A stretch of DNA of 64,000 nucleotides from Candidatus Limnocylindria bacterium (GTDB lineage Bacteria; Chloroflexota; Limnocylindria; QHBO01). Made by a program: the position numbers and the translations under genes. How positions within the stretch are numbered: the first letter of the stretch is position 1; every line of letters begins with the position of its first letter. Shown here piece after piece: positions 1-64,000 of this stretch. The notes beneath the pieces are model-generated. The model was not told where the DNA came from and ran no database searches. It saw only the letters and a list, made by a program, of their open reading frames with translations. The DNA lies in contig DASTTX010000160.1 of NCBI GenBank assembly GCA_035759945.1, positions 22,004-86,003 on the forward strand, in the 5' to 3' direction.

Positions 1-770
1 GCGATGGGCGAGAACGGCGCCACGCCGTCGATGCCATCGGCCGGCACGAGCGTCTCCACCGCGAGCCCGGGTGCGACAGTCGTGAATCGGAGGGAGATCG
101 GCTCGGACAGGGCGACGCCGGCGACGTCGGTGGCATCGTCCTGGATGCTGACCTCGTATGCCGATCCCGGTCGGAGCGGCTGTATCGGGACGATCTCCAG
201 CAGCTCCCCGCTCCACCGCAGCTCGTGGGGGAACGAGGGCCGCAGGCGCAGGGCGCTCTCGACGGACGAGGTGTCCATCAGGCTCGAGAAGGTGAGCGCG
301 ATCGGCTCGTCGGCTGGGACGTCGGTGGCGCCGTCGGCCGGGGACGCCTCGACAAGGGTCGGCCGGCCGGCCGTGCGAAACTCGAACGGCGGCGGCAGCT
401 CGCTCATCTCGTTGCCGGCAAGGTCGCGGATGCCGGCCCCGAGCTCGAGACGGTAGGAGGTGTCGAGCGTCAGCGGTTCGCTCGGCGTGAAGATCATGGT
501 GCTCCCGCTCCAGCTCACCGCGCCGTCGACGTCGGGCTCCACCGCCAGCGCCCCGGAGGCGGTGTCCGGCTCGACTGGCTCGCTGAAAACGATCTCCAGG
601 CTGGTGGTGATGAGCGCGACGTCCGGCTCGCCCTCGACCGGCTGGGTCAGGTTCACCTCGAGCACCTGGGGCGCGCGAGCGTCGATCGTGCTCGCGACGT
701 ACAGGACGCCCGCCAGGACCAACCCTCCCACGCCGATGACGAGGAGGCTGCGGAGGATCACCGACCGCAT
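1..770 (-). CDS. Partial (3'-truncated by window edge) secreted/membrane-anchored protein with tandem bacterial Ig-like (SbsA/Big-type) domains
   Basis: Manual reverse-strand translation. ATG at 770..768 gives MRSVILRSLLVIGVGGLVLAGVLYVAS (N-terminal TM/signal anchor). It is followed by repeated ~90-aa units with the pattern A..DGATDV..DEPI.L.FS..MD..SVESAL, and the ORF runs off the left edge. Codon third positions are GC-rich. It is absent from the supplied ORF track, presumably because it is incomplete. Confidence 0.55.
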   Translation of the reverse strand, partial: MRSVILRSLLVIGVGGLVLAGVLYVASTIDARAPQVLEVNLTQPVEGEPDVALITTSLEIVFSEPVEPDTASGALAVEPDVDGAVSWSGSTMIFTPSEPLTLDTSYRLELGAGIRDLAGNEMSELPPPFEFRTAGRPTLVEASPADGATDVPADEPIALTFSSLMDTSSVESALRLRPSFPHELRWSGELLEIVPIQPLRPGSAYEVSIQDDATDVAGVALSEPISLRFTTVAPGLAVETLVPADGIDGVAPFSPI

Positions 771-791
771 CGGCGCCGCGACCGACGGTCG

Positions 792-2210
792 CTAGCGATG
801 TCGGAGGCGCGCTGGGAGGATCTGCAGCTCGTCGCGGTACTTGGCGACGGTTCGACGTGCCAGCGCGATCCCCTCTTCGGCCAGCGCGTCGGCGATCTCC
901 TGGTCCGAGAGCGGATGCTTCGGATCCTCGGCCTCGATCATGCGCTTGATCTGGTCCTTCACCCCCAGCGAGGCGGTGAAGAAGTGGCTGAAGGGCACGA
1001 CCTCGCCGGATGGGATCATCACGTACTTCTCGGCGGTGGCGCGACTGACGGTGGACTCGTGCATGCCGATCAGCTCGCCGACCTCGGCTCGCGTAAGGGG
1101 TACGAGGTGCTGGACGCCATTGACGAGATAGTCGCGCTGACGATCCACCAGCGCCTCGGCGATGCGCTGGATCGTGGCGCGGCGGCGATTGATGTTGTCG
1201 ATGAAGAACTTCGCGCGCCCGACGTACTGGCGGACATGCTGCTTCTCGACCTCGGTGGTCTCGTTGCTTCGCAGCTTCGAGCTCAGGCTCGAGTAGATCG
1301 GCGCGACGCGGAGGCTGAAGCGACGCGATTCGACGACCTCGACGGTGAGCTCCCCGTCGATGTCCCGAATGAGGACGTCGGGCCGGATGATGGGGCGGGA
1401 GGCGTCGGGGCTGACCGCGGCGGTGAAGGCGGCCGTCGGATAGGGATTGAGGTTGCCCTTCACGAACTCCCAGACCCCGATGACGTCGCGCTGGGTGATC
1501 CCGACCGATGCGGCCACCTCGCGGAAGCGGCGTTCGCCGAGGTCCGCCAGGTGGTGGCCCACGACCTCCTCGGCGCGAGGCGGAATCTCCACCTCGCCCT
1601 GCTCGCGCAGGTACTCGATCTGTGCCAGCAGCGACTCGGTGATGGAGCGTGAGCCGATGCCGATCGGCTCGAGCCCCTTCATCGCTGCCAGCACTTCCTC
1701 GACGTCGTCGACCGTGACGCCCGTGGCGTCGGCGATCTCGACATCGGTCTGCGTCAGGAAGCCGTTCGAATCGAGCGCACCGATGACGTGGTCGGCGACC
1801 GGGTGCAGGCGTGACGGCAGGAGCGCATGCAGGTTCCAGGTGAGGTGGTCCTCCAGCGTGAAGTCGGCCTCGGCTCGAGCGATCGGGTCGAACTCGTCGG
1901 CCTCGTCGCGCAGCCGGGTCTGGCCATCGCCAGGGAGGTCATCGGCGCTGGTGAGGCGACCGCCGTCCTCGGCGTCCTCCGCCTTGCGCGGCATGCACTC
2001 GGTGCAGTAGTTGCCCGCGATCGGGCTGCCGCAGATCGGGCAGGTCGCCTGCTCCTGCATCTCGAGCGCCGGGTTCTCGTCGAGCTCCTGCGCGATCGCC
2101 TCCTGGAGCTCGACGGAGCTCATCTGGAGGATGTAGTTCGCCGCGATCTGCTTCGGGGTGACCTTGACATGCATCACCGGCTGAAGCTGCTGGCTGATCT
2201 CGACGGACAT
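792..2210 (-). CDS. rpoN: RNA polymerase sigma-54 factor RpoN
   Basis: Region I is Leu/Gln-rich (MSVEISQQLQ...ILQMSSVELQEAIAQEL), region II is acidic, and the C-terminal RpoN box reads ARRTVAKYR, preceded by an HTH. The track ORF starts with TTG at 2222. ATG at 2210 is preceded by GAGGT and is the likelier start. Confidence 0.9.
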   Translation of the reverse strand: MSVEISQQLQPVMHVKVTPKQIAANYILQMSSVELQEAIAQELDENPALEMQEQATCPICGSPIAGNYCTECMPRKAEDAEDGGRLTSADDLPGDGQTRLRDEADEFDPIARAEADFTLEDHLTWNLHALLPSRLHPVADHVIGALDSNGFLTQTDVEIADATGVTVDDVEEVLAAMKGLEPIGIGSRSITESLLAQIEYLREQGEVEIPPRAEEVVGHHLADLGERRFREVAASVGITQRDVIGVWEFVKGNLNPYPTAAFTAAVSPDASRPIIRPDVLIRDIDGELTVEVVESRRFSLRVAPIYSSLSSKLRSNETTEVEKQHVRQYVGRAKFFIDNINRRRATIQRIAEALVDRQRDYLVNGVQHLVPLTRAEVGELIGMHESTVSRATAEKYVMIPSGEVVPFSHFFTASLGVKDQIKRMIEAEDPKHPLSDQEIADALAEEGIALARRTVAKYRDELQILPARLRHR

Positions 2211-2239
2211 CGGACCTCGCAAGAGTGTGGGAAGAAAGA

Positions 2240-2245
2240 ATTATA
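2240..2245 (-). promoter_or_regulatory. Candidate -10 hexamer (TATAAT on minus strand) ~30 nt upstream of the rpoN ATG
   Basis: An AT-rich patch (gaagaaagaattatagg) sits in otherwise 70% GC DNA. Its reverse complement reads ...cctATAATtctttcttcccacactcttgcGAGGTccgATG. No convincing -35 was seen. Confidence 0.3.
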
Positions 2246-2275
2246 GGTTCCGCGGCCCGATCGGCCCCGAAGTGG

Positions 2276-2917
2276 TCAGGCCGGAGCGGCGTTGACGCGA
2301 CGGATGACCGGCGTGTCGCCACCGAGGCCGATGAGGCTGTAGCCGGCGGGATCCTGCGCCAGCCGGTCGCGGTAGTCGCGCATCGGCCAACCCAGCAGGG
2401 CACATAACCGAAGTCGGTTCACGTGGTTGTGAGCCACGACGATCGCACATCGGGCACGGTCCTCCGCAAGCCAGGCCTCGAGCGGCTCGAGTATCGCGAA
2501 GGCCCGCAATGCAACATCCGCGCCACTTTCGCCATCGGGGCAGCTGGTCGCGTACGGGTCCGCCTCCCACGCGGCGCGAAGCTCCGGGTCCCGAGCGTGA
2601 CATTCCTCGGCGGTCAGCCCGTCCCAGGCGCCGTAGTCGATCTCCGTCAGCCGGTCGTCGATCTCGACCGCATGCTCCGGAATCCCCAGCGCGGTCGCGA
2701 TCGGCGCGGCCGTCTGCCGGCAGCGGAGTGCCGGGCTGCTCAGCAGCCGGAGCTCGTCGTGGGGCAGCTCGGCCAGCTCGGTCGACAGCGTCTGGGCCAG
2801 GCGGGCCGCCAGGTTCGCGCCCTCGGTGGCCAGTGGCGGGTCGTCGCTCCGACCGAGATTGCGGCCAGCGGCCGAGGCGGCCGTGGTCGAGTGACGCACC
2901 AGGATGAGGCTGCCCAT
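2276..2917 (-). CDS. Histidine phosphatase family protein (phosphoglycerate mutase-like)
   Basis: N-terminal LILVRHSTT (RHG-type catalytic His motif) and a downstream conserved His (VVAHNHV). Length is 213 aa. Confidence 0.75.
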   Translation of the reverse strand: MGSLILVRHSTTAASAAGRNLGRSDDPPLATEGANLAARLAQTLSTELAELPHDELRLLSSPALRCRQTAAPIATALGIPEHAVEIDDRLTEIDYGAWDGLTAEECHARDPELRAAWEADPYATSCPDGESGADVALRAFAILEPLEAWLAEDRARCAIVVAHNHVNRLRLCALLGWPMRDYRDRLAQDPAGYSLIGLGGDTPVIRRVNAAPA

Positions 2918-2937
2918 GGGCCTGCGAGTCTAGCCGG

Positions 2938-3666
2938 GTGGTGCGCTATTCTGTCGCGGCCGTCCCCCGCAGCCCAGGCGTCATGACCTACGTCCCCGAC
3001 GACACTGACACTTCCGGCGCGCCCGCCACCGGCGAGCGCGCCGGTTCGCGCCGTGCCCTGGGATGTGCCTTCGAGATCGTCGAGACGCTCGTCCTGACCC
3101 TGCTCATCTACCTCGTCATCCACAATTTCGTGGCCCAGCCGTTCGAGGTGCAGCAGACGTCGATGTTCCCGACCATCGCCGACGGGGAATACATCCTCAT
3201 CGACAAGCTGACGGTCCGTTTCGACGGCTATCACTACGGCGACGTGGTCGTCTTCAACCCGCCGTCCAGCTCCGGGCTGTCAACCGATGGCGTCCCGTTC
3301 ATCAAGCGCATCATCGGCATGCCGGGCGACACGGTCAGCCTGGAGAACGGGCGCGTGTTCGTCACGCAGCCGGGCAAGAATCCCGTCCGCATCGACGAGC
3401 CCTACGTGCGCAAGACCGATTCGGGCGAGACTTCGCCCACCATCTGCACCCGACCCGATTGCCCGTTGAGCTGGATCGTGGGCGAGCACGAGTACTTCGT
3501 GATGGGCGACAACCGGCCCTCGAGCCAGGACTCGCGCGTCTTCGGGCCGGTCGACGAGGACCTCATCCTGGGTCGCGCCTGGCTGCGCTACTTCCCGCTC
3601 GAGCGCGTCGGACTGATCGAGCGCCCGGACTATCCGGCGTTGGACACGGTGACGGCGGGGAACTAG
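2938..3666 (+). CDS. lepB: Signal peptidase I
   Basis: Catalytic Ser box SMFPT, KR box FIKRIIGMPGD, box E GDNRPSSQDSR, and an N-terminal TM segment. The track start at 2938 is GTG. ATG at 2983 (MTYVPDD) is an alternative start. Confidence 0.85.
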   Translation: MVRYSVAAVPRSPGVMTYVPDDTDTSGAPATGERAGSRRALGCAFEIVETLVLTLLIYLVIHNFVAQPFEVQQTSMFPTIADGEYILIDKLTVRFDGYHYGDVVVFNPPSSSGLSTDGVPFIKRIIGMPGDTVSLENGRVFVTQPGKNPVRIDEPYVRKTDSGETSPTICTRPDCPLSWIVGEHEYFVMGDNRPSSQDSRVFGPVDEDLILGRAWLRYFPLERVGLIERPDYPALDTVTAGN

Positions 3667-3682
3667 CCGCGGGTCCGCGTGG

Positions 3683-4150
3683 TCAGGTGCGGGCCGGCTC
3701 CTCGGCGACGATCCACGCATCGATCTCGCGCTCGTAGGAGACGAGCGCATCGGCCCCGAACCACAGCGCCAGCTCGGACTCCGCCGTTTCGGGCGCGTCC
3801 GACGCGTGGATGAGGTTGCGGAGGCCGCTGATGCCCAGATCGCCGCGGATGGTGCCCGGCTCCGCCTCGTTCGGCATCGTCTTGCCGACCATCTTGCGGA
3901 CCACGGCGATCGCATCCGGCCCTTCCAGGGCGAACGCGGCGACCGGCCCGGAGGTGATGAACTCGACGAGGCCCGCGTAGAAGTGCTTGCCGGCGTGGAC
4001 GGCGTAATGCTCCTCCGCCATCTCGCGGGAAACGGACAGCAGGCGCAGTCCGACGACCTTCAGGCCTTTGCGCTCGAAGCGGCCGATGATCTCGCCGATG
4101 AGGCCGCGCTGCACGGCGTCGGGCTTGGCCAGGACGAGGGTGCGCTGCAT
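3683..4150 (-). CDS. ndk: Nucleoside diphosphate kinase
   Basis: Begins MQRTLVLAKPDAVQRGLIGEIIGRFE. The catalytic His motif is NLIHASD. The long N-terminal extension in the track ORF is GC-rich read-through. The real ATG at 4150..4148 overlaps the upstream stop (TAATG). Confidence 0.9.
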   Translation of the reverse strand: MQRTLVLAKPDAVQRGLIGEIIGRFERKGLKVVGLRLLSVSREMAEEHYAVHAGKHFYAGLVEFITSGPVAAFALEGPDAIAVVRKMVGKTMPNEAEPGTIRGDLGISGLRNLIHASDAPETAESELALWFGADALVSYEREIDAWIVAEEPART

Positions 4151-4959
4151 TACGAAGTACGTCTCCCGGTGCGAGTGGATCGGCTCCGGCGGTTCGCGGC
4201 GCGGTCGTAGGCGTCGGTGGCCTCGACGTCGCGGCCCGCGGCACGGAGCAGGTCGCCGTAGAGTAGCAGACGCTCCCTCGCCGCCTGCCGGCCGAGGGTC
4301 GGCTCGATGATGGCCACGCCGTCGGAGGCGAGGGCCGGATCGAGCCGGACCGCAAGCGACATCTCCGAGTCGCCGCGCGCGAGGTCGCCTGCGACATACG
4401 CGACGCGCGCCTCCTCGAGCCTGGCGCGCCCGGCCGCGACGCGCTCGTCGTCCGGAGCGGGGCCACCTTCCCCGTTCGCCTCGGGAGCGGGCTGCGACCA
4501 TGGCGGCCGCACGGGCTCGGCCGAGGCGGGGCGGACGGCGCTCGGTAACGGCCACGCCAGGCGACCCTCGACGCCGCCGCGCAGCGCGAATGCCTCGTCG
4601 ACCCCGATGGCGGCCAGCAGCCGCTCCTGGGCGCCAGCCGCGCGATCCGCCTCCCCGGCGTTCGCGAGCGTCTCGGCGTCGATCAGGAGCGACATGGGCA
4701 GACGCCGCTGCGGGCTCGACGGCCGGATGCCGTCCAGCGCGTGGCGGGCCGAGATCGACCGTCCCTGGCGCCAGAGCGCCTCGGCCAGCAGGAGCCGCAG
4801 GGCATCGGCCTCGTCGTCGGCACCACCATCGGCCTCGATCCGTGCCAGGCGTCGACGCAGCGTGCCCTCGGCCAGCGACGAGAGGCCGGCGTCGATCTGG
4901 GCGCGCCCGAGGCCAAGCTCATCGGCGACAAGGTCGATGAGGTGTGGGTCGTCGGTCAC
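4150..4959 (-). CDS. Hypothetical protein, TPR-like C-terminus
   Basis: This is the 3' part of track ORF 4150..5628; only the portion downstream of the M16 stop can be real. GTG at 4959..4957 overlaps the M16 TGA (GTGA coupling). There are no recognisable catalytic motifs. An alternative start is M at ~4695. Confidence 0.4.
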   Translation of the reverse strand: MTDDPHLIDLVADELGLGRAQIDAGLSSLAEGTLRRRLARIEADGGADDEADALRLLLAEALWRQGRSISARHALDGIRPSSPQRRLPMSLLIDAETLANAGEADRAAGAQERLLAAIGVDEAFALRGGVEGRLAWPLPSAVRPASAEPVRPPWSQPAPEANGEGGPAPDDERVAAGRARLEEARVAYVAGDLARGDSEMSLAVRLDPALASDGVAIIEPTLGRQAARERLLLYGDLLRAAGRDVEATDAYDRAANRRSRSTRTGRRTS

Positions 4960-6293
4960 GAGCGCAGCGCTCGGGCGAACGGCTTCCGGGATCGGAATGG
5001 ACCCAGGACGGCGAGCCTCGCCTCGGACGGCGCGATGAAGCGCCGCGCCACGCGAAGGAGATCGTCCACGGTGACGGCCTCGAGGCGCTCGATGACCTCG
5101 TCGACGGTGAGGATCCGCGGCAGCAATGACTCGCCGCTGCCGATCCAGCCGGCCACCGCACCGGAGTCCTCCATGCGCAGCTCGAGGCGGCCGCGAGTGT
5201 AGGCGCGTGCACGCTCGAGCTCGTCGGCGTCGACCGGATCGGTCGTGATGCGGTCCAGCTGCTCGAGGACGGCGCGCACGACGCGCTCGGCGTCCTCCGG
5301 GTTGAAGCCGGCATGCACACCGAAGGTGCCGGTATCGGCGTAGCTGGCGCTGAAGGTCGAGACGTCGTACACCAGCGAGCGCCGCTCGCGAAGCTCCAGG
5401 AAGAGCCGGCTGCCCATCCCGTCGCCGAGGATGGCGCCGAGCAGGTCCAGCGCCCACCTGTCCGGATGATCGCGCGCGACGCCGGGCATGCCGAGGCACA
5501 GGTTGCCCTGGCTCAGTCGCCGATGCGAGACGCGCAGGGAGCCCCCAGGCGCCGGAGCGGGGGCCGGGGCGGCGATCGGCGGCCGACGACGCGGGCCACC
5601 CACATCGGGCGGACCGGCGGCGTGCCATTCGGCCGCGGCGCGGACGATCTCGTCGTGGTCGACGCGCCCGGCGGCCGCGAGGACCATCGCGCCCGGCCGG
5701 TAGGCGGCGCGCCAGTGGCCGACGACCGCCTCGTGCGTGGCGCGTCGCACCGAGCCGATGGTGCCGGCGATCTCACGCCCCAGCGGATGCCGCCCGTACA
5801 GCAGCTCGTCGAACAGGGTGAAGACGTGGTCCGACGGCGAGTCGACGTACATCCGGATCTCGTCGACGATCACCGGCTTCTCGGCAGCGAGATCGCGGCG
5901 CCTCAGCAGCGGGTGGAGCGCCAGCTCACTGACGGCGTGGAGGGCCGTATCGGCGTGCTCGGCCGGGACCTTGGAGCTGAAGACCGTCAGCTCGCGGTCG
6001 GTGCTGGCATTCACGCTGCCGCCGATGCCCTCGACCACCTGCGACAGCGTGCCCGCCTCCGGATGGGCGCGCGTGCCCTTGAAGACGAGGTGCTCGAGGA
6101 AGTGCGAGAGGCCGGCGTGCTGCTCGTCCTCGTGGCGCGACCCGACCGGCACGAAAATGGCGACGCTGGCCGAGCGGGCGCCGGGCATCGACTGGGTGAC
6201 GACGCGAAGGCCGCTCTCGAGCACGCTCCGCTGGTGCCCGGGCGCTGCCGCGGCGACGGCGCGTGGCCGCGCGCGCACGGGCGTGGCGGTCAC
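4956..6293 (-). CDS. M16 family zinc metallopeptidase (pitrilysin/insulinase-like)
   Basis: Inverted zincin motif HFLEH (HxxEH) with a downstream E, plus two M16 domains. The likely start is GTG at 6293..6291, overlapping the upstream stop (GTGA). The N-terminal 120 aa of the track ORF is read-through. Confidence 0.85.
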   Translation of the reverse strand: MTATPVRARPRAVAAAAPGHQRSVLESGLRVVTQSMPGARSASVAIFVPVGSRHEDEQHAGLSHFLEHLVFKGTRAHPEAGTLSQVVEGIGGSVNASTDRELTVFSSKVPAEHADTALHAVSELALHPLLRRRDLAAEKPVIVDEIRMYVDSPSDHVFTLFDELLYGRHPLGREIAGTIGSVRRATHEAVVGHWRAAYRPGAMVLAAAGRVDHDEIVRAAAEWHAAGPPDVGGPRRRPPIAAPAPAPAPGGSLRVSHRRLSQGNLCLGMPGVARDHPDRWALDLLGAILGDGMGSRLFLELRERRSLVYDVSTFSASYADTGTFGVHAGFNPEDAERVVRAVLEQLDRITTDPVDADELERARAYTRGRLELRMEDSGAVAGWIGSGESLLPRILTVDEVIERLEAVTVDDLLRVARRFIAPSEARLAVLGPFRSRKPFARALRS

Positions 6294-6808
6294 GGCCCGT
6301 CCTCGTCCTCGTCCGACCGCTCGCCGTCGGCGGCATCGGCGTCGGCCGACATGAGCAGCTCCATCTGGATGAAGCGCAGGTCGCGAGCGAGCTCCTCGGC
6401 GTTGCGCGGGAGCGGCCGGCCGTTCGGCGGGTGGGCCGCATCGGTCTCTCCGTCCGCAGCGAGGCGCGGTTGGCCGCTCGCGGCGAACTCGAGCACGACG
6501 CGCTCGTTGCCGACGGTCAGTGTGTAGACGAGGAGCTGCTCCGAGGTGGTGTCGAACTGGAGGTAGTCGAACGAGTCGAGGTTGACGCAGATGGCGAGCG
6601 GCGTGAAATACGAGGCGATCTCCGGGTGATCCACCACGATGCGCTCCACCCACCCCGTGCCGGTCGACTCGACCTTCGTTCCCCGAACGTAGGTGTAGCT
6701 GACCGTCTGCTTCAGGAGCGGGCGCAGGATGTTGTAGATGTCGCTCTTGCCGGTGACCACGCCGGTGTTGATGTAGAGCTTGGCGCGCGCGTCTGGCATC
6801 GGGCTCAT
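6290..6808 (-). CDS. Hypothetical protein (172 aa) with acidic C-terminal tail
   Basis: Complete ORF with GC3-rich codon usage, beta-rich sequence and a DEDEDGP tail. It is translationally coupled to the M16 peptidase gene. I did not recognise a family. Confidence 0.5.
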   Translation of the reverse strand: MSPMPDARAKLYINTGVVTGKSDIYNILRPLLKQTVSYTYVRGTKVESTGTGWVERIVVDHPEIASYFTPLAICVNLDSFDYLQFDTTSEQLLVYTLTVGNERVVLEFAASGQPRLAADGETDAAHPPNGRPLPRNAEELARDLRFIQMELLMSADADAADGERSDEDEDGP

Positions 6809-6855
6809 GGTAGGGGGATCGCGGGCGAGTCTAGCACCGCCCTCCGCGCCCGACG

Positions 6856-7710
6856 GTGCCGCCGGGAACGACTGCTACGATACGGCCCGTGAAGCTGCTG
6901 GCGGCCGACATCGGCAACACGAACGTCTCGATCGGGCTCTTCACCGACGACCGGCTGGCGCGCTCGTGGCGCGCCATCACGCGTGCGAACGCGACCTCCG
7001 ATGAAGTCGCCGCCATGCTCACCGGCCTGCTCGCGCTGGACGGGCACCGCCTCGACGAGCTCGACGCGGTCGCGCTTGCCAGCGTCGTCCCGCCGCTGAC
7101 CGAGACGTGGGAGCGCCTCAGCGCCGATCGGATCGGCGTGGCGCCCGCCATCGTCGACGCCGCCTCGCTCGACGGCATCCTCGACATCCGGATCGATCGG
7201 CCATCGGAGGCCGGTGCGGACCGTCTCGCCAACGCGCTGGCCGCGCGGACCGAGTTCGGCGGGCCGGCGATCGTGATCGACCTGGGCACCAGCACGAACT
7301 TCGACCTCGTCGACGCCGATGGCGCCTACATCGGCGGGGCGATCGCGCCGGGCATGGGCCTCAGCCTGGAGGCGCTGGTCGGCCGCGCCAGCAAGCTGCC
7401 GCGCATCGAGCTGCGGCGTCCGCCGTCGGCGATCGGCGCCAACACCATCCACGCCATGCAGTCCGGAGCGGTGCTTGGCTACATCGGCCTGGTCAGCGGG
7501 CTGCTGACCGCGCTGCGCGGCGAGCTGATCGAGCGGTCGCCGCGCGAGGCCCGCATCACGGTCGTGGCAACCGGCGGGTACACCCACCAGCCGTGGCTGA
7601 GCGAGGTGCCCGGCATCGACCGGGTCGAGCCCGACCTCACCCTGCGCGGCATCCACTACGCGTGGGCCGCCATCCGTGATCGGTCACGCACCGCGGCGGG
7701 CGAGCGATGA
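6856..7710 (+). CDS. coaX: Type III pantothenate kinase
   Basis: LLAADIGNTN (Bvg accessory factor family phosphate-1 motif), DLGTSTNFD and TGGY motifs. GTG at 6889 is an alternative start. Confidence 0.9.
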   Translation: MPPGTTATIRPVKLLAADIGNTNVSIGLFTDDRLARSWRAITRANATSDEVAAMLTGLLALDGHRLDELDAVALASVVPPLTETWERLSADRIGVAPAIVDAASLDGILDIRIDRPSEAGADRLANALAARTEFGGPAIVIDLGTSTNFDLVDADGAYIGGAIAPGMGLSLEALVGRASKLPRIELRRPPSAIGANTIHAMQSGAVLGYIGLVSGLLTALRGELIERSPREARITVVATGGYTHQPWLSEVPGIDRVEPDLTLRGIHYAWAAIRDRSRTAAGER

Positions 7711-8975
7711 ACGAGGGCCTGGGCCCACTCGCCGGGCGCCGCATCGTCGTCGGCGTCTCGGGCAGCATCGCCGCCTACAAGGCGGTGAGCCTGGTCCGCA
7801 TGCTGGGCGACCGGGGCGCCGTTGTCGACGTCGCCATGACCGCCGCAGCGACGCGCTTCGTCGGTCCGCTGACCTTCGAGAGCCTCACCCACCGGCCCGT
7901 GCTCGACGACGTCTTCGAGCTCGACGCCGAACAGCAGATCGCGCACATCGAGCTGGCCGAGGCGGCCGATGCGATCGTCCTCGCCCCTGCGACCGCCAAC
8001 CTCATCGGCGAGCTGGCGGCCGGCCTGGTGGGTGACGCGGTGACCGCCATCGCGTGCGCCAGCCGCGCGCCGGTCATCGTGGCGCCGGCGATGGACGCCG
8101 GCATGTGGACGCACCCGGCCACGCAGCGCAACGTGGCCACCCTGCGCGACTTCGGCTACATCCTGGTCGAGCCCGAGGTCGGCGAGCTCGCGTCGGGGCT
8201 GACGGGCATCGGCCGCCTGGCGGAGCCGCCGACCATCGTCGCTGCGGTCGAGCACCTGTTCGCGCGAGCGGGGGACCTCGAGGGCCTGCACGTCGTGGTC
8301 AGCGCCGGCGGCACGCGGGAGCCCCTCGACCCCGTCCGCTTCATCGGCAATCGGAGCAGCGGCAAGATGGGCGCCGCCCTGGCGGAGGCCGCCCGCGATC
8401 GCGGCGCTGCGGTGACGCTGATCGCCGGCGCCATGAGCGTCACGCCACCACGCGGCGTCACGGTGATCGAAGCAACGACCGCGCACGCGATGCGCGAGTC
8501 GGTCCTGCGGGCGGCGCCGAACGCCGACATCCTGGTCATGGCCGCGGCCGTCGCGGACTTCGCGCCGGCCCGCGCCAGCCAGCGCAAGATCAAGCGATCC
8601 GGCGACACGCTCCAGATCGAGCTCGTGCCGAACCCGGACATCGTGGCCGAGGTCGGCGAGATGCCCGACGAGGTGCGTCCGTTTCTCATCGGCTTCGCGG
8701 CCGAGTCGAACGACCTTGAGGCGAACGCGGCGGCGAAGCTGCGCGACAAGGGGCTCGACCTCATCGTCGGCAACGTGGTCGGCGGGCCGTTCGACGCCAT
8801 CGGCTCCGATGAGAACAAGGTCACCGTCTTCGCTGCCGAGGGCGCGCTGACCGACTGGCCGATGCTGCCCAAGCGACAGGTCGCCGAGCGCCTGTGGGAT
8901 CTCATCGCTGACCGATACCGACGCTCGAGGGGGGCGACCGAGAGCACGACCTCCCCGCGCCGCCGCCGTTCGTGA
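7707..8975 (+). CDS. coaBC: Bifunctional phosphopantothenoylcysteine decarboxylase / phosphopantothenate-cysteine ligase
   Basis: N-terminal flavoprotein domain (VGVSGSIAAYKA) with a PXM(N/D)XXMW motif that here reads PAMDAGMW. C-terminal CoaB domain with GGTREPLDPVRFIGNRSSGKMG. It overlaps the coaX stop by 4 nt. Confidence 0.9.
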   Translation: MNEGLGPLAGRRIVVGVSGSIAAYKAVSLVRMLGDRGAVVDVAMTAAATRFVGPLTFESLTHRPVLDDVFELDAEQQIAHIELAEAADAIVLAPATANLIGELAAGLVGDAVTAIACASRAPVIVAPAMDAGMWTHPATQRNVATLRDFGYILVEPEVGELASGLTGIGRLAEPPTIVAAVEHLFARAGDLEGLHVVVSAGGTREPLDPVRFIGNRSSGKMGAALAEAARDRGAAVTLIAGAMSVTPPRGVTVIEATTAHAMRESVLRAAPNADILVMAAAVADFAPARASQRKIKRSGDTLQIELVPNPDIVAEVGEMPDEVRPFLIGFAAESNDLEANAAAKLRDKGLDLIVGNVVGGPFDAIGSDENKVTVFAAEGALTDWPMLPKRQVAERLWDLIADRYRRSRGATESTTSPRRRRS

Positions 8976-9826
8976 TCGTCGTCCACACCGCGGAGGAGCT
9001 GCGAGACGCGATCCTCCAGCGCCGGATCGCCGGCGACAGCGTCGGCTTCGTGCCCACCATGGGCATGCTCCACGACGGCCAGCTGTCGCTCGTGCGGCGC
9101 GCGCGCGCCGACAACGGCTGCGTGGTCGTCTCGTCGTTCGTGAACCCGCACGCCTTCAGCACGCTGGACGAGGGCCAGCCCGGCGCTCGCGATCACGTTC
9201 GCGACCTGGCGCTGCTCGACCACGCCGAGGTCGACATCGCCTTCCTGCCGGAGGTCACGACGCTCTACCCGCCCGACGACACGACGCGCGTCACGGTGGA
9301 GGGTCTGACGCGGCAGCTGGAGGGCGCGTCTCGCCCCGGACACCTCGACGGGCTGACCACGGTCATGCTCAAGCTGCTCCACCTGGTCGGCCCGGCCCGC
9401 CTGTACCTCGGCCAGCGCCACGCCCAGCAGGTCGTGATCGTCCGCCGCATGCTGCGCGACCTGTTCATGAACGTGGAGCTCGTGATCTGCCCCACGATCC
9501 GCGACGACGACGGGCTGGCGCTGTCGAGCGCCAACGCCCTGCTCGGCATCGAGGAGCGCCACGCCGCGACGTGCCTGTACAACGCGCTCAATGCGGCGAA
9601 GGCCGCCTACGACGCCGGCGAGCGCTCGGCGGAGGTGCTGCGCTGGCGGATGACCGACGTGCTGGCGGCCGAGCATCGCGCGCGCATCGACTACGTCAGC
9701 GTCGCCGACGCGACCACACTGGCCGAGCTGCAGCGCGTGTCCGATCCGGCACTGGCGCTCGTCGCGATCTGGATCGGGCGGGCGCGGCTGACCGACAACA
9801 TGCCGCTTGCCTGGGACGTGGCATAG
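8972..9826 (+). CDS. panC: Pantoate--beta-alanine ligase homolog (PanC-like; non-canonical active-site motifs)
   Basis: Alignable with E. coli/M. tuberculosis PanC along its whole length (VPTMG, EGASRPGH, LALSS). It overlaps the coaBC stop by 4 nt. Several canonical motifs are altered; see the finding at 8972..9826. Confidence 0.8.
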   Translation: MIVVHTAEELRDAILQRRIAGDSVGFVPTMGMLHDGQLSLVRRARADNGCVVVSSFVNPHAFSTLDEGQPGARDHVRDLALLDHAEVDIAFLPEVTTLYPPDDTTRVTVEGLTRQLEGASRPGHLDGLTTVMLKLLHLVGPARLYLGQRHAQQVVIVRRMLRDLFMNVELVICPTIRDDDGLALSSANALLGIEERHAATCLYNALNAAKAAYDAGERSAEVLRWRMTDVLAAEHRARIDYVSVADATTLAELQRVSDPALALVAIWIGRARLTDNMPLAWDVA

Positions 9827-9939
9827 CGGCGCTCGCCGACCATCCAAAGTACTAGTGCGGTCCGTGTCGGCCACCGTATGATGCCGCCTGTCACCGCGGT
9901 GCCGGCCGTCTCCCGGCCGCGTGCGCCAACGGTGCCCTT

Positions 9940-9972
9940 GGGAGGCCGGCGGGTGCCCACGTCCGGCCTCCC
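9940..9972 (+). terminator. GC-rich hairpin (10-bp perfect stem, 13-nt loop) followed by TTCTTC; candidate intrinsic terminator for the coaX-coaBC-panC operon
   Basis: GGGAGGCCGG-cgggtgcccacgt-CCGGCCTCCC then ttcttcgcg. It lies in the 168-bp convergent gap between panC and the DRTGG gene. Confidence 0.45.
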
Positions 9973-9993
9973 TTCTTCGCGCCCGCCGATCCC

Positions 9994-11085
9994 CTACAGG
10001 CGCTGGAGCAACCCGTCCACGTCGATCGCGCCGTCGACCAGGTCGATGATGGTCGCGATCTTCTCCGTGTCGGCCGGATGCGTCTTGACCAGGATCTCGT
10101 CAACCGCCTGGGCGGTGCGATACGTATCGGTCCGGACCAGGTAGGCGAACAGGCCGGCTCGTCTGAGCTCGGCCAGGACCGGAGGGCGTGGCTCGAAACC
10201 GCCGGTCAGAATCACGCCGATGACTCGCGGCACGCGCGCCCCGCGGTTCGCCTCGATCGCCGCCAGCAGGAGATCGTCGCGATCGCCGGGCGTGATGAGC
10301 AGCGTTCGGTCACGCAGCAGCTCGACGGCGTGGACCGCCTCCATGGCGCCGATGGCGACCCAGCCGATCGTCTCGCCCGGTGCGGCCTCGCCGCTGCGCA
10401 GCTCTCCCTCGAGGTGCGTCGCCACCAGCTCGAGCGAGGGGTTGGCCAGCAGCTCGGAATACGGGATGCAGCCGAGGAGCTCGACGCCGTGCTGGGAAAG
10501 CCCGCGGGCGAGGATCGCGGGCAGGTCGGGGTGCGAGACGACGTCGACCTTGTTGACCACCGCGCCCAGCACGCGCACGCCGTTGGCGGCGAAGAGCGAG
10601 ACGTTGAGCACGATCTCGTCGATCGGCCGGCCGACGCCACCTTCGCTGACGACGATGACCGGCGCGTCGAGCATTGCCGCGGCCTGGGCGTTCGAGAGGC
10701 CGATGACCGCCCCCACGCCCGCGTGCCCGGTGCCCTCGATGACGACGACGTCCCGATCGCTCGCGACCCGTTCGTACGCCGTGGCGACCTGCGCCGCGAG
10801 GTCGTCGCCGATGCGTCCCATGATGAAGTCGGTGGTGAAGCGCCGCGGCAGGGTCACCGGCGACATGTCGTTCAGCGCATCGGGCAGGCCGAACACCTCG
10901 CTCATCAGGACCGCGTCCTCGTCAGCGCGGGTGCCGTCGACGACGAGGTAGCGCTGGCCGACCGGCTTCAGGAAGCCGAGCCGCAGCCCGCGCTCCCGGA
11001 TTGCGGCAAGCAGACCGAGGCTGGTCGTCGTCTTGCCACGGTTCTGGCCGGTGGCGGCCAGGAAGACGCGCCTCGCCGAGCTCAC
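9994..11085 (-). CDS. Stand-alone phosphotransacetylase N-terminal-domain-like protein (BioD/CobQ-like P-loop + DRTGG domain)
   Basis: N-terminal FLAATGQNRGKTTTSLGL (P-loop, like the Pta N-domain) and C-terminal LLITPGDRDDLLLAAIEA (DRTGG-type). There is no Pta catalytic domain. Confidence 0.7.
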   Translation of the reverse strand: MSSARRVFLAATGQNRGKTTTSLGLLAAIRERGLRLGFLKPVGQRYLVVDGTRADEDAVLMSEVFGLPDALNDMSPVTLPRRFTTDFIMGRIGDDLAAQVATAYERVASDRDVVVIEGTGHAGVGAVIGLSNAQAAAMLDAPVIVVSEGGVGRPIDEIVLNVSLFAANGVRVLGAVVNKVDVVSHPDLPAILARGLSQHGVELLGCIPYSELLANPSLELVATHLEGELRSGEAAPGETIGWVAIGAMEAVHAVELLRDRTLLITPGDRDDLLLAAIEANRGARVPRVIGVILTGGFEPRPPVLAELRRAGLFAYLVRTDTYRTAQAVDEILVKTHPADTEKIATIIDLVDGAIDVDGLLQRL

Positions 11086-11139
11086 GCTTGGGAGTCTACG
11101 GCCTCAGGGCGTGGCCCCGGCTCGTCACCTACCAACCAG

Positions 11140-11745
11140 CTACGAACGGGACTTCGTGCGGCGCTCCACGAGCTCGACGCCCTCGCGCAGCCGGCCGATG
11201 AGCTCGGCGTCGATCATCTCGGGCTCGAGGTGCTCGCCGAGCCGCTCGAGCATGTCGGCCGCGACGGACAGCAGCACGTCCGCATCCGCAATGAAGAACT
11301 GCGGCTCGTTGTTGTAGCGCACGAGCGTCAGGCGGCCCTGGAGCGTGAGCCCGGACTCGGTGTGCGACAGCTGCGTCCCGAAGTTGTGGCCCTGGATGCC
11401 ATCCGGGTTGTTGAGAAAGTTCAGCGCGTTGTCAATGACGAGGCCGAAGCGGGCGCGCCACGACACCAGCCGCTCCTGCACGTCGGACGGCAGGCCCATC
11501 TCACCGAGCTCCTCGAAGACGCCGCGGTCGACGGTCAGGAGCCCAACCAGCGTCGACCCGGCACGGCCGCCGAGCATGACCTGGAGCGACCGCTCCAGCG
11601 TGAACACGTCGGCGTCGAAGCGTGGGCTGGTCGTGACCTCGGCCAGCAGGTCCTCGACGTTGTCGAGCTGGCCGGGATCGGCAAGCGCATTCGCGAGGTT
11701 GTGGATCTCCTCTCGGAACAGGAAGCGCTCTTCGTGATCGAGCAT
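11140..11745 (-). CDS. Hypothetical protein (201 aa)
   Basis: Complete ORF on the same strand, 55 bp upstream of the DRTGG gene. Coding-like composition. No family recognised. Confidence 0.5.
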   Translation of the reverse strand: MLDHEERFLFREEIHNLANALADPGQLDNVEDLLAEVTTSPRFDADVFTLERSLQVMLGGRAGSTLVGLLTVDRGVFEELGEMGLPSDVQERLVSWRARFGLVIDNALNFLNNPDGIQGHNFGTQLSHTESGLTLQGRLTLVRYNNEPQFFIADADVLLSVAADMLERLGEHLEPEMIDAELIGRLREGVELVERRTKSRS

Positions 11746-11749
11746 GGCT

Positions 11750-13018
11750 CTACGGGTAGAGCCCGCGCAGCATGGTCGCCTCGGCGACGCGGGCGACGGC
11801 GACCATGTAGGCCGCGGTCCGCATGTCCACCTCGTGGCGCTCGCTCATGGCGTAGACCGCCTCGAAGGCGCGGTCCATGATCTCCTTGAGGCTCTCGTTG
11901 ATGCGCTCCTCGGTCCAGAAGAAGCTCTGCATGTCCTGGACCCACTCGAAGTAGCTGACCGTCACGCCGCCGGCGTTGCAGAGGATGTCGGGGATGAGGA
12001 AGACGCCGCGGTCGTAGAGGATCGCATCGGCTTCAGGAGTGGTCGGTCCGTTGGCGGCCTCGGCCACGACCTTGGCCTTGATGCGTGGGGCGTTGTGCCG
12101 CGTGATCTGATTCTCGAGCGCGGCCGGGACGAGGATGTCGCAGTCGACCTCGAGCAGCTCCTGGTTGCTGACCTCGTCGGCTCCGGGGAAGCCGACCACC
12201 GTGCCGTGCTCCTGCTTCCACGTCCCGACCTTCGATGGCTCCAGGCCGTTCGCGTTGTGGATGCCGCCGCTCGAGTCGCTCACGGCCACGATGGTGGCCC
12301 CCTGCTCGCGCAGCAGCGTCGCCGCGATGCTGCCGGCGTTGCCGTAGCCCTGGATCGCGACGCGCGCGCCGTGGAGCGGCTGGTTCTTCGCCGCCGCCCA
12401 CTGCTGGAGCGTGAACACGGCGCCACGCGCGGTGGCCTCGTTGCGGCCCAGCGAGCCACCGACCGCGATCGGCTTGCCGGTCACGACGCCGGGGATGGTG
12501 AAGCCGTGGTGCATGGAATAGGTGTCCATGATCCAGGCCATGGTCTGCGCGTTGGTGTTGACGTCCGGTGCAGGGATGTCGCGCTCGGGACCGATGAGCG
12601 GGCTGATCTCCGTCGTGAAGCGGCGCGTCAGCCCCTCGACCTCGCGGATCGACAGCTGCTTGGGATCGACGACCACGCCGCCCTTGGCTCCGCCGTACGG
12701 AATGTTGACGCACGCGCACTTCCACGTCATCCACATCGACAGCGCACGGACCTCGTCCAGGCTCACGTCCTGGTGGTAGCGGATGCCACCCTTGCCCGGC
12801 CCGCGGCTCACGTTGTGCTGGACGCGGTGGCCGGTGAAGACGCGGACGGATCCGTCGTCCATGGTGACGGGGAAGTTGACCGTCAGCTCACGCTGGGGAA
12901 CGCGGAGGACGCGCCGCATGCCATCGTCGAGATCGAGCTTGTCGGCTGCGTGGTCGAACTGCGACTGGGCGACCGCCCAGATGTTCGGTGCCTCCGCCAC
13001 GGGGTTCTGGCTGGCCAT
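11750..13018 (-). CDS. gdhA: Glutamate dehydrogenase (Glu/Leu/Phe/Val dehydrogenase family), paralog 1
   Basis: Catalytic-lysine region GGAKGG, an NAD(P) Rossmann fold (GYGNAGS), and a conserved dimerisation domain. Confidence 0.9.
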   Translation of the reverse strand: MASQNPVAEAPNIWAVAQSQFDHAADKLDLDDGMRRVLRVPQRELTVNFPVTMDDGSVRVFTGHRVQHNVSRGPGKGGIRYHQDVSLDEVRALSMWMTWKCACVNIPYGGAKGGVVVDPKQLSIREVEGLTRRFTTEISPLIGPERDIPAPDVNTNAQTMAWIMDTYSMHHGFTIPGVVTGKPIAVGGSLGRNEATARGAVFTLQQWAAAKNQPLHGARVAIQGYGNAGSIAATLLREQGATIVAVSDSSGGIHNANGLEPSKVGTWKQEHGTVVGFPGADEVSNQELLEVDCDILVPAALENQITRHNAPRIKAKVVAEAANGPTTPEADAILYDRGVFLIPDILCNAGGVTVSYFEWVQDMQSFFWTEERINESLKEIMDRAFEAVYAMSERHEVDMRTAAYMVAVARVAEATMLRGLYP

Positions 13019-13159
13019 AGGTGCGGTGAGTGCCTCCTATGCGACGCGACGCCGGCGCCTCTACGCGCCGCATGGTCCGAAGGCGGAAGCAGGCCGGATC
13101 GCGGTGACGGTTCCCGATTCTAGCGCAGGTCTCGTACGCGCCACCGGTACGAAGGAGGG

Positions 13160-15532
13160 ATGCGCGCCGAGCGCTCGACGGACGTCCGTCCCGCTAGCAT
13201 CACGCCGATGACAACCGCCGACGTGCTCGAGGCTCCCCCACCCCGCCTCACGACCGCCGATGCCGAGGGCGTCGCCCGAACCACGTTCGGCATCGAGGCC
13301 ACCGCCGAGCCACTCGTCAGCGAGCGCGATCAGAACTTCCGGCTGACCGATGCCGCCGGCGCCGGATGGGTCCTGAAGGTCTCCAACGCTGCGGAGGACC
13401 CCGGCGTGGTGGAGATGGAGGTCGCGGCCGTCGAGCGGATCGCGCTGGTCGAACCCGGGCTGCCACTGCCGGTGGCGCGGCCCGCGCTCGACGGATCCCC
13501 GATCGCGACGACCCACATCGGTGAAACGCAGCACCTCGTGCGCCTCCTGCCGCTCCTGCCTGGCCGCAACGCCAGGCCGGGCGAGCTGGACGCCGCCAGC
13601 GTCCGCGACATCGGCGAGCTGGTGGCGCGCATCGGCCATGCATTACGTGGGTTCTTCCATCCCGCCGCAGGCAGGACGATCCTGTGGGACCAGCAGCGGC
13701 TGCCCCTTCTCTTCAAGCACAGCGCCTTGGTCGAAGCACGACCGCGTCGCGATCTCCTGGAACGAGTGCTCGAGCGCTTCCGCGACCGGGTCCTGCCGGC
13801 GCTGCCGACGCTCCGGTCACAGGTCATTCACAACGACCTGACGCTCGACAACCTCCTGGTGGACGAGGCCGGGCACGTGACGGGCGTCATCGACTTCGGC
13901 GACATGGCCCACACCGCGCTGGTGCTCGACATCCCCGCCACGCTCCAGTCGCTCGTCCGCGAGCGCGATGAAATCTTCGCCGTGGCACAGGCATTCCTGG
14001 CCGGCTATGCGTCGGTCGTGCCGCTCGAGGAGCTCGAGGTGGAGCTGCTCGGCGACCTGCTGGCCGGGCGGATGGCGCAGACGATCCTGATCAGCGCGTT
14101 TCGCACCAGGCAGTACCCGGACAACGCCTACATCCACGGCTGGGCGGAGCCGGCCTGGGTGCTGCTCGAGCAGCTCGACGCGATCGGCTTCGACGATGCC
14201 TCACGCCGGCTTGCCGCCATGGCGGCGCAGCCGATGGGCTCCTCCGTCGCGAGCGACGAGGCGCTCATCGCGCGGCGGGCCGTGCTCGGCAGCGCGCTGG
14301 AGCCGCTGAGCTATCGGCGACCGCTGCATCTGGTTCGCGGGCGCGGCGCGTGGCTGGGGGACGCCGATGGACGGCGCTACCTCGACGCCTACAACAACGT
14401 GCCCGTCGTCGGCCATGCGCACCCGAAGGTGGTCGACGCCATCGCGCGCCAGTCATCGTTGCTGAACACGAACACGCGCTACCTGCACGAGCACGTGGTC
14501 GAGCTGGCGGAGCGCATCACTGCGTCCATGCCCGACGGGCTCGACACGGTCATGTTCGTCAACTCCGGGAGCGAGGCGAACGACCTCGCCTGGCGCATCG
14601 CCTCGACGGTGACCGGCGGCGACGCCGGGCTCGTCACGGATTGGGCGTACCACGGCGTCACGGCACGGATCGCGGATTTCTCGCCGTCTGAGTGGAACGA
14701 CGGCGTGCGGCCCGATGGCGTGGAGACGTTCGCGGCACCCAACACCTACCGAGGCCCGTCCGCCGACGCTGATGACCCGCCAGCGATCGCCGCCGAGGAG
14801 ATGGGATCTGCCGTGGCGCGACTGGGCGAGCGTGGTCGGCGGCCAGCGGCGCTGTACATCGACTCGCTCTTCAGCGCCGACGGGATCTTCACGCCGGATC
14901 CTGCGGTCGTTCGAGCGCTGGTGGAGTCGGCGCGCAAGGCCGGTGCGCTGTGGGTGGCGGATGAGGTCCAGTCCGGCCACGGCCGCACCGGCGGCGGCCT
15001 GTGGGGCTTCAGCGCATGGGGCATCACGCCGGACTTCGTCACGCTCGGCAAGCCGATGGGGAACGGTTATCCGATCGCTGCGGTCGTCACCCGCTCGGAC
15101 CTCGTGGACCGGTTCGCGAAGGCGACGACGTTCTTCAGCACCTTCGGCGGCAATCCGGTGGCGTGCGCCGCGGCGCTCGCCGTGCTGGACGTGATCGAGG
15201 ACGAGGACCTGGTCGCGCGGGCAGCGACCGTCGGCGACTCGCTGCGAGGCGACCTGTCGGCGCTCGCCGACAGCCATCCGTCCATCGGCGACGTGCGCGG
15301 CCGCGGGCTGATCGCCGGCGTCGAGCTCGTGCTCGACCGCGTCACGCGGGAGCCCGATCGTGAGCTGGCCGCTCGTGTCAAGGACGAGATGCGCGAGCGC
15401 GGCGTGCTGATCGGGACGACCGGCCGCCACGGCAACGTCCTGAAGATCCGTCCCCCGCTCGCGATCACCGCCGACGAGGCAGTGATGATCCCGACCCGCC
15501 TCGGCCAGGTGCTGACGGACCTCGAGCGCTAG
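13160..15532 (+). CDS. Fusion protein: N-terminal APH/choline-kinase-like kinase domain + C-terminal class-III (PLP) aminotransferase/phospho-lyase-like domain
   Basis: Kinase Brenner motif HNDLTLDN (HxDxxxxN) and IDFGD. C-terminal GK-box TLGKPMGNG (PLP lysine), DEVQSG and class-III hallmarks. 790 aa; an alternative start is MTTADVL at 13208. Confidence 0.85.
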   Translation: MRAERSTDVRPASITPMTTADVLEAPPPRLTTADAEGVARTTFGIEATAEPLVSERDQNFRLTDAAGAGWVLKVSNAAEDPGVVEMEVAAVERIALVEPGLPLPVARPALDGSPIATTHIGETQHLVRLLPLLPGRNARPGELDAASVRDIGELVARIGHALRGFFHPAAGRTILWDQQRLPLLFKHSALVEARPRRDLLERVLERFRDRVLPALPTLRSQVIHNDLTLDNLLVDEAGHVTGVIDFGDMAHTALVLDIPATLQSLVRERDEIFAVAQAFLAGYASVVPLEELEVELLGDLLAGRMAQTILISAFRTRQYPDNAYIHGWAEPAWVLLEQLDAIGFDDASRRLAAMAAQPMGSSVASDEALIARRAVLGSALEPLSYRRPLHLVRGRGAWLGDADGRRYLDAYNNVPVVGHAHPKVVDAIARQSSLLNTNTRYLHEHVVELAERITASMPDGLDTVMFVNSGSEANDLAWRIASTVTGGDAGLVTDWAYHGVTARIADFSPSEWNDGVRPDGVETFAAPNTYRGPSADADDPPAIAAEEMGSAVARLGERGRRPAALYIDSLFSADGIFTPDPAVVRALVESARKAGALWVADEVQSGHGRTGGGLWGFSAWGITPDFVTLGKPMGNGYPIAAVVTRSDLVDRFAKATTFFSTFGGNPVACAAALAVLDVIEDEDLVARAATVGDSLRGDLSALADSHPSIGDVRGRGLIAGVELVLDRVTREPDRELAARVKDEMRERGVLIGTTGRHGNVLKIRPPLAITADEAVMIPTRLGQVLTDLER

Positions 15533-16704
15533 ACGGTCTCGATCGCCATGGCCACCGCTCCACCGCCGCCGAGGCAGAGCGTCGCCAGGCCCCTGCCGCC
15601 GCCACGACGGCGCAGCTCGTAGAGGAGCGTCGTCAGCACGCGGGCGCCGGAGGCGCCGATGGGATGGCCGAGCGCGATCGCGCCACCGTTGACGTTAACG
15701 CGGTCCCAGTCGAATCCGAGCTCGTTGCCATCGGCCAAAACCTGGGCTGCGAAGGCCTCGTTGATCTCGATCAGGTCGAAGTCGTCCAGCGTCCCGCCGA
15801 CCTTCTGGATCAGGCGCCGAACGCCATGGATCGGCGCCTCGAACAGCCACTCGGGGGCGACGTCGGCCTGGGCGTAGCCGGTGATGCGCGCCATCGGCTG
15901 GGCGCCATTCATGGCCTCTTCGGAGCCGATGACGACGGCAGCCGCGCCATCGGTGATCCCCGGCGCGTTTCCCGCGGTGACGGTCCCGCCATCGGGCTGG
16001 AAGGCCGGCCGGAGCTTCGCGAGCGCCTCGGCGCTCGTATCGGCCCGGGGCCCTTCATCGGCCGAGACGACGGTGTCGCCCTTCTTGCCCGCCACGGTGA
16101 CCGGCACGATCTCGTCGTCGAAGCGCCCCGCCTCCTGTGCCGCGATGGCTCGCTGGTGCGAGCGCAGCGCCAGCTCGTCCTGCGCCTCGCGCGTGACATC
16201 GTGCTTCGCCGCCACCCGCTCGGCGTGCAGGCCCATGTGGACGTCGCAGGTCGCGCACCACAGGCCGTCGTGAACCGTCGCGTCGACGAGCACGCCATTG
16301 CCGAGCCGGTAGCCGGTGCGCGCCTGCGGCAGCAGGTAGGGCGCCATGTTCATGCTCTCCATGCCGCCCGCCACGATGAGATCGGCGTCGCCGGCACGGA
16401 TGGCCGATGCGCCGATCATCACCGCCTTCAGGCCCGAGCCACAGACCTTGTTGATGGTCGTTGCGCTGACGCCCTCAGGCAGCCCTGCCTTCAGCGCGGC
16501 CTGGCGTGCCGGCGCCTGGCCGGCGCCCGCCTGGAGCACCTGGCCGATGATCGCCTCGTCGACCCGTTCGGGCGCAATGCCGGCTCGCTCGACGGCGGCG
16601 CGGATCGCGACTGCGCCCAGGTCCGTGGCGGGGGTGGTCGAGAGCCCACCGCCGAACTTGCCGATCGGCGTCCTGGCGGCGGAGAGGATGTACACGTCAC
16701 GCAT
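15529..16704 (-). CDS. Acetyl-CoA C-acetyltransferase (thiolase II)
   Basis: N-terminal ILSAARTPIGKFGG with NKVCGSGLKA (active Cys), a C-terminal GGGAVAMAIE-type region with the active-site Cys (LCLGGG), and the conserved H in the NGGAIALGHP motif. Confidence 0.9.
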   Translation of the reverse strand: MRDVYILSAARTPIGKFGGGLSTTPATDLGAVAIRAAVERAGIAPERVDEAIIGQVLQAGAGQAPARQAALKAGLPEGVSATTINKVCGSGLKAVMIGASAIRAGDADLIVAGGMESMNMAPYLLPQARTGYRLGNGVLVDATVHDGLWCATCDVHMGLHAERVAAKHDVTREAQDELALRSHQRAIAAQEAGRFDDEIVPVTVAGKKGDTVVSADEGPRADTSAEALAKLRPAFQPDGGTVTAGNAPGITDGAAAVVIGSEEAMNGAQPMARITGYAQADVAPEWLFEAPIHGVRRLIQKVGGTLDDFDLIEINEAFAAQVLADGNELGFDWDRVNVNGGAIALGHPIGASGARVLTTLLYELRRRGGGRGLATLCLGGGGAVAMAIETV

Positions 16705-16885
16705 GTGCTGATGGTACTCGTCGGCGGCGCCCGCCGGGTTTGGCAGAGCCGGGTGCCAAGCTGCACCTGCCGGCCGTTGGCGCCGTTCTGTCAGGGACCA
16801 ACCAGGGGCGCCTTAGGCGCAGTCCGCCAGCCCGACGATCGGGGCAACCCGTCATCTGCCATTCGCATTGGTACCTGGCGACGAA

Positions 16886-16898
16886 TTGCGAGTCGCAA
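16886..16898. promoter_or_regulatory. 6-1-6 perfect palindrome TTGCGAgTCGCAA in fadD-thiolase intergenic region
   Basis: Read directly. It lies in the 269-bp gap, ~180 bp upstream of the thiolase start and ~75 bp downstream of the fadD stop. Confidence 0.25.
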
Positions 16899-16972
16899 CG
16901 CCCGTGGGAGCGAAACGCAGCCGCTCGTGTTCGCCTCAGGTCGCCGTGGTTGGTATCCGGCGAAACCCGCCG

Positions 16973-18895
16973 CTATTTCGAGTCGGCGGGGCGCTCGTCG
17001 AACAGGTACGCGACCTTGTCGGCCCAGTTCTTCACGACGACGCGGTTCTTCGTCTTCAGCGAGGGCGTCAGCTCCCCCTCTTCCTCGGACAGCAGGCGCG
17101 GCAGGAGGGCGACCCGCCGCGGCCGCTCGTGCACGCCGAAGCCGTCGAGCGTGCGCTTGACCTCGGTGTCGTACAGCTTCTCGACGGATGGCTGCTCGAC
17201 CAATTGCTCGGGCGGCATCTCCGCCAGGCCGTTGGCCGCGGCCCAGGCCCCGAGCTCGTCGAAGTCCGGCGCGATCAGCGCTCCGGTGTACGGCTGGCCA
17301 TCGCCGAGGATGACCGCCTGGGCCACGAACCGCGAGCTCGAGAGCGCCGCCTCCATCGGTCCGGGCGAGACGTTCTTGCCATTGCCGAGGACGATGATGT
17401 TCTTGAGCCGATCGGTGATGCGGATGCGGCCGATCTCGTCCAGCTCGCCGATGTCGCCGGTATGGAACCAGCCATCGGCGTCGATGGCGCGGGCGGTCTC
17501 CTCGGGCTGGTTGAGGTAGCCCTGCATGACCTGCGGGCCGCGGACCAGGATCTCGCCGGTGTCCGGATCGATGCGCACCTCGGAGCCCGGTGCGGCGCGT
17601 CCGACCGTCCCGAACACGAAGTCGTCAGGACGGTTGACACTGACGAACGGCGAAGTCTCGGTCAGGCCGTATCCCTCGAGGACCAGCATGCCCATGGCGT
17701 AGAAGAACTCGCCGATCTCGCTCGACAGCGCCGCCGACCCCGACACGAAATAGCGCACGCGACCGCCGGTCCGGTCCCGGATCTTGCCGAAGACCAGGGC
17801 ATCGGCAACCTTCAACTGGAGCGCGAGCCAGGGCGAATCGCCGCGTCCGGCCAGGTGGTTGGCGTACTTCCGGCGCCCGAGCCCGGCGGCCCAGTGGAAG
17901 ATGCGCTGACGCATCGGCGAGCCGGCCTCGACGGCGGACAGCACGCGAGCGTAGACGCGTTCGTACAGCCGCGGTGGCGCGCCCATGACGGTCGGGCGCA
18001 CCTCGACCATGTTCGCGGGCAGCCGCTCGATGACCGCCTCCGCGTACACCACGGCGGCCCCGCGACCGAGCGCAATGACCTCGTCGACGATCCGGCCGTA
18101 GATGTGCGACAGCGGAAGGAAGCTGAGGAAGATATCGGTCTCGTAGAAGTCGACGACCTGGTTGGCCGCCTCGTAGTTGAAGAGCACGTTGCCGTGACTG
18201 AGGACCGCTCCCTTTGGGTTGGCCGTGGTGCCCGAGGTATGGATGACGGTGGCGATGTGGTCCCGGTCGATGGCCTTCCAGGCGTCCTGCCATTCGAGGC
18301 GGTTGGCGGCGTCGGTATCGGCTCGGGCCATGACGTCGTCGAGGGTCAGCGTGCCCGCCGGCAGCTTGCCGCTCGGCTCGAAGGCCACGATGTGCTCGAG
18401 CGTCGGGCACTCGGCTCGGATCGACTCGATCTTGGCGGCCTGCTGCGCATTCTCGACGAAGATCAGGCGCGCGCTGACGTTGTTGATGACGAACGCGGCC
18501 TGGCCCGCCTCCGACTGCGGATAGATCGGGCACGTGACCGCGCCGAGCGCCAGCGACGCCAGGTCGGCGATCGCCCACTCCGGACGCGTGCGCGCGATGA
18601 TCGCGACCGAGTCCCCGTCATGGATGCCGATGTCCTTGAGGCCAAGCGACACGCTGGTGACCCAGTCCCACATCTCGCGATACGTTCGGCTGGTCCAGAC
18701 CGCCTCGGTGGCGCCCTCCGGCCGCTGGGACTTGGGAAGCTTCCAGCGCATCGCCTCGCGGCCGGAGTTGCGCTCGACGGATCGGTGGATGAGGTCGACC
18801 ACGCTGCTGGCGCGGTCCTCGGGCGCGACGATCAGGGGCTCGAGCTCGGGGGTCTGCAGGACGCGCGGCACGGCGGTGGCGGCGGGGGTCGTCAT
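16973..18895 (-). CDS. fadD: Long-chain-fatty-acid--CoA ligase (AMP-dependent synthetase/ligase)
   Basis: AMP-binding signature HTSGTTANPKGAVLSHGN, GYGLTETS, and the GWFHTGDIGELDEIGRIRITDRLKNII linker/A8 region. Confidence 0.9.
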   Translation of the reverse strand: MTTPAATAVPRVLQTPELEPLIVAPEDRASSVVDLIHRSVERNSGREAMRWKLPKSQRPEGATEAVWTSRTYREMWDWVTSVSLGLKDIGIHDGDSVAIIARTRPEWAIADLASLALGAVTCPIYPQSEAGQAAFVINNVSARLIFVENAQQAAKIESIRAECPTLEHIVAFEPSGKLPAGTLTLDDVMARADTDAANRLEWQDAWKAIDRDHIATVIHTSGTTANPKGAVLSHGNVLFNYEAANQVVDFYETDIFLSFLPLSHIYGRIVDEVIALGRGAAVVYAEAVIERLPANMVEVRPTVMGAPPRLYERVYARVLSAVEAGSPMRQRIFHWAAGLGRRKYANHLAGRGDSPWLALQLKVADALVFGKIRDRTGGRVRYFVSGSAALSSEIGEFFYAMGMLVLEGYGLTETSPFVSVNRPDDFVFGTVGRAAPGSEVRIDPDTGEILVRGPQVMQGYLNQPEETARAIDADGWFHTGDIGELDEIGRIRITDRLKNIIVLGNGKNVSPGPMEAALSSSRFVAQAVILGDGQPYTGALIAPDFDELGAWAAANGLAEMPPEQLVEQPSVEKLYDTEVKRTLDGFGVHERPRRVALLPRLLSEEEGELTPSLKTKNRVVVKNWADKVAYLFDERPADSK

Positions 18896-18969
18896 CGGTC
18901 TGGCGTCTCCTGGTTGATGTGGGCGTCATCGGTTTCGCAGGCGCGCTGCGGAGGGCTACGGTCCGGTCG

Positions 18970-20151
18970 TCATCCCTCCCGGCGCATGCCGTCGAGCAGG
19001 CCCTGGGCCACGATGAGCCGATGGATCTGGTTGGTCCCCTCGTAGATCTGCGCTCCCTTGGCGTCTCGCATGAGGCGTTCCACCGGGTTGTCGCGCGAGT
19101 AGCCGGCGCCGCCGTAGATCTGCACGGCGTCGGTCGTCACGCGCATGGCGGTGTCGGAGGCGTACCACTTGGCCATGCTCGAGGCTGAATTGATCGGATG
19201 ACCGGCGTCACGCATGCGGGCCGCCCGCCAGGTGAGCAACCGCGCGGCATCGACCTGGACCGCCATCTCGGCCAGCATCGCCTGGATCATCTCCTGGTCG
19301 GCGATGGCGCGACCGAACTGGCGCCGCTCGAGCGCATAGCGCGTGGCGAGCTCGAGCGCATTGCGCGCCAGGCCGACGCAGCAGGCGGCGATGCTGATCC
19401 GTCCCGCGCCGAGCGACGAGAGCGCGACGCGCAGCCCCTCCCCCTCCTCGCCGAGACGGTTGTCGGCCGGGACGCGGGCGTCCTCGAACACGATCTCGTA
19501 CCCGGTGGTGCCGCGAATGCCCATCTTCCGCTCCTTCGAGCCGAGGCGGAAGCCGGGGGTGTCGGCCTCGACGACGAAGGCGGTGATGCCGTCCTTGCCC
19601 TTGCTGCGGTCGACGGTGGCGAAGACGACGTAGCGGGCCGCCTCGCCGGCGTTCGTGATCCAGATCTTCGTCCCGGTCAGGAGGTACGCGTCGCCGTCGC
19701 GCCGCGCGGAGAGCGAGAGCGCTGCCGCATCGGAGCCGGCGCCCGGTTCGGTGAGCGCGAAGGCGCCCAGCTCGCGGCCGGCGGTCATCGACGGGAGGAA
19801 GCGCTGCTTCTGCTCCTCGGACCCGCTGGCGAAGATGCACAGCTGGCTCAGGATGTGAACCGAGAAGCTGACGGCCAGGCCCATGTCGGCGGCGCCGATC
19901 TCCTCGGCAGCGAGGGCCCACGCGAAGCTGCCCATCCCGGCACCGCCGTACGCCTCGGGATACGGGAGCCCGGTCAGTCCGAGCTCGCCGGCGCGATGGA
20001 AGAGCGAGATGTCGTAGCGCTCGGCCTCGTCACGCTCCGCGGCGCCGGGCAGCACCTCCCGCCGCGCCCAATCGCGGACCGTGTCGCGGACGACCCGCTC
20101 TTCCTCCGTCAGCGCGAACGAGTCGCGGGTGGGCGCCGTCTCGACCGCCAC
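18970..20151 (-). CDS. Acyl-CoA dehydrogenase (short-chain/butyryl-CoA dehydrogenase-like)
   Basis: ACAD N/M/C domains, GAFALTEPGAGSD, a YxGT-like FAD region and the catalytic Glu region QIYEGTNQI. GTG start at 20151. Confidence 0.9.
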   Translation of the reverse strand: MAVETAPTRDSFALTEEERVVRDTVRDWARREVLPGAAERDEAERYDISLFHRAGELGLTGLPYPEAYGGAGMGSFAWALAAEEIGAADMGLAVSFSVHILSQLCIFASGSEEQKQRFLPSMTAGRELGAFALTEPGAGSDAAALSLSARRDGDAYLLTGTKIWITNAGEAARYVVFATVDRSKGKDGITAFVVEADTPGFRLGSKERKMGIRGTTGYEIVFEDARVPADNRLGEEGEGLRVALSSLGAGRISIAACCVGLARNALELATRYALERRQFGRAIADQEMIQAMLAEMAVQVDAARLLTWRAARMRDAGHPINSASSMAKWYASDTAMRVTTDAVQIYGGAGYSRDNPVERLMRDAKGAQIYEGTNQIHRLIVAQGLLDGMRREG

Positions 20152-21030
20152 CTATCCGACCTTCTTGCCCGTCTCGTCGTAGGTGTAGAAGCCGCGTCCG
20201 GTCTTGCGCCCGAGATGTCCGGCGGTGACCATCTGGCGCAGCAGCGGCGCGGCGCGGAACTTCGGGTCGCCGAAGCCGCGGTACAGCACGTCCATGACGC
20301 CGAGCATCACGTCGTTGCCGATGAAGTCGCTCAGCTCGAGCGGTCCCATCGGATGGTTCAGGCCGAGCTTCGCGCCGGTGTCGATGTCCTCCGCCGTGCC
20401 GGTCGACTCCATGAGCGCGAACACGGCCTCGTTGATGAACGGGCCGAGCATCCGGTTCACCAGGAAGCCCGGGTAGTCCTTCGACTCGATCACCGTCTTG
20501 CCGAGCTCCTCGGCGAACGTGCGGCAGGCGTCGTAGGTCTCGTCGTCGGTCTCGAGCCCGCGGATGATCTCGATGAGGCCCATCACCGGCACGGGCGAGA
20601 AAAAGTGCAGGCCGATGAACCTCGGCGCACGGTCGGTCGCCGTGGCGAGGCCGGTGATGCTGATGCTGCTGGTATTCGAGGCGAAGATCGCGATCGGGTC
20701 CGCCGCCTTCGTCAGCGCCTCCCAGGTCTGCCGCTTGACCGATTCGTCCTCGAACACGGCCTCGATGACGATGTCGTGGCCGGCGGCGCCATCGGTCCCT
20801 TCGCTGGTGCTGACGCGTTCGAGGATCTCGTCCGCGGCCGACTGCTCGAGCTTGCCCTTGTCCACCTGTCGCTTCAGGTTGGAGCCGATGCGAGCCTTGC
20901 CCTTCTCCGCCAGCTCCGCCGTGCGGTCGGAGAGCGTCACCCGCTTGCCGGCGGCAGCGCTGACCTGGGCGATGCCGTGGCCCATCAGCCCGGCGCCGAT
21001 GACGAAAACGCGTTCGATGCTCATCGTCAT
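20152..21030 (-). CDS. hbd: 3-hydroxybutyryl-CoA dehydrogenase
   Basis: Rossmann VFVIGAGLMGHGIAQV, SNTSSISIT and the catalytic His region; the C-terminal domain is typical of the 3HCDH family. The start ATG overlaps the meaB stop (ATGA). Confidence 0.9.
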   Translation of the reverse strand: MTMSIERVFVIGAGLMGHGIAQVSAAAGKRVTLSDRTAELAEKGKARIGSNLKRQVDKGKLEQSAADEILERVSTSEGTDGAAGHDIVIEAVFEDESVKRQTWEALTKAADPIAIFASNTSSISITGLATATDRAPRFIGLHFFSPVPVMGLIEIIRGLETDDETYDACRTFAEELGKTVIESKDYPGFLVNRMLGPFINEAVFALMESTGTAEDIDTGAKLGLNHPMGPLELSDFIGNDVMLGVMDVLYRGFGDPKFRAAPLLRQMVTAGHLGRKTGRGFYTYDETGKKVG

Positions 21031-21941
21031 CCAAGCCTACCAGCGTCGAGCAGGCGTTCGGCCGCGGTGAACGGGTCGAGCTCGCGATCCGCAACGGCCT
21101 GGACCGTTGCCTCCCAGCCCGGATCAGCCTCCGCGTGCCTGGCGGCGAGGTCGGCCAGTGCGCGCCGCACCTGGCTCGCGGCGCGTTCGCGCGCCCGCAT
21201 CGGCGAGCGCGCGGTGGAGCGATGCGCCTCGATCGCGTCGACGAGTGCGGGCACGCCCTCGGCGGTCGTGGCCGTGGTCACCAGGACCGGGGGCGGCTTG
21301 CGCTCGATCCGTCCACCGGCGGTGGACAGCATGGCGCGCAGCTGCCTCGCCGCCCGATCGGCACCCGGGCGGTCACCCTTGTTCACGGCGATGATGTCGG
21401 CCACCTCGAGCAGCCCTGCCTTGATGGCCTGCACCTCGTCGCCCATCTCGGGCACCTCGACCACGACGGTCGTCTCCGCGAGCCGGGCGATCTCGACCTC
21501 CGACTGCCCCGCCCCGACCGTCTCGATCAGGATCGGGTCGAAGCCCGCCGCATCGAGCGCGGCGGCGGCGATCCAGGTCGTGGCCGCCAGCCCGCCGAGC
21601 TCACCGCGCGACGCCATGGAGCGCATGAAGACGTCGCGATCGGCGGCGTGCTCCATCATCCGGATCCGATCGCCCAGGATCGCGCCGCGTGTGTACGGCG
21701 AGCTCGGGTCGACCGCCAGGATCCCGACGCGCCTGCCACGGCCGCGCCACGCACCGATGAGCGCGTTGACCAGCGTTGACTTGCCGCTCCCTGGCGGCCC
21801 GGTGATGCCGACCACGTGGGCCCCATGCCCGGCGCTGAACAGCTCCGGCAGGAGCTCCCGAACCGATGGATCGCCGCTCTCGATCCGCGTCAGCAGCCGC
21901 GCCAGCGGTCGCCGCTGGCCGGATGCCAGCTCCGCGATCAT
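21027..21941 (-). CDS. meaB: Methylmalonyl-CoA mutase-associated G-protein chaperone MeaB/ArgK
   Basis: P-loop GITGPPGSGKST, G3 ETVGAGQSE and NKGD (NKxD) motifs. Confidence 0.9.
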   Translation of the reverse strand: MIAELASGQRRPLARLLTRIESGDPSVRELLPELFSAGHGAHVVGITGPPGSGKSTLVNALIGAWRGRGRRVGILAVDPSSPYTRGAILGDRIRMMEHAADRDVFMRSMASRGELGGLAATTWIAAAALDAAGFDPILIETVGAGQSEVEIARLAETTVVVEVPEMGDEVQAIKAGLLEVADIIAVNKGDRPGADRAARQLRAMLSTAGGRIERKPPPVLVTTATTAEGVPALVDAIEAHRSTARSPMRARERAASQVRRALADLAARHAEADPGWEATVQAVADRELDPFTAAERLLDAGRLG

Positions 21942-21950
21942 GGGCGGCTG

Positions 21951-21970
21951 CCGTATATACCGTATATACG
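21951..21970. repeat. Tandem AT-rich palindromic element CCGTATATAC-CGTATATACG between icmB-like and meaB
   Basis: Two direct copies of a 9/10-mer containing the palindrome GTATATAC sit in the 36-bp intergenic gap. Local AT content is far above the ~30% background. Confidence 0.5.
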
Positions 21971-21977
21971 CAGTCCG

Positions 21978-22394
21978 TCAGGCCCGACGCACATGCTCGC
22001 GGAAGTAGCGCGCGATCTGCCCGATGCTCGTGCCCGGCCCGAAGATCTCCGCGACGCCCGCCGCCTTCAGCTTGGTGACGTCGGCATCGGGGATGATCCC
22101 GCCCGCGGCGACGAGGACGTCGTCCATGCCCCGTTGGCGGAGGAGCTCGACGGTCCGCGGCAGCAGGGCCATGTGGGCGCCGGACAGGATCGACAGCCCG
22201 ACGACGTCGACGTCCTCCTGCTCGGCGGCATCGGCGATCATCTCCGGCGTCTGGCGCAGGCCGGTGTAGATCACCTCGAAGCCCTCGTCGCGCAGCCCGC
22301 GCGCGAGCACCTTGGCGCCGCGATCGTGCCCGTCGAGGCCGGGCTTCGCGATGAGGACGCGGATGGGCGCGTCGGTCGAGCGGTCGTTCGTCAT
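21978..22394 (-). CDS. icmB: B12-binding small subunit of an acyl-CoA mutase (isobutyryl-CoA mutase small-subunit-like)
   Basis: Cobalamin-binding domain: [15 protein letters not shown] (DxHxxG His-on motif) and GGIIP. ~138 aa from ATG at 22394. The track ORF's extra 32 aa is upstream read-through. Confidence 0.8.
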
Positions 22395-22630
22395 CGGCGG
22401 GCCGATTCTACCCGGCTCCGCGTCGGTACCTGCCATGGGGACTGGAAATCGGTGCTGATGGGAGAGCGTTAGCCGGCGGATGCGTCGCAACGGACGCCGA
22501 TCCGAGCGTCAATTGCCAGCCAACGTGTCTCAATGGCCGCATAACGTGCCGCCGAGCGCGCAGATTTCCAGTCGCGCGTCGTGACCGGTCTAACGCGCGG
22601 ATGCCGAGCAGATGTCAAGTCGAGACGACG

Positions 22631-22924
22631 TCAAGGCACCAGTCGGTCGATCTGCTCGGCGAGCTCCGTGTCGCGCGCGGTGATCGCGCCCGCCGCGTGC
22701 GTCGACAGGGTGAAGGTGACCTTCTTGTAGTCATGGATGCAGACGTCCGGGTGGTGATTGGCCGCCTCGGCGGCCCCCGCCACCTGGTTCACGAGCCGGA
22801 CCGCGGCGGTGAAGCCGCCGACCTCGACGGTCCGGGTCAGCGAGGCACCGTCGCGGCCCCACTCGGGCAGGCGCCCGAGCGCATCGGTCAGCTGGTCTTC
22901 GGTCAGTGGTTCGGCGTACGGCAT
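22631..22924 (-). CDS. Pterin-4-alpha-carbinolamine dehydratase
   Basis: 97 aa. An EWGRDGASLTRTVEVGGF-type fold with the conserved HHPD motif (AANHHPDVCI). Confidence 0.85.
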   Translation of the reverse strand: MPYAEPLTEDQLTDALGRLPEWGRDGASLTRTVEVGGFTAAVRLVNQVAGAAEAANHHPDVCIHDYKKVTFTLSTHAAGAITARDTELAEQIDRLVP

Positions 22925-22928
22925 CGCT

Positions 22929-23516
22929 CTATTGTGCGCCGCCCTTGCCGATGAGGCCCATGAACTCGGCGCGGGTCCTGGCGTCGCGCCGGAACGTTCC
23001 GGTCATGCTGGAAGTGACCATCGTCGCCTCCTGCTTCTTCACGCCACGCATCATCGTGCACAGATGCGTTGCCTCGATCACGCACGCGACGCCCTTCGGC
23101 TCGAGCTTCTCCATCAGGAAGTCGGCGACCTGGACGGTCAGCCGCTCCTGGACCTGGAGGCGCTGCGCGTACATGTCGACGATGCGCGGGATCTTCGACA
23201 GGCCGATGACCCGGCCGCGCGGCAGGTAGCCGACATGCGCCTTGCCGATGAACGGCAGCAGGTGGTGCTCGCACAGGCTGAAGAACTCGATGTCGCGCAC
23301 GACGACCATCTCGTCGTACTCGACCGCGAACGTCGCCCCGTTGATGAGACGGTCGGGGTCGACGTGGTAGCCGGCCGTCAGCTCGTCGTACATGCGCCGA
23401 ACCCGCTCGGGCGTTCGGAGCAGCCCCTCGCGGCCGGCGTCCTCGCCGATCTCGGACAGCAACGTGCGAACGGCATCCTCGAGCGATGCCCTGGTCTCCA
23501 CCATGCGCCGCATCAT
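22929..23516 (-). CDS. folE: GTP cyclohydrolase I
   Basis: Zinc/active-site Cys-His region [12 protein letters not shown], and HVGYLP and [15 protein letters not shown] motifs. ATG at 23516 (MMRRMVE). The track ORF extends 25 aa further. Confidence 0.9.
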
Positions 23517-23625
23517 AGGACCCCGGGTGGTTTGGGAGCCGATTCGGACCTGTTCGGCGCGCCCGGCCTTCGGTACACTCGAAGCGCCCATCCGACGCCT
23601 TGACGAGAGGAGGTTCGACGCCGGA

Positions 23626-24195
23626 ATGATCCTCCACCCGCCCTCGCGTCCGCGACGCCTGGCGATCCCGGGGCTGTCGGCGACCGATCGCCTCTCGAGC
23701 GCCCTGGCCCGCCGCCTGGACGACGACTATCACTGGTTCAGCCACGTCGCCTCAGGCAGCGCGGGACCGATCGATGCCGTGGTGGTGGGCCCCGGCGGCG
23801 TCTGGACGCTGACGCTGGCCGGCGAGCGCGGCCGTTTCACCCGCCGCAACACGGGCCACTGGTACCGATTCAACCGCTCGACGGAGTCCTGGGTGCCGTG
23901 GGATCCGGCGCCGATCACCGCGGCGCGGTTGGCCGCTCGCAGCCTCGCCCTGGTGCTCGAGCGCGCCGGGGTGGATGGCACGGTCGATGGGGTCCTGGTG
24001 GCGCCACCCGACATGTCGGTCGAGATCCCGCGGGGCGACGATATCGGCCTGAGGGTGGAGGCCGACCCCGATCGGCTCGGCGCCCTCGTCAGCCGGGAGG
24101 AGCGCCTGACGCTGGCGCAGGTGGATCGGATCGTGGCGCTGCTGGATCCTCGGCAGCCACTGCCTCGGCTGGCCCAGGCGACTCCGGGCGGGTGA
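23626..24195 (+). CDS. NERD (nuclease-related) domain protein
   Basis: [23 protein letters not shown] matches the NERD core (DhxxxxpxGxfvIE.K). The start is taken at the first Met outside the folE-antisense region. The 3' end overlaps the PAP2 gene convergently by ~107 nt. Confidence 0.55.
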
Positions 24196-24805
24196 GGGCC
24201 GCATAGACCAGCACGACGACGGCGCCGGCGCTCCAGCCGGCCAGGACGTCGGTCGGATAGTGGACCCCGAGCCAGATGCGCGACAGGCCGATGAGCCCCA
24301 CCAGCAGGCCGAGCGCGACGACGATGGCGCTCCGGGCCGCACGTGGCAGGGCCGAGCGGCTGACCACCACGGCCAGCACCCCGTACGCGACCATGCCGAG
24401 CGCCGAATGGCCGGACGGGAAGCTGAAGCCATGCTCGACGATCACCGGTTCCAGGAGGTCCGGACGCTCGCGCGCGATCCCGATCTTGAACGCGCTGTTG
24501 CCGAGGGACGCCAGCGTGATCGCCAGCGCACCGGCCAGCCCGCTGCGCCACGTCCGCAGCAGCAGGCCCACCGCGGCGACGACGATGGCGACGGCGGTCA
24601 CCGCAGCGGTCGACCCGAGCTCGGTGATCGGCCGCAACGGCGAGAGCAGCGTCGCCAGCTCCGGCGCGCGAACGAGCGCGATGACCGATGCGTCGAATGA
24701 ATCGGTGAGGTCCGCGCTGACGAGGACGGCAAGCCCGATCACCAGCAGCACGCCGCCCGCGGCGAGGGCGAGCTCGATGCCCGAGCGACGTCGAAGCGAG
24801 GACAT
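24089..24805 (-). CDS. PAP2 family phosphatase (phosphatidic acid phosphatase type 2 / undecaprenyl-PP phosphatase-like)
   Basis: PAP2 motifs KxxxxxxRP (KIGIARERP), SFPSGHS and SRIWLGVHYPTDVLAG, plus six predicted TM helices. ATG at 24805. The track ORF's N-terminal 142 aa is read-through. Confidence 0.8.
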   Translation of the reverse strand: MSSLRRRSGIELALAAGGVLLVIGLAVLVSADLTDSFDASVIALVRAPELATLLSPLRPITELGSTAAVTAVAIVVAAVGLLLRTWRSGLAGALAITLASLGNSAFKIGIARERPDLLEPVIVEHGFSFPSGHSALGMVAYGVLAVVVSRSALPRAARSAIVVALGLLVGLIGLSRIWLGVHYPTDVLAGWSAGAVVVLVYAALTRPESPGPAEAVAAEDPAAPRSDPPAPASGAPPG

Positions 24806-24822
24806 GGGCGGCCAGTCTAGGG

Positions 24823-26823
24823 TTGGCTCGACATGATCCGCAGCCGATGAGAACCGCGGCCGGCCGAGCCATCGTGGCGACGGGGATCGTCGCGGCCGCG
24901 CTCCTGGTGGCGTGGCTTGCGCCGCCCACCGCGCCGCTGCTCGTGTGGCCTCTGCTGGTGATCGTGCCGGGCTGGTATGTGCTCGCTCGTCTCGGTCCCC
25001 GCATCGACGGGGTCGGCAGGTTGGGCCTCGCCGTCGTCGGCTCGGTGGCGTTGTCCACGCACCTCGTGTACTGGCTCTCCCAGCTGACCGATGGGTACAC
25101 CCGCGGGACGGTCTTCCTGGCTGCGGCGGTGCTCGCGACGCCGCTGCCGGTGGCCGCGTGGGCGGCCCCTCATCGGCCGCGGGTCGGTCGCGGCGCCCTT
25201 GCCGTCGTGGCGCTCGGCGCACTGGCGGCACTGGTCGTGGGAGTGACGCTGGGAATCGGAATCTGGCGCGTGACGCCGGACGGCGTCTCCTCAGGCGGCT
25301 CGAACTGGAGCGACCTCGGCGTGCACCTTTCGATTGCCGAGACGCTCAATGCCGGCACCAACTTCCCGCCGGAGGTGCCGTACTTCGCCGGCGTGCCACT
25401 GACCTATCACTGGTTCGCCGACTTCCACGCCGCCATCCTGGCCGCCGCCGCCGGCATCTTCAGCGTGCCGGCCATGGTCTTCCAGTCGGCGTTGCTTGCG
25501 TTCGCGCTGGTCCTCCTCGTCGCATCGCTCGCCCGCCGCCTGGTGCGCGGTCACGACGCCCGTCGCGTCGCGCTGCTGGCGGCGGCGCTGGCCGTGTTCG
25601 GCGGCGGCATCGGCTACATCCGCTTCATCGGCGACGTCGGCGCGGGCCAGCTCTCGCCGCTCGAGCTCATCGCGCGCAACAGCTACGACAACCAGTGGCT
25701 CACCGGCTGGCCGTACTTCCGAATTCCGTCGGTCATGGGCACCGGCCTGCTGGCGCACCGCGCGACGACGGCCGGGCTGCCGATGCTGATCGGTGCCGTG
25801 CTGCTGCTCGTGACCGGGCTTCCGTCGGCGCGCCAGCGGGCGCGTGGCTGGCGCGATCGGCCCCTCGTGATCGGCGCGGCGGGCGTGCTCGGCGCCCTGC
25901 TGGCGCCGTTCCACTTCTTCTTTTTCCCCGTCTTCCCGCTGCTGGCGTTGGCGTGGGTCGTGGCGGGCCGGCGGCTGCTCGACGCGTCCGCGCCGCGGAG
26001 CGCGCTCACGCTCCTCGCGCCATACGTGCTGGCGCTGCCCTTCGTGATCGCCCCGGCGCTGCAGGCGGGCGGCTCGGGCGCGGTCCAGGTGGTCAGCGTG
26101 TGGCCGTCCGCTCCTCGCGAGGACGGCCTGGCCGCCGTGCTCTTCTTCTACGTCACCAACCTCGGCGTTCCCTTCGTGCTCGCGTTGGCCGCCCTGCTGC
26201 TGCCCCGCGTGCCGCACCGCGGCTTCATCGCCGCCTGGATCATCGGCCTGTTCCTGGTCCCGAACGTCGTGCAGCTCAGCGTCATCGACTTCGACATGAA
26301 CAAGTACTTCCAGGCGATGTGGATCGCGGTCGCCGTCCTGGCCGCGTGGCTCATCCGTCGCTGGCCGGCGCCCGCGGTGGCGGCGGTCATCGCGCTCAGC
26401 GTCCCGTCGCCGCTCCTCGTTGCGGGATGGACAGCGACGAGCAATCTCCAGGCGCTTTCGACCGCCGAGCTGGAGGCGGCTCACTGGGTGGCCGCCCACA
26501 CGCCACCGGACGCCGTCTTCGTGACCGACGGCTGGGTCAACTCGCTGACCGATGCGGCGGGACGCAAGCGGCTCACGACGTTCGGGCCGTACGTCGCCAA
26601 CCTGGGCTACCGCCCCGATGAGCGGATCAGCAACGTGATCAGCATCTACTGCGGGGGCGACACCGCCCTGTCCGCGCAGCTGATGCGGCGCTACGGGGCG
26701 AGCTACGTGGTGGATGGAGCGCGGCCGACGCCGTGCGTCGCCGCGGTCGACTTCGCGAGCGATCCGGCCTTCGAGCTCGTCTACGACGCCGGCCCACGCA
26801 TCTGGCATCTGCGCGACCCATAA
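24823..26823 (+). CDS. Large polytopic membrane protein, GT-C-type glycosyltransferase-like
   Basis: 666 aa, roughly 14 hydrophobic segments with a periplasmic-loop-rich architecture typical of GT-C (ArnT/PMT/Emb-like) enzymes. It is divergent from the PAP2 gene, with only 17 bp between the annotated starts. I did not identify a specific family. Confidence 0.6.
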   Translation: MARHDPQPMRTAAGRAIVATGIVAAALLVAWLAPPTAPLLVWPLLVIVPGWYVLARLGPRIDGVGRLGLAVVGSVALSTHLVYWLSQLTDGYTRGTVFLAAAVLATPLPVAAWAAPHRPRVGRGALAVVALGALAALVVGVTLGIGIWRVTPDGVSSGGSNWSDLGVHLSIAETLNAGTNFPPEVPYFAGVPLTYHWFADFHAAILAAAAGIFSVPAMVFQSALLAFALVLLVASLARRLVRGHDARRVALLAAALAVFGGGIGYIRFIGDVGAGQLSPLELIARNSYDNQWLTGWPYFRIPSVMGTGLLAHRATTAGLPMLIGAVLLLVTGLPSARQRARGWRDRPLVIGAAGVLGALLAPFHFFFFPVFPLLALAWVVAGRRLLDASAPRSALTLLAPYVLALPFVIAPALQAGGSGAVQVVSVWPSAPREDGLAAVLFFYVTNLGVPFVLALAALLLPRVPHRGFIAAWIIGLFLVPNVVQLSVIDFDMNKYFQAMWIAVAVLAAWLIRRWPAPAVAAVIALSVPSPLLVAGWTATSNLQALSTAELEAAHWVAAHTPPDAVFVTDGWVNSLTDAAGRKRLTTFGPYVANLGYRPDERISNVISIYCGGDTALSAQLMRRYGASYVVDGARPTPCVAAVDFASDPAFELVYDAGPRIWHLRDP

Positions 26824-26832
26824 GATGGGCCG

Positions 26833-27975
26833 ATGCAGGACGCCGCCGGCGCCGTCGTCGCCTTCGAGCACGTCACCAAGCGATATGGCCGGAGCGGTGG
26901 ACCGCCGGCGGTCGACGATCTGACCTTCACCGTCGCCGCGGGCGAGATCTGCGTGCTGGTCGGCCCGTCGGGATCGGGGAAGACCACCACCATGAAGATG
27001 GTCAACCGGCTGATCGAGCCCACCTCGGGGCGGATCACCATCGACGGGCAGGACGTCATGAGCCTGCCGGCCGTCGAGCTGCGCCGGCGCATCGGATACG
27101 TCATCCAGCAGGTCGGCCTCTTTCCACACCTCACCGTCGCGGAGAACATCGCCGTCGTCCCCGGCCTTCTGAATTGGGACAAGCCGCGCATCCAAACGCG
27201 GGTGGAGGAGCTGCTCGACCTCATCGGCCTCGAGGCGGGCTCCTACGCCAACCGCTATCCGGCCGAGCTGTCCGGTGGCGAGCGTCAGCGGGTCGGGGTC
27301 GCGCGCGCGCTCGCGGCCGATCCCCCGGTCATGCTCATGGATGAGCCGTTCGGCGCGGTGGATCCGATCCGGCGCGACCGTCTGCAGAACGAGTTCCTCC
27401 GCCTGCAGGACAAGGTCGGCAAGACGGTCATCTTCGTGACCCACGACGTGGACGAGGCGATCAAGATGGCCGACCGCATCGCGATCCTCCAGCGTGGCGG
27501 CAGGCTCGCACAGTACGACGCGCCGGCCGCGATCCTGGCCGAGCCCGCGTCGGAGTTCGTCGAGCACTTCGTCGGCGCGGACCGCGGCCTCAAACGCCTC
27601 TCGCTCAATCGCGTGAGCGATCTGGAGCTGACCCACCCGATCGTCGTGCGAGCGGGCGACGATCGGGCCGCGGCACGCGCTCGGCTGCGCGACGGCGACG
27701 GCGCGGGGTACGCGCTGCTGGTGGACGCCGAGGGGCGGCCGATCGGCTGGATCGACGATGACGAGCTGGCCGGTGGCGGAACGATCACCGCCAACGCGGC
27801 GCGGGCGGGGGCGGTGACCGTGGAACCGGAGACGACGTTGCGCGACGCGCTGTCCGCACTGCTCGGCTCGAGCGTCATGCTCGGCGTCGTGGTCGACGAG
27901 CGCGAGCGCGTCATCGGCCTCGTCAGCGTCGAGAGCATCAGCGATCGGCTCCGCCAGGCCGGGTCGCCCACATGA
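26833..27975 (+). CDS. Glycine betaine/choline/carnitine ABC transporter ATP-binding protein with tandem CBS domains (OpuCA/OpuAA-like)
   Basis: Walker A GPSGSGKTT, ABC signature LSGGERQRV and Walker B VMLMDEP. The C-terminal ~130 aa has CBS-like repeats. Confidence 0.9.
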   Translation: MQDAAGAVVAFEHVTKRYGRSGGPPAVDDLTFTVAAGEICVLVGPSGSGKTTTMKMVNRLIEPTSGRITIDGQDVMSLPAVELRRRIGYVIQQVGLFPHLTVAENIAVVPGLLNWDKPRIQTRVEELLDLIGLEAGSYANRYPAELSGGERQRVGVARALAADPPVMLMDEPFGAVDPIRRDRLQNEFLRLQDKVGKTVIFVTHDVDEAIKMADRIAILQRGGRLAQYDAPAAILAEPASEFVEHFVGADRGLKRLSLNRVSDLELTHPIVVRAGDDRAAARARLRDGDGAGYALLVDAEGRPIGWIDDDELAGGGTITANAARAGAVTVEPETTLRDALSALLGSSVMLGVVVDERERVIGLVSVESISDRLRQAGSPT

Positions 27976-28634
27976 ACGCGGGTGAGCCGTTCATCCGTTT
28001 CGACTGGATCATCGACAACCTCGATCAGATCGGCCAGCGCCTGGGCGAGCACGTCCTCATGGTCGTCGCCTCCGTGCTCATCGGCTTCGCGATCAGCTTC
28101 GGGCTGGCGCTGCTGGCGCGGAGCCATCGGTGGACGTACGGGCCGATCATCGCCGTCACCAGCACGCTCTACGCGATCCCATCACTCGCCCTGTTCGTGC
28201 TGCTCATCCCGATCACCGGGCTGAGCCTGACGACCGGGATCGTGGCGCTCGTGCTGTACACGCTCCTGATCCTGGTGCGCAACATCGTCGTCGCCCTCGA
28301 CGGCGTGCCCCCCGAGGTCGTCGAGGCAGCCACGGGCATGGGCTATGGTCCGCTCCAGCGCTTCTGGCGCGTCGAGCTGCCGGTCGCGACCCCGGTCATC
28401 GTCGCCGGCCTCCGCATCGCAACCGTCACCACCGTCGGCCTCGTTGCGATCACGACCTTCATCGGCCTCGGCGGGCTCGGCTACCTGATCATCAACAGCG
28501 GGACGCGCAGGTTCTTCCCGACCTCCATCTACGTCGGCGTGGCCCTGTGCGTCGTCCTGGCCGTCGTGGCGGACCTGCTCCTGCTGTGGCTGCAGCGTCG
28601 CCTGACGCCGTGGGCCGCGGCCCAGGGCCGCTGA
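27972..28634 (+). CDS. ABC transporter permease (OpuCB-like)
   Basis: Five or six TM segments and the BPD-transporter EAA-like loop (VVEAATGMGYGPLQRFWRVELPVA). It overlaps the upstream stop by 4 nt. Confidence 0.85.
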   Translation: MNAGEPFIRFDWIIDNLDQIGQRLGEHVLMVVASVLIGFAISFGLALLARSHRWTYGPIIAVTSTLYAIPSLALFVLLIPITGLSLTTGIVALVLYTLLILVRNIVVALDGVPPEVVEAATGMGYGPLQRFWRVELPVATPVIVAGLRIATVTTVGLVAITTFIGLGGLGYLIINSGTRRFFPTSIYVGVALCVVLAVVADLLLLWLQRRLTPWAAAQGR

Positions 28635-28637
28635 CCG

Positions 28638-29381
28638 ATGGAGCTGTTCGGCCAGGGCATCGCCTGGCTCGCCGATCCGGCGAACTGGACCGATCCACGC
28701 AATGGCATCTTCCTGCGGCTGTGGGAGCACGTCTCGCTGTCGGCTGCCGCGCTGGCCGCCGCCATCGCCATCGGCCTGCCGATCGGCCTCTGGATCGGCC
28801 ACACCGGGCGCGGGGCGACCGCGGTCATTGCGATCGCCAACATCGGCCGGGCGGTACCGTCGATCGGGTGGCTGGGCATCGTCTTCCCGCTCACCCTGGT
28901 TGCGCTCGGTCGTGGCGGCCTCGGGTTCGTGCCATCGGTGATCGCTCTCACGGCGCTCGGCATCCCACCCATCGTGACGAACGCGTACGCCGGCATGCGC
29001 GAGGTCGATGCGGACCTGGTCGAGGCGGGGCGGGGCATGGGCATGCGCGAGCTGGACGTGGTGCGCCAGGTCGAGATCCCGGTCGCCCTGCCGGTGATCC
29101 TGGCCGGCATTCGCGTCTCTGCGGTCCAGATCGTGGCAACCGCGACCCTTGCCGCCATCGTCGGCGGGGGGACGCTGGGCGACTTCATCATCCAGGGCAT
29201 CTTCGTGCGCGCGCTCGATCGAGTGGTCGGCGCCGCCATCCTGGTCGCGATCCTGGCCATTCTCACCGAGCTCGCCTTCAGCCTCCTCGAGCGCAGGGCG
29301 ATTTCGCCAGGCATCCGACGAGGTGGCCAAACCGCGCCGATCGAGCCCGGCGGAGTGGCCCTCCCGCGGGTCGCCGGCTGA
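28638..29381 (+). CDS. ABC transporter permease (OpuCD-like)
   Basis: Paralogous to the previous permease, with the EAA loop LVEAGRGMGMRELDVVRQVEIPVA. Confidence 0.85.
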   Translation: MELFGQGIAWLADPANWTDPRNGIFLRLWEHVSLSAAALAAAIAIGLPIGLWIGHTGRGATAVIAIANIGRAVPSIGWLGIVFPLTLVALGRGGLGFVPSVIALTALGIPPIVTNAYAGMREVDADLVEAGRGMGMRELDVVRQVEIPVALPVILAGIRVSAVQIVATATLAAIVGGGTLGDFIIQGIFVRALDRVVGAAILVAILAILTELAFSLLERRAISPGIRRGGQTAPIEPGGVALPRVAG

Positions 29382-29504
29382 GCCAATTCGCCACGTCGTG
29401 CGTATATGCATGACAGGGCCTGTCCAGAACCCTGCGGTAGACTGCCGCCCACCGCGAACCGGCTCACGGGTCGCGCCATGTCAACCCACTGGAGGAGATA
29501 ACCC

Positions 29505-30440
29505 ATGCGGATGCACCGCAAGCTCGCCCTCGGGGCGGCGACGCTCGCGCTGGTTCTCAGCGCGTGCTCGTCGGGTGAGGGTGAGAGCGCTTCGGCTGGT
29601 GCGAGCCAGCCGGCGGACCTGCCCTCCGTCTCGATCGGCTCGGCCGCATTCCCCGAGGCAGCATTGGTGGCCGAGATCTATGCACAGGCACTCGAGGCCA
29701 ACGGATTCACCGTCGACCGCCACCTGGAGCTGGGCGAACGCGACGCCGTCCGGGCTGCGTTCGGCGCCGGCGAGATCAACCTGGCGCCCGACTACCTCGG
29801 TGGCCTGGCCAGCCTGCTCGGTGCGGAGGTGTCCTCGGATGCCGATGCGACCCACGACGCCATGATCGCCGCGCTGGGTGAAGAGGAGCCGCCCCAGACG
29901 GCACTCGACTACTCGCCCGGCACCGATGCGGACGGATTCGTCGTCCGGCAGGAGACCGCCGACGAGCTCAGCCTCGCGACCATGAGCGACCTCGCCGGCG
30001 TGGCCGATCAGCTGGTGTGGGGCCTCGCCTCCGGGTGCCCCGACAACCCGCTGTGCGGACCCGGGCTCAACGACGTCTACGGCATCGACATCAGCACGCT
30101 CGACACCGAGTCGCTGACGCCGTGCAGTGCCGAGATCGCCGAGGCCCTGAACAACAGCGCCATCGACGTCGCGCAGGTCTGCACCACCCAGGCGGAGATC
30201 GCGGGCTTCAACTTCGTCCTGATGGAGGACGACAAGGGCCTGGCCCCGGCGCAGAACCTCGCTCCGGTGCTGACCCAGGAGCTGGCCGATGCCGGCGGTG
30301 ACGCCCTGGCCAGCGCGCTCAACGCGGTGACCGAGCTGCTCACGACCGATGAGCTCACCGCACTGAACCTGCGCATCGCCGACCAGGAGAGCTACGAGGA
30401 CATCGCCAGCGGCTGGCTGAGCGACAACGGCCTCAACTGA
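29505..30440 (+). CDS. Glycine betaine/osmoprotectant ABC transporter substrate-binding lipoprotein (OpuCC-like)
   Basis: Signal peptide plus lipobox LVLSAC. The OpuAC-type SBP fold (...GAGEINLAPDYLGG...) is present. GGAGGAGATAACCCATG provides the RBS. Confidence 0.85.
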   Translation: MRMHRKLALGAATLALVLSACSSGEGESASAGASQPADLPSVSIGSAAFPEAALVAEIYAQALEANGFTVDRHLELGERDAVRAAFGAGEINLAPDYLGGLASLLGAEVSSDADATHDAMIAALGEEEPPQTALDYSPGTDADGFVVRQETADELSLATMSDLAGVADQLVWGLASGCPDNPLCGPGLNDVYGIDISTLDTESLTPCSAEIAEALNNSAIDVAQVCTTQAEIAGFNFVLMEDDKGLAPAQNLAPVLTQELADAGGDALASALNAVTELLTTDELTALNLRIADQESYEDIASGWLSDNGLN

Positions 30441-30493
30441 CCCTCTCCTCCCAACGCCACGGGGCGGGCCGGTTCGCCGGCTCGCCCCTTCTC

Positions 30494-31174
30494 ATGCATC
30501 ATCAGGCTGGACCGATGACTGCAGCCGACCCCCTTTCCGACCACCTGGCCCTTGCCGACTGGCGCCGCCGCGTGCACGCCATGTACGCCGCGCTTCGCGC
30601 CGATGAGCGCACCGGGCCGATGCGCGCGGTCGCCTTCCGAGCCGCGAAGGATCGCCTGGTGGCCGAACATCCATCCTCACCGGTCCCGCCCACCGCTCGG
30701 CGCGACTTCCGCGGTCTCGCCTACTGGCGCCACGCCGATGACCTGATCCTGCGCGCGGCGGTCGAGCCCGACCCGCAGGCGCCGGCGATCGGCGTTCCGC
30801 GCTCGGGAGAGGGCCTCGGCATCCCGTTCCAGCGCATGGGCTGGGTCAGCTTCCGCGTCCGTGACATCGCCTGCCGCCTCTCGGTCTTCTGGCTGGACGA
30901 GTACGCCGGGGGCATCTTCATCCCGTTCCGCGACGGCACCAGCGGCTCCACGAGCTATGGCGGCGGGCGCTACCTGTGGGACTCGGCCAAGGGCGCGGAC
31001 CTCGGAACGACCGATGACGGCGAGCTCGTGCTGGACTTCAACTACGCCTATCACCCGTCCTGCGTGTTCGACCCTCGCTGGAGCTGCCCGCTGGCGCCGC
31101 AGGAGAACTGGCTGGAGGTTCCGATCGAGGCCGGCGAACGGCTCGACCGCGCGGCCGGCGAGGAGGCCGCGTGA
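30494..31174 (+). CDS. DUF1684 domain protein
   Basis: C-terminal FNYAYHPSCVFDPRWSCPLAP is characteristic of DUF1684. The start may be at 30515 (MTAADPL). Confidence 0.75.
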   Translation: MHHQAGPMTAADPLSDHLALADWRRRVHAMYAALRADERTGPMRAVAFRAAKDRLVAEHPSSPVPPTARRDFRGLAYWRHADDLILRAAVEPDPQAPAIGVPRSGEGLGIPFQRMGWVSFRVRDIACRLSVFWLDEYAGGIFIPFRDGTSGSTSYGGGRYLWDSAKGADLGTTDDGELVLDFNYAYHPSCVFDPRWSCPLAPQENWLEVPIEAGERLDRAAGEEAA

Positions 31175-31617
31175 GCGCCGAGACGCGCAACTGCATCAAG
31201 TGCGGCCGCGAGATCGGCGCCGACGAATCGATCTGCGAGGTCTGCAATCGCGCTGGCATGGTGGCGCCGTCCGCCTCCCAGTATCACGGCACCGTGGCCG
31301 TGGCCATCGTGCTGGCCGTGGCCGCGCTGGCGATCGCCGCGAGCCTCTCGTTCCGCGGCGTGGGGCCATACTCGGCACAGGTGAACGAGGTTCACGCCGC
31401 CGATCCGGGCTGGTCGATCACCTTCGCCGTGACGAACGAGGGCACGCGCGCGGGCCGCGCCAAGTGCCAGCTGGTCGCGCTTGGCGATGCCGGCGAGCGG
31501 CTGCGCACGCGCAGCGCGATCACGCTGCCGATCGAGGGCGGCGCGACGACCGAGCAGACCGAGACCATCCCCGGGCTCCAGGTCGAGCCGGCCGAGGTGA
31601 CGGTGAGCTGCTCCTAG
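31171..31617 (+). CDS. Zinc-ribbon membrane protein (hypothetical)
   Basis: N-terminal CIKCG...CEVC (C4 zinc ribbon), one TM helix (VAVAIVLAVAALAIAASL), and a ~90-aa extracytoplasmic domain. It overlaps the DUF1684 stop by 4 nt. Confidence 0.6.
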   Translation: MSAETRNCIKCGREIGADESICEVCNRAGMVAPSASQYHGTVAVAIVLAVAALAIAASLSFRGVGPYSAQVNEVHAADPGWSITFAVTNEGTRAGRAKCQLVALGDAGERLRTRSAITLPIEGGATTEQTETIPGLQVEPAEVTVSCS

Positions 31618-31620
31618 CCG

Positions 31621-32112
31621 CTAGTCGTCGAGCTGGAGGCGAACCTCGATCACTCCCTCCGCGAGTGGTGCGTCGCTGACGAGCTGCCAGGCGGCGTGCG
31701 ACAGGTCGACGATGCGCTGGTCACCGGTGTCCCAGTAGCACTCGCACCAGTCGACCACCGGCAGCCGCGCACAGCGTTCCGCGCAGACGGTCACGTGGCC
31801 GTTCACATCGCCGTCATAGCGACCCCCGAAAACGCCCGGCAGGGCGACCGTCGCCTGGCCCATCCAGCCGGCGGTGCCGGCGTAGTTGCTCGCGATGCCG
31901 ACGATCTGCTCGCCGGGCGAGCCCTCGGGATGGCCGGTGAGCACTGCTCCACGCTCCGGCGGCCGCGCCTGCGGCAGCTCCACGGCCGGCGCGGGAGGGC
32001 TCGTGCCCTTTGCGAGCGGCGGGCCGATCTCCGTCGCGGCAGTGCCGACGTCGGCCACGAGCAGTGCGGCGCACACGACGATCGCGGTGACGACGCCGAC
32101 GCGAAGCTGCAT
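31621..32112 (-). CDS. RlpA-like double-psi beta-barrel (DPBB) domain protein, secreted
   Basis: Signal peptide, then IASNYAGTAGWMGQATVALPG...GDVNGHVTVCAERCARLPVVDWCECYW...DLSHAA, typical of the RlpA/expansin-like DPBB fold. Confidence 0.65.
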   Translation of the reverse strand: MQLRVGVVTAIVVCAALLVADVGTAATEIGPPLAKGTSPPAPAVELPQARPPERGAVLTGHPEGSPGEQIVGIASNYAGTAGWMGQATVALPGVFGGRYDGDVNGHVTVCAERCARLPVVDWCECYWDTGDQRIVDLSHAAWQLVSDAPLAEGVIEVRLQLDD

Positions 32113-32254
32113 GGTTCATCTCCAGGCACGGGTCCGCGGCAATGGACGCCGGCGGACCGAGGGGCGGGCGGCGAGGTCGCGCAGGGTGCATCGCGACCGG
32201 GACACTCGCCGCCCATTGAGTGCGGCGCCGGTCGCAAGAAGGGTGCCAGCCGGT

Positions 32255-33991
32255 ATGCTGGCGCCCATGCACCGATGGGCTCGTGCCCTCCCGAGCGCTC
32301 TCGTGCTCCTGGCTCTGCTGGCCGGCGCAGCGCTCGCGGCGGGACCGCCGTTCCCCGATCCGCAGACCGACCGAGCGGTGTACGACGAGGCCGGCGTGCT
32401 ACGAGCCGAGACCGTCGCCGAGGTCGAGTCCCGGATCGACGCCATCGAGGCGGCGGTCGGTGCCGAGATCGTGGTCTACACCCAGGTCGATCCCGGCATC
32501 AGCGAGGACGAGAACCTGGCCAACGCCCGCGCCCTGATGGATCAATGGGGCATCGGTCGGGAGGGGTTCGACGACGGCCTGGTGCTGATGGTCGGCCTGA
32601 ACGAGGACCGGGTCCACGGCAAGGTCAGCCTGTACGGCGGGTCGGGCTTCCTTGCCCAGCACATCGACGAGGATGGCCTCCAGTCGATCATCGATGACCG
32701 CTTCGTGCCCCGGGCGGCCGACGGCGATCTCAACTCCGCGACGCTCGACACGATCGACGCCATCCAGGGGCGCATCGCACCCGACACGGTCCCCCTGACG
32801 GTGGCGCGGGTGGTGAACGCCGTACTCGGCATCATCGTCGCGCCGCTGGCGCTCATTCTCATCCTCGGCCTCGCGTGGTGGAAGTGGCGGCGGGAGGGCG
32901 ACGATCCCGAGCTGATCGACTCGCCGTCCATCCTCATGGCCGGTCCGCCGGCTGAAATGACGCCACCGCTGGCAACGGTTGTCCGCAACGGGACGGCGAA
33001 CCAGCACAGCATCAACACCGTCCTCGCGGAGCTGGCGAGCACCGGCCGCCTGACGTTCCAGAACCTCGATCGGGTGCGCGAGGTCAAGAGCGACGACGAC
33101 CCGGATCCGCTGACCGATCCGGCCATCACCGTCAACGCGGAGGCTGGCGACGACGATGACCTCGCGACGCCGGAGCGCCAGGCGTGGTCGTCCCTGCGCT
33201 CGCTGGCCGGAGGCAGCGACACGCTGCGCCGCGAACGGCTGTGGCGTGTCAATTCGGAGCTCGACGACGTGAAGGGGACGCTCGAGTCCGAGGCCGTTCG
33301 CCTCGGCTGGCTGGCGCGCATGCCGGGTCCCGAGATCACGCGCATGACGGTCATCGGGGTCGGGCTGGCCATCGTGGGCGGCATCGTCATCTTCATCGGC
33401 GTCTCAATCCCGATGAGCGGGGCCGTCCTGCTGGGCGCCGCCCTGGTGCTCGGCGGCGGGGGCACCGTCGGGTTCGGGCGCGCCATGAGCCAACGCACCG
33501 CCGCGGGTGCCTACGTCGACGCCATGTTGTCCGCGTATCGGCGGACGCTGCGCAAGACGATGGAGCTGGCCCACAGCATGGACGAGGTGGTGAACGAGCC
33601 CGACGTCGCGCGGCTCGCGAACACACCCGACAAGGCCGTGGTCTGGGGCCTGGCGCTCGGGCTGCATGACGAGGTCGCGTCGCTCCTCGCCCGCGGCCTT
33701 GCCAACCAGCGCGACACGACCGGCTCGCCCGTCGGCGCCTACTACCCGACCTGGCTCGGATCGACCCCCGGGTCGGCGTGGAGCGCTTCCGCCGGCGACG
33801 CGGCGGGCGGCGTCAGCTATGGCTCGGGAAGCATCTTTTCCGGATCTGCCATGCCCGACATCGGCGGCATGTTCAGCGCGCTCGGCAGCGTCGGCTCGTC
33901 GCCACCGTCGAGCTCGTCCGGCAGCAGCGGCGGTGGTGGCTTCGGCGGTGGTGGTGGGGGCGGCGGAGGCGGCGGCTCGGGCTCGTTTTAA
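32255..33991 (+). CDS. TPM-domain + DUF2207-type membrane protein with Gly-rich C-terminal tail
   Basis: Signal peptide, then a TPM-like domain (VYDEAGVLRAETVAEVESRIDAIEAAVGAEIVVYTQVD). Two TM regions flank a large domain, and the C-terminus reads SSGSSGGGGFGGGGGGGGGGGSGSF. The track ORF starts earlier (31886) inside the convergent RlpA gene; the start was moved to the ATG at 32255. Confidence 0.7.
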   Translation: MLAPMHRWARALPSALVLLALLAGAALAAGPPFPDPQTDRAVYDEAGVLRAETVAEVESRIDAIEAAVGAEIVVYTQVDPGISEDENLANARALMDQWGIGREGFDDGLVLMVGLNEDRVHGKVSLYGGSGFLAQHIDEDGLQSIIDDRFVPRAADGDLNSATLDTIDAIQGRIAPDTVPLTVARVVNAVLGIIVAPLALILILGLAWWKWRREGDDPELIDSPSILMAGPPAEMTPPLATVVRNGTANQHSINTVLAELASTGRLTFQNLDRVREVKSDDDPDPLTDPAITVNAEAGDDDDLATPERQAWSSLRSLAGGSDTLRRERLWRVNSELDDVKGTLESEAVRLGWLARMPGPEITRMTVIGVGLAIVGGIVIFIGVSIPMSGAVLLGAALVLGGGGTVGFGRAMSQRTAAGAYVDAMLSAYRRTLRKTMELAHSMDEVVNEPDVARLANTPDKAVVWGLALGLHDEVASLLARGLANQRDTTGSPVGAYYPTWLGSTPGSAWSASAGDAAGGVSYGSGSIFSGSAMPDIGGMFSALGSVGSSPPSSSSGSSGGGGFGGGGGGGGGGGSGSF

Positions 33992-34038
33992 TCTCACCGG
34001 TGGCGCTATTTAAACGAAGCGCGTATCGTTTCAAGCCA

Positions 34039-34791
34039 ATGAGCTTCAACCGACGCGGCCCTGATCGCCGCCCTGACCGACCGTCCCGCGACCGATCCGA
34101 CCGTCCGCCGCGGCGGGGAGGCGATTTTCCACCGCGCGAGGGCGACCGTTCGTACCCCCCTCGGGACCGCGGTGGCGACCGCCCCTACCAGGGTGGCGGC
34201 GGGCGACCGTACAGCCCACGGCCGCGATTCGATCGACCGCCGGATGACGGCGCCATGTCGATCCGGCTCGACCCGCGCCGAGTCGGGACGCTGAAGCAGC
34301 TCGCCGCAGACGCAGGCGTCCGGCCGGGCGACCTGGTTCGACAGTGGGTCGAGGAACGCATCGATGCGGCGCGCGGCGGCGGCTCCGGCGAGGCTCCGGC
34401 AAACCTGGCGGCGCAGCTGGAGCAGCTGGCGGCGCGGGTCACCAAGCTCGAGGCAGGAGCCGGCGAGACCGCACCGCAGGCGCCGGCGCCGGTCGGCGAC
34501 GAGGCGGTCGACGCCCCGCCCGCGGCGACCAAGCGCGTGCGCCGGAATGCCGTCGCGGCAGCCCCGACCACCCAGCGCGTCGCGCTCCACGACGAGATGA
34601 TCGAGGTGCTCCGCGAGCGCGGGCCGATGTCCGCCGCCGAGCTTGCCGGCGCGATCGCCGAGCGTGGACGCTACGCGCCGCCGCGCAGCGGCAAGCCGCT
34701 CGATGCGGCCATGGTCAGCCAGCGGGTGAGCAACCCGACCTATCGGTCGCGGTTCGTGCGCTCCGACGGACGCATCGGCCTGGCGGAGTAA
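34039..34791 (+). CDS. Hypothetical protein: Arg/Pro/Asp-rich disordered N-terminus + ribbon-helix-helix-like segment + C-terminal helical domain
   Basis: ATG at 34039 (MSFNRRGPDRRPDRPSRDRSDRPPRRGGDFPPREGDRSYPPRDRGGDRPYQGGGGRPYSPRPRFDRPPDD), then MSIRLDPRRVGTLKQLAADAGVRPGDLVRQWVEERI (RHH-like). The upstream track ORF part is non-coding-like. Confidence 0.5.
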   Translation: MSFNRRGPDRRPDRPSRDRSDRPPRRGGDFPPREGDRSYPPRDRGGDRPYQGGGGRPYSPRPRFDRPPDDGAMSIRLDPRRVGTLKQLAADAGVRPGDLVRQWVEERIDAARGGGSGEAPANLAAQLEQLAARVTKLEAGAGETAPQAPAPVGDEAVDAPPAATKRVRRNAVAAAPTTQRVALHDEMIEVLRERGPMSAAELAGAIAERGRYAPPRSGKPLDAAMVSQRVSNPTYRSRFVRSDGRIGLAE

Positions 34792-34824
34792 CCACGGCCG
34801 GCGCGAGGCGCCGGCCGCATCGGT

Positions 34825-35028
34825 CTAGTCCTCGAGGACGAACGTCACGAGGATGTTGGCCTGGAACTCGATGCCGCCGTCGCGGCTGACATTGACGCGC
34901 TGCTCCTTGACCCACGCGCTCCGGACCTGGCGCAACGTCTTGTTGGCGCGATCGATTCCCTGGCGGACCGCATCCTCGAAGCTCTCGTTCGACGTGCAGG
35001 ACAGCTCGGTGACCTTGGCAACGGACAT
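34825..35028 (-). CDS. Dodecin (flavin-binding/storage protein)
   Basis: 67 aa from ATG 35028: MSVAKVTELSCTSNESFEDAVRQGIDRANKTLRQVRSAWVKEQRVNVSRDGGIEFQANILVTFVLED. This matches the dodecin pattern (…W.eV…G.i…f.v.lkv.F.le). Confidence 0.7.
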   Translation of the reverse strand: MSVAKVTELSCTSNESFEDAVRQGIDRANKTLRQVRSAWVKEQRVNVSRDGGIEFQANILVTFVLED

Positions 35029-35088
35029 GTTTCCTCCTCGATTTGGTTGGTGGGTGCGCGACAGCGGTTGCACGGCGCGCGCCAGCGA

Positions 35089-36126
35089 TCAGCCCGCGTC
35101 GTGCGACGCCGTCCAGGCCTGGAGCTCGTCAGCGGGCAGCGCATTCACGACGATGTCCGGCGTCACGCCGCACAGGAATCCGCGTTCACACCCGACCCTG
35201 ACCCAGGCCAGCTGGCCGAGGTAATGCGCGTCGGAGTCGATCGAGACGCGGCAGCCCGATTCGACCGCCAGGCGCAGGAGCCGCTTCGGCGGATCCAGGC
35301 GGTCGGGAAGGCAGTTGATCTCGATCGCCTTGTCGAACCTCGCCGCGGCGGCGAAGACGATCTCCGCGTCGAAGGTCGACTCCGGCCGGTTGCGACGCTT
35401 GCGCTTCATGCGGCCGGTGCAGTGGCCCAGCACGTCGAGGTGCGGGTTCGCGAGGGCGGTCACCATCCGCCGGGTCATCGGCTCCGACGGCATGCGCAGC
35501 GCCGAGTGCATGCTGCCAACGACGACATCCAGGCGGCCGAGCACTTCCGGCGACTGGTCGAGCGAACCGTCCTCGTTGATGTCGACCTCGATGCCGGTCA
35601 GCAGCCGGAACGGCGCGAGCTCACGGTTGAGGCCCTCGATCTCATCGAGCTGGGCCAGCAGGCGCTCGGTCGACAGACCGTTGGCGATGGTCAGGCGCGG
35701 TGAGTGGTCGGTGATGACGAGGTACTCGTGGCCGAGCTCGATGGCCACTTCGGCCATCTCGCGAATCGTGAAGTGCCCGTCCGAGGCCTCGGTGTGCGAA
35801 TGCAGGTCCCCCTTCAGCGCGGCCCGCAGCTTCGCGGCGCCCTCGACCAGCGGCGTTCCCTCCGGGAGCGACTCGAGCCGGCGAAGGTAGACCGGCTCCT
35901 CGCCACGCAGGCTCTCCAGGATGGTCCGCTCGGTGACCTCGCCGACGCCGGTCAGCTCGCGCAGGCTGCCGTTGGCCGCGCGGACGGCCACCTCGTCCGG
36001 ACCGATCCCGGCCAGCGCCGTCGCCGCGCTCCGGAAGGCGCGGACCCGGTAGCCGGGCTCCTGCATCGCCTCCAGCAGGAAGGCGATGCGCTTCAGGTCC
36101 GCGACCGGATCGCGCGCGTCGGGCAT
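35089..36126 (-). CDS. PHP-domain phosphoesterase with N-terminal helix-hairpin-helix-like region (PolX-C-terminal-like)
   Basis: PHP metal-binding motifs DLHSHTEASDGH, VITDHS, and MHSAL and DSDAH regions. The N-terminal ~90 aa has HhH-like GIGPDEVAVRA. ATG at 36126. Confidence 0.7.
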   Translation of the reverse strand: MPDARDPVADLKRIAFLLEAMQEPGYRVRAFRSAATALAGIGPDEVAVRAANGSLRELTGVGEVTERTILESLRGEEPVYLRRLESLPEGTPLVEGAAKLRAALKGDLHSHTEASDGHFTIREMAEVAIELGHEYLVITDHSPRLTIANGLSTERLLAQLDEIEGLNRELAPFRLLTGIEVDINEDGSLDQSPEVLGRLDVVVGSMHSALRMPSEPMTRRMVTALANPHLDVLGHCTGRMKRKRRNRPESTFDAEIVFAAAARFDKAIEINCLPDRLDPPKRLLRLAVESGCRVSIDSDAHYLGQLAWVRVGCERGFLCGVTPDIVVNALPADELQAWTASHDAG

Positions 36127-36207
36127 GTGCCGCACGGTATCGCATCGGCGAGTGAGCGCGGCGGCGGCGCCCTCGAGTGGCCGATGGCTCGGCCCGGCGC
36201 TGCCGCG

Positions 36208-36383
36208 CCAGTCTATTGGCCTGAATTCACGAGAAGCCTCGCTCGCGCGCAATCCCGCCAGTTCATTGGCGCCCTCGCCGCACGAGCTTCACGCGTGCGC
36301 TGGCCTCGTGCGTAACCAGCCCCAGTAGACTGGCGCAATAGCACGCAGAACAGGCCCCCGGTGGAATAGCGCCATTGCACTGG
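36208..36383. repeat. Four copies of a ~15-bp motif CCAGTnnAnTGGCGC (three direct, one inverted) in a 298-bp intergenic region
   Basis: Copies are at 36208..36221 (CCAGTCTATTGGCC), 36258..36273 (CCAGTTCATTGGCGCC) and 36322..36336 (CCAGTAGACTGGCGC), plus 36369..36383 (GCGCCATTGCACTGG, reverse orientation). Confidence 0.5.
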
Positions 36384-36423
36384 CCCTTGCCCAGCGATGA
36401 GGCGGGTGCAACAAATCGGGTGG

Positions 36424-37362
36424 TCAGGGAATCGTGAGGACCCGAGCCGGATTGTCGATGGTCATCGCTCGGATCTCGCCCTCCCCCACCGCGGCGGTGC
36501 GGAGGGTCGGCAGGAAGTGCTGGTGCAGGTAGACGTAGCCGAAGCCGCCGTTGGCCTTGAGCTGGCGGTTGTGGCAGACGTCCTGGCTGAGCAGCACCTG
36601 GGGTGCGAAGCCGCGCTCCAGCAGCTCGACGATCGTCTCCACCAGCCGCGGCTCGAGCGCCTCCTCGGTGCCGAATCGATGGCCCAGGAAGTCGAACTGA
36701 AGGTTCGCGCCCGCGGCCAGCACGGCGAGGTAGAAGTCGAGGTCGTGATAGGAATCGGCATGGCCGATGACGACGCGGGCCGGGTCGACGCCTTCCTCGG
36801 TGAAGATCTTCAGCTGCGCCAGGCCGACCGGGGACTGCACCCCGTGGGTCGTGATCGCCATGCCGGTGCGCAGCGATGCCCGGGCCGCCGCCCGGTGCAC
36901 GCGCTCCTCGAGCGCGCTGACCCACGGCTTGTCGGTCCCGATCTCGCCGATGATGCCGGGCCGGATGCCGGTATCGGCGACCCCGCTCTCGAACTCGGCC
37001 ACGATGGCGTCGGCAAGGTCGTCGACCGACCGGCGGTCGATGAGCGCCTCGGCGGGATAGTGCGCGCCGCGATACCAACCCGTGCCCATCACGATGTTCA
37101 GGCCGGTGGCGCTCGCCAGCCGCCGGAGCCGATGCGGGTCGCGGCCGACACCGTCCAGCGTCAGGTCGACCAGCGTGCCGCCGCCTCGACGGCGGAAGTC
37201 TCGGAGCTCCTCGATCAGCGTCTCCTCGTCCGGCGTGAGCTCCCAGTAATCCCACCGCTTCTCGATGTGCCACAGGTAGATGCCGGTGTGCTCGTGGGGG
37301 AGGGTGAAGCCGAGACGATCGGGTGGGATCGGTCCGGAGACGGTCATGACGCGTGGCGCCAT
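36424..37362 (-). CDS. Phosphotriesterase-related protein (PTE/amidohydrolase superfamily)
   Basis: N-terminal binuclear-metal HxH (FTLPHEHTGI), the carboxylated-Lys region and downstream His residues (ITTHG, VIGHADS), and Asp in LSQDVCH. The overall TIM-barrel PTE pattern is present. Confidence 0.8.
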   Translation of the reverse strand: MAPRVMTVSGPIPPDRLGFTLPHEHTGIYLWHIEKRWDYWELTPDEETLIEELRDFRRRGGGTLVDLTLDGVGRDPHRLRRLASATGLNIVMGTGWYRGAHYPAEALIDRRSVDDLADAIVAEFESGVADTGIRPGIIGEIGTDKPWVSALEERVHRAAARASLRTGMAITTHGVQSPVGLAQLKIFTEEGVDPARVVIGHADSYHDLDFYLAVLAAGANLQFDFLGHRFGTEEALEPRLVETIVELLERGFAPQVLLSQDVCHNRQLKANGGFGYVYLHQHFLPTLRTAAVGEGEIRAMTIDNPARVLTIP

Positions 37363-37489
37363 CGGGACGGTCCTCCTCGGGCGGTGCGTGAGCGTCGGTC
37401 GGGATGCACGTGCCGCCGACGCATCGGTGTGGAATGGACGGGCTCATCTTGCCACCGCCGCCTTGCGGCGCGCGCTAGCCTAGACACCG

Positions 37490-38761
37490 ATGACGACCGA
37501 GCGGCGGCGCGCGACATCGGCCAACGACCTGTGGACCCACATCCAGGGCGAGCTGGACGCAGCGGCCGAGCGGCTGGGGCTCGACGACGGCATGCATCGC
37601 GTGCTGCGCGTGCCGAAGCGCGAGCTGACGGTGCACTTCCCGGTCACGCATGACGACGGACACGTCGAGGTCTACACCGGTTACCGCGTGCACCACAACG
37701 TCAATCGCGGACCGACCACGGGCGGCATCCGCTACGTGCCCGGCCTCGACCTCGACGAGGTGCGCGCGCTGGCCATGCTCAACACCTGGAAGGCGGCGCT
37801 CGTGAGGATCCCGTTCGGCGGCGCGGCCGGCGGCGTGCGGGTCAACCCGCGCCGGCTGTCCGAGAACGAGCGGCAGGGCCTGACACGCCGGTTCGCGACC
37901 GAGATCGGTCCCCTGCTGGGGCCCGACAGCGACATCCCCAGCCCCGACGTCAACACCGGCTCGCAGACGATGGCGTGGATCATGGACACGCTCTCGATGC
38001 ACCGGGGCCATACGGTGGCGGCGTCGGTGATCGGCAAGCCGCTCGCCATCGGCGGGACGCGTGGACGTCGCAGCGCCACGGCGCGCGGCGCGTTTCGATG
38101 CATCGCGGCCAGCGCCGCGAGCATGGGCCTCGAGCTGAACGGCTCGCGGGTGGCGATCCAGGGCTTCGGGCGCGTCGGCATGACGATCGCCGAGGAGCTC
38201 GCCGGGGCGGGCGTTCGCGTTGTCGCACTCGCCGACGATCGAGATGCCGTCGCCAACGAGTCCGGGATCACCGTGGATCGGGCAGTTGACTGGATGCGCG
38301 AGCACGATGCCATCAGCGGCCTGCCCGAGACAGAGCCGATGACCAAGGCCGACATTTTCGCGATCGACTGCGACGTCCTCGTCCTTGCGGGACTCCAGGG
38401 CGAAGTGACCGATGGCAACGCCGGCGCCATCAAGGCCCGCATCGTGGCCGAGGTCGCCAACGGCGGCACGACGCCAGCCGCCGACCTGGTGCTGGCCGAT
38501 CGCGGCGTGACCGTCATCCCGGACATCGTGGCCACAGCGGGCGGGACCGTGCTCGGCTACTTCGAGTGGGTGCAGGACATGCAGGCCTTCTTCTGGAGCG
38601 AGGCCGAGATCACCGCGCAGCTGGACCGGATCATGGACGAGGCGATGGGTGACATCGGGGCCATGGCCAGCGCCGAGAGGGTCGACCTGCGCAGCGCGGC
38701 GATGATGGTCGCCGTGTCGCGCGTCGCCGATGCCACGACGCTGCGCGGGCTCTACCCCTAG
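37490..38761 (+). CDS. Glutamate dehydrogenase (Glu/Leu/Phe/Val dehydrogenase family), paralog 2
   Basis: Clearly paralogous to 11750..13018 (e.g. DGMHRVLRVPKRELTVHFPVTHDDGHVEVYTGYRVHHNVNRGP vs [43 protein letters not shown]). The GGAAGG catalytic-Lys loop differs slightly. Confidence 0.9.
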   Translation: MTTERRRATSANDLWTHIQGELDAAAERLGLDDGMHRVLRVPKRELTVHFPVTHDDGHVEVYTGYRVHHNVNRGPTTGGIRYVPGLDLDEVRALAMLNTWKAALVRIPFGGAAGGVRVNPRRLSENERQGLTRRFATEIGPLLGPDSDIPSPDVNTGSQTMAWIMDTLSMHRGHTVAASVIGKPLAIGGTRGRRSATARGAFRCIAASAASMGLELNGSRVAIQGFGRVGMTIAEELAGAGVRVVALADDRDAVANESGITVDRAVDWMREHDAISGLPETEPMTKADIFAIDCDVLVLAGLQGEVTDGNAGAIKARIVAEVANGGTTPAADLVLADRGVTVIPDIVATAGGTVLGYFEWVQDMQAFFWSEAEITAQLDRIMDEAMGDIGAMASAERVDLRSAAMMVAVSRVADATTLRGLYP

Positions 38762-38857
38762 CTGACCCGCTCCGGCCCGGTTCGTGCAACCATAAGGTTC
38801 CCGCCCTATTCCAAGTGCGCGTCCGTACCAGCGGTGCGCCGATTCCACCGGAGCACG

Positions 38858-39796
38858 ATGACAACGCCAGCCTTCACGCAGCCGCGCGACCTCCTCACCG
38901 AGCTCGAGCCCGTGGCCGAACGCCTGCTCAATCGCCACCTCGGCATAGCAAGGGAGTGGTTCCCGCACGATTACGTTCCGTACTCGCTCGGACGTGACTA
39001 CGACAAGGAGCCGTGGACGCCGGACCAGCCGCGGATCAGCGGCGTCGCGCAGATCGCGTTCGAGGTCAACCTCCTCACCGAGGACAACCTGCCCAGCTAC
39101 CACCGTGAGATCCACCGCATGTTCGGCCGTGGCGACGGACCGTGGATCAACTGGGTGAACCGATGGACCGCCGAGGAGGGACGCCACGCGATCGTGCTGC
39201 GCGACTATCTCGTGGTCACGCGAAACATCGACCCGTACGCGCTCGAGCGGTCACGCATGAACCAGCTGCAGATCGCCTACGACCACGACGACGGTGGCAA
39301 TGTCCTGCGCGGCCTCGCCTACGTCGCCTTCCAGGAGCTCGCGACGCGCATCAGCCACCGCAACACCGGCCGCTACTCCGCCGATCCGGTCGCCGATCGG
39401 ATCATGGCCCGCATCGCCGCCGACGAGAACCTCCACATGGTCTTCTACCGCGACATGCTGTCGGAGGCGATGAAGATCGATCCGTCGGCCGCCGTCCACG
39501 CCATCGCCGACGAGGTCATCGGCTTCCAGATGCCCGGCGCCGGCATGGTGAGCTTCACCCGCAAGGCGGCCCAGATGGCGAAGGCCGGGATCTATGACCT
39601 GCGTGTGCACCACGACGATGTCGTCTGGCCGCTGCTCACCCACTGGGGCATCTTCGAGCTCACCAACCTCGACGCATCGGCCGAGCTCCGTCGCGAGGAG
39701 CTGCGCCGATTCCTCGTGGACCTCGACGCGCAGGCCTCGCGCTTCGAGGCGAAGCGAGCCCTCAACCTCGAGCGCGAAGCGGCTCGGGCCGGCTAG
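38858..39796 (+). CDS. Soluble acyl-ACP (stearoyl-ACP-type) desaturase, DesA1/DesA2-like di-iron enzyme
   Basis: Two ExxH di-iron motifs (EEGRHAIVLRDYL; DENLHMVFYRD) within a ferritin-like four-helix fold. ATG at 38858 (MTTPAF). The track ORF starts 8 codons earlier. Confidence 0.85.
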   Translation: MTTPAFTQPRDLLTELEPVAERLLNRHLGIAREWFPHDYVPYSLGRDYDKEPWTPDQPRISGVAQIAFEVNLLTEDNLPSYHREIHRMFGRGDGPWINWVNRWTAEEGRHAIVLRDYLVVTRNIDPYALERSRMNQLQIAYDHDDGGNVLRGLAYVAFQELATRISHRNTGRYSADPVADRIMARIAADENLHMVFYRDMLSEAMKIDPSAAVHAIADEVIGFQMPGAGMVSFTRKAAQMAKAGIYDLRVHHDDVVWPLLTHWGIFELTNLDASAELRREELRRFLVDLDAQASRFEAKRALNLEREAARAG

Positions 39797-39931
39797 ACCG
39801 ACTTCATCGACGTCGACGGTTCTGGTCGTTTCCGGTGAGCCGCCTCACGAGGCGGATGAGAAGCCAGCCGACCACGAAGCGACGGAGCAGGGCGAACACG
39901 GATCACCCTCTTGCACCCGGCGTGCCGTCGA

Positions 39932-41956
39932 TCACAGAAGCGCCGGCCGGCGGAACTCCTCCCCACGAACGGTCTCGTCGAGGAACGCCCACACCGTCTC
40001 GTACCAGAGCCGCGCGTTCTGCGGCTTCAGGATCCAGTGGTTCTCATCGGGGAAGTAGAGGAAGCGCGCCGGGACCTTGTGGCGGCGCAGGTCCGTCCAG
40101 AGGCGGAGCGCCTCGCTGATCGGCACGCGCAGGTCGCGCTCCCCATGGATGACGAGCATCGGTGTCCTGATATTCGACAGGAGACGGGCCGGTGACCACT
40201 CCTCGTAACGCGAGGGATCGGTGTACGGGTCTCCAAACTCGCGCTCCCAGTCCGGGCCGTAGTCGGTGGTGCCATGGAAGCCGCGAAGCTCCCACAGGCT
40301 GGCGTGGGTGACGATGCCCTTGAACCGATCCGTGCTGCCGGCCACCCAGTTGGCCATGTAGCCACCGAAGGAGCCGCCCATCAGGGCCGTTCGCTCGGCA
40401 TCGATCTCCGGTCGCTCGAGGATGGCGTCGACCGCGGCGATGACGTCGGTGTACGGCTCGGCTCCCCATCGGCCCCAACCGCGCTGGACGAAGGCGTGCC
40501 CGTAGCCCGTCGAGATGGCCGGGTCCGGGAGGAGCACGGCGTAGCCCTTGGCGGCCAGCAGCTGCGGGTTCCATCGCCAGCTCCACGCGTTCCACGTCCC
40601 GACCGGGCCACCGTGGACGAACACCACCAGCGGTGCGGGCGCATCCGCCGATGCCTCCGGCGGCAGCACCAGCCAGGCGCCGATGTCCTGGCCATCGCCG
40701 GCGGTGGCGTTGACGCGCTCGACGCGGCCGGGCAGCGCAGCGAGCGCATCGGCATCGAGCTCCGGGAAGGTGCGCAGGCGCTGCGACGGCGTGCCGGGCG
40801 TGGAGGCGAGACGGACCGGCACCGGCGGCTCCGCGTACGAGGAGCGCAGCGCCATGGGCCCGCCTGGCACCTCGAGCGCAAGATCGCTGAACGTGCCGTC
40901 GTCGGCGATCAGGGTCGTCTCGCCCGATGAGACGTCGTGCCGATAGACGGCACCGGCGCCCCGATGATCGGCGGTGAAGTACACCGATGCGCCGTCGGGC
41001 GACCAGATCGGGTGCTGCGGCCAGGCGTCGAGGTCCGGCGTCGCGTCGCGCCCGTCGCCGCTGGCCAGGTCGATGAGCCACAGCGTCTCGTCGCCGATCC
41101 GCTCCGGAACGTCCTTCTCGTGGCGGACGCAAACCAACGTGCGGCCGTCCGGCGACATCCGCGGATCCCCATACCAGGCATCGCCGGGGGTGAGGTCGCG
41201 TTGCTCGCCGGTCGCGCGCTCGATGGCGACGATCTTGAAGTCGGTGAATCCCAGGTCGTCGGACGTGATCATGCCCGTCACGACGGTCGAGCCGTCCGGC
41301 GTCACGTCGAATCCCATCTCGACCAGCGCATTGCCCGCGCCCGGCGTGAGGTCGACCGGATCGGAGATCCGCTCCTCGCCCTGCGGAAGCGGCGCGGCAA
41401 ACAGGTGGCGCTCCCGCGGGCCGTGGAACGCGTCCCAGTGCCGGATCGGGAAGGTCTCGAACAGGAGTGCCTCGACCCCGGCCTTCTTGCGCGCCTTGTG
41501 CCGTTCCTGATCGGCCTTCGCGTCTGCGGTGCCGGGGAAGACGGACGCGGCATAGACGAGCACGTCGGCGTCACGCGCGGCCACCACGGCGTCCACGCCA
41601 CCAGATGGCGCGACCAGCAGGCGCGCCTCGCCGCCGTTGGCCGGCAGCATCCACAGGCCGCTCACCTCCTCGTCATCGTCGTCGGGCCCGCGGTCGGGAT
41701 CCGGACGCGTCGAGGTGAAGAGGATCGATCCGTCGCGCGAGAAGGTCGCAGCGCTCTCGCCGGGCGCGGACCGCGTGAGCCGACGCGGCCGCTCATCGCC
41801 GGTCGCATCGAGCTCCCAGATGGAGCTGTGCATCTTCTTGCCGTCCGGCGCCGGCCGTCCGACGGTGACGATGAGCCGGCGGCCATCGGGCGAGGCACGC
41901 AGCCCCGAGAGACGCGGCAGGCGCAGATAGGCATCGAAATCGAAGGCATCGGTCAT
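39932..41956 (-). CDS. S9 family serine peptidase (prolyl oligopeptidase/acylaminoacyl-peptidase-like) with N-terminal beta-propeller
   Basis: Catalytic GxSxGG ([10 protein letters not shown]), a downstream Asp, and His in the C-terminal ENHW. The N-terminus has WD/propeller-like repeats (SPDG...). Confidence 0.85.
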
Positions 41957-42003
41957 GCGCGCATGCTAGCGCCGCTTGCGGCGGCATCGGTATTGCCCCG
42001 ATC

Positions 42004-43758
42004 ATGGCTCCCATGAGTGAAGAGCAGCGCTGGCATGAGCACGAGGACTCCTGGGAGAAGGAGCGCCTCGATCCGGCGCTCGAGCGATCGCCGGAGCGCA
42101 AGGGCCGCTTCATCACGCAGTCCGGCGTCGAGATTGATCGGGTCTACACGCCCGCGGACCTGCATGATCAGGCCAACGATCCCGATGCCGGCCGACCTCG
42201 GTATCAGTTCAGCCCGTCCGCCGATGAAGCCGATGGCTGGGACGAGATCGCCGACGTCGGCCTGCCCGGTGAGCCGCCCTTCACGCGCGGCATCCATCCG
42301 ACCGGCCATCGCGGCCGCCTCTGGACGATGCGCATGTTCGCCGGCTTCGGCACGGCCGAGGACACGAACGATCGGTTCAAGAAGCTGATCGCCGCCGGCG
42401 GAACGGGGTTGAGCATCGCGTACGACATGCCGACCCTGTACGGATACGACCACGATGAGCCGATGGCCGCCGGCGAGTTCGGCACCTGCGGCGTGGCAGT
42501 GTCGAGCCTGGCCGACATGGAGATCCTGCTCGAGGGCCTGCCGGTCGGCGAGATCTCGACCTCCATGACCATCAACTCCCCCGCCGCCATGATCTGGGCG
42601 ATGTACATCGTGGCTGCCGAAAAGGCCGGCGTGCCGCGTGCGCAGCTGGCCGGCACGCTCCAGAACGACATCCTCAAGGAGTTCATTGCGCAGAAGGAGT
42701 ACATCTTCCCGCCGGCGCCCTCGCTGAAGCTCGTAACTGACACCGTCGAGTGGGGCACCCGCGAGCTCCCGCGCTGGAACACGATCTCCATCAGCGGCTA
42801 CCACATCCGCGAGGCCGGCTCGACGGCCGTGCAGGAGCTCGCATTCACCATCGCCGACGGCATCGCCTACGTCGAGGACGCCCTGGCGCGCGGCCTGCGC
42901 TTCGACGACTTCGCACCTCGCCTCTCCTTCTTCTTCAACAGCCACAACGACTTCTTCGAGGAGATCGCCAAGTTCCGTGCGTCGCGCCGGATCTGGTACA
43001 AGCTCGCCACGGAGCGCTTCGGGGCCGAGAACGAGCGGTCGACCTGGATGCGCTTCCACACCCAGACCGCCGGCGTGTCGTTGACCGCGCAGCAGCCGCT
43101 CAACAACCTCACCCGCGTCGCCATCCAGGCCCTGGCCGGTGTCCTGGGCGGGACGCAGAGCCTCCATACCGATGCGTATGACGAGGCGTGGGCCGTCCCG
43201 TCGGAAGATGCCGCGTTGCTCGCCCTGCGGCAGCAGCAGATCATCGCCGAGGAATCCGGTGCGGCGAACACGGTCGACCCGCTGGCCGGCTCCTACTTCG
43301 TCGAGACGCTCACCAACCAGACCGAGCAGGCCGCCTGGCGGTACATCGCCCAGATCGACGACATGGGCGGGATGGTCAAGGCGCTCGAGGCGGGCTACCC
43401 ACAGGCTGAGATCGCCGATGCCGCCTACGAGCAGCAGCGCGAGCTCGAGGCGCACGAGCGCGAGATCGTGGGCGTCACGAAGTACGCCGATCCCAACGAG
43501 GAGCTGCGGATCCCACTGCTGGAGATCTCGCCCGAGCAGGAGCGGCGCCACCTGGATCGCCTGTCCCGAGTCCGCGCCGGGCGGGATGCGTCAGCCCACG
43601 CGGCCGCCATGCGCCGCCTGGAGGACGAGGCGCGTCGTGGCGACGTGAACCTCATGCCCGCCATCGTCGAGGCAGTGGAGGCGTACGCCACCATCGGCGA
43701 GATGTGCGGCGTCCTGCGCCGCGTCTACGGCGAGTACAAGGAGCCGCTCGCAGTCTGA
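42004..43758 (+). CDS. icmA: Acyl-CoA mutase large (substrate-binding, TIM-barrel) subunit, isobutyryl-CoA mutase type
   Basis: Full MCM catalytic-domain homology with no B12 domain. The specificity positions read RMFAGF (Phe where MCM has RQYAGF Tyr) and IAQKEYIF (Gln where MCM has VRNTYIF Arg), the combination reported for IcmA. Confidence 0.8.
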
Positions 43759-43778
43759 TCCATTCGCGGCGGCAACAA

Positions 43779-43806
43779 GAGAGCCGCCGGTTGCCCGGCG
43801 GCTCTC
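43779..43806. terminator. Perfect 12-bp stem / 4-nt loop GC-rich hairpin between convergent icmA and S8 peptidase genes (candidate bidirectional terminator)
   Basis: GAGAGCCGCCGG-ttgc-CCGGCGGCTCTC. The top strand is followed by cgttgtcgg; the bottom strand is followed by TTGTTGCC. Confidence 0.55.
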
Positions 43807-43829
43807 CGTTGTCGGATGACGGTTGATGG

Positions 43830-46766
43830 TCAATCCATCGAGAAGAAGGTGACCACGTCCGACCCGGCGTAGCCGATCACGCCGAAGTAGCGCTTCGTCG
43901 TGTCGAGGCCGGTCCACGCTGCCGTGACGGTCGACGCCTCGCCCAGTACGGCCGGGGCCGGCACCGGATCTGGCGTCAACGCCAGGTTGCCGAGGTCTGC
44001 CGCTCCGAGCACGAAGCTCGAGAACAGGTAGCTCGTCGTCCCGCCCGGCGTGGTGAACCCATTCGCGAACACGTGATACGTGCCCTCGGCGGGGTCACGC
44101 AGGGTGACCTGTTCGTCGGCCGCTCCGCTCGCGGAGAGGTCGACGAAGACGAGGTCGTCCCCGTCCTCGACGTAGACGAACAGGTCGAGATCGGCAGTGT
44201 CGTCGTCGGAGTCGAGATCGAAGCGCGCCGCCGCGGTGCCCGCGGGAACGTTGACGACGTACTCCTTCGTATCGGCATCCGCGACCGGGTCGTTGATGTC
44301 GTAGTCACCCGACACCACGCTGTCGGCCGTCGGAGTCACACCCAGGAGGCCGGACACCGACAGGTCGAGCGGCGCCAGGCTGCCCAGCGTGATATCGAAC
44401 GTGGTCGAGCCCGCGGCGGACACACCGTCGACGTGGACCTCCGATGGCGCGCTGACGACGACCGGCTGGACCGCGACGGTGCTGCGCACCGCGTGACCCC
44501 CGCCCGTCCAGGTCAGTGAACCGATCGCCCACTCGCCGAGTGGCGCATCGGCATGGTTGAAGGTGACCGTGAAGGTCTGTTCCGCGCCAGGGGCAAGCGT
44601 GAAGCTGCTCGGCGTGACGACCGCGTCGATGCCAGGCACGTTGATCGTGGCCGTGTAGGTCGTCGCGCCGTCCGAGACGTTCTTGACGCGCCGGGTGACC
44701 GTCTCGGTGCCGGCCATCTTGCCGACCGAGATCGACGCCTGGTTGAGGTTCGAGGCCGTGACCACGGGAACCGTGTCGAACGGAGGCGCGAAGTTCACGC
44801 CGAGGCTTCGCATGAAGCCGCGGTACTCGTTCGCCGTCGTCGGATACACGAGACCCGGATCTGCGGCGGCGTTGGGGTTGACGAAGCCCGAGCCCTGGGC
44901 GAACGGATCATCGCCGAAGGAGACGGTGTCGGTCGCCGTCGTCATGAGCGCCGACTTGATCTCCGATGGCAGCCACGTCGGATGGAGCGCCTTCATCAGC
45001 GCGCCGATTCCGGCGATGTGCGGCGAGGCCATCGATGTGCCGGAGATGAGGTCCCAATCCCGTCCGAAGTGGAACGGCGGAGCCACGGCCGCGATGATGT
45101 CGACGCCGGGCGCAGCGATGTCGGGCTTGAGGAAGTCGCCGTCGGTGGAAACCGATGGGCCGCGAGACGAGAACGCCGCTACGTCTGGCACCTGCGGTGC
45201 CGCTGCCAGCTCGGCCGCGGTCAGCGGCACGATCTTGGCGGTGGCGGCCGCACCGGCCGCCTCGATGTAGGCGAGGATTGCCGCCCGCGCGACCTCGTCC
45301 ACGTGGACGGACGGGATCGGGTGGTAGTCGCCGTTCAGCGAGTTCGGCGAGACGTTGGTCATGACCATGCCGGCGCCGCCGGCGCGCTGCACCTCGAAGC
45401 TCTTGGCGATCCGATCGAAGACGCCGCGATCGCACTGCACGACCTTGCCGGCCGCCTTGGCCGGATCAAGCGTTCCGGGTCCGCACAACGCTGCGTCGTC
45501 CGCGTCAGCGCCGGCCAGCGCAACGCTGGCCGCGGTAACGAACGCGGTGGGTGTGGGGAGTGACGGGGTCGTGGACGCGCCGACGTAGCGGGCGCCGTTG
45601 CCGAGCTCCACGGCCTGGAAGGCACGGCGAACCGTGGTCGCCGCGGTGGTCGTCAGCCACGGCGATGGATGGTCGAAGGTGCTCGCGCCGGGACCGCTGT
45701 TCCCCGCCGAGGTGGCGACGAACACGCCCGCGTTCGACGCACCGCGGAATGCCTGTTCGACGGAGTCGAGCACATCGGACTCGGACGAGCCGCCGATCGA
45801 GTAGTTGATGACGTCGACGCCATCGGCGACGGCCTGGTTGATGGCCGCGACGCTGTCAGAATTGAAGCAGCCCGGATTGACGCCGGGCTTCCCCTCCCAG
45901 CAGACCTTGTACATGGCGACCTTCGCCCCCGGGGCCATTCCCGACAGGGTCCCGTCCTCGAACTGCACGCCATCGATGGCGACGCCGGAGACCATGTTGC
46001 CAGCGGCCGTGGAGGACGTGTGGGTGCCATGCCCGTCGCCGTCGCGCGGCGAGAGGTAGTCGGCCTTGGAAATGTTGTGCTTGTTGAAGCCCGCCACGAA
46101 ATAGCGGGCGCCGATGAGCTTGTCGTTGCAGTCCTTCTTCGAGAAGAGCTCGCCCGCCTGGCACGTGCCACGCCAGTCGGAGGGCACGGGGATGCCCGTT
46201 CCACCGGCAAACGATCGGCTCTCGGGCCAGATTCCCGTGTCCAGCACGCCGACGACGATGCCGGCACCAGCGCGAGCAGGCTCGGTGCCCGCGAGCTGGG
46301 ACCACAGGCCGCCCGGCGCGGTGAGTCCGAGGAACTCAGGGGTGCTCGTCGTGGCGGGCTGGGCCAGGGCGTCCTTCTCCAGGGCCACGACGCCTGGCTT
46401 GGCCGCCAGCTGGGCGGCCTGTGCCGCGGTGAGCTCGACCGCGACGCCGTTGTTCGCGATCGTGTAGTCGTAGAGCTTGGCGGCCCCGACCTCTGCCAAC
46501 GCCTTGTCGTGCTTGGCGGCGAGATGTTGCTGCCATCGCTGAACGGCCGGGGAGCTGGGATCGAGCTTTGCACCTGGGTGCGGCCGGGTGGCGGCGAAGC
46601 CAGCCTCGTAGCCGTCGTAGCTTGCGACGGGCTCGTCGGCGAAGGTCACGATGTAGCGACCGGCGTCGAACCGATCGGTCGCGCCCTGCCGCGCCTGGGT
46701 GACGGACACGCCGAGCATCGACGTGAGCAGCGTGGCAAGAACGACCAGTACGGAAACCCGTCTCAT
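43830..46766 (-). CDS. Large secreted S8 family serine peptidase (subtilisin-like) with C-terminal beta-sandwich repeats
   Basis: Signal peptide (MRRVSVLVVLATLLTSMLG), a catalytic triad context (DTGI; GHGTHTSSTAAG; GTSMASPHIAG), an inserted PA-like domain, and a ~350-aa C-terminal extension. Confidence 0.9.
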   Translation of the reverse strand: MRRVSVLVVLATLLTSMLGVSVTQARQGATDRFDAGRYIVTFADEPVASYDGYEAGFAATRPHPGAKLDPSSPAVQRWQQHLAAKHDKALAEVGAAKLYDYTIANNGVAVELTAAQAAQLAAKPGVVALEKDALAQPATTSTPEFLGLTAPGGLWSQLAGTEPARAGAGIVVGVLDTGIWPESRSFAGGTGIPVPSDWRGTCQAGELFSKKDCNDKLIGARYFVAGFNKHNISKADYLSPRDGDGHGTHTSSTAAGNMVSGVAIDGVQFEDGTLSGMAPGAKVAMYKVCWEGKPGVNPGCFNSDSVAAINQAVADGVDVINYSIGGSSESDVLDSVEQAFRGASNAGVFVATSAGNSGPGASTFDHPSPWLTTTAATTVRRAFQAVELGNGARYVGASTTPSLPTPTAFVTAASVALAGADADDAALCGPGTLDPAKAAGKVVQCDRGVFDRIAKSFEVQRAGGAGMVMTNVSPNSLNGDYHPIPSVHVDEVARAAILAYIEAAGAAATAKIVPLTAAELAAAPQVPDVAAFSSRGPSVSTDGDFLKPDIAAPGVDIIAAVAPPFHFGRDWDLISGTSMASPHIAGIGALMKALHPTWLPSEIKSALMTTATDTVSFGDDPFAQGSGFVNPNAAADPGLVYPTTANEYRGFMRSLGVNFAPPFDTVPVVTASNLNQASISVGKMAGTETVTRRVKNVSDGATTYTATINVPGIDAVVTPSSFTLAPGAEQTFTVTFNHADAPLGEWAIGSLTWTGGGHAVRSTVAVQPVVVSAPSEVHVDGVSAAGSTTFDITLGSLAPLDLSVSGLLGVTPTADSVVSGDYDINDPVADADTKEYVVNVPAGTAAARFDLDSDDDTADLDLFVYVEDGDDLVFVDLSASGAADEQVTLRDPAEGTYHVFANGFTTPGGTTSYLFSSFVLGAADLGNLALTPDPVPAPAVLGEASTVTAAWTGLDTTKRYFGVIGYAGSDVVTFFSMD

Positions 46767-46966
46767 GGGGTGGAGCCTCCCTCTGCATGGCGCAATCGAA
46801 TGGGGCGTGATGCCGCTGCACGGGCGGGCGTTCGGTGCCCGGGAGATCCCGGCTCGGACTGGGACTCGGCGACGAAGCGTACGCGGGCGGTCGCCGCATC
46901 GTCAACGGCCTGCGACCGCCCCGATGACACTCCGCGAGATTTCGTGGTGCGCCGATGCGCCGGAGC

Positions 46967-47410
46967 CTACGGCGACTCCAGCTCGACATCCGTCGCGATG
47001 AAGATCGGCCCAATTTGACAGATGGATGACCGATCACTCGCGACGGTGCCTCGGATCGTGAGCGCTTCGCCGGCGCGCACGACCTGGCCGTCATCGGTTC
47101 GCAGCTCGCGCTTGGGCATATCGAGCATCCAGCCCTCGGGATAGACGACTTCGTAACGGGTGCCATCGGCAGCCTCCACGAAGGCGCATCCGCCCTCGAT
47201 GTCGTCGAACGCCAGGATCCCGGAAATCGTGCTCGAGACGGGAGATAGCGATTTTTCGGCACCGGTTGCCGAGGGAAGCGTGAAGTCGTCACTCATGGCG
47301 GGCGTTGGCTGATCGGGGCCGGATGATTGCAGCTCATCTCCGACGCTGCACGCGCTGATGACGACAACTCCGATTGCCGCCAACAATGCCAACCCGCTCG
47401 TACGCAGCAT
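46967..47410 (-). CDS. Hypothetical lipoprotein
   Basis: ATG at 47410 gives MLRTSGLALLAAIGVVVISAC (lipobox ISAC). Mature protein is ~125 aa; no family recognised. Confidence 0.5.
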   Translation of the reverse strand: MLRTSGLALLAAIGVVVISACSVGDELQSSGPDQPTPAMSDDFTLPSATGAEKSLSPVSSTISGILAFDDIEGGCAFVEAADGTRYEVVYPEGWMLDMPKRELRTDDGQVVRAGEALTIRGTVASDRSSICQIGPIFIATDVELESP

Positions 47411-47641
47411 GCGACGAGTGTAGGCGCCCTCGCCGGAGCGACAAATCGATCCGCGGTGCGCTCGGGCGGGGGCGATGCGACGCGGGCCGCCGGCCCCGGC
47501 CGGGAACCCGGGCCGGCGGACGCAGGGCACGCTCTCCGCGTCGCATTCCCCGCTCCGAACCATCTTGCACACCGCCGATTACCAGCCGCTTACTGGACCA
47601 TGACTGGTCGGAGAGCGGCTCGGCGCCGCTCTCCACGCCGG

Positions 47642-48151
47642 TCAGTGAAGCTCGGGGAGGAGCTCATCCAGGCGATCCCAGGTCTCGATCGCGCCGGCGG
47701 TCATGCCGGTGGCGAGGGCGGCCTCGACCGCCTCCTCCGAGCCCATGTGGCCGACGGCCCGCATCTTGGTGCGACCGTCGCCGAGATCCTCGAGGGTCAG
47801 CGTCTCCGGCCCGCCCTGCGGCCCGACGCCGGGGACATCGAACATGAACGTCCACTTGATGCGCTCCGGCTCGACGACCTCGAGGTACTCGCCGTAGAAG
47901 GCGAACTCGTTGCCCGACTCGTCGGTACTCACCCAGCGCCACTTCCCGCCGGGACGGAGGTCGAGGTCGACGACGCGGGTGGTATGCCCGCGCGGTCCCC
48001 ACCAGCGAGGAATGAGGTCGGCGTCGGTGTTGGCGCGCCAGACGAGCTCGCGCGGCGCGTCGAAGATCCGTTCATACGTGAGGTCGCCGCCTTCCGAGTA
48101 GATGGTGGTCGTGTCGCTGCTGCCTCGGTCAATCCTGGTCGCGGTCATCAT
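47642..48151 (-). CDS. SRPBCC superfamily protein, AHSA1 (activator of Hsp90 ATPase homolog)-like
   Basis: ~165 aa with the pattern YERIFDAPRELVWRANTDADLIPRWWGP...GGKWRW, typical of AHSA1/SRPBCC. It overlaps the arsR 3' end by 23 nt. Confidence 0.75.
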   Translation of the reverse strand: MMTATRIDRGSSDTTTIYSEGGDLTYERIFDAPRELVWRANTDADLIPRWWGPRGHTTRVVDLDLRPGGKWRWVSTDESGNEFAFYGEYLEVVEPERIKWTFMFDVPGVGPQGGPETLTLEDLGDGRTKMRAVGHMGSEEAVEAALATGMTAGAIETWDRLDELLPELH

Positions 48152-48503
48152 CGGCTCCCTTCTGGCTCTCCTGGTTGGACTGGACGTCGCGCAGGAACTG
48201 GTCGAGCCGTTCGAAGCGCTCCTCCCAGTGCGGTCGGTACTGTCCGACCCACTCGGCCACGTCCCTCAACGGTCCTGCAGTCAGCCGCCGCGGTCGCCAC
48301 TGCGCATGCCGGCCGCGCTCGATGAGCCCGGCGCGCTCCAGGACGCGAAGGTGCTTGCTGATCGCGGGCTGGCTGAGCTCGAACGGGGCGGCCAGCTCGG
48401 TCACGGACGCCTCCCCGCGCGACAGGCGCGCAAGGATCGTTCGCCTCGTGGGATCGGCGAGCGCGGCGAAGGTGACGCTGAGCGCATCGGTTTGCCTGTC
48501 CAT
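48129..48503 (-). CDS. arsR: ArsR/SmtB family transcriptional regulator
   Basis: ATG at 48503 gives MDRQTDALSVTFAALADPTRRTILARLSRGEASVTELAAPFELSQPAISKHLRVLERAGLIE, a canonical ArsR winged-HTH. The longer track ORF upstream is non-coding read-through. Confidence 0.85.
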   Translation of the reverse strand: MDRQTDALSVTFAALADPTRRTILARLSRGEASVTELAAPFELSQPAISKHLRVLERAGLIERGRHAQWRPRRLTAGPLRDVAEWVGQYRPHWEERFERLDQFLRDVQSNQESQKGADDDRDQD

Positions 48504-48511
48504 TGCTGCTA

Positions 48512-48523
48512 GGTTATATAACC
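48512..48523. promoter_or_regulatory. Perfect 12-bp palindrome GGTTATATAACC immediately upstream of arsR start; candidate ArsR operator / divergent promoter element
   Basis: It sits 9 bp upstream of the arsR ATG, inside a 57-bp AT-rich divergent intergenic region (arsR<- ->5'-3' exonuclease). Confidence 0.5.
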
Positions 48524-48560
48524 GTTCGGCTATTGTCAAGAGCGGATATGCTCCACCGCG

Positions 48561-49445
48561 ATGAAGCTGCACCTGGTCGACGCCACCTTCGAGCTCTTCC
48601 GCGCCTACTACTCGCGTCCGCCACGTCGCGCGCCGGACGGGCGTCCCGTCAACGCGGTCCAGGGGCTGATCGACTCGATGCTCTCGCTCCTCCGTGAGCC
48701 CGACCTCAGCCACATCGGCGCGGCGACCGATTACGTGATCGAGTCGTGGCGCAACGATCTCTACCCCGGCTACAAGACCAGCGCGGGCATGGATCCCGAT
48801 CTCCTGGCCCAGTTTCGCGATGCGGAGCGAGCCCTCGTCGCGCTGGGCATCAGGACCTGGCCGATGGTCCCCGACGAGGCCGATGACGCCATCGCCACCG
48901 CGGTCGCCCGTTTCGGCGACGACCCGCGCCTCGAGCAGATCGTGGTCTGCTCCGTCGACAAGGACCTCTCGCAGCTGGTCGACGGCGATCGGATCGTGCT
49001 GCGCGATCGGATGCGGCGCATCACGTACGACGAGGCGGGCGTCATCGGGAAGTTCGGCGTGCCGCCGGAGTCGATCCCCGACTACCTCGCCCTGGTTGGC
49101 GACTCGAGCGACGGCTATCCCGGGTTGCCCGGCTGGGGCGCCAAGAGCGCCGGCGCGGTGCTCTCGAAGTTCCGGCACATCGACGCCATTCCGGCATCGG
49201 CGCTCGACTGGGAGCTCGACATCCGCAACGCGAGCCGCCTGGCGGCGACGCTCGAGGAACGGCGGGACGAGGCGCTCCTGTATCGGACCCTGGCGACCCT
49301 GAACCGCGACTCCGACCTGGGCGAGACGACCCGGACGCTCGACGACCTCGAGTGGCACGGCGTGCCGCAAGCGTCCTTCATCGGCCTGTGCGACGAGCTG
49401 GGCTTCGATACCGTCCGCGAGCGGGTGCACCGCTGGGCGGATTAG
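48561..49445 (+). CDS. 5'-3' exonuclease / flap endonuclease family protein (Pol I N-terminal-domain-like)
   Basis: N-terminal PIN-like domain (LHLVDATFELFRAYY), acidic metal-binding residues (DEADD, VDKDLSQLV), and the H3TH motif region (GYPGLPGWGAKSA). Confidence 0.8.
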   Translation: MKLHLVDATFELFRAYYSRPPRRAPDGRPVNAVQGLIDSMLSLLREPDLSHIGAATDYVIESWRNDLYPGYKTSAGMDPDLLAQFRDAERALVALGIRTWPMVPDEADDAIATAVARFGDDPRLEQIVVCSVDKDLSQLVDGDRIVLRDRMRRITYDEAGVIGKFGVPPESIPDYLALVGDSSDGYPGLPGWGAKSAGAVLSKFRHIDAIPASALDWELDIRNASRLAATLEERRDEALLYRTLATLNRDSDLGETTRTLDDLEWHGVPQASFIGLCDELGFDTVRERVHRWAD

Positions 49446-49648
49446 GCCGAGCCTGCGTGACTTGAAATCTGCGCGCCCACGAGCACGTTGTCCGGCCGTT
49501 TGCGCCCGGCGGCTCACCGACTGGAACGCTGCGCAATCCCGCGACCAAACCTTCACGTCGTCGATGGACGGCTGCAGGGCACGCGTGACCACGGCGGTAC
49601 TTTCGGTGGGGTGCGGTGCAGCAGCGGCGCCGATACGGTGCTGGCTCC

Positions 49649-50926
49649 ATGCATCGACTTCGCCTGGCGTGCCCGCTTGCCGTGATGCTGCTGGCCGCGC
49701 TCCTTACCCCGTTGAGCTCACCGTCTCGCACGTCTGCGGCTGGTGAGTGCGGCTCGTACTCCTCGGAGACGGCCCCACCACCCACCATTCGTGTCTTCCG
49801 CACCGCGACCGGCGCCGTCGACACCGTCGACTTCCGCACCTACGTCAAGAACGTGCTCAGCCGCGAGTGGATCAGCTCCTGGACCACCGAGTCGCTGCGC
49901 TCCGGCGCGCTGGCGGTCAAGAACTACGCCTGGTATCAGGTGCTCCACTGGCGCGGCTACGTCAACGCGGCCGGGCAGTGCTTCGACGTGTTCGACTCGA
50001 CCCGCGACCAGCACTACGACCCGTCGCGGCCGACGTACGCGACGATGGCCGCGGCGGTCGACGCGACCTGGGGCACGCTGGCCCAGAAGGGCGGCCGCAT
50101 CTTCGCCACCTACTACAACGCCGGGCAGCCATACGAGGCGTGCGGCGCCAATGCCAACGGCTGGCAGATGTTCCAGTGGGGCACGCAGGGCTGCGGCCTG
50201 ATCGGCAAGACGGCGGCGGAAATCATGGCCATCTACTACCCGGGCGTGGTCGTCAGCGCCGCGCCGCCACCGGCGACGCCCGCACCGTCGCCAACGCCCA
50301 CGCCAATCCCGACGCCGGTTCCCACGCCGATTCCGACGCCCGCGCCGACCCCGGCGCCTGGAGCGTCGCCCACGCCACCGGCGACGCCCGCCCCGACGCC
50401 GACACCGACGCCGGTTCCCACGCCGACGCCGCAGCCGATCGTGAGTCCGCCGCCGCAGATGCCGGGTGGCGGCCAGGTCGGGCTGGCAGCGCCGCCTCCG
50501 CCACCGCCGCCGGATCCGGAACCTGTCGTCGTGACGGTCGCCGACGCGAGTGAGGTCAAGGCGGCAACGATCGAGGATGCGCCACCCGCCACGCTGCCGG
50601 GGACGCACCGCGTCGTCGAATTCGAGCACCGTGTCGACCTCGCCGCGGCGCGAGCGACTGCGCGGATGGCCGTGCAACCCGCCGTCGCAACCCACTGGCT
50701 CGTGGCACGGGCCGCGATGAAGCAGCTGGTGGCCGAGCTGCTGGAGCGGTGGTCAGTCCCGATGCTGCTCGGCTGGGAGCAGGCGCCCGACGATCAGCTC
50801 GGCCGCGGCAACGTCCTGGATGGCCAGGCCCACGGACTTGAAGGCGGTGATGGCATCCGGAGCGCGACCGTCGGCCCAGTCGCGCCCGACGCTGCCGATT
50901 TCGACCAGGTCCTCTTCCGCCGCTGA
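49649..50926 (+). CDS. SpoIID/LytB-domain protein with Pro/Thr-rich linker
   Basis: Signal peptide, then [40 protein letters not shown] (SpoIID/LytB hallmark), a ~90-aa PT-rich linker, and a C-terminal ~140 aa that overlaps the convergent ocd gene by ~174 nt. Confidence 0.65.
50266..50520 (+). repeat. Low-complexity coding repeat (ACGCC/CCGAC-type units encoding PTPTPxPTP linker)
   Basis: It encodes [59 protein letters not shown]...[11 protein letters not shown]. Confidence 0.7.
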
Positions 50927-51724
50927 TCCCTGCTTGATGGCGGCGACCAGGTCGCCGGCCTCCTCCATCGCCGCCGCGCGCGAGTCGACCGCAACGAGCG
51001 AGGCAATGCCGAACACGGCCGGCGGCAGCTCCACCATCCCGAGGGTGAAGGCGCCGACGCCGTTGACGTGCGTGCCCGGCCTCAGCCAGGTGGCCTCGAA
51101 CACCGGCGTCGACGACGTCGTCGCGCAGGCCACCACATCGGCCTCGCGCACGGCCTCCTCGGCGGTGGCGACGGCGCGGACCTCGATCCCGGTCGTCTCG
51201 GCCATGCGCGACGCGAAGGCCTCGCGCGCGTCCGGCGTTCGGGCGTGGACGAGGACCCGCTCGATCGAGCACGCGGCCAGGATGGCGCGAACCTGCCACT
51301 CGGCCTGCCCGCCGGCACCGATCATCGCCAGCGTGCGAGCGTCGGGCCGCGCCAGGAGGCGGGTCGCCACGCCGGAGGCCGCGCCGGTCCGCATCGCCGT
51401 CAACGTCGCGCCATCGATCAGGGCCACCGGTCGCCCCGTCTTCGCGTCGAACCAGACGACGACCGCCTGGACCGTGGGCAGCCCTCGACCGGCGTTGCCG
51501 GGCATGACGGTCACCAGCTTCACGCTGGATCCGGCGCCGCCCTCCCGGACGCCCGGCATGAGCAGCAGGTCGCCCTCGTCGAGGGCAACGCGCGACCGGA
51601 TCGGCGAGCGGTCACGGCCGGCAGCCACATCGCGGTAGGCGGCCTCGACGGCGTCGAGCATGTCGCCGATCGGCACCGCGGCACGAATGGCATCGGCGTC
51701 GAGGAAGGGCAGGGCGTCGGTCAT
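50753..51724 (-). CDS. Ornithine cyclodeaminase / mu-crystallin family protein
   Basis: 323 aa from ATG 51724 ([22 protein letters not shown]...), with the Rossmann motif MIGAGGQAE and an overall OCD/mu-crystallin pattern. The longer track ORF is read-through. Confidence 0.85.
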
Positions 51725-52977
51725 CGGTCCTCCGCCGCCAAGTCTACCGAGCCCGTTTCGGCCACGGCCCCTCGCGAGAAGGCGAACCACGCGGCTCCGG
51801 CGAGTGCGACCAGGGTGACCATGATCCACGCCGCGACCTGCGGCGGAACGGCATCCGCCAGGAATCCGGCCAGCAGGGTCGACATCGCGATCATGAGGGT
51901 CACGAGAGCGTAGTCGACGCTGAAGATGCGCCCGCGGATCTCGTCCGGCGTCGCACGCTGCAGGCCGAGGGTCGAGAACGTCCATTGCGCGCCGCCACCG
52001 CAGTGCGCCGCGAACACGAGTGGTGCGGCGAGCCAGATGCCCGGCGCCAGCGGGAACAGCGCGTAGCCGACCACGAGCACCAGAAACGACCAGCCGATGC
52101 CCCGGATGAGCCCTCGATCGTCGGTCCCCATCAGCGAGCGGGCGGCAAAGGGGCCGATGAGGGCGCCGAGCCCGCGCGCGGCAAACAGGATGCCGATGCC
52201 GACGTCGCCCGCCCCGAAGACGTTGCGACCGAAGACGGCGAGGAGCGCAACGATGCCGGTCCCGATCCCGAACGATGTCTTGGTCAGGAGAAAGGTGGCG
52301 ACCGTGCGACGCTCGCGCGCGAAGCTGACCGCCGTCTTGATCGCATCCGTGATTCGCGGTCGCGGCGCGTGCCCTGGCTCGCGGGGCAGCTGAAGCGGCC
52401 GGCGGATGCCGACGATGAGGTACGCCGACACCGCGAAGCTGGCCGCGTTGATGACGAAGGCCGCTTCCCTCCCCAGCGTGACGGCGACCAGGCCACCCAG
52501 CGCCGCGCCGATGGCGAGCATGGTCCCCCACGCCGATCCGATGAGCACGTTGGCGGCCGGCAGCTCGTCGGCATCGACGAGGTTCGGGAGCGCCGCCGAC
52601 GAGGTCGGCTCGAAGAAGGCCGCGCCGACGGCCAACAGCAGCACGGCGACGAACGCAATCCACAGCGTCTCGGGCCCGGTTGCCAGCAGGAAGGCGAGCG
52701 CGACCGGGACGCGCGCGAGGTCGGCCGCCACCATCAGCCGGCGCCGGTCGAGCCGATCGGCGACCATGCCCGCCAGCGGTGCGGCGGCCGCGAAGCCGCC
52801 GGTCTGGAGCGCCAGCACGAGCGAGGCGAGCGCCGACGAGCCGGTCATCTCGAGCGCCATGCCCAGGAGCGCCACGGTGGCGAACCAGTCGCCGGCGAAG
52901 CTGGCCAGCTGCGCCACGTAGAGGCGCGTGAAGGCCGGATTGTGGCGGAGAAGGCTAAGGTAGGGCGAGACCTGCAT
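51721..52977 (-). CDS. MFS transporter
   Basis: 12 predicted TM helices and the MFS loop motif GMVADRLDRRRLM (G-x-x-x-D-R-x-G-R-R-like). ATG at 52977 (MQVSPYLSLL). Its stop overlaps the ocd start (ATGA). Confidence 0.8.
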   Translation of the reverse strand: MQVSPYLSLLRHNPAFTRLYVAQLASFAGDWFATVALLGMALEMTGSSALASLVLALQTGGFAAAAPLAGMVADRLDRRRLMVAADLARVPVALAFLLATGPETLWIAFVAVLLLAVGAAFFEPTSSAALPNLVDADELPAANVLIGSAWGTMLAIGAALGGLVAVTLGREAAFVINAASFAVSAYLIVGIRRPLQLPREPGHAPRPRITDAIKTAVSFARERRTVATFLLTKTSFGIGTGIVALLAVFGRNVFGAGDVGIGILFAARGLGALIGPFAARSLMGTDDRGLIRGIGWSFLVLVVGYALFPLAPGIWLAAPLVFAAHCGGGAQWTFSTLGLQRATPDEIRGRIFSVDYALVTLMIAMSTLLAGFLADAVPPQVAAWIMVTLVALAGAAWFAFSRGAVAETGSVDLAAEDR

Positions 52978-53038
52978 CGGCCGGGCATGATCCCATGCGG
53001 CACAGCGCTTGCGATGCTCGGCGGGCAAGGAGGAACCA

Positions 53039-53385
53039 TGATCGACAACGTCCGCGACGACCTCTCGCGACGGACCAACACCGTCCGCAACGAGCTCGAT
53101 GCGCTAAAGTCGCTGATCCGCATGGCGGTCGTCGGGGCCGTGCTGGGCGCCATCTACGTCGAGCTTCGCAAGCCACCGGCGGAGCGCACCTGGAACGGCA
53201 AGCTGCTGGGCGTCGTGCCATATGACTTCCGCCTGCCGTCGCTCGATGCCCTGCGTCAGGCGTACTGGAACCCGCGCTCCCCGAAGATCATCACGCCGCG
53301 CCCGTTGGGCGTCGGCTGGGCCGTCAACATCCCGACCCTTCTCCGTCGTCTCGGCGTCCACAACGAGGTGACCCGCGGCCGCTAG
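53039..53385 (+). CDS. Small membrane protein, DUF5808-like
   Basis: GGAGGAACCATG start context. One TM (LIRMAVVGAVLGAIYV), then PYDFRLPS...AYWNPRSPKIITPRPLGVGWAVN. The upstream 350 aa of track ORF 51985..53385 is antisense to the MFS gene. Confidence 0.55.
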
Positions 53386-53431
53386 TCGCGCGCGGGCGTC
53401 GCCGGGACCTCTCCGCTAGGATCGGCGCCAG

Positions 53432-53881
53432 ATGAGCTGGTTCCCGATCCTGCTGGTGATCCATGTCGCGCTGGCCGTCGCACTGCTGCTTCCGAGCGTG
53501 CTCCTGCCGTTCGTCCTGCGTCGCAGCGACGGCGAGTCGGGCGCATTCACGCGAACGCTCATGGCGATGCAGGGCACCGGCACGCTGATCATCGCCGCGG
53601 GCCTCGCGGTCACCGGCGGAGCGATGCTCTGGATCCTGGGTCCCGAGCTGCTCACCCAGCCGTGGCTCCTGACGGCGTTGACCCTGTACGCAATCAACCT
53701 GGTGATCGCGGCGGTGATCAGCCGCCCGAACCTGCGGCGCCTCATCGGCCTCAGCCACAGCTCAGGCGACGACGAGGCATGGCGTCGCCGAGCGCGGCAA
53801 CAGCGCTACGTCGCGTACGGGATGGCGGGCGTCATCGGCGTCATCGGCTTCCTGATGAGCACGAAGCCGGACCTGTGGTGA
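53432..53881 (+). CDS. DUF2269-like integral membrane protein
   Basis: 149 aa with four hydrophobic segments (MSWFPILLVIHVALAVALLL...). Confidence 0.6.
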   Translation: MSWFPILLVIHVALAVALLLPSVLLPFVLRRSDGESGAFTRTLMAMQGTGTLIIAAGLAVTGGAMLWILGPELLTQPWLLTALTLYAINLVIAAVISRPNLRRLIGLSHSSGDDEAWRRRARQQRYVAYGMAGVIGVIGFLMSTKPDLW

Positions 53882-53885
53882 GCGC

Positions 53886-53990
53886 TTAGAACCGCGGCAG
53901 CGGCAACGGGCGTCCCAGCACGAAGAAGATGCCCGCGACGATCAGGAACATCGCGATCGCGAAGAACAACAGCCAGCGCAGGACTTCCAT
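53886..53990 (-). CDS. Candidate small ORF (34 aa) encoding a single-TM hydrophobic peptide
   Basis: Manual translation gives MEVLRWLLFFAIAMFLIVAGIFFVLGRPLPLPRF. GGAGA sits 7 nt upstream of the ATG. It is below the ORF-track size cutoff, so it was found by eye in the 215-bp gap before mshC. Confidence 0.3.
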   Translation of the reverse strand: MEVLRWLLFFAIAMFLIVAGIFFVLGRPLPLPRF

Positions 53991-54095
53991 GCTCGGTCTC
54001 CGATGTGAGAGGTGGTCGGCAGCGGACTCCCCCGTCGGTGGCCGATTCTATCGGTCCCGTCCAGCCTGCGGCACCCCAGCGCCGACCGCTTTAGA

Positions 54096-55370
54096 ATTCG
54101 CAGCGTGACGCTTCGCCTGTACGATGCCCGCCGGGGCGGACTGCATCCGTTCGAGCCCATCCCCGGCCGGGATCGGGTCGGCCTGTACGTCTGCGGCGTG
54201 ACACCCTACGACACCGGACACGTCGGGCACGCCTTCACCTACGTCAGCTTCGACGTCCTGCATCGGTATCTCGAGTACCTCGGCCATGACGTCGTCTACG
54301 TTCAGAACCTGACCGATGTCGACGACGACATGCTGCGCAAGGCGCGCGAGACCGGCGAGGACTATCTCGCGCTCGGCAACCGATGGGTGACCACGTTCCT
54401 CACCGAGATGGCGGCCCTGAACTGGCTGCCGCCGGACCACTATCCGCGGGCCACCGAACACATTCCGCAGATGCAGGAGCTCATCGGGTCGCTGCTCGCG
54501 AACGGCCTCGCCTACGCCGCCGATGGCAACGTCTACTTCAGCGTCGACGCCGACCCGCGCTATGGCGAGGTGTCGCACCTGCCCCGCGAGGAGATGCTGC
54601 CGATCGCCAACCAGCGCGGCAACGTGCCCGACATGCCGGGCAAGCGTCAGCCGCTCGACTTCGTGCTCTGGCAGCGATCGGCGCCCGACGAGCCGTCGTG
54701 GGAGGCACCCTGGGGTGCCGGGCGGCCGGGTTGGCACATCGAGTGTTCGGCCATGTCGATGGCATACCTCGGGACCCAGTTCGAGATCCACGGCGGCGGC
54801 GGCGACCTGATCTTCCCGCACCACGAGTCGGAGCGGGCGCAGTCGGAGGGCGCAACCGGCGATCGCCCCTTCGTGGGGTGGTGGACGCACGCCGGGATGC
54901 TCAGCTACCAGGGCGACAAGATGAGCAAGTCGCTGGGCAACCTGGTGCTCGTGCGAGATCTGCTCCGCAGCTACTCCGGCGACGCCATCCGGCACTACCT
55001 GGTCAGCCAGCACTACCGCTCCGAGGTCGCCTTCGTCGAGGATGACCTCAAGCGGTCAGCCGATGCCGTCGAGATCCTCCGCCGCGCCTCGCTGCGCGCG
55101 GAGGAAGCCGGCGTGTCGGCGACGCCACGGGACGGCGAGCTCAGCGCCAGCGTGCGCGAGCACTGCACGAGGTTCCTGGCCGCCATGGACGCCGACCTCG
55201 ACACGCCGCGCGCGATGCCCGAGCTCGCGGCGCTGGCTGAGATGGCACTCGCGACCGACGATGCGGCCATGGCCGCGGAGGCCGGCTGGATGGTCCGCGA
55301 GCTGGGCGGCCGCATCCTCGGCCTGCGGCTGGCGGCCGTGCCCGCGGCGCGCAGCACCGTGGCGGCGTGA
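54096..55370 (+). CDS. mshC: L-cysteine:1D-myo-inositol 2-amino-2-deoxy-alpha-D-glucopyranoside ligase (mycothiol ligase) MshC
   Basis: A CysRS paralog lacking the anticodon-binding domain. Motifs shared with M. tuberculosis MshC: LRLYD, YVCG(V/I)TPYD, HVGHA (HIGH), YVQN(L/I)TD(V/I)DD, PGRPGWH, GGGDLIFPHHE, KMSKSLGNLVLV. GTG start at 54096; 424 aa. Confidence 0.8.
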   Translation: MRSVTLRLYDARRGGLHPFEPIPGRDRVGLYVCGVTPYDTGHVGHAFTYVSFDVLHRYLEYLGHDVVYVQNLTDVDDDMLRKARETGEDYLALGNRWVTTFLTEMAALNWLPPDHYPRATEHIPQMQELIGSLLANGLAYAADGNVYFSVDADPRYGEVSHLPREEMLPIANQRGNVPDMPGKRQPLDFVLWQRSAPDEPSWEAPWGAGRPGWHIECSAMSMAYLGTQFEIHGGGGDLIFPHHESERAQSEGATGDRPFVGWWTHAGMLSYQGDKMSKSLGNLVLVRDLLRSYSGDAIRHYLVSQHYRSEVAFVEDDLKRSADAVEILRRASLRAEEAGVSATPRDGELSASVREHCTRFLAAMDADLDTPRAMPELAALAEMALATDDAAMAAEAGWMVRELGGRILGLRLAAVPAARSTVAA

Positions 55371-55909
55371 CCGACGACGATCTCGTCCCGGTCAGCGTCC
55401 GCCTCGGCAACGTCGTCCCACCCGAGGATCCCGAGGACTGGACCCGGCCACTCACCTGGGTCGCCGCGCTCGGGATGCTGGCCGGGCCGCTCGCGGCGTT
55501 CGCCTGGTTCGTGAACACCCCGCCCACCGACGCCGCCCACGCGCTGCCGGCGACCTTCGTCGTGGCGGCTGCGCTGGCCGCAGGTGCCGCCGCGACCGGA
55601 GCGACGCAGATCGGCGTCGCGCGCGCCTGGACGGCCACGCTGGGTGCCGGCCTGTTCGCCGCACTGGTGGTGATCATTCTGGGCGTCGTGATGGCCGGCG
55701 AGCGCCAGGTCGGCTCGGCGTCGCCGACGCTGGCCCACGCGTTCGGTGCGTCGGTCGGCGGCCTCGTCGGTGCTGGCGGTGCGGCGCTGGCAGCCGCGGT
55801 AACCGCGCGGCCACTCCCCCGATCCGTTCGCTTCCTCGTCGGTCTCGTGGTCGGGATCGGGGTGGCACTCGTCGTCGTGGCTGTGTTGATGCCGGAGTCG
55901 GCAACGTAG
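55367..55909 (+). CDS. Hypothetical integral membrane protein
   Basis: 180 aa with 4-5 Ala/Gly/Val-rich hydrophobic segments. It overlaps the mshC stop by 4 nt. Confidence 0.5.
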   Translation: MTDDDLVPVSVRLGNVVPPEDPEDWTRPLTWVAALGMLAGPLAAFAWFVNTPPTDAAHALPATFVVAAALAAGAAATGATQIGVARAWTATLGAGLFAALVVIILGVVMAGERQVGSASPTLAHAFGASVGGLVGAGGAALAAAVTARPLPRSVRFLVGLVVGIGVALVVVAVLMPESAT

Positions 55910-55950
55910 CGCCAACTCGATGGCGCCGGCGGATTCGCGGGAGGGCGCGT

Positions 55951-56979
55951 TCAGCCCAGGCGGCGCTCCGGCCCGGCGGCCGCCTCGGGCTCCTCGACCA
56001 GCAGACACGCGGCGGCATGCTCGGGTCCCACGGCGAAGAGCGGTGGATCGACCGTTGGGCATCGGTCGAAGGCCAGCGGGCAGCGCGGATGGAAGCGGCA
56101 GCCGGACGGGATGTTCGATGGATCCGGCATCTCGCCGCGCAGGATCACCGGCCGCCGACGCAACGACGGGTCCGGTACGGGGACGACCGACAGCAGCGCC
56201 TGCGCGTACGGGTGGCGCGGCTCCGCGAGGACGGCGCGCGTCGGACCGTACTCGACGATCCGCCCGAGGTACATGACCGCGATGCGATCGGCATAGGCGG
56301 CCACGGTCGAGAGGTCGTGGGTGATCATGACCACGCTGATGCCCTGCTCGCGCGCGAGCGCCGACAGCAGGTTGAGGATCTCTGCGCGGATGCTGACGTC
56401 GAGCATGCTCACCGGCTCGTCCGCGATGAGGAGTGAAGGCTGGAGGGCGAGCGCCGCCGCGATGACGATCCGCTGGCGCTGCCCGCCCGACAGCTCGAAC
56501 GGATAGCGGGCCAGGTAGGCATCGACCGGGGTGAGGCCCGCTGACGTCAGGGCACCGGCAACCCGCGTCCGCAGCTCCGCGGACGAGGCGCCGATGCGAT
56601 GCACGCGCAGGGGCTCGGCCACGATCTCGCGCACCGTCATGCGCGGGTTGAGGGACTCGTACGGGTCCTGGAAGACCATCTGCACCCGGCGCCGGAGCAG
56701 GCGCAGGTCGCGCGCCGAGAGGCGTCCCACCTCCGCCCCGTCCAGCAAGACCCGTCCACCGCTCGGCGCCATGAGCCCCATGAGCAGGTTGCCGACCGTC
56801 GTCTTGCCGGAGCCCGATTCCCCGACCAGCGCCAGCACCTCGCCGGGACCGAGCTCGAAGCTCACGCCATCGACCGCCCGCACCGGCTGTGCCGGCCGGC
56901 GAGCCAGCACGTCCGCCAGCGAGCGACGCCCGGGGAACGTCTTGGCCAGGCCCTCGACCCGCAGCAGATGATCGGTCAT
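55951..56979 (-). CDS. Oligopeptide/dipeptide ABC transporter ATP-binding protein (OppF/DppF-like)
   Basis: Walker [10 protein letters not shown], signature LSGGQRQR, and the C-terminal oligopeptide-ABC extension with CxxC ([11 protein letters not shown]). ATG at 56979 ([11 protein letters not shown]). Confidence 0.85.
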
Positions 56980-58913
56980 GCACGGCGCTCCGCGGGATCG
57001 AGCAGGAAGCAGGATGCGCGGCCGCCAGCAGCCGGATACAGCGGCGGCTCGTTGACGCATCGGTCGAAGACGTGCGGACAGCGCGGCGCGAAGCGGCAGC
57101 CGGACGGCATGGCGTCGAGGCGGGGCGGCGAGCCCGGGATGCCGCGCAGGGGCCGATCAGGGTGCGCCAGGTCCGGGAAGGACTGCAGCAGCTGTTGCGT
57201 GTACGGGTGCTGCGGCGAGGCGAACAGGGTGGCCGCGTCGTTCTCCTCGGCCACCACACCGCCGTACATGACGACGACCCGATCGCAGACCTGCGCCACC
57301 ACGCCGAGGTCGTGGGTGACGAGGATGATGCCCATCCCGAAGTCGCGCGCGATGCCGCCCAGCAGCTCCAGGATCTGGGCCTGGATCATCACGTCGAGGG
57401 CGGTCGTCGGCTCATCGGCGACGATCACGTCGGGGTCGCAGGCGAGGGCGAGCGCGATCATCGCCCGCTGCCGCATGCCGCCGGAGTAGGTGTGCGGGTA
57501 CTCGTTCGCGCGACGCCTGCCGATGCCGACGCGCTCGAGGAGCTCGCCGGCGCGCAGCGCCGCGTCCGCCTTCGACGTGCCGGGCGCGTGCAGGCGGATG
57601 GCTTCCTGGATCTGGTCGCCGACGGTGCGCACCGGGTTGAGCGCGTTCATCGCGCCCTGGAACACGAGCGACAGCCGCGTCCACCGGAACGATCGCAGCG
57701 CGCGACCGTCGAGAGAGAGGAGGTCCTCGCCGTCGAACAGCACCGACCCACCCACCACGCGGCCGCCCGGCGGCAGCAGGCGGAGGATGCCGAGCACGGT
57801 GGTCGTCTTTCCGCAGCCCGACTCGCCCACCAGCCCGAGCGTCTCGCCTCGGCGCAGGTCGAAGCTGACCCGGTCCACCGCACGCAGCGAGCGGCCGCCG
57901 ACGTCGAACTCGATCGACAGGTCGCGCACGCGCAGGATCGGCGCCTCTGCCTCCGTCAGGGGCGGCACCAGCGCGGGGACCGTCCGGTCGCGCGCCACGT
58001 CGGACCCGGGCGCCTCGAGGTGATGGCGCTTCAGGCGCGGGTTCAGGGCGTCCTCCAGCGCGGTGCCGAGCAGCGTCGTGGCCAGCACCACCCACACGAT
58101 CGCGAAGCCCGGTGGCAGCAGCGCCCACCAGGCGCCGGCGCTGACCGCCCCGCGGTCGAACGCGAAGTTCAGCATCTGGCCCCAGCTGATGACCGTCGGA
58201 TCGCCGAGGCCGAGGAAGGCGAGCGTCGACTCGGACAGGATGGCGAGGCTGATCACGAGGACCATGTTGGCCAGCATCAGCGGGAGCACTGCCGGGAGGA
58301 TGTGCCGCCGCAGGATGTGCGCGTCGCCGGCGCCGATGGCCCTCGCGCGCATGACGAACTTGCGCTCCCTCACGCTGAGGGTCTGGGAACGCACCAACCG
58401 TGCGGTCGTGGTCCAGCCCAGCGCCCCGATGACGAAGATGATCGTGCCCAGCGAGGGGCCGATGATCGCCACCAGCACGATCTGCAGCGCCAGGTCCGGG
58501 ATGACGAGGAAGAAGTCGGTGATCCGCATCAGCAGCGAGCCGACCCATCCGCCGCGGTAGCCGGCAACGATCCCGACGAGACCCCCGATGACGAGCGCGA
58601 TGGCGGCGGCCGAGAAGCCCACCACCAGCGACACGCGCGCGCCGTAGAGGAGCGAAGAGAGGACGTCCTTGCCGCCGTCATCGGTCCCCAGCACGTGGGT
58701 CGCCGAGGGTGCCTGGTAGATGTCCAGGATGTTGACCCGCACGCTGGCGTACGGGTCGTACGGCGCCAGCAGCGGCGCGAACGCGGCCACCAGCAGCGCG
58801 ATGCCGAGCATCGCCGCGCCGATGACGCCCATGCGATGGCGCAGGAACGACCGCCAGGCACGTGGCGGCGCCTCGACCGTGGTGGACGTCGTGGCCTCGA
58901 GCACGGCCGTCAT
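56976..58913 (-). CDS. Fused peptide ABC transporter permease (OppC/DppC-like) + ATP-binding (OppD/DppD-like) protein
   Basis: N-terminal ~300 aa with six TM segments and an EAA-like loop. The C-terminal ABC domain has [23 protein letters not shown] and [11 protein letters not shown]. 645 aa; it overlaps the oppF-like start by 4 nt. Confidence 0.85.
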
Positions 58914-58917
58914 CGGC

Positions 58918-59925
58918 TCATCCCTCGCTCACCCGTGGGTCGAGCCAGCCGTAGATGAGCTCGGCCACCAGGTTCGCGACGACCACCGACAGTGCGATGA
59001 GCAGGAAGGCGCCCTGGAGCACCGGGTAGTCGCGGTCCGCGACGGCGCTCACGGTCAGCGCACCGAGCCCCGGCCAGCTGTACACGGCCTCGACCTGGAT
59101 GGCGCCGGACACGGTGAACCCCAGGTTGAGCGCGATGAGCGTGACCATCGGCAGCATCGCGTTGCGCAGGGCGTGGTGACGGATGATCCGGTAGGTGGAG
59201 AGGCCCTTGGCCCGGGCGGTGAGGATGTAGTCCTCGCCGAAGACGTCGAGCACGCTGCTGCGCATGATGAGCATGTACTCACCCAGGAGCACGAGGGTCA
59301 GCGTCAGCGTCGGCAGGATGAGGTGCGAGCCGATGTCGAGGGCGGCCTCCCAGACATCGGCGTAGTCGGCGCCGATGGTGACCCGTCCGGCGGAAGGCAG
59401 CCCGAACCAGTGCGCGCCGGCCACCAGCAGGATGATGCCCAGGAAGAACGTGGGGAGCGACCACATGAAGAGGCTGAAGGTGAGCGCGCCGACGTCGAGC
59501 GCCCGACCGCGCCGCCAGGCGGCGAAGAGGCCGAGCACCGAGCCGAGGATGATCGCCAGCACCTGCGAGGGCAGCACGAGCCACAGCGTGTTGACCAGCG
59601 CCTGGCCGATGAGATCGCTGACCGGCTGGTCGCGGAATGCGTAGCTGGTCCCGAGGTCGGCGCGCGAGAGGGCGCCCAGGTAGGCCGTGAACTGCGAGTC
59701 GAGCGGGTTGTCCGCCTGGAGATCGATGAAGACGGGCTTGTCAGTTCCGAAGCGCTCGCGGAGCGCCTCGACCGCCGCCGGATTGAGCCGCGGATCCCGG
59801 AGGCCGGATTTGGCCGGATCCCCGGGCAGCACGCGGAAGAGGACGAAGTTGAAACTGATGACCACGAAGACGGTGAGCACCGCCCAGCCGATCTTGCGCA
59901 GCAGGTAGCCGCCGCGGCCGCTCAT
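58918..59925 (-). CDS. Peptide ABC transporter permease (OppB/DppB-like)
   Basis: Six TM segments and an EAA loop (ILTARAKGLSTYRIIRHHALRNA). Confidence 0.85.
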   Translation of the reverse strand: MSGRGGYLLRKIGWAVLTVFVVISFNFVLFRVLPGDPAKSGLRDPRLNPAAVEALRERFGTDKPVFIDLQADNPLDSQFTAYLGALSRADLGTSYAFRDQPVSDLIGQALVNTLWLVLPSQVLAIILGSVLGLFAAWRRGRALDVGALTFSLFMWSLPTFFLGIILLVAGAHWFGLPSAGRVTIGADYADVWEAALDIGSHLILPTLTLTLVLLGEYMLIMRSSVLDVFGEDYILTARAKGLSTYRIIRHHALRNAMLPMVTLIALNLGFTVSGAIQVEAVYSWPGLGALTVSAVADRDYPVLQGAFLLIALSVVVANLVAELIYGWLDPRVSEG

Positions 59926-60010
59926 ATGGCCGACCTATCGGTTGGCGCTCGGGTCACCATGAGGCGCCGGAACCGGCCGAGGCGTCTGCCGACGCCCCGG
60001 CCGCATCGGT

Positions 60011-61735
60011 CTATTCGGCCGGTCGGAGGGCGAGGAGCCCGGACGGATCCTCGAATCCGAGCGTCGGGTCGTCCTCCGGCCAGCCGACGAACTTGTCCGT
60101 TCGCCAGGCCTGAATCGACTGCTGGTAGTACGGAATGATGTACGGCAGGTCGTCGATCAGGATCTGCTGCATCTGGTGAATCATGTCGACCCGTGCAGCG
60201 TGGTCCTGCTCGACGGCCTGCGCGTCGTACAGCTCGTCGTACTCGGGGTTGCAGTACCCGGTCTCGCTGAAGCCGGTGTCGATCTCGGTGCACAACGCGA
60301 CACCGAGCAGGAAGGCGGGATCGGGATCCGAGCCCCAGCCCCACAGGATGATGTCGTAGTCAAAGGTCGGGCAGCACACGCTCGTCAGCGTGTCCGGATC
60401 GAGGCCCTGGATCTCGACCGCGATCCCGATCTGCTCCCACATGCCCTGGAGCAGCTCGGCCTCGCGGGGGGCGGTGTCGATGTCATCCGCGTAGTTGAAG
60501 CGGAAGGTCAGGTTCTCGCAGTCCTGGTCTGGCAGGCACTCGCGCACGCCGTCGCCATCGGCGTCCTCGTAGCCGGCGTCATCGAGCAGGGCGTTGGCCG
60601 CGTCGATGTCGAAGGCGTAGTCCTCCACGTCGGAGGCGTAGTAGTCGCCGAGGCCGGGCGGGACCATCGACAGGCCCGGCGAGCCGGTTCCGAGCGTGGC
60701 GACGTCGATGATCTGCTGCTTGTCCGTCGCCATTGCCATCGCCTGGCGCACCGCCAGGTCCTTCAGCGCCGGATGGCCGGAGCAGACGCCGACGTCGGCC
60801 GGGCAATCCTCGTCGGCCGTGACGTTGAACATGATGTCGCGCAGGCTGCCGCCGGCGGCGATGTCGGCGATGTGGACCGTGATGCCCTCCGTGTTCTGGA
60901 GGGTGCTGACGGCGGTCGCCGGGAATTCGGTGATGGCGTCGACGTCACCGGTGGTCAGCGCGGTCACGCGCGCATCGGCGTTGTCGATGGTCTGGAAGAT
61001 CACGCCATCGACGTTCGGCGGCGTGCCCCAGTAGTCCGTGTTGGCCTCGAGCTGCACGAACTCGCCCTGGGACGCCTCGGCCAGGCGAAACGGCCCGGAG
61101 CCGATCATCTCCTCGTTCTCGAAGGCGACCGGGTCGTCGACGCCCTCCCAGATGTGCTTCGGCAGGACATAGATGAAGGCCATGTAGGCCTCGAAGGTCA
61201 CGAGCGGCTCGGCGGTGGTCAGCACCACCGTCGTGGCGTCAGGCGCCTCGACCGTCTCGAACGGAGCGGCATACGACGGGAGGAACGGGAAGTCCTCGGT
61301 GTCGCGGTAGAGCTCGATGCTGAAGGCGACGTCCTCCGCGGTGAGTGGCTCGCCGTCGTGGAAGGTCGCGCCGTCGACGATCGTGACGGTCCAGGTCAGG
61401 CCGTCATCCGACACCGTCCAGTCGGTGGCGAGCTCCGGAACGAACTCGCCCGCCGAGGTGACGGAGATCGGCGTGTCGTAGACCAGCTCGTACATGTTGT
61501 ACGACTCGGCCAGCACGCCGTTGCCGGGGTTGAGGCTGTCCGGATAGCCGCCCACGCCGATGCGGACGGTACCCCCGGTGGCGGTCCCACCACCGCCGCT
61601 CGATGCTGACGGCTCGCCGTCACCACCACTGCCGACGGGTGTTCCCTGGGTGGTCCCACAGGCGGCAAGCAGCAGCCCGAGCGTCACGAGAAGCGAAAAC
61701 AAGCGATGGCGTCGCACGTCGGTCAATTCCTCCAA
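60011..61735 (-). CDS. Peptide/nickel family-5 ABC transporter substrate-binding lipoprotein
   Basis: Signal peptide plus lipobox LLAAC. It has the SBP_bac_5 pattern (DYWGTPPNVDGVIFQTI...). 574 aa. Confidence 0.85.
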   Translation of the reverse strand: MEELTDVRRHRLFSLLVTLGLLLAACGTTQGTPVGSGGDGEPSASSGGGGTATGGTVRIGVGGYPDSLNPGNGVLAESYNMYELVYDTPISVTSAGEFVPELATDWTVSDDGLTWTVTIVDGATFHDGEPLTAEDVAFSIELYRDTEDFPFLPSYAAPFETVEAPDATTVVLTTAEPLVTFEAYMAFIYVLPKHIWEGVDDPVAFENEEMIGSGPFRLAEASQGEFVQLEANTDYWGTPPNVDGVIFQTIDNADARVTALTTGDVDAITEFPATAVSTLQNTEGITVHIADIAAGGSLRDIMFNVTADEDCPADVGVCSGHPALKDLAVRQAMAMATDKQQIIDVATLGTGSPGLSMVPPGLGDYYASDVEDYAFDIDAANALLDDAGYEDADGDGVRECLPDQDCENLTFRFNYADDIDTAPREAELLQGMWEQIGIAVEIQGLDPDTLTSVCCPTFDYDIILWGWGSDPDPAFLLGVALCTEIDTGFSETGYCNPEYDELYDAQAVEQDHAARVDMIHQMQQILIDDLPYIIPYYQQSIQAWRTDKFVGWPEDDPTLGFEDPSGLLALRPAE

Positions 61736-61861
61736 CCAAGACTGCGCCGCGGCGATGCCCGGGGCGGGGACGGCCGCATCGATGCGCGGAGGATGGCAGA
61801 TTCTGCGGTTTCGGTCGACCTTTTCCCGCGATGCTGCGGATTCGGTGCATACTCCGCGACC

Positions 61862-63838
61862 ATGACCGACGCCAGTCCTCGATCCCTCGTTCGCGCCCAG
61901 GTGGCGCTGGAGTCATTCCGGCTCACTCCCGACGGCAGAAATGTGGTCTACGCACTGCGACGCGTGCGTCGCGCCGAGTACGAGTCGCACCTCTGGATTC
62001 GACCGTACCGAGGTGGACGGCCGCGACAGCTGACCCGCGGACGCGTGCGCGACGGGTCACCCGAAGTCTCGCCGGATGGCCGCCTGCTCGCGTTCGTCCG
62101 TACGCCCGTCGGCGACCCGGATGGGCACGGTCAGGTCTGGATCCTGCCGCTCGACGGTGGCGAGCCATGGCGGCTCACGTCGCTCCCGCACGGTGCATCG
62201 AGCGCCCTCTGGAGCCCGGATGGTCGACGTCTGGCGATGGTGGCACCGGGTGGTTCGCAGCGGTTCATCATCGGGGAGGAGCGAAAGGACCGGCCACCGA
62301 CCGCGCGCCGGCTCACGCGCCTCGACTTCCGTGACGATGAGAGCGGCCACGTCGGCCGTCGCGCCCACCTGTGGGTCGTCGACGCCCGGGAGGGGGCGCA
62401 GCCACGTCAGCTGACGAGCGGCGACTTCGACGTGCTGCATCCGGCCTGGTCGCCCGACGGCCGCCGCATCGCGTTCGCCGCCGACCGCGGGCCGGATGCC
62501 AACATCGATCCCCGCCTCCAGCTGTGGTCGGTCGGGACGGACGCCCGTTCCCCGCGCGTCCGCGAGCTCGTCAGCCTGCGCGGCGACGCCGATCGCCCGG
62601 CCTTCTCGCCAGACGGACGCCGGCTCGCGTTCGTCGGCATCGACGTCACCGATCCGCCGGACCATGTCGATCCCTCGCTGTGGGTGATGGAGCTCCCGTC
62701 CGGCGAGCCGCGCAATCTGACCGCCGATCTCGATCGCCCCGTCGGCGACTGGGCGTGGTGCGACCTGGTGATGGCCGAGGACGCCTCGGGCCCGGTCTGG
62801 CTGGACGACGCCACGCTGGCCGTCATCGTCGGCCGCGAGGGCCGCGGCATCCCGTACCGCGTGAGCCTGGACGGTCGCGCCGAGCCGATGGTCGATCCGG
62901 CTGCGCAGCTGGCCACTGCCGGACTTGCTGCCACATCCGGCCAGGTGGCCGTCAGCGCGGGCATGGCGGGGCGCCCCGGCGAGGTCCTCGCGATCGAGGG
63001 CGGGCGGCTGCGACCGATCACGCGGGAGGGTTCGGCGTGGTCGCGACGCTTCCCGGCGGTCGAGCTCAGCGAGGTGACCCTGGATGGTCCTGGCGGCCCG
63101 ATCCAGGCCTGGCTGGCGTCGCCCGGGAACGCCGGCCGTCGTCGCCTGCCGACGGTGCTCCACATCCACGGCGGTCCGACGGGCTCCTGGGGACCCGGAG
63201 GCACGCTCGACGCAATGGCACTGTGCGCCGCCGGCTACCGGGTGCTCATGCCGAACATCCGCGGATCGACGACGTTCGGTGCCAACTGGATCAAGCCGTT
63301 GGCCGGCGGCTGGGGCCGCGTCGATGCGGAGGACGCGCTCGCCGCCCTCGACGGCCTGGTCGACCGCGGCCTGGCCGACCCGCGCCGCATCGCCGTCATG
63401 GGCCTGTCGTATGGCGGCTTCCTGACCCAGTGGCTCATCGGCGTCAGCGGCCGCTTCGCGGCGGCCTGCAGCGAGAACGGCGTCGCGAACCAGGTCTCGA
63501 CCTGGGCGAACTCGTTCTTCGGCGTGCACTACAACCGACGCGCGTCCCTGGGTGATCCCCTCTCGGAGGACGGCATGCTCCGCCTGTGGCGATCGTCGCC
63601 GCTGCGGAACGCGGCGAACGTCACCACACCGCTGCTCATGCTCCAGGCCGAGGAGGATCGCATCTGTCCGCCGGCGGACAACGAGCAGCTGTTCACCGCA
63701 CTCAAGGTCCTCGGCCGCGAGGTGGAATACATCCTCTATCCCGAGGAGCACCACGAGATGAAGTCGTACGGCCGGCCCGACCGCCGCATCGATCGCATCG
63801 AGCGGATCCTCGCCTGGTTCGACCGATACGTGCGCTAG
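61862..63838 (+). CDS. S9 family serine peptidase, second copy (acylaminoacyl-peptidase/prolyl-oligopeptidase-like) with N-terminal beta-propeller
   Basis: ATG at 61862 (MTDASPRSL). Propeller repeats (SPDGRRLAF x3), catalytic GxSxGG (MGLSYGGFLT), a downstream Asp (EEDRICPP) and His (EEHHE). Confidence 0.85.
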   Translation: MTDASPRSLVRAQVALESFRLTPDGRNVVYALRRVRRAEYESHLWIRPYRGGRPRQLTRGRVRDGSPEVSPDGRLLAFVRTPVGDPDGHGQVWILPLDGGEPWRLTSLPHGASSALWSPDGRRLAMVAPGGSQRFIIGEERKDRPPTARRLTRLDFRDDESGHVGRRAHLWVVDAREGAQPRQLTSGDFDVLHPAWSPDGRRIAFAADRGPDANIDPRLQLWSVGTDARSPRVRELVSLRGDADRPAFSPDGRRLAFVGIDVTDPPDHVDPSLWVMELPSGEPRNLTADLDRPVGDWAWCDLVMAEDASGPVWLDDATLAVIVGREGRGIPYRVSLDGRAEPMVDPAAQLATAGLAATSGQVAVSAGMAGRPGEVLAIEGGRLRPITREGSAWSRRFPAVELSEVTLDGPGGPIQAWLASPGNAGRRRLPTVLHIHGGPTGSWGPGGTLDAMALCAAGYRVLMPNIRGSTTFGANWIKPLAGGWGRVDAEDALAALDGLVDRGLADPRRIAVMGLSYGGFLTQWLIGVSGRFAAACSENGVANQVSTWANSFFGVHYNRRASLGDPLSEDGMLRLWRSSPLRNAANVTTPLLMLQAEEDRICPPADNEQLFTALKVLGREVEYILYPEEHHEMKSYGRPDRRIDRIERILAWFDRYVR

Positions 63839-63842
63839 CGGC

Positions 63843-64000
63843 TCACGCCATCGGCGATTTCCGGCTGAGCCGGTCCGCCAGCCCGCCGATGGTCAGCGCC
63901 AGCCCGAGCGCCAGGATGCCGATGGCGGCAACCACCCTGAACGCCTCGCCGCCGAAGGCGGTCGCGAACACGAGGTAGGCAACCACTCCCCCGGCGGCGA
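63843..64000 (-). CDS. Partial (5' beyond window) CDS, C-terminus of a membrane protein
   Basis: Manual reverse translation gives ...AAGGVVAYLVFATAFGGEAFRVVAAIGILALGLALTIGGLADRLSRKSPMA* ending with TGA at 63845..63843. GC3-rich codons. Confidence 0.4.
   Translation of the reverse strand, partial: AAGGVVAYLVFATAFGGEAFRVVAAIGILALGLALTIGGLADRLSRKSPMA

Follow-up and report, generated by a model that had tools for sequence, protein, structure and literature searches.

A sigma-54 gene (rpoN) on a contig that had been thought to carry actinobacterial markers encodes four cysteines between its activator-interacting region I and its acidic region II. This raises the questions of whether the four cysteines are a genuine part of the factor, how widely they occur, and what a metal-binding element might do at this point of a sigma-54. 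We addressed them in the whole stretch of DNA analysed here, 64,000 nucleotides long (hereafter the window), and in homologous loci.

The rpoN gene and its host

The identity of the gene is unambiguous, as a sequence-only reading of the window had held. The Pfam domains AID, CBD and DBD, the NCBIfam model TIGR02395 rpoN_sigma (302 bits against a cut-off of 277) and the RpoN box were all found. The AID model scored 43.4 bits (cut-off 23.8), AF2 predicted two helices in region I (residues 23–33 and 36–49, pLDDT 93–97), and Foldseek gave TM scores of 0.66–0.68 to E. coli sigma-N in RNA polymerase (RNAP) complexes. The features of the gene are as follows:

2240–2245, minus strand: TATAAT, a sigma-70-type −10 box upstream of rpoN (from the sequence)
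2215–2218, minus strand: Shine-Dalgarno-like GAGG, 4 nt upstream of ATG 2210 (from the sequence)
792–2222, minus strand: rpoN (sigma-54) open reading frame, 476 aa from TTG 2222, stop codon at 794–792 (ORF list)
2058–2195, minus strand: region I, the activator-interacting domain, residues 10–55, ending in ENPALE (Pfam PF00309 Sigma54_AID)
1995–2042, minus strand: Cys4 module CPICGSPIAGNYCTEC, C61/C64/C73/C76, a zinc-ribbon-like knuckle pair opening region II (translation)
1875–1994, minus strand: rest of region II, residues 77–116, a disordered acidic linker followed by DEADEFDPIARAE (AF2, charge and alignment)
1293–1874, minus strand: core-binding domain, residues 117–310 (PF04963 Sigma54_CBD, 124 bits; AF2 pLDDT >90)
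795–1238, minus strand: DNA-binding domain with helix-turn-helix, residues 329–476 (PF04552 Sigma54_DBD, 142 bits)
834–860, minus strand: RpoN box ARRTVAKYR (located by regular expression)

The real start is probably ATG 2210 (M5 of the open reading frame), which gives a protein of 472 aa, since GAGG (2218–2215) and TATAAT (2245–2240) precede it and this length agrees with that of the homologs (470–472 aa), whose alignment begins at residue 5 of the window frame. Both upstream signals recur in the class: GAGG lies just upstream of the rpoN start in many Limnocylindria loci, and CC(C)TATAAT is conserved 20–45 nt upstream of rpoN in most of them. Across Limnocylindria, the synteny of rpoN with Ndk, LepB, CoaBC and PanC is kept, and the divergence of rpoN is proportional to that of the neighbouring genes. 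Conserved synteny and divergence in step with the neighbours speak against horizontal acquisition, which we rejected, and, together with the conserved upstream TATAAT, indicate that rpoN was vertically inherited.

The supposed actinobacterial affinity did not hold. The contig is 99% identical to DASSCI010000005.1, labelled 'Candidatus Limnocylindria bacterium', from a class in the phylum Chloroflexota. The synteny of the window is common to 60–70 other Limnocylindria or Chloroflexota assemblies, and close homologs that bear names are mostly labelled Limnocylindria or Chloroflexota. The source of the window is a soil Chloroflexota (Limnocylindria) bacterium, not an actinobacterium. Nor is the presence of sigma-54 anomalous for this lineage, as had been suggested, given the earlier report from 'some Chloroflexi' (PMC3162934). 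The two genes taken as actinobacterial markers fared differently. The 'MshC-like' gene (54009–55370) falls below the cut-off of the MshC model (TIGR03447, 371 bits against 485) and exceeds that of CysS (TIGR00435, 396 against 340), of which it matches only profile positions 1–375 of 466. The DesA-type desaturase is a genuine member of FA_desaturase_2, as proposed, but does not place the genome. The case also counsels caution in practice: a contig cannot be placed by high GC and a handful of genes that look actinobacterial. Separately, public metagenome-assembled genomes (MAGs) were seen to include mis-binned Limnocylindria contigs already labelled Actinomycetota and Proteobacteria.

Conservation and distribution of the Cys4 module

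The minus-strand translation of 1995–2042 contains the C-x2-C-x8-C-x2-C motif exactly where it had first been noticed. Residues 61, 64, 73 and 76 are the only cysteines of the protein, and the first lies six residues past the region I ENPALE (NPALE-x6-C). All four are kept in 120 of 120 close homologs and in 79 of 80 GTDB species-level loci, the sole exception ending at its contig end. Across the 79 loci the cysteine codons vary synonymously between TGC and TGT, with zero amino-acid replacement at all four positions. Judged from this sequence record, the Cys4 motif is under strong selection. A chance motif or a sequencing or assembly artefact has practically no likelihood, being refuted by the recurrence of the motif in 79 independent species-level assemblies, with synonymous codon changes only, and in hundreds of metagenomic clusters.

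The sequence-only reading had also raised the possibility that the ribbon is local to this lineage, which proved not to be the case: within this branch of sigma-54, four Chloroflexota classes and Armatimonadota-labelled MAGs carry the module. Among 130 full-length distant representatives, 106 have the canonical module at 31–47% identity and 11 have Cys-rich variants. The remaining 13 full-length representatives of the clade lack it, 11 having no cysteine there and 2 only one or two. Named carriers include Limnocylindria, Ktedonobacterales, Anaerolineae, Roseiflexaceae/Kouleothrix and Armatimonadota MAGs. Taxon labels of the sequence clusters were mostly blank; for twenty proteins they amounted to Ktedonobacterales, Chloroflexota, Anaerolineales and 'bacterium'. 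The module was present in 106 of 111 profile matches, and 86 of the 106 carriers have it at one and the same offset from NPAL. When homologs were sought with a profile of the N terminus (region I plus module), short N-terminal fragments with a few taxon names came back, and no full-length sequences.

Alignment of 123 non-redundant carriers gave a C-P-x-C-G knuckle consensus, and the spacer between the knuckles has a conserved hydrophobic residue (Leu or aromatic) and a Gly. The module is about neutral (mean net charge +0.3), with no consistent positive charge. In alignments of 52–67 diverse carriers, whose rows were chosen for the motif so that cysteine invariance is by construction, N50 and P51 are the only other invariant N-terminal residues. 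In a neighbour-joining tree of regions I and III covering 84 of the 130 representatives, the 10 sequences without the module that it contains lie dispersed among the carriers, suggesting that the module can be dispensed with. The tree is star-like in shape, and the sequences are only suggestive of an ancestral module with repeated loss.

Region II and the candidate role of the module

The ligand layout of the module consists of two CxxC knuckles (C61-x2-C64-x8-C73-x2-C76). Of 8 lineages tested, 6 had as their best Pfam matches DZR (PF12773, 16–23 bits against a cut-off of 27.3) and Zn_Ribbon_1 (PF13240, 12–19 bits against 25), all below threshold. The likeness lies in the short spacer between two CxxC knuckles and in the CPxCG signatures, whereas DZR is a double ribbon and the window module a single one. 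Module variants with a 6-residue spacer or a Cx3C knuckle showed no match to either family. Weak matches were also seen to topoisomerase, RPB9 and TFIIB ribbons, all of them sub-threshold, as well as to Rubredoxin and the rubredoxin-like domain of rubrerythrin. The module indeed lies outside the described sigma-54 architecture, as the first reading had sensed: it is covered by none of the Pfam or NCBIfam models and is missing from every solved sigma-54, and we found no description of a Cys4 module in sigma-54 in the searchable literature.

Solved sigma-54 proteins from E. coli, Klebsiella pneumoniae and Aquifex aeolicus (5NWT, 7QV9, 8F1I, 5UI5) share with the window protein the three-region architecture, the RpoN box and the fold, as well as a region II of similar length with an acidic linker and an RII-finger-like segment. 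They differ in having no cysteine at the junction of regions I and II and an acidic, largely unstructured RII.1, where the window protein has the Cys4 knuckle pair. The module aligns to E. coli/Klebsiella residues ~55–70, that is, to RII.1. Its description as 'inserted' is therefore half right. Region II is 62 aa long in the window protein versus 64 aa in E. coli (residues 57–120, PMC5095919), which speaks against an insertion, yet module-less members of the clade are shorter by about 20 aa (median region II length 38.5 aa versus 61 in carriers), which speaks for one.

AF2 gave high confidence up to the module (pLDDT 95 over residues 51–60, with a strand at 53–57) and intermediate confidence over it (84 for residues 61–70 and 68 for 71–80), with short strands at 53–57, 60 and 67. 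For an Armatimonadota variant with a 6-residue spacer, pLDDT over the module was only ~50 and the fold was not replicated. Downstream, linker residues 79–108 have pLDDT below 50, and the 24 aa after the module carry a net charge of about −3 across 123 carriers. DEADEFDPIARAE then takes the place that the RII-finger, an element of sigma-54 described in PMC10786286, has in E. coli/Klebsiella; its RII-finger-like segment is DEFDPI, of which 'DP' is conserved in the clade consensus.

Within the window, no enhancer-binding protein was found, as first noted: a GAFTGA-type activator is absent, and so is Sigma54_activat from the scanned ORFs. The earlier impression that the window has no convincing −24/−12 promoter was likewise borne out, consensus matches not being enriched (22 found versus 17.2 expected). 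One −24/−12-like site at 2510–2525, 303 nt upstream of rpoN, was set aside as chance; it lies inside a His_Phos_1 gene and is confined to L001 and L002, a pair of nearly identical contigs. Regular expressions for GAFTGA and ESELFGH, applied to 80 Limnocylindria loci (1.3 Mb), identified no activator up to 10 kb from rpoN; near-consensus promoters in the same 1.3 Mb numbered 9 versus 11–29 in shuffles, and no regulon was inferable. In other classes, NtrC-type activators adjoin module-bearing rpoN (loci L082, L084 and L088), and GAFTGA was found in that of L084. The Anaerolineae carrier L082 has four −24/−12-like sites against an expectation of 0.58; two of the four are intergenic and in the correct orientation. 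The activators beside rpoN in these carriers suggest that the module-bearing sigma-54 of these classes is enhancer-dependent.

Collectively, we favour, at about an even chance, a vertically inherited, canonical enhancer-dependent sigma-54 in which the Cys4 module, as a structural zinc knuckle, lends region II.1 a fold and makes it a cleft plug. Limnocylindria rpoN would be transcribed by the housekeeping machinery. Region II would open with a Cys4 mini-domain of ~16–25 residues, formed by two CPxCG-type knuckles and a short hairpin, which would most probably bind one structural Zn2+. Anchored at a constant spacing behind the region I helix (NPALE-x6-C), the module would replace region II.1, which in proteobacterial sigma-54 is acidic and poorly ordered. 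In the structural literature region II is the least conserved part of sigma-54, largely unstructured and partly dispensable; even so, it passes through the cleft of the polymerase and sets the barriers that DNA loading and promoter escape have to overcome. RII.1 of E. coli sigma-54 sits in the downstream-DNA cleft of RNAP (PMC5095919). To judge from the holoenzymes of E. coli and Klebsiella, the module may be a folded plug at or in this cleft, moving aside when the AAA+ activator remodels region I. The acidic disordered linker and the RII-finger-like DEFDPI would then run through the active-site cleft to the core-binding domain.

A comparable position is known from sigma-70. In the holoenzyme, its region 1.1 is lodged in the downstream-DNA channel, as is RII.1 of sigma-54, and each has to exit for open-complex formation (PMC5095919). 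The module resembles region 1.1 in standing at the RII.1 position, its placement in the cleft being our inference; region 1.1 is non-homologous, an acidic helical domain without a metal site. The DNA-mimic analogy may not apply to the module, since it is roughly charge-neutral, in contrast to the acidic RII.1 of E. coli and region 1.1 of sigma-70.

Alternative roles and relation to known systems

A different role, which we consider fairly unlikely, is that of a protein-docking or stabilising element, whose partner would be a lineage-specific RNAP surface or the AAA+ activator ring, or which would protect the factor from proteases in the manner of FlgZ/HP0958. FlgZ provides a precedent for a zinc ribbon controlling RpoN stability, as accumulation of H. 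pylori RpoN needs the cysteines of FlgZ/HP0958 (PMC3372290). The neutral, partly hydrophobic surface of the module, with the conserved Leu or aromatic residue in its spacer, and its fixed distance to region I, the element engaged by the activator, are in line with docking. FlgZ (DUF164) resembles the module in being a CxxC...CxxC zinc ribbon functionally tied to RpoN. It is, however, a separate trans-acting protein with a longer spacer and a coiled-coil body, and the module has no sequence similarity to DUF164. Moreover, no conserved candidate partner gene was found near rpoN in the loci examined.

Fairly to distinctly unlikely is a built-in redox or zinc sensor, an idea already put forward in the sequence-only reading, in which a Zn-Cys4 thiol switch would unfold upon oxidation or zinc starvation and thereby alter the lock of region I/II.1 on the polymerase. 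The zinc sites of RsrA-type anti-sigma factors and of Hsp33 are such thiol switches. The four invariant cysteines are the sole thiols of the protein and lie at a regulatory junction, with the region that contacts the activator on one side and the region that occupies the cleft on the other. None of this is specific to sensing, however, and no redox or metal gene is linked to rpoN in the 80 syntenic loci. The scattered loss of the module in part of the clade also argues against a sensor, as does the fact that structural Cys4 ribbons commonly come and go between lineages in information-processing machinery, as do the zinc and non-zinc forms of ribosomal protein S4 (PMC3087516). If a sensor were present, sigma-54 output would respond directly to oxidative stress or metal status, adding a second, activator-independent input to enhancer-dependent transcription. 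Chloroflexota and Armatimonadota sigma-54 would then have in cis a zinc-thiol switch that elsewhere resides on separate anti-sigma factors.

That the ribbon touches nucleic acid, whether the −12 fork junction of the promoter or the non-template strand, is in our view distinctly unlikely. Many zinc ribbons of transcription proteins bind DNA or RNA, and the weak Pfam similarity to topoisomerase, RPB9 and TFIIB ribbons points the same way, but all of these matches are below threshold. A further point in favour is that, in known complexes, the −12 fork junction is close to region I and to the beginning of region II (PMC5095919); the near-zero mean charge of the module and the acidic linker that follows it argue against such contact.

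Least probable among the metal-based readings, and very improbable in itself, is a rubredoxin-like Fe site or an Fe-S cluster held by the four cysteines in place of Zn. Rubredoxins also have CPxCG knuckles, and the weak matches to Rubredoxin and the rubrerythrin domain would fit, but DZR is consistently the best match. The 8-residue spacer also counts against iron; it is typical of small zinc ribbons and far below rubredoxin spacer length.

TFIIB offers a further comparison. As in the window protein, a Cys4 ribbon is followed by a flexible segment leading to the active site and RNA exit path and then by a globular core domain, in the same order, and the RII-finger has been likened to the TFIIB B-linker in a review (PMC5095919). 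The TFIIB family Zn_Ribbon_TF was a weak Pfam match in one lineage (E = 0.023). The docking site of the B-ribbon is on the RNA-exit side, which in sigma-54 is the place of the CBD (PMC5095919), whereas the Cys4 module is found at the other end of the linker. Homology was rejected on account of the sub-threshold match and the opposite topology relative to RNA exit; the resemblance is at most an analogy.

Sigma-54 biology in Chloroflexota is essentially unstudied, and the phylum goes unmentioned in a cross-phylum regulon survey from 2025. A strongly selected, putative metal-binding module at the entrance of region II suggests that region II.1 can be a folded domain. The module is also a natural handle on the function of the region II.1 position, and, if rigid, it might resolve in cryo-EM where the proteobacterial segment does not. 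Should the site prove redox- or zinc-responsive, it would represent a new mode of sigma factor regulation.

Sigma-54 gene and its cysteine module

The rpoN open reading frame matched the three Pfam sigma-54 domains (AID, residues 10–55; CBD, 117–310; DBD, 329–476; numbering follows the 476-codon frame) and the NCBIfam rpoN equivalog TIGR02395 (302 bits, cut-off 277). Together with the RpoN box at 834–860, these matches confirm the sigma-54 identity proposed by the sequence-only reading. An AlphaFold2 model of the protein, with an 84-sequence alignment as input, reached a mean pLDDT of 88.7 and superposed on E. coli sigma-N in RNAP complexes with TM values of 0.66–0.68. The features discussed are as follows.

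792–2222, minus strand: rpoN (sigma-54) open reading frame, 476 codons
834–860, minus strand: RpoN box ARRTVAKYR, within rpoN
2210, minus strand: ATG, candidate start of rpoN
2218–2215, minus strand: Shine-Dalgarno GAGG, before the rpoN start and 3' of the TATAAT box
2245–2240, minus strand: TATAAT, before rpoN
38762–39796, plus strand: desaturase, true FA_desaturase_2 member
54009–55370, plus strand: CysS/MshC-like class I ligase, short (453 aa)

Since rpoN homologs are 470–472 aa long and align from residue 5, the true start is probably M5, giving a protein of 472 aa. The element CCTATAAT, a CC(C)TATAAT box located ~20–45 nt upstream of rpoN, is kept in nearly all Limnocylindria loci (L001–L071), which points to likely transcription of rpoN by a housekeeping-type promoter in this class; autoregulation appears to be absent there.

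Translation of 1995–2042 (minus strand) yields CPICGSPIAGNYCTEC, verifying the reported C-x2-C-x8-C-x2-C motif (C61, C64, C73 and C76). These four residues are the sole cysteines of the entire protein. The module starts six residues past ENPALE, the end of region I, which makes it the first element of region II. Conservation of the cysteines, which had been singled out for checking, is strict among close relatives: all four are retained in 120/120 of the closest cluster representatives (84–94% identity), with variable intervening residues, and of 80 species-level loci searched in all frames, 79 contain the module and the remaining one is truncated by the contig end. Across these loci each cysteine codon varies synonymously between TGC and TGT, with no replacement. 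A subgroup at 51–54% identity carries CPLCGxPLxGRVCLxC with unchanged spacing.

Distribution of the module and host lineage

HMMER retrieved 13,789 sigma-54 relatives when run exhaustively against 1.84 billion cluster representatives. The nearest 150 of them were examined; these share 31–47% identity except for one close relative and some fragments, and 130 are full length. CxxC-x(5-14)-CxxC was present in 106 of the 130, with an 8-residue spacer in 79 of these canonical carriers and a constant distance between NPAL and the first cysteine in 86. Other Cys-rich variants accounted for 11 representatives, and the module was absent from 13 (11 without cysteine there, two with only one or two). A profile of the distant carriers detected 111 further proteins, 106 canonical and five with C-x3-C-x7-C-x2-C. 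Named carriers belong to Limnocylindria, Ktedonobacterales, Anaerolineae, Anaerolineales, Anaerolineaceae, Roseiflexaceae and Kouleothrix, plus three Armatimonadota MAGs, one with its module-bearing rpoN on a 161-kb contig. As these sequences indicate, the module is common to this sigma-54 branch, not peculiar to one contig.

The C-x3-C-x7-C-x2-C form (CAGDCIDPATCPYC) occurs in a distinct subgroup, and a shorter C-x2-C-x6-C-x2-C form was seen in two Armatimonadota-labelled proteins (P0471 and P0476) and several unnamed representatives; the remaining variant-form proteins are P0475, P0497, P0515, P0516 and P0522. Neither the x6-spacer nor the C-x3-C variants gave any Pfam zinc-ribbon match. Module-less sequences are scattered among carriers in a neighbour-joining tree of region I and III columns, itself poorly resolved, and their region II is ~20 residues shorter (median 38.5 vs 61). 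Both observations suggest that the module is ancestral and was lost several times.

The actinobacterial setting proposed for this gene did not hold. Over rpoN, the window is 99% identical to DASSCI010000005.1, a 'Candidatus Limnocylindria bacterium' MAG contig, and the class Limnocylindria lies within the phylum Chloroflexota. Labels of the best 80 species-level loci are nearly all Limnocylindria, Chloroflexota or Chloroflexia; the few otherwise labelled are short contigs (Steroidobacteraceae, Angelobacter, Conexibacteraceae). The neighbourhood is conserved class-wide (Big_5 protein, rpoN, His_Phos_1, LepB, Ndk, M16 peptidase, CoaX, CoaBC, PanC), and rpoN diverges in step with its neighbour genes; we infer that rpoN is a core gene inherited by vertical descent. 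The premise that Actinobacteria lack or nearly lack sigma-54 agrees with the effective absence of rpoN from Actinomycetota (PMC12316311). Sigma-54 and activators have been reported in 'some Chloroflexi' (PMC3162934), so sigma-54 is expected in this Chloroflexota host.

Near-identical Limnocylindria-type rpoN also occurs on contigs labelled Conexibacteraceae (Actinomycetota), Steroidobacteraceae, Sphingomonadaceae, Angelobacter, Binatia or Methylomirabilota (loci L064, L017, L020, L028, L062 and L008; proteins P0019, P0069 and P0416). The foreign labels probably reflect mis-binning in public MAGs, and such contigs could yield false reports of sigma-54 in Actinomycetota.

Neither supposed marker gene supports an actinobacterial origin. 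The ligase passed the CysS equivalog (396 > 340 bits) and scored close to but below the MshC cut-off (371 vs 485 bits). It covers only positions 1–375 of the 466 in the CysS profile, the C-terminal part being absent, and may be the cysteine ligase of some other low-molecular-weight thiol. The desaturase does belong to FA_desaturase_2, a family that is not phylum-diagnostic. Opposite this gene, Rfam reported the mycobacterial antisense sRNA ASdes (55.8 bits, 39176–39243, minus strand), probably reflecting conserved desaturase coding sequence and not a genuine Chloroflexota sRNA. The window also encodes two glutamate-dehydrogenase-family paralogs <26 kb apart (11750–13036, minus; 37484–38761, plus), an 802-aa protein that fuses an APH-type phosphotransferase domain to a class III aminotransferase (13124–15532, plus), and a 700-aa frame with coding-like GC3 (0.89) and no Pfam match at E <= 1e-4 (24721–26823, plus).

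Activators and sigma-54 promoters

A motif search and domain scans of a set of ORFs found no sigma-54 activator in the window, and -24/-12 promoter matches were not enriched there, in line with the negative findings of the sequence-only reading. Nor was an activator found within 10 kb on either side of rpoN across 80 loci of Limnocylindria, where promoter matches were likewise not enriched. Near-consensus matches in these loci (L001–L080, 1.3 Mb) numbered 9, fewer than the 11–29 in shuffles that kept mononucleotide composition only; spurious sites may be selected against in a genome of 70% GC, or the deficit may stem from dinucleotide bias only.

Activators adjoin module-bearing rpoN in three of six sampled loci of other classes. 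In an Anaerolineae MAG (L082), rpoN is followed by a PAS histidine kinase and a Response_reg-Sigma54_activat-HTH_8 protein; in Kouleothrix (L084), an activator of NtrC type, carrying ESELFGH and GAFTGA, lies directly upstream; in a third MAG (L088), rpoN precedes a kinase and then an activator. These two-component activators indicate that, in other classes, the module is part of ordinary enhancer-dependent systems. The L082 locus holds four near-consensus -24/-12 sites against 0.58 expected, and one such site, TTGGCACGGATCCTGCAAT, lies 73 nt upstream of rpoN. Sites at 9913–9928 and 15200–15215 bracket its rpoN-kinase-activator cluster, which suggests sigma-54 autoregulation. The L082 activator (13833–15191) has GAFTNA instead of the canonical GAFTGA loop, and that of L088 (12390–13595) has Response_reg and Sigma54_activat, with no HTH_8 DNA-binding domain recorded.

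Predicted fold and place in the sigma-54 mechanism

The consensus over 123 non-redundant carriers is NPALE-[LVM]-x-E-x3-C-P-x-C-G-x-P-L-x-G-x2-C-P-x-C-G, of about neutral charge and followed by an acidic stretch of low information. The isolated segment gave consistent though sub-threshold matches to Pfam DZR (16–23 bits, cut-off 27.3) and Zn_Ribbon_1 in six of eight lineages tested. By sequence, the module is a generic two-knuckle zinc-ribbon-like element outside every curated family. A zinc-ribbon fold is a plausible prediction: in the AlphaFold2 model, residues 51–60 have pLDDT 95 with a strand at 53–57, and mean values are 84 for residues 61–70 and 68 for 71–80, falling below 50 at 79–108. 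In a replicate with the Armatimonadota 6-residue-spacer variant, the module reached only ~50.

Pairwise alignment with the E. coli and Klebsiella sigma-54 proteins places the module, with no net length change, at their residues ~55–70, where region II.1 begins and where neither has a cysteine. In published structural work, no part of sigma-54 is less conserved than region II; RII.2 is located on the path of the template strand, and the C-terminal RII-finger touches the template strand and RNA exit path (PMC5095919; PMC10786286). As in known sigma-54, the window protein retains an acidic linker and, in the place of the RII-finger, a DEFDPI segment. The most economical reading of this position is that Chloroflexota-type sigma-54 would have a folded, zinc-stapled RII.1 at a constant spacing from the helix of region I, and that the module would act as a cleft-occupying element for the activator to dislodge.

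What stood of the sequence-only interpretation is a real zinc-ribbon-like module outside described sigma-54 architecture; its taxonomic framing did not. No Pfam or NCBIfam model covers the segment, none of 24 distinct solved sigma-54 sequences contains it, and no description of a zinc ribbon inside sigma-54 was found in full-text searches of the open-access literature. The sole zinc-ribbon link to RpoN found there is FlgZ/HP0958, which stabilises RpoN in H. pylori (PMC3372290) and is a separate protein, in contrast to a module within sigma-54. A 2025 cross-phylum sigma-54 survey mentions neither Chloroflexota nor Armatimonadota. The module thus appears undescribed in the open-access corpus, yet abundant in public sequence data, and its importance would rise sharply if the site were a redox or metal switch.

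Follow-up and report, generated by a model that had tools for sequence, protein, structure and literature searches.

The locus described here lies in a 64-kb stretch of DNA (the window) and comprises a CoA operon of three genes on the plus strand, the last of which encodes a PanC-derived protein with a remodelled active site (hereafter the variant PanC). It is flanked on both sides by minus-strand genes that are common to the corresponding locus of a canonical sister lineage. The features are as follows:

4956..6653, minus strand: M16 peptidase, upstream synteny anchor
6290..6808, minus strand: small ORF overlapping the M16 peptidase, upstream synteny anchor
6856..7710, plus strand: coaX, type III pantothenate kinase (NF009855, 241.8 bits; cutoff 233)
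7707..8975, plus strand: coaBC, canonical phosphopantothenoylcysteine synthetase/decarboxylase (TIGR00521, 427 bits; cutoff 219.7; Pfam Flavoprotein and DFP)
8972..9826, plus strand: variant PanC, 284 aa (PF02569, TIGR00018)
9994..11085, minus strand: AAA_26 and DRTGG domain protein, downstream synteny anchor
11140..11745, minus strand: conserved ORF of 201 aa, synteny anchor
11750..13018, minus strand: glutamate dehydrogenase (GDH), synteny anchor

The M16 peptidase reading frame, taken from its first start, probably extends too far in the 5' direction, because its homologues are 422-444 aa in length. The coaX and coaBC genes overlap by 4 nt, and the conserved blocks of CoaX (DxGNT, GADR, DxGT and ATGG) match those of 2h3g, 9b78 and 3djc on alignment; judged by sequence, both CoaX and CoaBC look canonical. 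The start codon of the third gene (GTG, 8972..8974) and the stop codon of coaBC (TGA, 8973..8975) share the plus-strand tetranucleotide GTGA at 8972..8975, which bears out the translational coupling to coaBC proposed in the initial annotation.

Assignment of the third gene product to the PanC family, as first proposed, was likewise secure. It gave a full-length match to PF02569 (275.8 bits, cutoff 20.7) and scored 266.8 bits against TIGR00018, above the equivalog cutoff of 212.75, and it is 45% identical to the PanC of T. maritima (2ejc). An AlphaFold2 model (pLDDT 85.5) contained the two-domain PanC fold, with a Rossmann-type N domain and a C-terminal domain, and the top 50 Foldseek matches to this model were all PanC, with a TM score of 0.93 and an rmsd of 1.9 to 2ejc. 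The protein thus shares the Pfam/TIGRFAM family, length and two-domain fold of canonical PanC (EC 6.3.2.1; 2ejc, 1mop). The models gave no discrimination between the variant and canonical sister lineages, and in the variant model the gate loop (residues 59-71) had a pLDDT below 50, with the sister control equally low at residues 64-73.

The sister-lineage Limnocylindria PanC (P0124/P0360 clade), which is 50% identical to the variant PanC, is encoded at an orthologous locus with matching flanks on both sides. In sister loci L086-L088 the gene order is M16 peptidase, small ORF, coaX, coaBC, panB and panC, followed on the minus strand by the DRTGG protein, the 201-aa ORF and GDH. Because synteny with this coaX-coaBC-panB-panC arrangement is conserved, the variant PanC is the orthologue of PanC and not an extra copy, and a search for a second PanC gave no match, either in the window or in the variant loci. 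The suggestion of a non-catalytic paralog, as originally worded, can therefore be rejected.

The loci of the two lineages differ in panB. In the sister lineage, panB lies immediately upstream of panC, or is separated from it by one membrane ORF, and this upstream panB was found in 76 of 83 loci, the remaining seven ending at a contig edge. Where sister loci carry a 915-bp panB between coaBC and panC, the variant locus has only the GTGA junction at 8972..8975. Two outgroup loci also carry panB upstream of panC, one with the genes adjacent and the other with panE between them. Of 80 variant loci, 78 have at most 121 nt between the end of coaBC and panC, and all 78 informative loci have an operon that lacks panB. 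A tblastn search with PanB gave no match, either in the 64-kb window or in any of the variant loci, each read with up to 20 kb of surroundings. Pfam scans covered about 44 window ORFs, which take up most of the sequence to about 57 kb, and detected pan genes in the operon only. The operon of the variant lineage has lost panB, and its panC start is fused to the coaBC stop. The initial annotation had drawn attention to the lack of an adjacent panD; the key missing neighbour is panB instead.

To describe the active site, the variant PanC was aligned to 2ejc and 1mop, and residues are numbered here as in M. tuberculosis PanC (1mop sequence), the variant's own numbering being given after the arrow or where stated. 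Canonical sequences comprised 143 diverse PanC representatives and 115 sequences of the nearest canonical clade (258 in total), and the variant set consisted of 316 distinct sequences. The variant motifs HDGQ, NPHAF, GQRHAQQ and SSAN stand in place of the canonical HxGH, NPxQF, GxKDxQQ and SSRN. The substitutions, all on the plus strand, are as follows:

9080..9082 (CAG), plus strand: H47 -> Q37, second His of HxGH; Q in 313/316 variants, H in 258/258 canonical sequences
9152..9154 (GCC), plus strand: Q72 -> A61, pantoate-binding Gln of NPxQF, from sequence and alignment
9170..9187, plus strand: gate-loop codons E67..A72, with D78E, Y82G and P83A
9344..9367, plus strand: F136 -> L125, V139 -> L128 and V143 -> M132, part of the cavity with a hydrophobic lining, from alignment
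9416..9421 (CGC CAC), plus strand: K160 -> R149 and D161 -> H150 of GxKDxQQ, from alignment
9530..9532 (GCC), plus strand: R198 -> A187, Arg of SSRN; A in 313/316 variants

The alignment upheld five of the changes first noted, namely Gln in HxGH, Ala in NPxQF, Lys to Arg, Asp to His and Ala in SSRN. The residues concerned (H47, Q72, K160, D161 and R198) are invariant in the canonical sequences, both in the diverse set (143/143) and in the nearest canonical clade (115/115), the sister-lineage PanC being canonical throughout. A further change listed in the initial annotation, Glu to Gln in GEKD, is not unusual, since 85 canonical representatives have Q at this position and 38 have E. Six additional near-invariant pocket residues were found to be altered (D78E, Y82G, P83A, F136L, V139L and V143M), so that 11 family-invariant cavity residues differ from canonical PanC.

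These changes are concentrated in the pocket. Among 54 positions conserved in at least 95% of canonical PanC sequences, 41 are kept and 11 changed in the variant PanC, and all 11 changed positions fall among the 32 conserved cavity positions (hypergeometric P = 0.0013; cavity residues as listed in PMC11317409), the other 21 of which are kept. The changes H47Q, K160R, D161H and R198A affect residues that contact the phosphates and ribose of ATP, and the pantoate/beta-alanine side of the pocket is altered at Q72, D78, Y82, P83, F136, V139 and V143. In canonical PanC, the side chains of K160 and R198 are bound to the ATP phosphates through salt bridges (PMC5772511), and Ala mutants of H44, H47, N69, Q72 and K160 in the M. 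tuberculosis enzyme lost more than 1000-fold of their activity (Zheng et al., as cited in PMC5772511). Canonical Asp161, which hydrogen bonds to the nucleotide, is His in the variant PanC. Retained on the nucleotide side are PTMG, H44, Q163/Q164, S196/S197 and N199, together with N69; Q164 also binds pantoate.

Conservation of the new states within the variant clade was uneven. In variant numbering, H34, Q152, Q153, S185, N188 and the new H150 are present in 316 of 316 sequences, and the change of D78 to E is fixed. The K160 position is R in 242 (77%) and K in 74 (23%), and position 61 (Q72) is A in 144, E in 123, S in 22 and D in 20, and otherwise T or G. Position 71 (Y82) is occupied by G, M, L, A, T or S, and position 72 (P83) is highly variable. 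Conservation of at least 95% within the clade was seen at 7 of the 11 changed positions, compared with 56% of all sites; these sites are no more conserved than the clade background, and conservation alone therefore neither reveals nor excludes a new catalytic constellation. Three sequences (P0123, P0127 and P0256) that had appeared to represent drift at the NPxQF motif were discarded as frameshifted copies; the true divergent subclade is represented by P0271 and P0405-P0524.

The variant PanC is spread across a large subclade of soil Limnocylindria (Chloroflexota). Its pattern was present in at least 80 species-level Limnocylindria genomes, these being the ones inspected of 128 matched, and the 284-aa ORF was intact in 316 distinct sequences and 80 species genomes, at 74-99% identity. 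Because identical states recur in so many distinct sequences from many independent assemblies, sequencing error at these codons, which had been raised as a possible explanation, is excluded. The initial annotation had also allowed that functional PanC of this clade might commonly carry such variants; they are indeed universal in the clade, but its proteins are unsupported as functional PanC. Purifying selection on the variant PanC is as strong as on coaX, the median dN/dS being 0.224 (3240 pairs) as compared with 0.234 for CoaX and 0.158 for CoaBC. A global acceleration of the variant PanC was considered and not seen: between the variant and sister lineages, identity is about 50% for each of PanC, CoaX and CoaBC, and the excess in rate nearly disappeared when the 11 signature columns were removed.

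From the sequence comparisons, the variant PanC has probably ceased to produce vitamin B5 and taken on another role. The three possibilities first put forward have narrowed accordingly: with the paralog rejected and a lineage-specific solution that still makes pantothenate the least supported, there remain a diverged ligase with new chemistry and a non-catalytic protein. Our leading but tentative account is that panB was deleted, pantothenate synthesis was lost and the protein was kept as a nucleotide-binding accessory of the pseudoenzyme type. The protein would no longer act as a pantothenate synthetase, and the variant lineage would depend on imported pantothenate to feed the canonical CoaX and CoaBC. 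The protein may still bind an adenine nucleotide or a related ligand, its ligase cycle having been lost, and would be retained as an accessory of the pathway from pantothenate to CoA, co-expressed with it and serving as sensor, regulator or scaffold. Ligand binding without the ligase cycle is preferred since the nucleotide-side residues are fully conserved while Q72 and the gate-loop positions drift. In a rather unlikely related reading, the protein is a sensor whose His in place of D161 might accommodate a phosphorylated ribose, for example the one in CoA. Type III pantothenate kinases are not known to have feedback control, and a sensor of this kind would supply it. An enzyme would be expected to keep Q164, H44 and the Ser-Ser pair fully conserved just as a ligand sensor would.

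Pseudoenzymes are homologues whose catalysis is disabled and which are kept for regulatory or scaffold functions. The variant PanC resembles them in that its homologues include an active enzyme, has lost H47, Q72 and K160, which mutagenesis showed to be essential, is under purifying selection and conserves the fold. It is unlike them in that many catalytic-type residues are kept invariant and in that its inactivity is only predicted. Literature searches found no report of a PanC pseudoenzyme or paralogue, and nothing relevant on Limnocylindria or Ellin6529 in connection with pantothenate or auxotrophy.

A neo-functionalised ligase is a somewhat doubtful alternative. The variant PanC would in that case be an ATP-dependent, adenylate-forming enzyme whose acyl and amine sites were rebuilt to accept something other than pantoate and beta-alanine, giving a product of relevance to the CoA operon. 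Such a role is consistent with the invariance in all 316 sequences of H44, T39-M40-G41, Q163/Q164, S196/S197, N199, R132, H135 and E128, with purifying selection equal to that on CoaX and with the translational coupling to coaBC, and the fixed new lining residues L125, L128 and M132 resemble reshaping and not decay. The changes H47Q and K160R are chemically conservative, and ATP binding and adenylate formation might persist, which would fit a working enzyme equally well. However, position 61 and gate-loop positions 71 and 72 vary freely in the clade, which is unusual for substrate contacts, the phosphate ligand R198 is replaced by Ala, no candidate gene for substrate supply has been gained beside the operon, and literature searches found no PanC-family member that uses another acid. 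It is rather unlikely that the protein is specifically a new ATP-dependent ligase or adenylyltransferase which, acting on a non-pantoate substrate, would provide a novel entry to the CoA pathway or a CoA-linked modification.

That the variant PanC is still a pantothenate synthetase, with a lineage-specific active site and with panB moved to another part of the genome or an external supply of pantoate, is improbable. The TIGR00018 score lies above the equivalog cutoff, the modelled fold appears intact, the gene sits under purifying selection in a CoA operon, and the absence of panB pertains to the window and to up to 20 kb per locus, all of which is compatible with this function. Against it, all five residues that are constant in the 258 canonical sequences are altered, and Ala mutants at three of them (H47, Q72 and K160) are each among those with the activity loss given above (PMC5772511). 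Furthermore, Q72 is replaced inconsistently, the gate-loop residues Y82 and P83 are lost, and at all loci examined the change goes exactly with the loss of panB from the operon. This function is the least supported of the three first put forward because panB is deleted from the operon, Q72, Y82 and P83 vary and the Ala mutants lose so much activity. A functionless decaying relic, or an assembly or sequencing artefact, for which a few frameshifted public copies (P0123, P0127 and P0256) might speak, is effectively refuted by the intact ORFs across sequences and species genomes, a dN/dS matching that of the neighbouring coaX (0.22), the retention of 41 of 54 family-invariant positions and the recurrence of the same states in independent assemblies of many studies.

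The PanC family has been validated as a drug target and is a textbook case of an adenylate-forming enzyme, and either a pseudoenzyme or an enzyme with another substrate would extend it. At the shared locus the variant lineage has neither panB nor canonical PanC, yet a homologue with a specifically rebuilt pocket is under selection; the same locus in two lineages offers a clean natural experiment on the fate of an enzyme once its substrate supply has been deleted. In NCBI and JGI records the variant PanC is named pantoate-beta-alanine ligase, and since it bears this name and passes the equivalog cutoff, automated metabolic reconstructions will credit these genomes with the PanC step. Limnocylindria are reported to be an abundant clade of Chloroflexota (PMC13212565), and those with the variant PanC may instead be vitamin B5 auxotrophs.

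The likeness to the archaeal route of CoA biosynthesis lies in a PanC step without canonical PanC. That route proceeds through pantoate kinase and phosphopantothenate synthetase, enzymes unrelated in sequence to PF02569, whereas the variant PanC is a PanC homologue and is found with a type III pantothenate kinase.

PanC*, the PanC-derived protein of the window, is a full-length PanC homolog, scoring 275.8 bits against PF02569 and 266.8 bits against the TIGR00018 "equivalog" model (cutoff 212.75) in profile searches. Among solved structures its best match is T. maritima PanC (2ejc, E = 3e-71), with which its AF2 model (pLDDT 85.5) superposes at a TM of 0.93. The gene lies in the following neighborhood:

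6856–7710 (+), coaX (NF009855, 241.8 bits, cutoff 233)
7707–8975 (+), coaBC (TIGR00521, 427 bits, cutoff 219.7)
8972–9826 (+), PanC*, 284 aa
9994–11085 (−), AAA_26+DRTGG protein, matching approximately the first half only of the NF004167 Pta model
11140–11745 (−), 201-aa ORF without a Pfam match
11750–13018 (−), Glu/Leu/Phe/Val dehydrogenase (GDH)
13160–15532 (+), fusion of an APH-type phosphotransferase (PF01636) and a class-III aminotransferase (PF00202), 790 aa

The GTG start of PanC* (8972–8974) overlaps the TGA stop of coaBC (8973–8975) in a GTGA junction, which confirms the translational coupling proposed in the initial annotation. CoaX matches solved type III pantothenate kinases in the conserved blocks DxGNT, GADR, DxGT and ATGG.

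To map active-site residues, the M. tuberculosis PanC sequence of PDB 1mop was aligned to PanC*, and conservation was assessed in 143 full-length canonical PanC sequences, 35–50% identical to the query, drawn from 1.84 billion cluster representatives. H47, Q72, K160, D161 and R198 were each invariant (143/143), so the substitutions first noted by eye in the HIGH-type motif (second His to Gln), NPMQF (Gln to Ala) and SSRN (Arg to Ala) are confirmed as departures from invariant residues. For the GEKD motif this held for Lys to Arg and Asp to His; Glu to Gln is not unusual, Q being the commoner residue in canonical PanC (85 vs 38 with E) and T. maritima having GQKD. PanC* belongs to the PanC family by sequence and fold, yet fails in five motif-level features that define the enzyme.

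Altered positions (M. tuberculosis numbering), with PanC* residue and codon where mapped, and states in 316 distinct variant-clade sequences
H47: Q37, 9080–9082 (+); Q 313/316
Q72: A61, 9152–9154 (+); A 144, E 123, S 22, D 20
K160: R149, 9416–9418 (+); R 242, K 74
D161: H150, 9419–9421 (+); H 316/316
R198: A187, 9530–9532 (+); A 313/316
D78: E 315/316
V139: L 315/316
Y82: G, M, L, A, T or S
P83: highly variable

Among 54 positions with at least 95% conservation in canonical PanC, the variant clade retains 41, keeps the majority residue with more variation at two, and differs at 11, the further six being D78E, Y82G, P83A, F136L, V139L and V143M. All 11 fall on the published M. tuberculosis PanC active-site cavity list (PMC11317409; P = 0.0013 for random placement among the 54 conserved positions, 32 of them in the cavity), while 21 other conserved cavity residues are retained. 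The importance of the changed residues follows from mutagenesis of the M. tuberculosis enzyme: PMC5772511 reports that Ala at H44, H47, N69, Q72 or K160 lowers activity more than 1000-fold, and that K160 and R198 form salt bridges to the ATP phosphates.

The substitutions characterize a clade. The best 120 database relatives of PanC* (84–96% identical) have the same residue states, and a GTDB scan with one genome per species matched 128 species; of these, the 80 listed loci (74–99% PanC* identity) are labeled Limnocylindria or Chloroflexota nearly throughout, with a few MAGs named otherwise. Contig DASSCI010000005.1 from a Candidatus Limnocylindria MAG shares 99% PanC* identity with the window, and a search started from P0271, a member that has diverged further, brought in one more variant subclade. 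Sequencing error is ruled out by the recurrence of these states over 316 distinct sequences. Eight variant-type loci with Limnocylindria-like synteny (L009, L019, L023, L026, L040, L065, L069, L083) come from MAGs labeled Angelobacter, Binatia, Steroidobacteraceae, Dormiibacterota or Methylomirabilota, probably through bin contamination or mislabeling. Sporadic frameshifted or truncated variant genes in ENA assemblies (P0123, P0127, P0256) cluster apart at 50% identity, each as a representative of its own, and could be mistaken for divergent members of the family.

The nearest canonical PanC (P0124, 50% identical) belongs to a sister clade that includes P0392, named Limnocylindrales. Sister loci have the order M16 peptidase, small ORF, coaX, coaBC, panB, panC, followed on the minus strand by the AAA_26/DRTGG gene, the 201-aa ORF and GDH; the window has this order without panB. 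Given synteny on both flanks, PanC* is the ortholog of canonical PanC, and the earlier suggestion of a non-catalytic paralog fails as regards paralogy. In 83 sister loci (3 first loci and 80 from a metagenome scan), panB was upstream of panC in 76. Five of the other seven had no upstream match because panC lies within ~120 nt of a contig end; in two the contig ends inside a ~240-aa ORF that sits between panB and panC in four further sister loci (L143, 1450–2376; L158, 1517–2278; L160, 2052–2924; L165, 3146–3979). With hydrophobic segments at both termini, this ORF, noted also at L125 and L144, is a probable membrane protein.

panB has been lost from the operon throughout the variant clade. coaBC ends at most 121 nt before PanC* in 78/80 variant loci, the other two starting at a contig end, and the divergent subclade of L092 has the same arrangement. 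With sister PanB as the query, tblastn gave no match in the window or at any of the variant loci, including at a threshold relaxed to E = 10 around the junction, and these loci contained no second PanC-like match. Since two more distant canonical outgroup loci read panB-panE-panC-panD and panB-panC-panD, upstream panB looks ancestral and its absence derived.

Median pairwise Nei-Gojobori dN/dS within the variant clade, meaningful only relative to neighboring genes in this genome of 70% G+C and ~95% GC3, was 0.224 for PanC*, 0.234 for coaX, 0.158 for coaBC, 0.164 for GDH and 0.255 for the DRTGG gene, so that PanC*, coupled to coaBC and retaining its fold, is under purifying selection as strong as that on its CoA-pathway neighbors. 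Variant and sister lineages are 50% identical in each of PanC, CoaX and CoaBC. PanC* is farther than sister PanC from 141/141 outgroup sequences (Poisson distance 0.871 vs 0.738), and most of the excess disappears without the 11 signature columns (0.833 vs 0.784). By sequence comparison, the pocket of PanC* has been rebuilt in a targeted way, and general relaxation is rejected.

Three observations make it likely that PanC* has ceased to be a pantothenate synthetase and that imported pantothenate supplies CoaX and CoaBC in this lineage: residues essential by mutagenesis are changed, the positions of Q72, Y82 and P83 vary from member to member of the clade, and the altered pocket goes together with the disappearance of the neighboring pantoate-pathway gene. 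Its name in public records, pantoate-beta-alanine ligase, is probably wrong as a functional statement. A literature search turned up neither a PanC pseudoenzyme, nor a PanC with these substitutions, nor pantothenate auxotrophy in Limnocylindria.

We tentatively favor PanC* as a putative binder of adenine nucleotide or a related ligand that may serve the CoA pathway as a co-expressed accessory, since nucleotide-side residues are fully conserved and the pantoate-carboxylate and gate-loop side drifts; H44, Q163, Q164, S196 and N199 are each 316/316. A re-targeted adenylate-forming ligase ranks second and seems rather unlikely; seven of the 11 changed positions are at least 95% conserved in the clade vs 56% of all sites, no more than the clade average, so conservation alone cannot separate ligase from accessory, and AF2 models of the gate loop did not discriminate variant from sister PanC. 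That PanC* is still PanC, with panB relocated elsewhere in the genome, is improbable given the changed essential residues.

The AAA_26+DRTGG protein resembles the N-terminal half of phosphate acetyltransferase and adjoins panC in both variant and canonical lineages. Conservation in the neighborhood is highest for the 201-aa ORF (71% identity between lineages, dN/dS 0.135), which is always flanked by the DRTGG gene and GDH, and the PF01636-PF00202 fusion gene adjoins GDH in other variant loci too (L089, L091). Elsewhere in the window are:

24823–26823 (+), 666-aa ORF, coding-like GC3 of 0.91, no Pfam match
37490–38761 (+), a second Glu/Leu/Phe/Val dehydrogenase, paralogous to GDH
21027–22490 (−) and 42004–43758 (+), split methylmalonyl-CoA mutase components

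MeaB and the B12-binding subunit of the mutase are grouped with genes of fatty-acid beta-oxidation, 20 kb from the large catalytic subunit.

Follow-up and report, generated by a model that had tools for sequence, protein, structure and literature searches.

When a single open reading frame appears to encode both a small-molecule kinase and a pyridoxal phosphate (PLP) enzyme, two questions arise: is the fusion real, and do its two halves act one after the other on the same metabolite? The case considered here comes from a Candidatus Limnocylindria bacterium (Chloroflexota; assembly GCA_035759945.1, contig DASTTX010000160.1) and lies within a window of 64,000 nucleotides, by which we mean the whole stretch of DNA that was analysed. 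The reading frame runs uninterrupted on the + strand from the ATG at 13160 to the stop at 15532 and encodes 790 amino acids (aa); its third-position GC content, 0.89, is similar to that of the neighbouring genes, and an exact look-up of the protein found no record. Judging from the sequence, the real start codon may be the ATG at 13208 rather than that at 13160, because the consensus start among homologues corresponds to M17 of this frame and the AGGAGG upstream of 13160 is spaced only 1 nt from that ATG. A scan of 12800-15900 for promoters and terminators returned nothing meaningful. The features on which the argument depends are listed below; residue conservation was counted over 61 full-length fusions, 44-73% identical to the window protein, from Chloroflexota, Actinomycetota, one haloarchaeon and others.

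13160..15532, + strand: whole fusion reading frame, 790 aa (ORF list and translation); alternative start ATG 13208 = M17
13223..14227, + strand: N-terminal small-molecule kinase domain of the APH/eukaryotic-like-kinase fold, aa ~22-356 (Pfam, AF2, Foldseek, BLASTP against HYKK)
13370..13381, + strand: VLKV with the beta-3 lysine K73 (nucleotide phosphate binding); K73 in 60/61 fusions; aligns with VLKI of vertebrate HYKK
13829..13852, + strand: HNDLTLDN catalytic loop with H224, catalytic base D226 and N231; all three in 61/61 fusions; aligns with HGDLNDHN of HYKK
13889..13903, + strand: IDFGD metal-binding loop with D245 and D248; D245, G247 and D248 in 61/61 fusions; aligns with LDFGD of HYKK
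14228..14260, + strand: short inter-domain linker, aa ~357-367, ~10 residues, without a Peptidase_M23 insert (A1RDF1 alignment, AF2)
14261..15523, + strand: C-terminal class-III PLP domain of the phospho-lyase clade, aa ~368-788 (Pfam, PDB matches, tree)
14465..14485, + strand: NTNTRYL motif with R440, specific to the lyase clade; R440 in 60/61 fusions
14960..14977, + strand: DEVQSG with D601, which in class-III enzymes is the Asp paired with the pyridine nitrogen of PLP; D601, E602 and Q604 in 60/61 fusions; aligns with DEVQ of GabT and ArgD
15041..15067, + strand: TLGKPMGNG with the Schiff-base lysine K631; 61/61 fusions; aligns with E. coli GabT K268
15437..15460, + strand: VLKIRPPL, in which K762 stands in for the canonical carboxylate-binding Arg of class-III enzymes (GabT R398) and R764 adds a further basic residue (alignment)

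The first question can be answered in the affirmative. As the original prediction had it, an APH-type kinase and a class-III PLP domain are joined in one polypeptide: the domain boundaries drawn by Pfam place APH (PF01636, E 4.6e-21) at aa 51-279 and Aminotran_3 (PF00202, E 2.6e-72) at aa 389-783, and the three motifs cited in that prediction are found in place, HNDLTLDN at aa 224-231, IDFGD at aa 244-248 and TLGKPMGNG at aa 628-636. Both Pfam domains occur in one protein, of 676-853 aa, in all of the best 120 database homologues, which come from independent JGI, ENA, NCBI and Logan assemblies, and an intact full-length fusion is present at 60 of the 80 species-level genome loci; hence, the fusion is real and not an artefact of assembly or of a frameshift. 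Databases contain thousands of sequences of this common architecture, in bi-domain and tri-domain forms. Since it reportedly served Veiga-da-Cunha et al. in 2012 as a clue to human HYKK, ETNPPL and PHYKPL, the window protein is a further case of a known, widespread bacterial fusion, and its architecture is expected rather than surprising. The earlier remark that such fusions had been noted but not defined biochemically agrees with what is reported of that work and with the literature, in which no biochemical characterisation or enzymatic data for any bacterial fusion were found. In the full-length AF2 monomer (pTM 0.48), a low-confidence model, the linker region has a pLDDT below 50 (aa 358-393), the active-site loops are of low confidence and the interface between the domains is undefined; the model thus speaks neither for nor against the substrate channelling that the original prediction saw implied by the fusion. 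Class-III PLP enzymes dimerise through the PLP domain and, by analogy, the fusion protein probably works as a dimer in the same manner.

The kinase half carries a complete catalytic apparatus, as had been claimed: K73, H224, D226, N231, D245 and D248 are near-invariant (each in at least 60 of the 61 fusions), with E87 less strictly kept (52/61). The AF2 model of this domain alone (pLDDT 85, pTM 0.84) has its final helix ending at aa 356 and, when submitted to Foldseek, matched exclusively small-molecule kinases, with 2ppq, AmiN, 6ef6 and NahK at the top. By sequence, the best PDB kinase, again 2ppq, scores just 32 bits, as compared to 138 bits for HYKK (AGPHD1) of Papio (P0305), with which BLASTP aligns the N-terminal half end to end over 340 residues at 28% identity, so that the proposed homology to the animal hydroxylysine kinase holds. 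Other named families are far off: the type II homoserine kinase (ThrB2) models stay under their cutoffs (PRK05231, 58 vs 271 bits; TIGR00938, 39.9 vs 255.9), the SrkA/RdoA model yields 23.8 bits, and the APH resistance models yield 21 bits or less. Fused, tri-domain and stand-alone kinases of bacteria group together in a single clade, to which animal HYKK, at 25-28% identity, is the sister; because the identity is only of this order, substrate specificity is not transferable from HYKK.

The C-terminal half is, as anticipated, a class-III PLP domain with its Schiff-base lysine; of the 61 fusions, 60-61 carry K631, D601, S471 and H498, and the SGSEAN, YHG and DEVQ motifs align with those of the solved lyases. 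Its best PDB relatives are the phospho-lyases A1RDF1 (5g4i, 337 bits) and human ETNPPL (6tor, 323 bits), followed by dialkylglycine decarboxylase (DGD) at 205 bits and GabT at no more than 198 bits. The proposed phylogenetic check gave the same answer: in a neighbor-joining tree, the C-terminal domains of the fusions form a clade with A1RDF1, ETNPPL and PHYKPL to the exclusion of DGD, E. coli GabT and ArgD, with a bootstrap of 100/100. Both arginines by which GabT binds the carboxylate of its substrate are missing (R141 is replaced by V500, and R398 by K762, which aligns against VLRILVPL of GabT, VMRFAPSL of ArgD and VFRIAPPL of DGD), and at least 97% of the fusions retain K762 and R764. Conversely, the lyase-only signatures D-x-Y/I-N-N-V, T-N-x-R-Y/F-L, GK(P/S)(M/I)GNG and LK-x-(R/K)-PP are all present; in the alignment, T-N-x-R-Y/F-L is common to A1RDF1, ETNPPL and PHYKPL, and absent from DGD, GabT and ArgD. 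The clade signature used here (R440, a lysine in place of GabT R398, no R141) is an operational one, taken from this alignment and not from a published definition.

Taken together, the grouping with the lyase clade, the loss of the GabT arginines and the end-to-end alignment with HYKK sustain the core of the original prediction, and neither of the outcomes that it had named as refuting (a C-terminal domain grouping with transaminases such as GabT or ArgD, or a kinase domain short of catalytic residues) was observed. The protein is probably a bifunctional enzyme that degrades a vicinal (1,2-) amino alcohol in two steps and without B12. We infer the existence of both activities, their sequential action and the choice of substrate from this evidence and from the chemistry of the animal homologues (PMC8154272, PMC13149127, PMC5200902). 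In the first step, the APH-fold kinase would phosphorylate, with ATP or GTP, the hydroxyl adjoining the terminal amine; D226 would serve as the base, N231 and D245 would hold the metal, and K73 and E87 the nucleotide. In the second step, the amine would form an external aldimine with PLP in the C-terminal domain, displacing K631, whereupon the alpha-proton would be removed and the beta-phosphate eliminated; the released enamine would tautomerise and hydrolyse, giving an aldehyde, ammonia and phosphate. That the two activities belong together is suggested by Rosetta-stone evidence, since members of this one kinase family are found joined to members of this one lyase family both in the bi-domain layout and in a tri-domain one with Peptidase_M23.

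Does the gene neighbourhood add to this picture? Genes were called at the 80 loci and their neighbours clustered, and no partner gene proved to be conserved across phyla, which fits a self-contained module. The suggestion that the adjacent glutamate dehydrogenase (GDH) recycles the released ammonia finds no support here: GDH is kept next to the fusion only in close Limnocylindria relatives, where the neighbour genes are 83-98% identical, and is absent from the more distant Limnocylindria and from all actinomycetotal and archaeal loci. The synteny of the thiolase gene is likewise confined to the close relatives. Neither an aldehyde dehydrogenase nor a transporter gene regularly adjoins the fusion at the loci examined, so that the gene context does not confirm a catabolic pathway. 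In the Gaiellales relatives, an SDR gene lies directly upstream (with a 10-nt gap or a 4-nt overlap) and an ECF sigma factor gene downstream; the identification of this SDR with the RMM aminopropanol dehydrogenase was considered and rejected, the protein being generic and FabG-like, with 6ci9 only about the 31st among its PDB matches. In the cultured carriers Nocardioides and Natronorubrum, the neighbours (RF3, PBP, nitrilase, glycosyltransferase) are uninformative.

Which amino alcohol would be the substrate is a separate matter. In the lyase tree, the bacterial domains branch outside both animal paralogues and, because the split between ETNPPL and PHYKPL came after the divergence from the bacterial clade, orthology cannot name the substrate. 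Ethanolamine, yielding acetaldehyde, is our tentative favourite; 1-amino-2-propanol or another small amino alcohol, on the one hand, and 5-hydroxy-L-lysine, yielding 2-aminoadipate semialdehyde, on the other, are possible, each somewhat less readily and to an equal degree; some other compound would be a rather unlikely choice.

The strongest competitor of the broader amino-alcohol reading is a specific one, namely, that the fusion does in bacteria what the hydroxylysine pathway does in animals, combining a 5-hydroxy-L-lysine kinase with a 5-phosphohydroxy-L-lysine phospho-lyase, such that the resulting 2-aminoadipate semialdehyde would enter lysine catabolism and end as acetoacetyl-CoA. Among homologues of the kinase half, HYKK alone has been characterised; type II homoserine kinase, the named kinase family that comes next, likewise acts on an amino acid; and a stand-alone relative, 41% identical, bears the automated JGI name 'hydroxylysine kinase'. 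Furthermore, a convergent operon in the window, encoding a thiolase, a 3-hydroxybutyryl-CoA dehydrogenase and an acyl-CoA dehydrogenase, could serve the lower lysine pathway. However, this operon is encoded on the other strand and keeps its synteny in close relatives alone, and it was rejected as specific evidence because its acyl-CoA dehydrogenase is not a glutaryl-CoA dehydrogenase (GCDH) by NCBIfam, with a best match of the acryloyl/butyryl-CoA type and a score of 287 vs a cutoff of 470 for the GCDH model. The residues that discriminate ETNPPL from PHYKPL give a mixed picture, and only positions 603 and 633 lean, weakly, to the phosphoethanolamine (PEtN) enzymes: V603, by the PLP-binding Asp, and M633, by the Schiff-base Lys, match A1RDF1 and ETNPPL, whereas PHYKPL differs from the window protein at both of these cofactor-near positions, with Ile at each in 5/5 vertebrate sequences. 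Free 5-hydroxylysine is mainly derived from collagen, an odd substrate for a gene spread across soil Chloroflexota, Actinomycetota and haloarchaea. On balance, this narrower identification appears unlikely.

Turning from the substrate to the reaction, the C-terminal domain could be a genuine omega-transaminase, racemase or decarboxylase whose substrate is a phosphorylated amine or an unrelated compound and which eliminates no phosphate, with the kinase making or modifying that substrate, possibly as a step in natural-product or aminocyclitol metabolism. The majority of class-III enzymes are transaminases (PMC8154272), public records name such proteins '4-aminobutyrate aminotransferase', and DGD is 35% identical to the C-terminal half. 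We nevertheless hold this to be very unlikely: every transaminase model of NCBIfam falls far under its cutoff (e.g., GabT TIGR00700, 214 vs 507; 190-222 bits vs cutoffs of 372-724 for the GabT and ArgD models), both GabT arginines are gone, and the bootstrap-supported clade (100/100) places the fusions beside four groups of phospho-lyases, proven or named as such; in addition, no biosynthetic gene cluster surrounds the fusion at any of the 80 loci. The model of another lyase, the (R)-1-hydroxy-2-aminoethylphosphonate ammonia-lyase PbfA (NF049939), also stays under its cutoff, at 205 vs 525 bits.

The kinase family as such is not obligatorily coupled to a lyase, because the stand-alone kinases P0148, P0272 and P0273, found in two distinct gene contexts, have no adjoining phospho-lyase (the nearby Aminotran_3 gene is only 27% identical and not of the lyase type). 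That the two fused domains do not act sequentially on one metabolite, the kinase being a regulatory one that acts on a protein or on the lyase, or a resistance or detoxifying one simply co-translated with a phospho-lyase that scavenges pre-formed phosphoethanolamine, would accord with these stand-alone kinases, with the JGI label of the kinase half ('Ser/Thr protein kinase RdoA'), with the AmiN antibiotic kinases among the top structural matches, and with A1RDF1 and the animal lyases operating alone on pre-formed phospho-substrates, but is highly improbable given that the fusion is kept in two layouts across phyla with both active sites intact, that the SrkA/RdoA and APH resistance scores are so low, and that the closest kinase of established function belongs to amino-alcohol metabolism and makes the compound on which the nearest relatives of the lyase act.

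If the two-step breakdown of an amino alcohol is indeed the function, a single gene would turn amino alcohols into aldehyde, ammonia and phosphate in many environmental bacteria and some archaea, dispensing with the B12-dependent ethanolamine ammonia-lyase and its microcompartment; species-level genomes in this set number in the hundreds, and database proteins in the thousands. On the evidence collected here, both public labels, '4-aminobutyrate aminotransferase' and 'Ser/Thr protein kinase RdoA', are wrong. A further-reaching suggestion, offered tentatively, is that the fusion could be the main route for the use of ethanolamine or another abundant amino alcohol, encoded in one gene and free of B12 and microcompartments, in soil and freshwater Chloroflexota (Limnocylindria), deep-branching Actinomycetota (Gaiellales, Solirubrobacterales) and some haloarchaea, or else that its substrate lies outside the three known phospho-lyase substrates.

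The same two-step chemistry is employed by the kinase/phospho-lyase route of Pseudomonas, Erwinia and the mycobacterial RMM microcompartment, which is said to act on ethanolamine or 1-amino-2-propanol (Jones, Faulkner and Turner in 1973; Mallette and Kimber in 2018). The RMM aminopropanol kinase (6ef6) is the fourth-best structural match of the window kinase model, at 20% identity, and is not its orthologue: phmmer gives no match between the two at E values up to 1, and no microcompartment shell genes are found near the fusion. Closer in layout are the tri-domain proteins PRK06148 and PRK06149 (APH + Peptidase_M23 + Aminotran_3, ~970-1015 aa), the best NCBIfam matches of both halves, built from the same kinase and lyase families; the N-terminal half covers profile positions 7-336 and the C-terminal half positions 577-1010, below the cutoffs of the models (709 vs 1128 bits; 577.5 vs 973 bits). 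Peptidase_M23 was detected at the position of the linker in the tri-domain relatives P0140 and P0265, whereas the window protein, with no M23 match, lacks this central segment of ~240 residues and represents a shorter, bi-domain layout.

On the lyase side, A1RDF1 of Arthrobacter aurescens (PDB 5g4i/5g4j) and human ETNPPL (AGXT2L1, PDB 6tor) are, respectively, 42% and 40% identical to the C-terminal half, the A1RDF1 alignment opening at aa 368 of the window protein (A1RDF1 residue 18), and share with it the form of the GKPMGNG, DEVQ and LK(I/M)(R/K)PP motifs. Unlike the fused protein, they are stand-alone lyases that act on pre-formed phosphoethanolamine; in animals, it is supplied by ethanolamine kinases of the choline-kinase family, which are remote to the window kinase (10% identity, Foldseek rank 44 or lower).

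The vertebrate enzymes HYKK (AGPHD1) and PHYKPL (AGXT2L2) are among the nearest characterised relatives of the two halves. HYKK is collinear with the window kinase and has S-x-x-DQNF, VLK(V/I)SN, LVRLL..LPGR, H-x-DL...N and DFGDM in common with it, and PHYKPL is ~40% identical to the lyase half, with all lyase-clade signatures in common. The bacterial domains form clades of their own, sister to the animal ones, so that the substrate need not be hydroxylysine. The logic of the animal pair, namely, phosphorylation of a hydroxyl that adjoins a terminal amine, followed by PLP-dependent elimination of the phosphate, is the one that we envisage for the window protein; whereas in animals the two enzymes are separate polypeptides, here their counterparts are carried on one chain, connected by a linker of ~10 residues.

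The gene at window positions 13160-15532 (plus strand) is an uninterrupted open reading frame of 790 codons, and its third-position GC content of 0.89 is what genuine genes of the window, with its overall GC of 70%, typically show. The original prediction placed an APH-fold kinase and a class-III PLP domain in this single polypeptide, and the motifs that it quoted are located at aa 224-231 (HNDLTLDN), 244-248 (IDFGD) and 628-636 (TLGKPMGNG). A Pfam search confirmed the observation, with both domains found in the one frame:

aa 51-279, APH phosphotransferase domain (E 4.6e-21)
aa 389-783, Aminotran_3 domain (E 2.6e-72)

The fusion of the two domains is genuine, because each of the 120 best homologues in a collection of 5.8 billion proteins is a single polypeptide of 676-853 aa with both domains, the sources being independent JGI, ENA, NCBI and Logan assemblies, and because the full-length fusion is intact in 60 of the 80 loci kept from a search of genomes with one representative for each species, which yielded at least 568 confirmed relatives. 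The closest homologues come from MAGs named Chloroflexota or Candidatus Limnocylindria, very probably the lineage to which the window itself belongs. Since the consensus of the homologues begins at M17 of the frame, and no more than 1 nt separates the upstream AGGAGG from the ATG at 13160, translation may in fact begin at 13208.

The first 366 residues gave a confident AlphaFold2 model (pLDDT 85, pTM 0.84) of a bilobal kinase with its last helix at aa 344-356, and the alignment with the Arthrobacter phospho-lyase A1RDF1 starts at residue 368 of the fusion (residue 18 of A1RDF1); hence, the inter-domain linker comprises only about 10 residues. In the full-length monomer model (pTM 0.48), this linker is of low confidence, and the model speaks neither for nor against the substrate channelling put forward in the original prediction. 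Residues K73, H224, D226, N231, D245, G247 and D248 of the kinase half and R440, Y441, S471, H498, D601, E602, Q604, K631, T661, K762 and R764 of the lyase half are each conserved in 60 or all 61 of the full-length fusions compared (the other 60 being 44-73% identical to the window protein), so that both active sites are under purifying selection.

Is the C-terminal half a phospho-lyase or a conventional transaminase? Among all PDB sequences, its top two matches are A1RDF1 (5g4i, 337 bits) and human ETNPPL (AGXT2L1; 6tor, 323 bits), the two structurally characterised O-phosphoethanolamine phospho-lyases, followed, after a gap, by dialkylglycine decarboxylase (DGD, 205 bits) and GabT enzymes (at most 198 bits); none of the transaminase models of NCBIfam came near its cutoff with the window protein. 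A bootstrapped neighbor-joining tree was built from ten fusion C-domains, A1RDF1, ETNPPL, five PHYKPL (AGXT2L2) proteins, DGD, and the GabT and ArgD of E. coli, the last two taken from an annotated genome. A human PHYKPL sequence served only as a probe, and the analysis used the database proteins retrieved, which carry the source-given name 5-phosphohydroxy-L-lysine phospho-lyase. In this tree, the C-terminal half groups with A1RDF1, ETNPPL and PHYKPL in a clade of all lyases (bootstrap 100/100), apart from DGD, GabT and ArgD; within it, the fusion C-domains (99/100) and the animal ETNPPL and PHYKPL (100/100) form clades of their own. Every member of the lyase clade carries the signatures D-x-(Y/I)-N-N-V, T-N-x-R-(Y/F)-L, GK(P/S)(M/I)GNG and LK-x-(R/K)-PP, all four of which are absent from DGD, GabT and ArgD in the same alignment. 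Lys762, in the last of these motifs, stands in place of the canonical class-III arginine (R398 of E. coli GabT), and the second GabT arginine, R141, aligns with V500. Both arginines bind substrate carboxylates in GabT, so their replacement is in keeping with an enzyme that has no keto-acid acceptor. As judged from these comparisons, the C-terminal half belongs to the phospho-lyase type and not to the GabT/ArgD type.

For the N-terminal half, the PDB holds no close relative, the best match being the structural-genomics "homoserine kinase" 2ppq (32 bits), and a Foldseek search with its model retrieved small-molecule kinases only, namely, 2ppq, the amicoumacin kinase AmiN, the aminopropanol kinase 6ef6 of the mycobacterial microcompartment RMM (20% identity), and N-acetylhexosamine kinase. 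Assignment to the type II homoserine kinases, SrkA/RdoA or the aminoglycoside-resistance APH enzymes is unlikely: scanned alone, the N-terminal half scored 58 bits with the first model (cutoff 271), 24 bits with the second and at most 21 bits with the resistance models, far below its match to the animal hydroxylysine kinase (HYKK, or AGPHD1). A human HYKK sequence, used as a probe only, was 100% identical to one database protein and also pulled primate proteins named hydroxylysine kinase. In BLASTP, the N-terminal half aligned end to end with the Papio enzyme (138 bits, 28% identity over 340 residues), and it shares with HYKK the motifs S-x-x-DQNF, VLK(V/I)SN, LVRLL..LPGR, the catalytic loop and DFGDM. 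The N-terminal half can be recognized, by homology, as a relative of hydroxylysine kinase. The core of the original prediction, that a single protein combines a putative kinase with a putative phospho-lyase, homologues of HYKK and AGXT2L1/2, found support in all tests run.

Published papers bear out the chemistry of the animal enzymes (PMC8154272, PMC13149127, PMC5200902). From the domains, residues and clade memberships observed in the fusion, we infer both activities, their coupling and the substrate. The kinase domain would phosphorylate a hydroxyl adjoining a terminal amine; the PLP domain would form the external aldimine, take off the proton alpha to nitrogen and expel phosphate from the neighboring carbon, and the enamine would depart and hydrolyze to an aldehyde and ammonia. 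Because the animal ETNPPL/PHYKPL split is later, in the neighbor-joining tree, than the divergence from the bacterial lineage, orthology cannot decide the substrate; the C-terminal half is about 40% identical to ETNPPL and to PHYKPL alike, and HYKK is the sister group of the bacterial kinases, with 25-28% identity between them. V603, which adjoins the PLP-binding Asp, and M633, which adjoins the Schiff-base Lys, are as in the phosphoethanolamine enzymes (PHYKPL has Ile at both positions), a weak hint at a small substrate, whereas the analogy with the only characterised kinase relative, which acts on hydroxylysine, hints as weakly the other way. Ethanolamine would be our tentative first choice; aminopropanol or other small amino alcohols and, to the same degree, 5-hydroxylysine are less probable, and some other substrate is the least likely.

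The fusion gene is flanked by the following features:

11750-13018, minus strand, glutamate dehydrogenase (GDH), upstream and divergent
15529-22490, minus strand, downstream operon convergent on the fusion, its last gene overlapping the fusion stop codon by 4 nt

The overlap involves the stop region of a thiolase; the operon also encodes a FadD11-like acyl-CoA ligase, an acyl-CoA dehydrogenase (best match of acryloyl/butyryl-CoA type), 3-hydroxybutyryl-CoA dehydrogenase, the MeaB GTPase and a B12-binding mutase small subunit. The proposal that GDH handles the released ammonia found no support: the arrangement recurs only where neighboring genes are 83-98% identical, is missing in Limnocylindria that are less closely related as well as in all actinobacterial and archaeal loci examined, and therefore reflects lineage synteny. 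Among the loci compared, none of the neighboring genes stays with the fusion from one phylum to another, which fits a self-contained two-step module but offers no independent clue to the pathway.

Several further observations concern these loci. In Gaiellales and other Actinomycetota (L028, L031, L032, L034, L038, L041, L051, L053, L057 and L070), a FabG-like SDR lies directly upstream on the same strand, with either a gap of 10-11 nt before the fusion or a 4-nt overlap with its start, a spacing suggestive of an operon; this SDR lacks specific similarity to the RMM aminopropanol dehydrogenase. The commonest downstream neighbor is an ECF sigma factor (17 loci). In an uncultured Chloroflexia MAG (L073, 7824-10349), the neighbors seen in the window are kept (GDH 84%, a 201-aa ORF 96% and a Pta-N-like gene 80% identical), the fusion is only about 50% identical to all others, with a lower GC3 of 0.80, and five low-GC3 genes follow where the thiolase would stand; at this syntenic site, the original fusion may have been replaced, or the copy may be one that evolves fast. 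Elsewhere in the window are found:

6856-9826, plus strand, CoA/pantothenate cluster (type III pantothenate kinase, CoaBC, pantoate-beta-alanine ligase), consecutive genes overlapping by 4 nt
9994-11085, minus strand, 363-aa protein with AAA_26 and DRTGG domains only, matching phosphate acetyltransferase in its N-terminal half (positions 3-370 of the 708 in the PRK05632 profile) and lacking the catalytic PTA domain
11140-11745, minus strand, 201-aa ORF between GDH and the Pta-N-like gene, without Pfam or NCBIfam match, 92-98% identical across Limnocylindria loci and more conserved than its neighbors
22631-23591, minus strand, GTP cyclohydrolase I with pterin-4a-carbinolamine dehydratase next to it, a short way upstream of the mutase/beta-oxidation operon
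39176-39243, minus strand, full-length ASdes sRNA match (55.8 bits), antisense within the ORF 38834-39796 (plus strand); no other Rfam match in the window passes the gathering score

With the kinase half as query, HMMER, run exhaustively, yielded 929 representative clusters at E <= 1e-30; the best 150 of these comprise 95 stand-alone proteins (about 345 aa), 27 bi-domain (about 780 aa) and 3 tri-domain ones (about 1000 aa), 13 of intermediate length and 12 fragments. Fusions occur in Chloroflexota, Gaiellales, Solirubrobacterales, Nocardioides, Lysobacterales and the haloarchaea Natronorubrum and Halopenitus. The public names of the relatives (database proteins P0001-P0120 and P0138) are generic or probably wrong, e.g. 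"4-aminobutyrate aminotransferase", "Ser/Thr protein kinase RdoA (MazF antagonist)" or "aminotransferase class III-fold PLP-dependent enzyme". The main practical value of the analysis is that it corrects a widespread mis-annotation and nominates culturable carriers for assay, such as Nocardioides sp. Soil805, N. pelophilus, Natronorubrum texcoconense and Halopenitus malekzadehii.

The tri-domain relatives, modelled by NCBIfam PRK06148/PRK06149, carry a Peptidase_M23 domain between kinase and lyase; these models are the best NCBIfam matches of both halves of the window protein, which, for want of the middle segment, yet does not reach their cutoffs. The fusion belongs to a kind that, while biochemically uncharacterised, is already known: bi- and tri-functional bacterial proteins of exactly this kind reportedly prompted Veiga-da-Cunha et al., in 2012 (J Biol Chem 287:7246), to identify human AGPHD1, AGXT2L1 and AGXT2L2.
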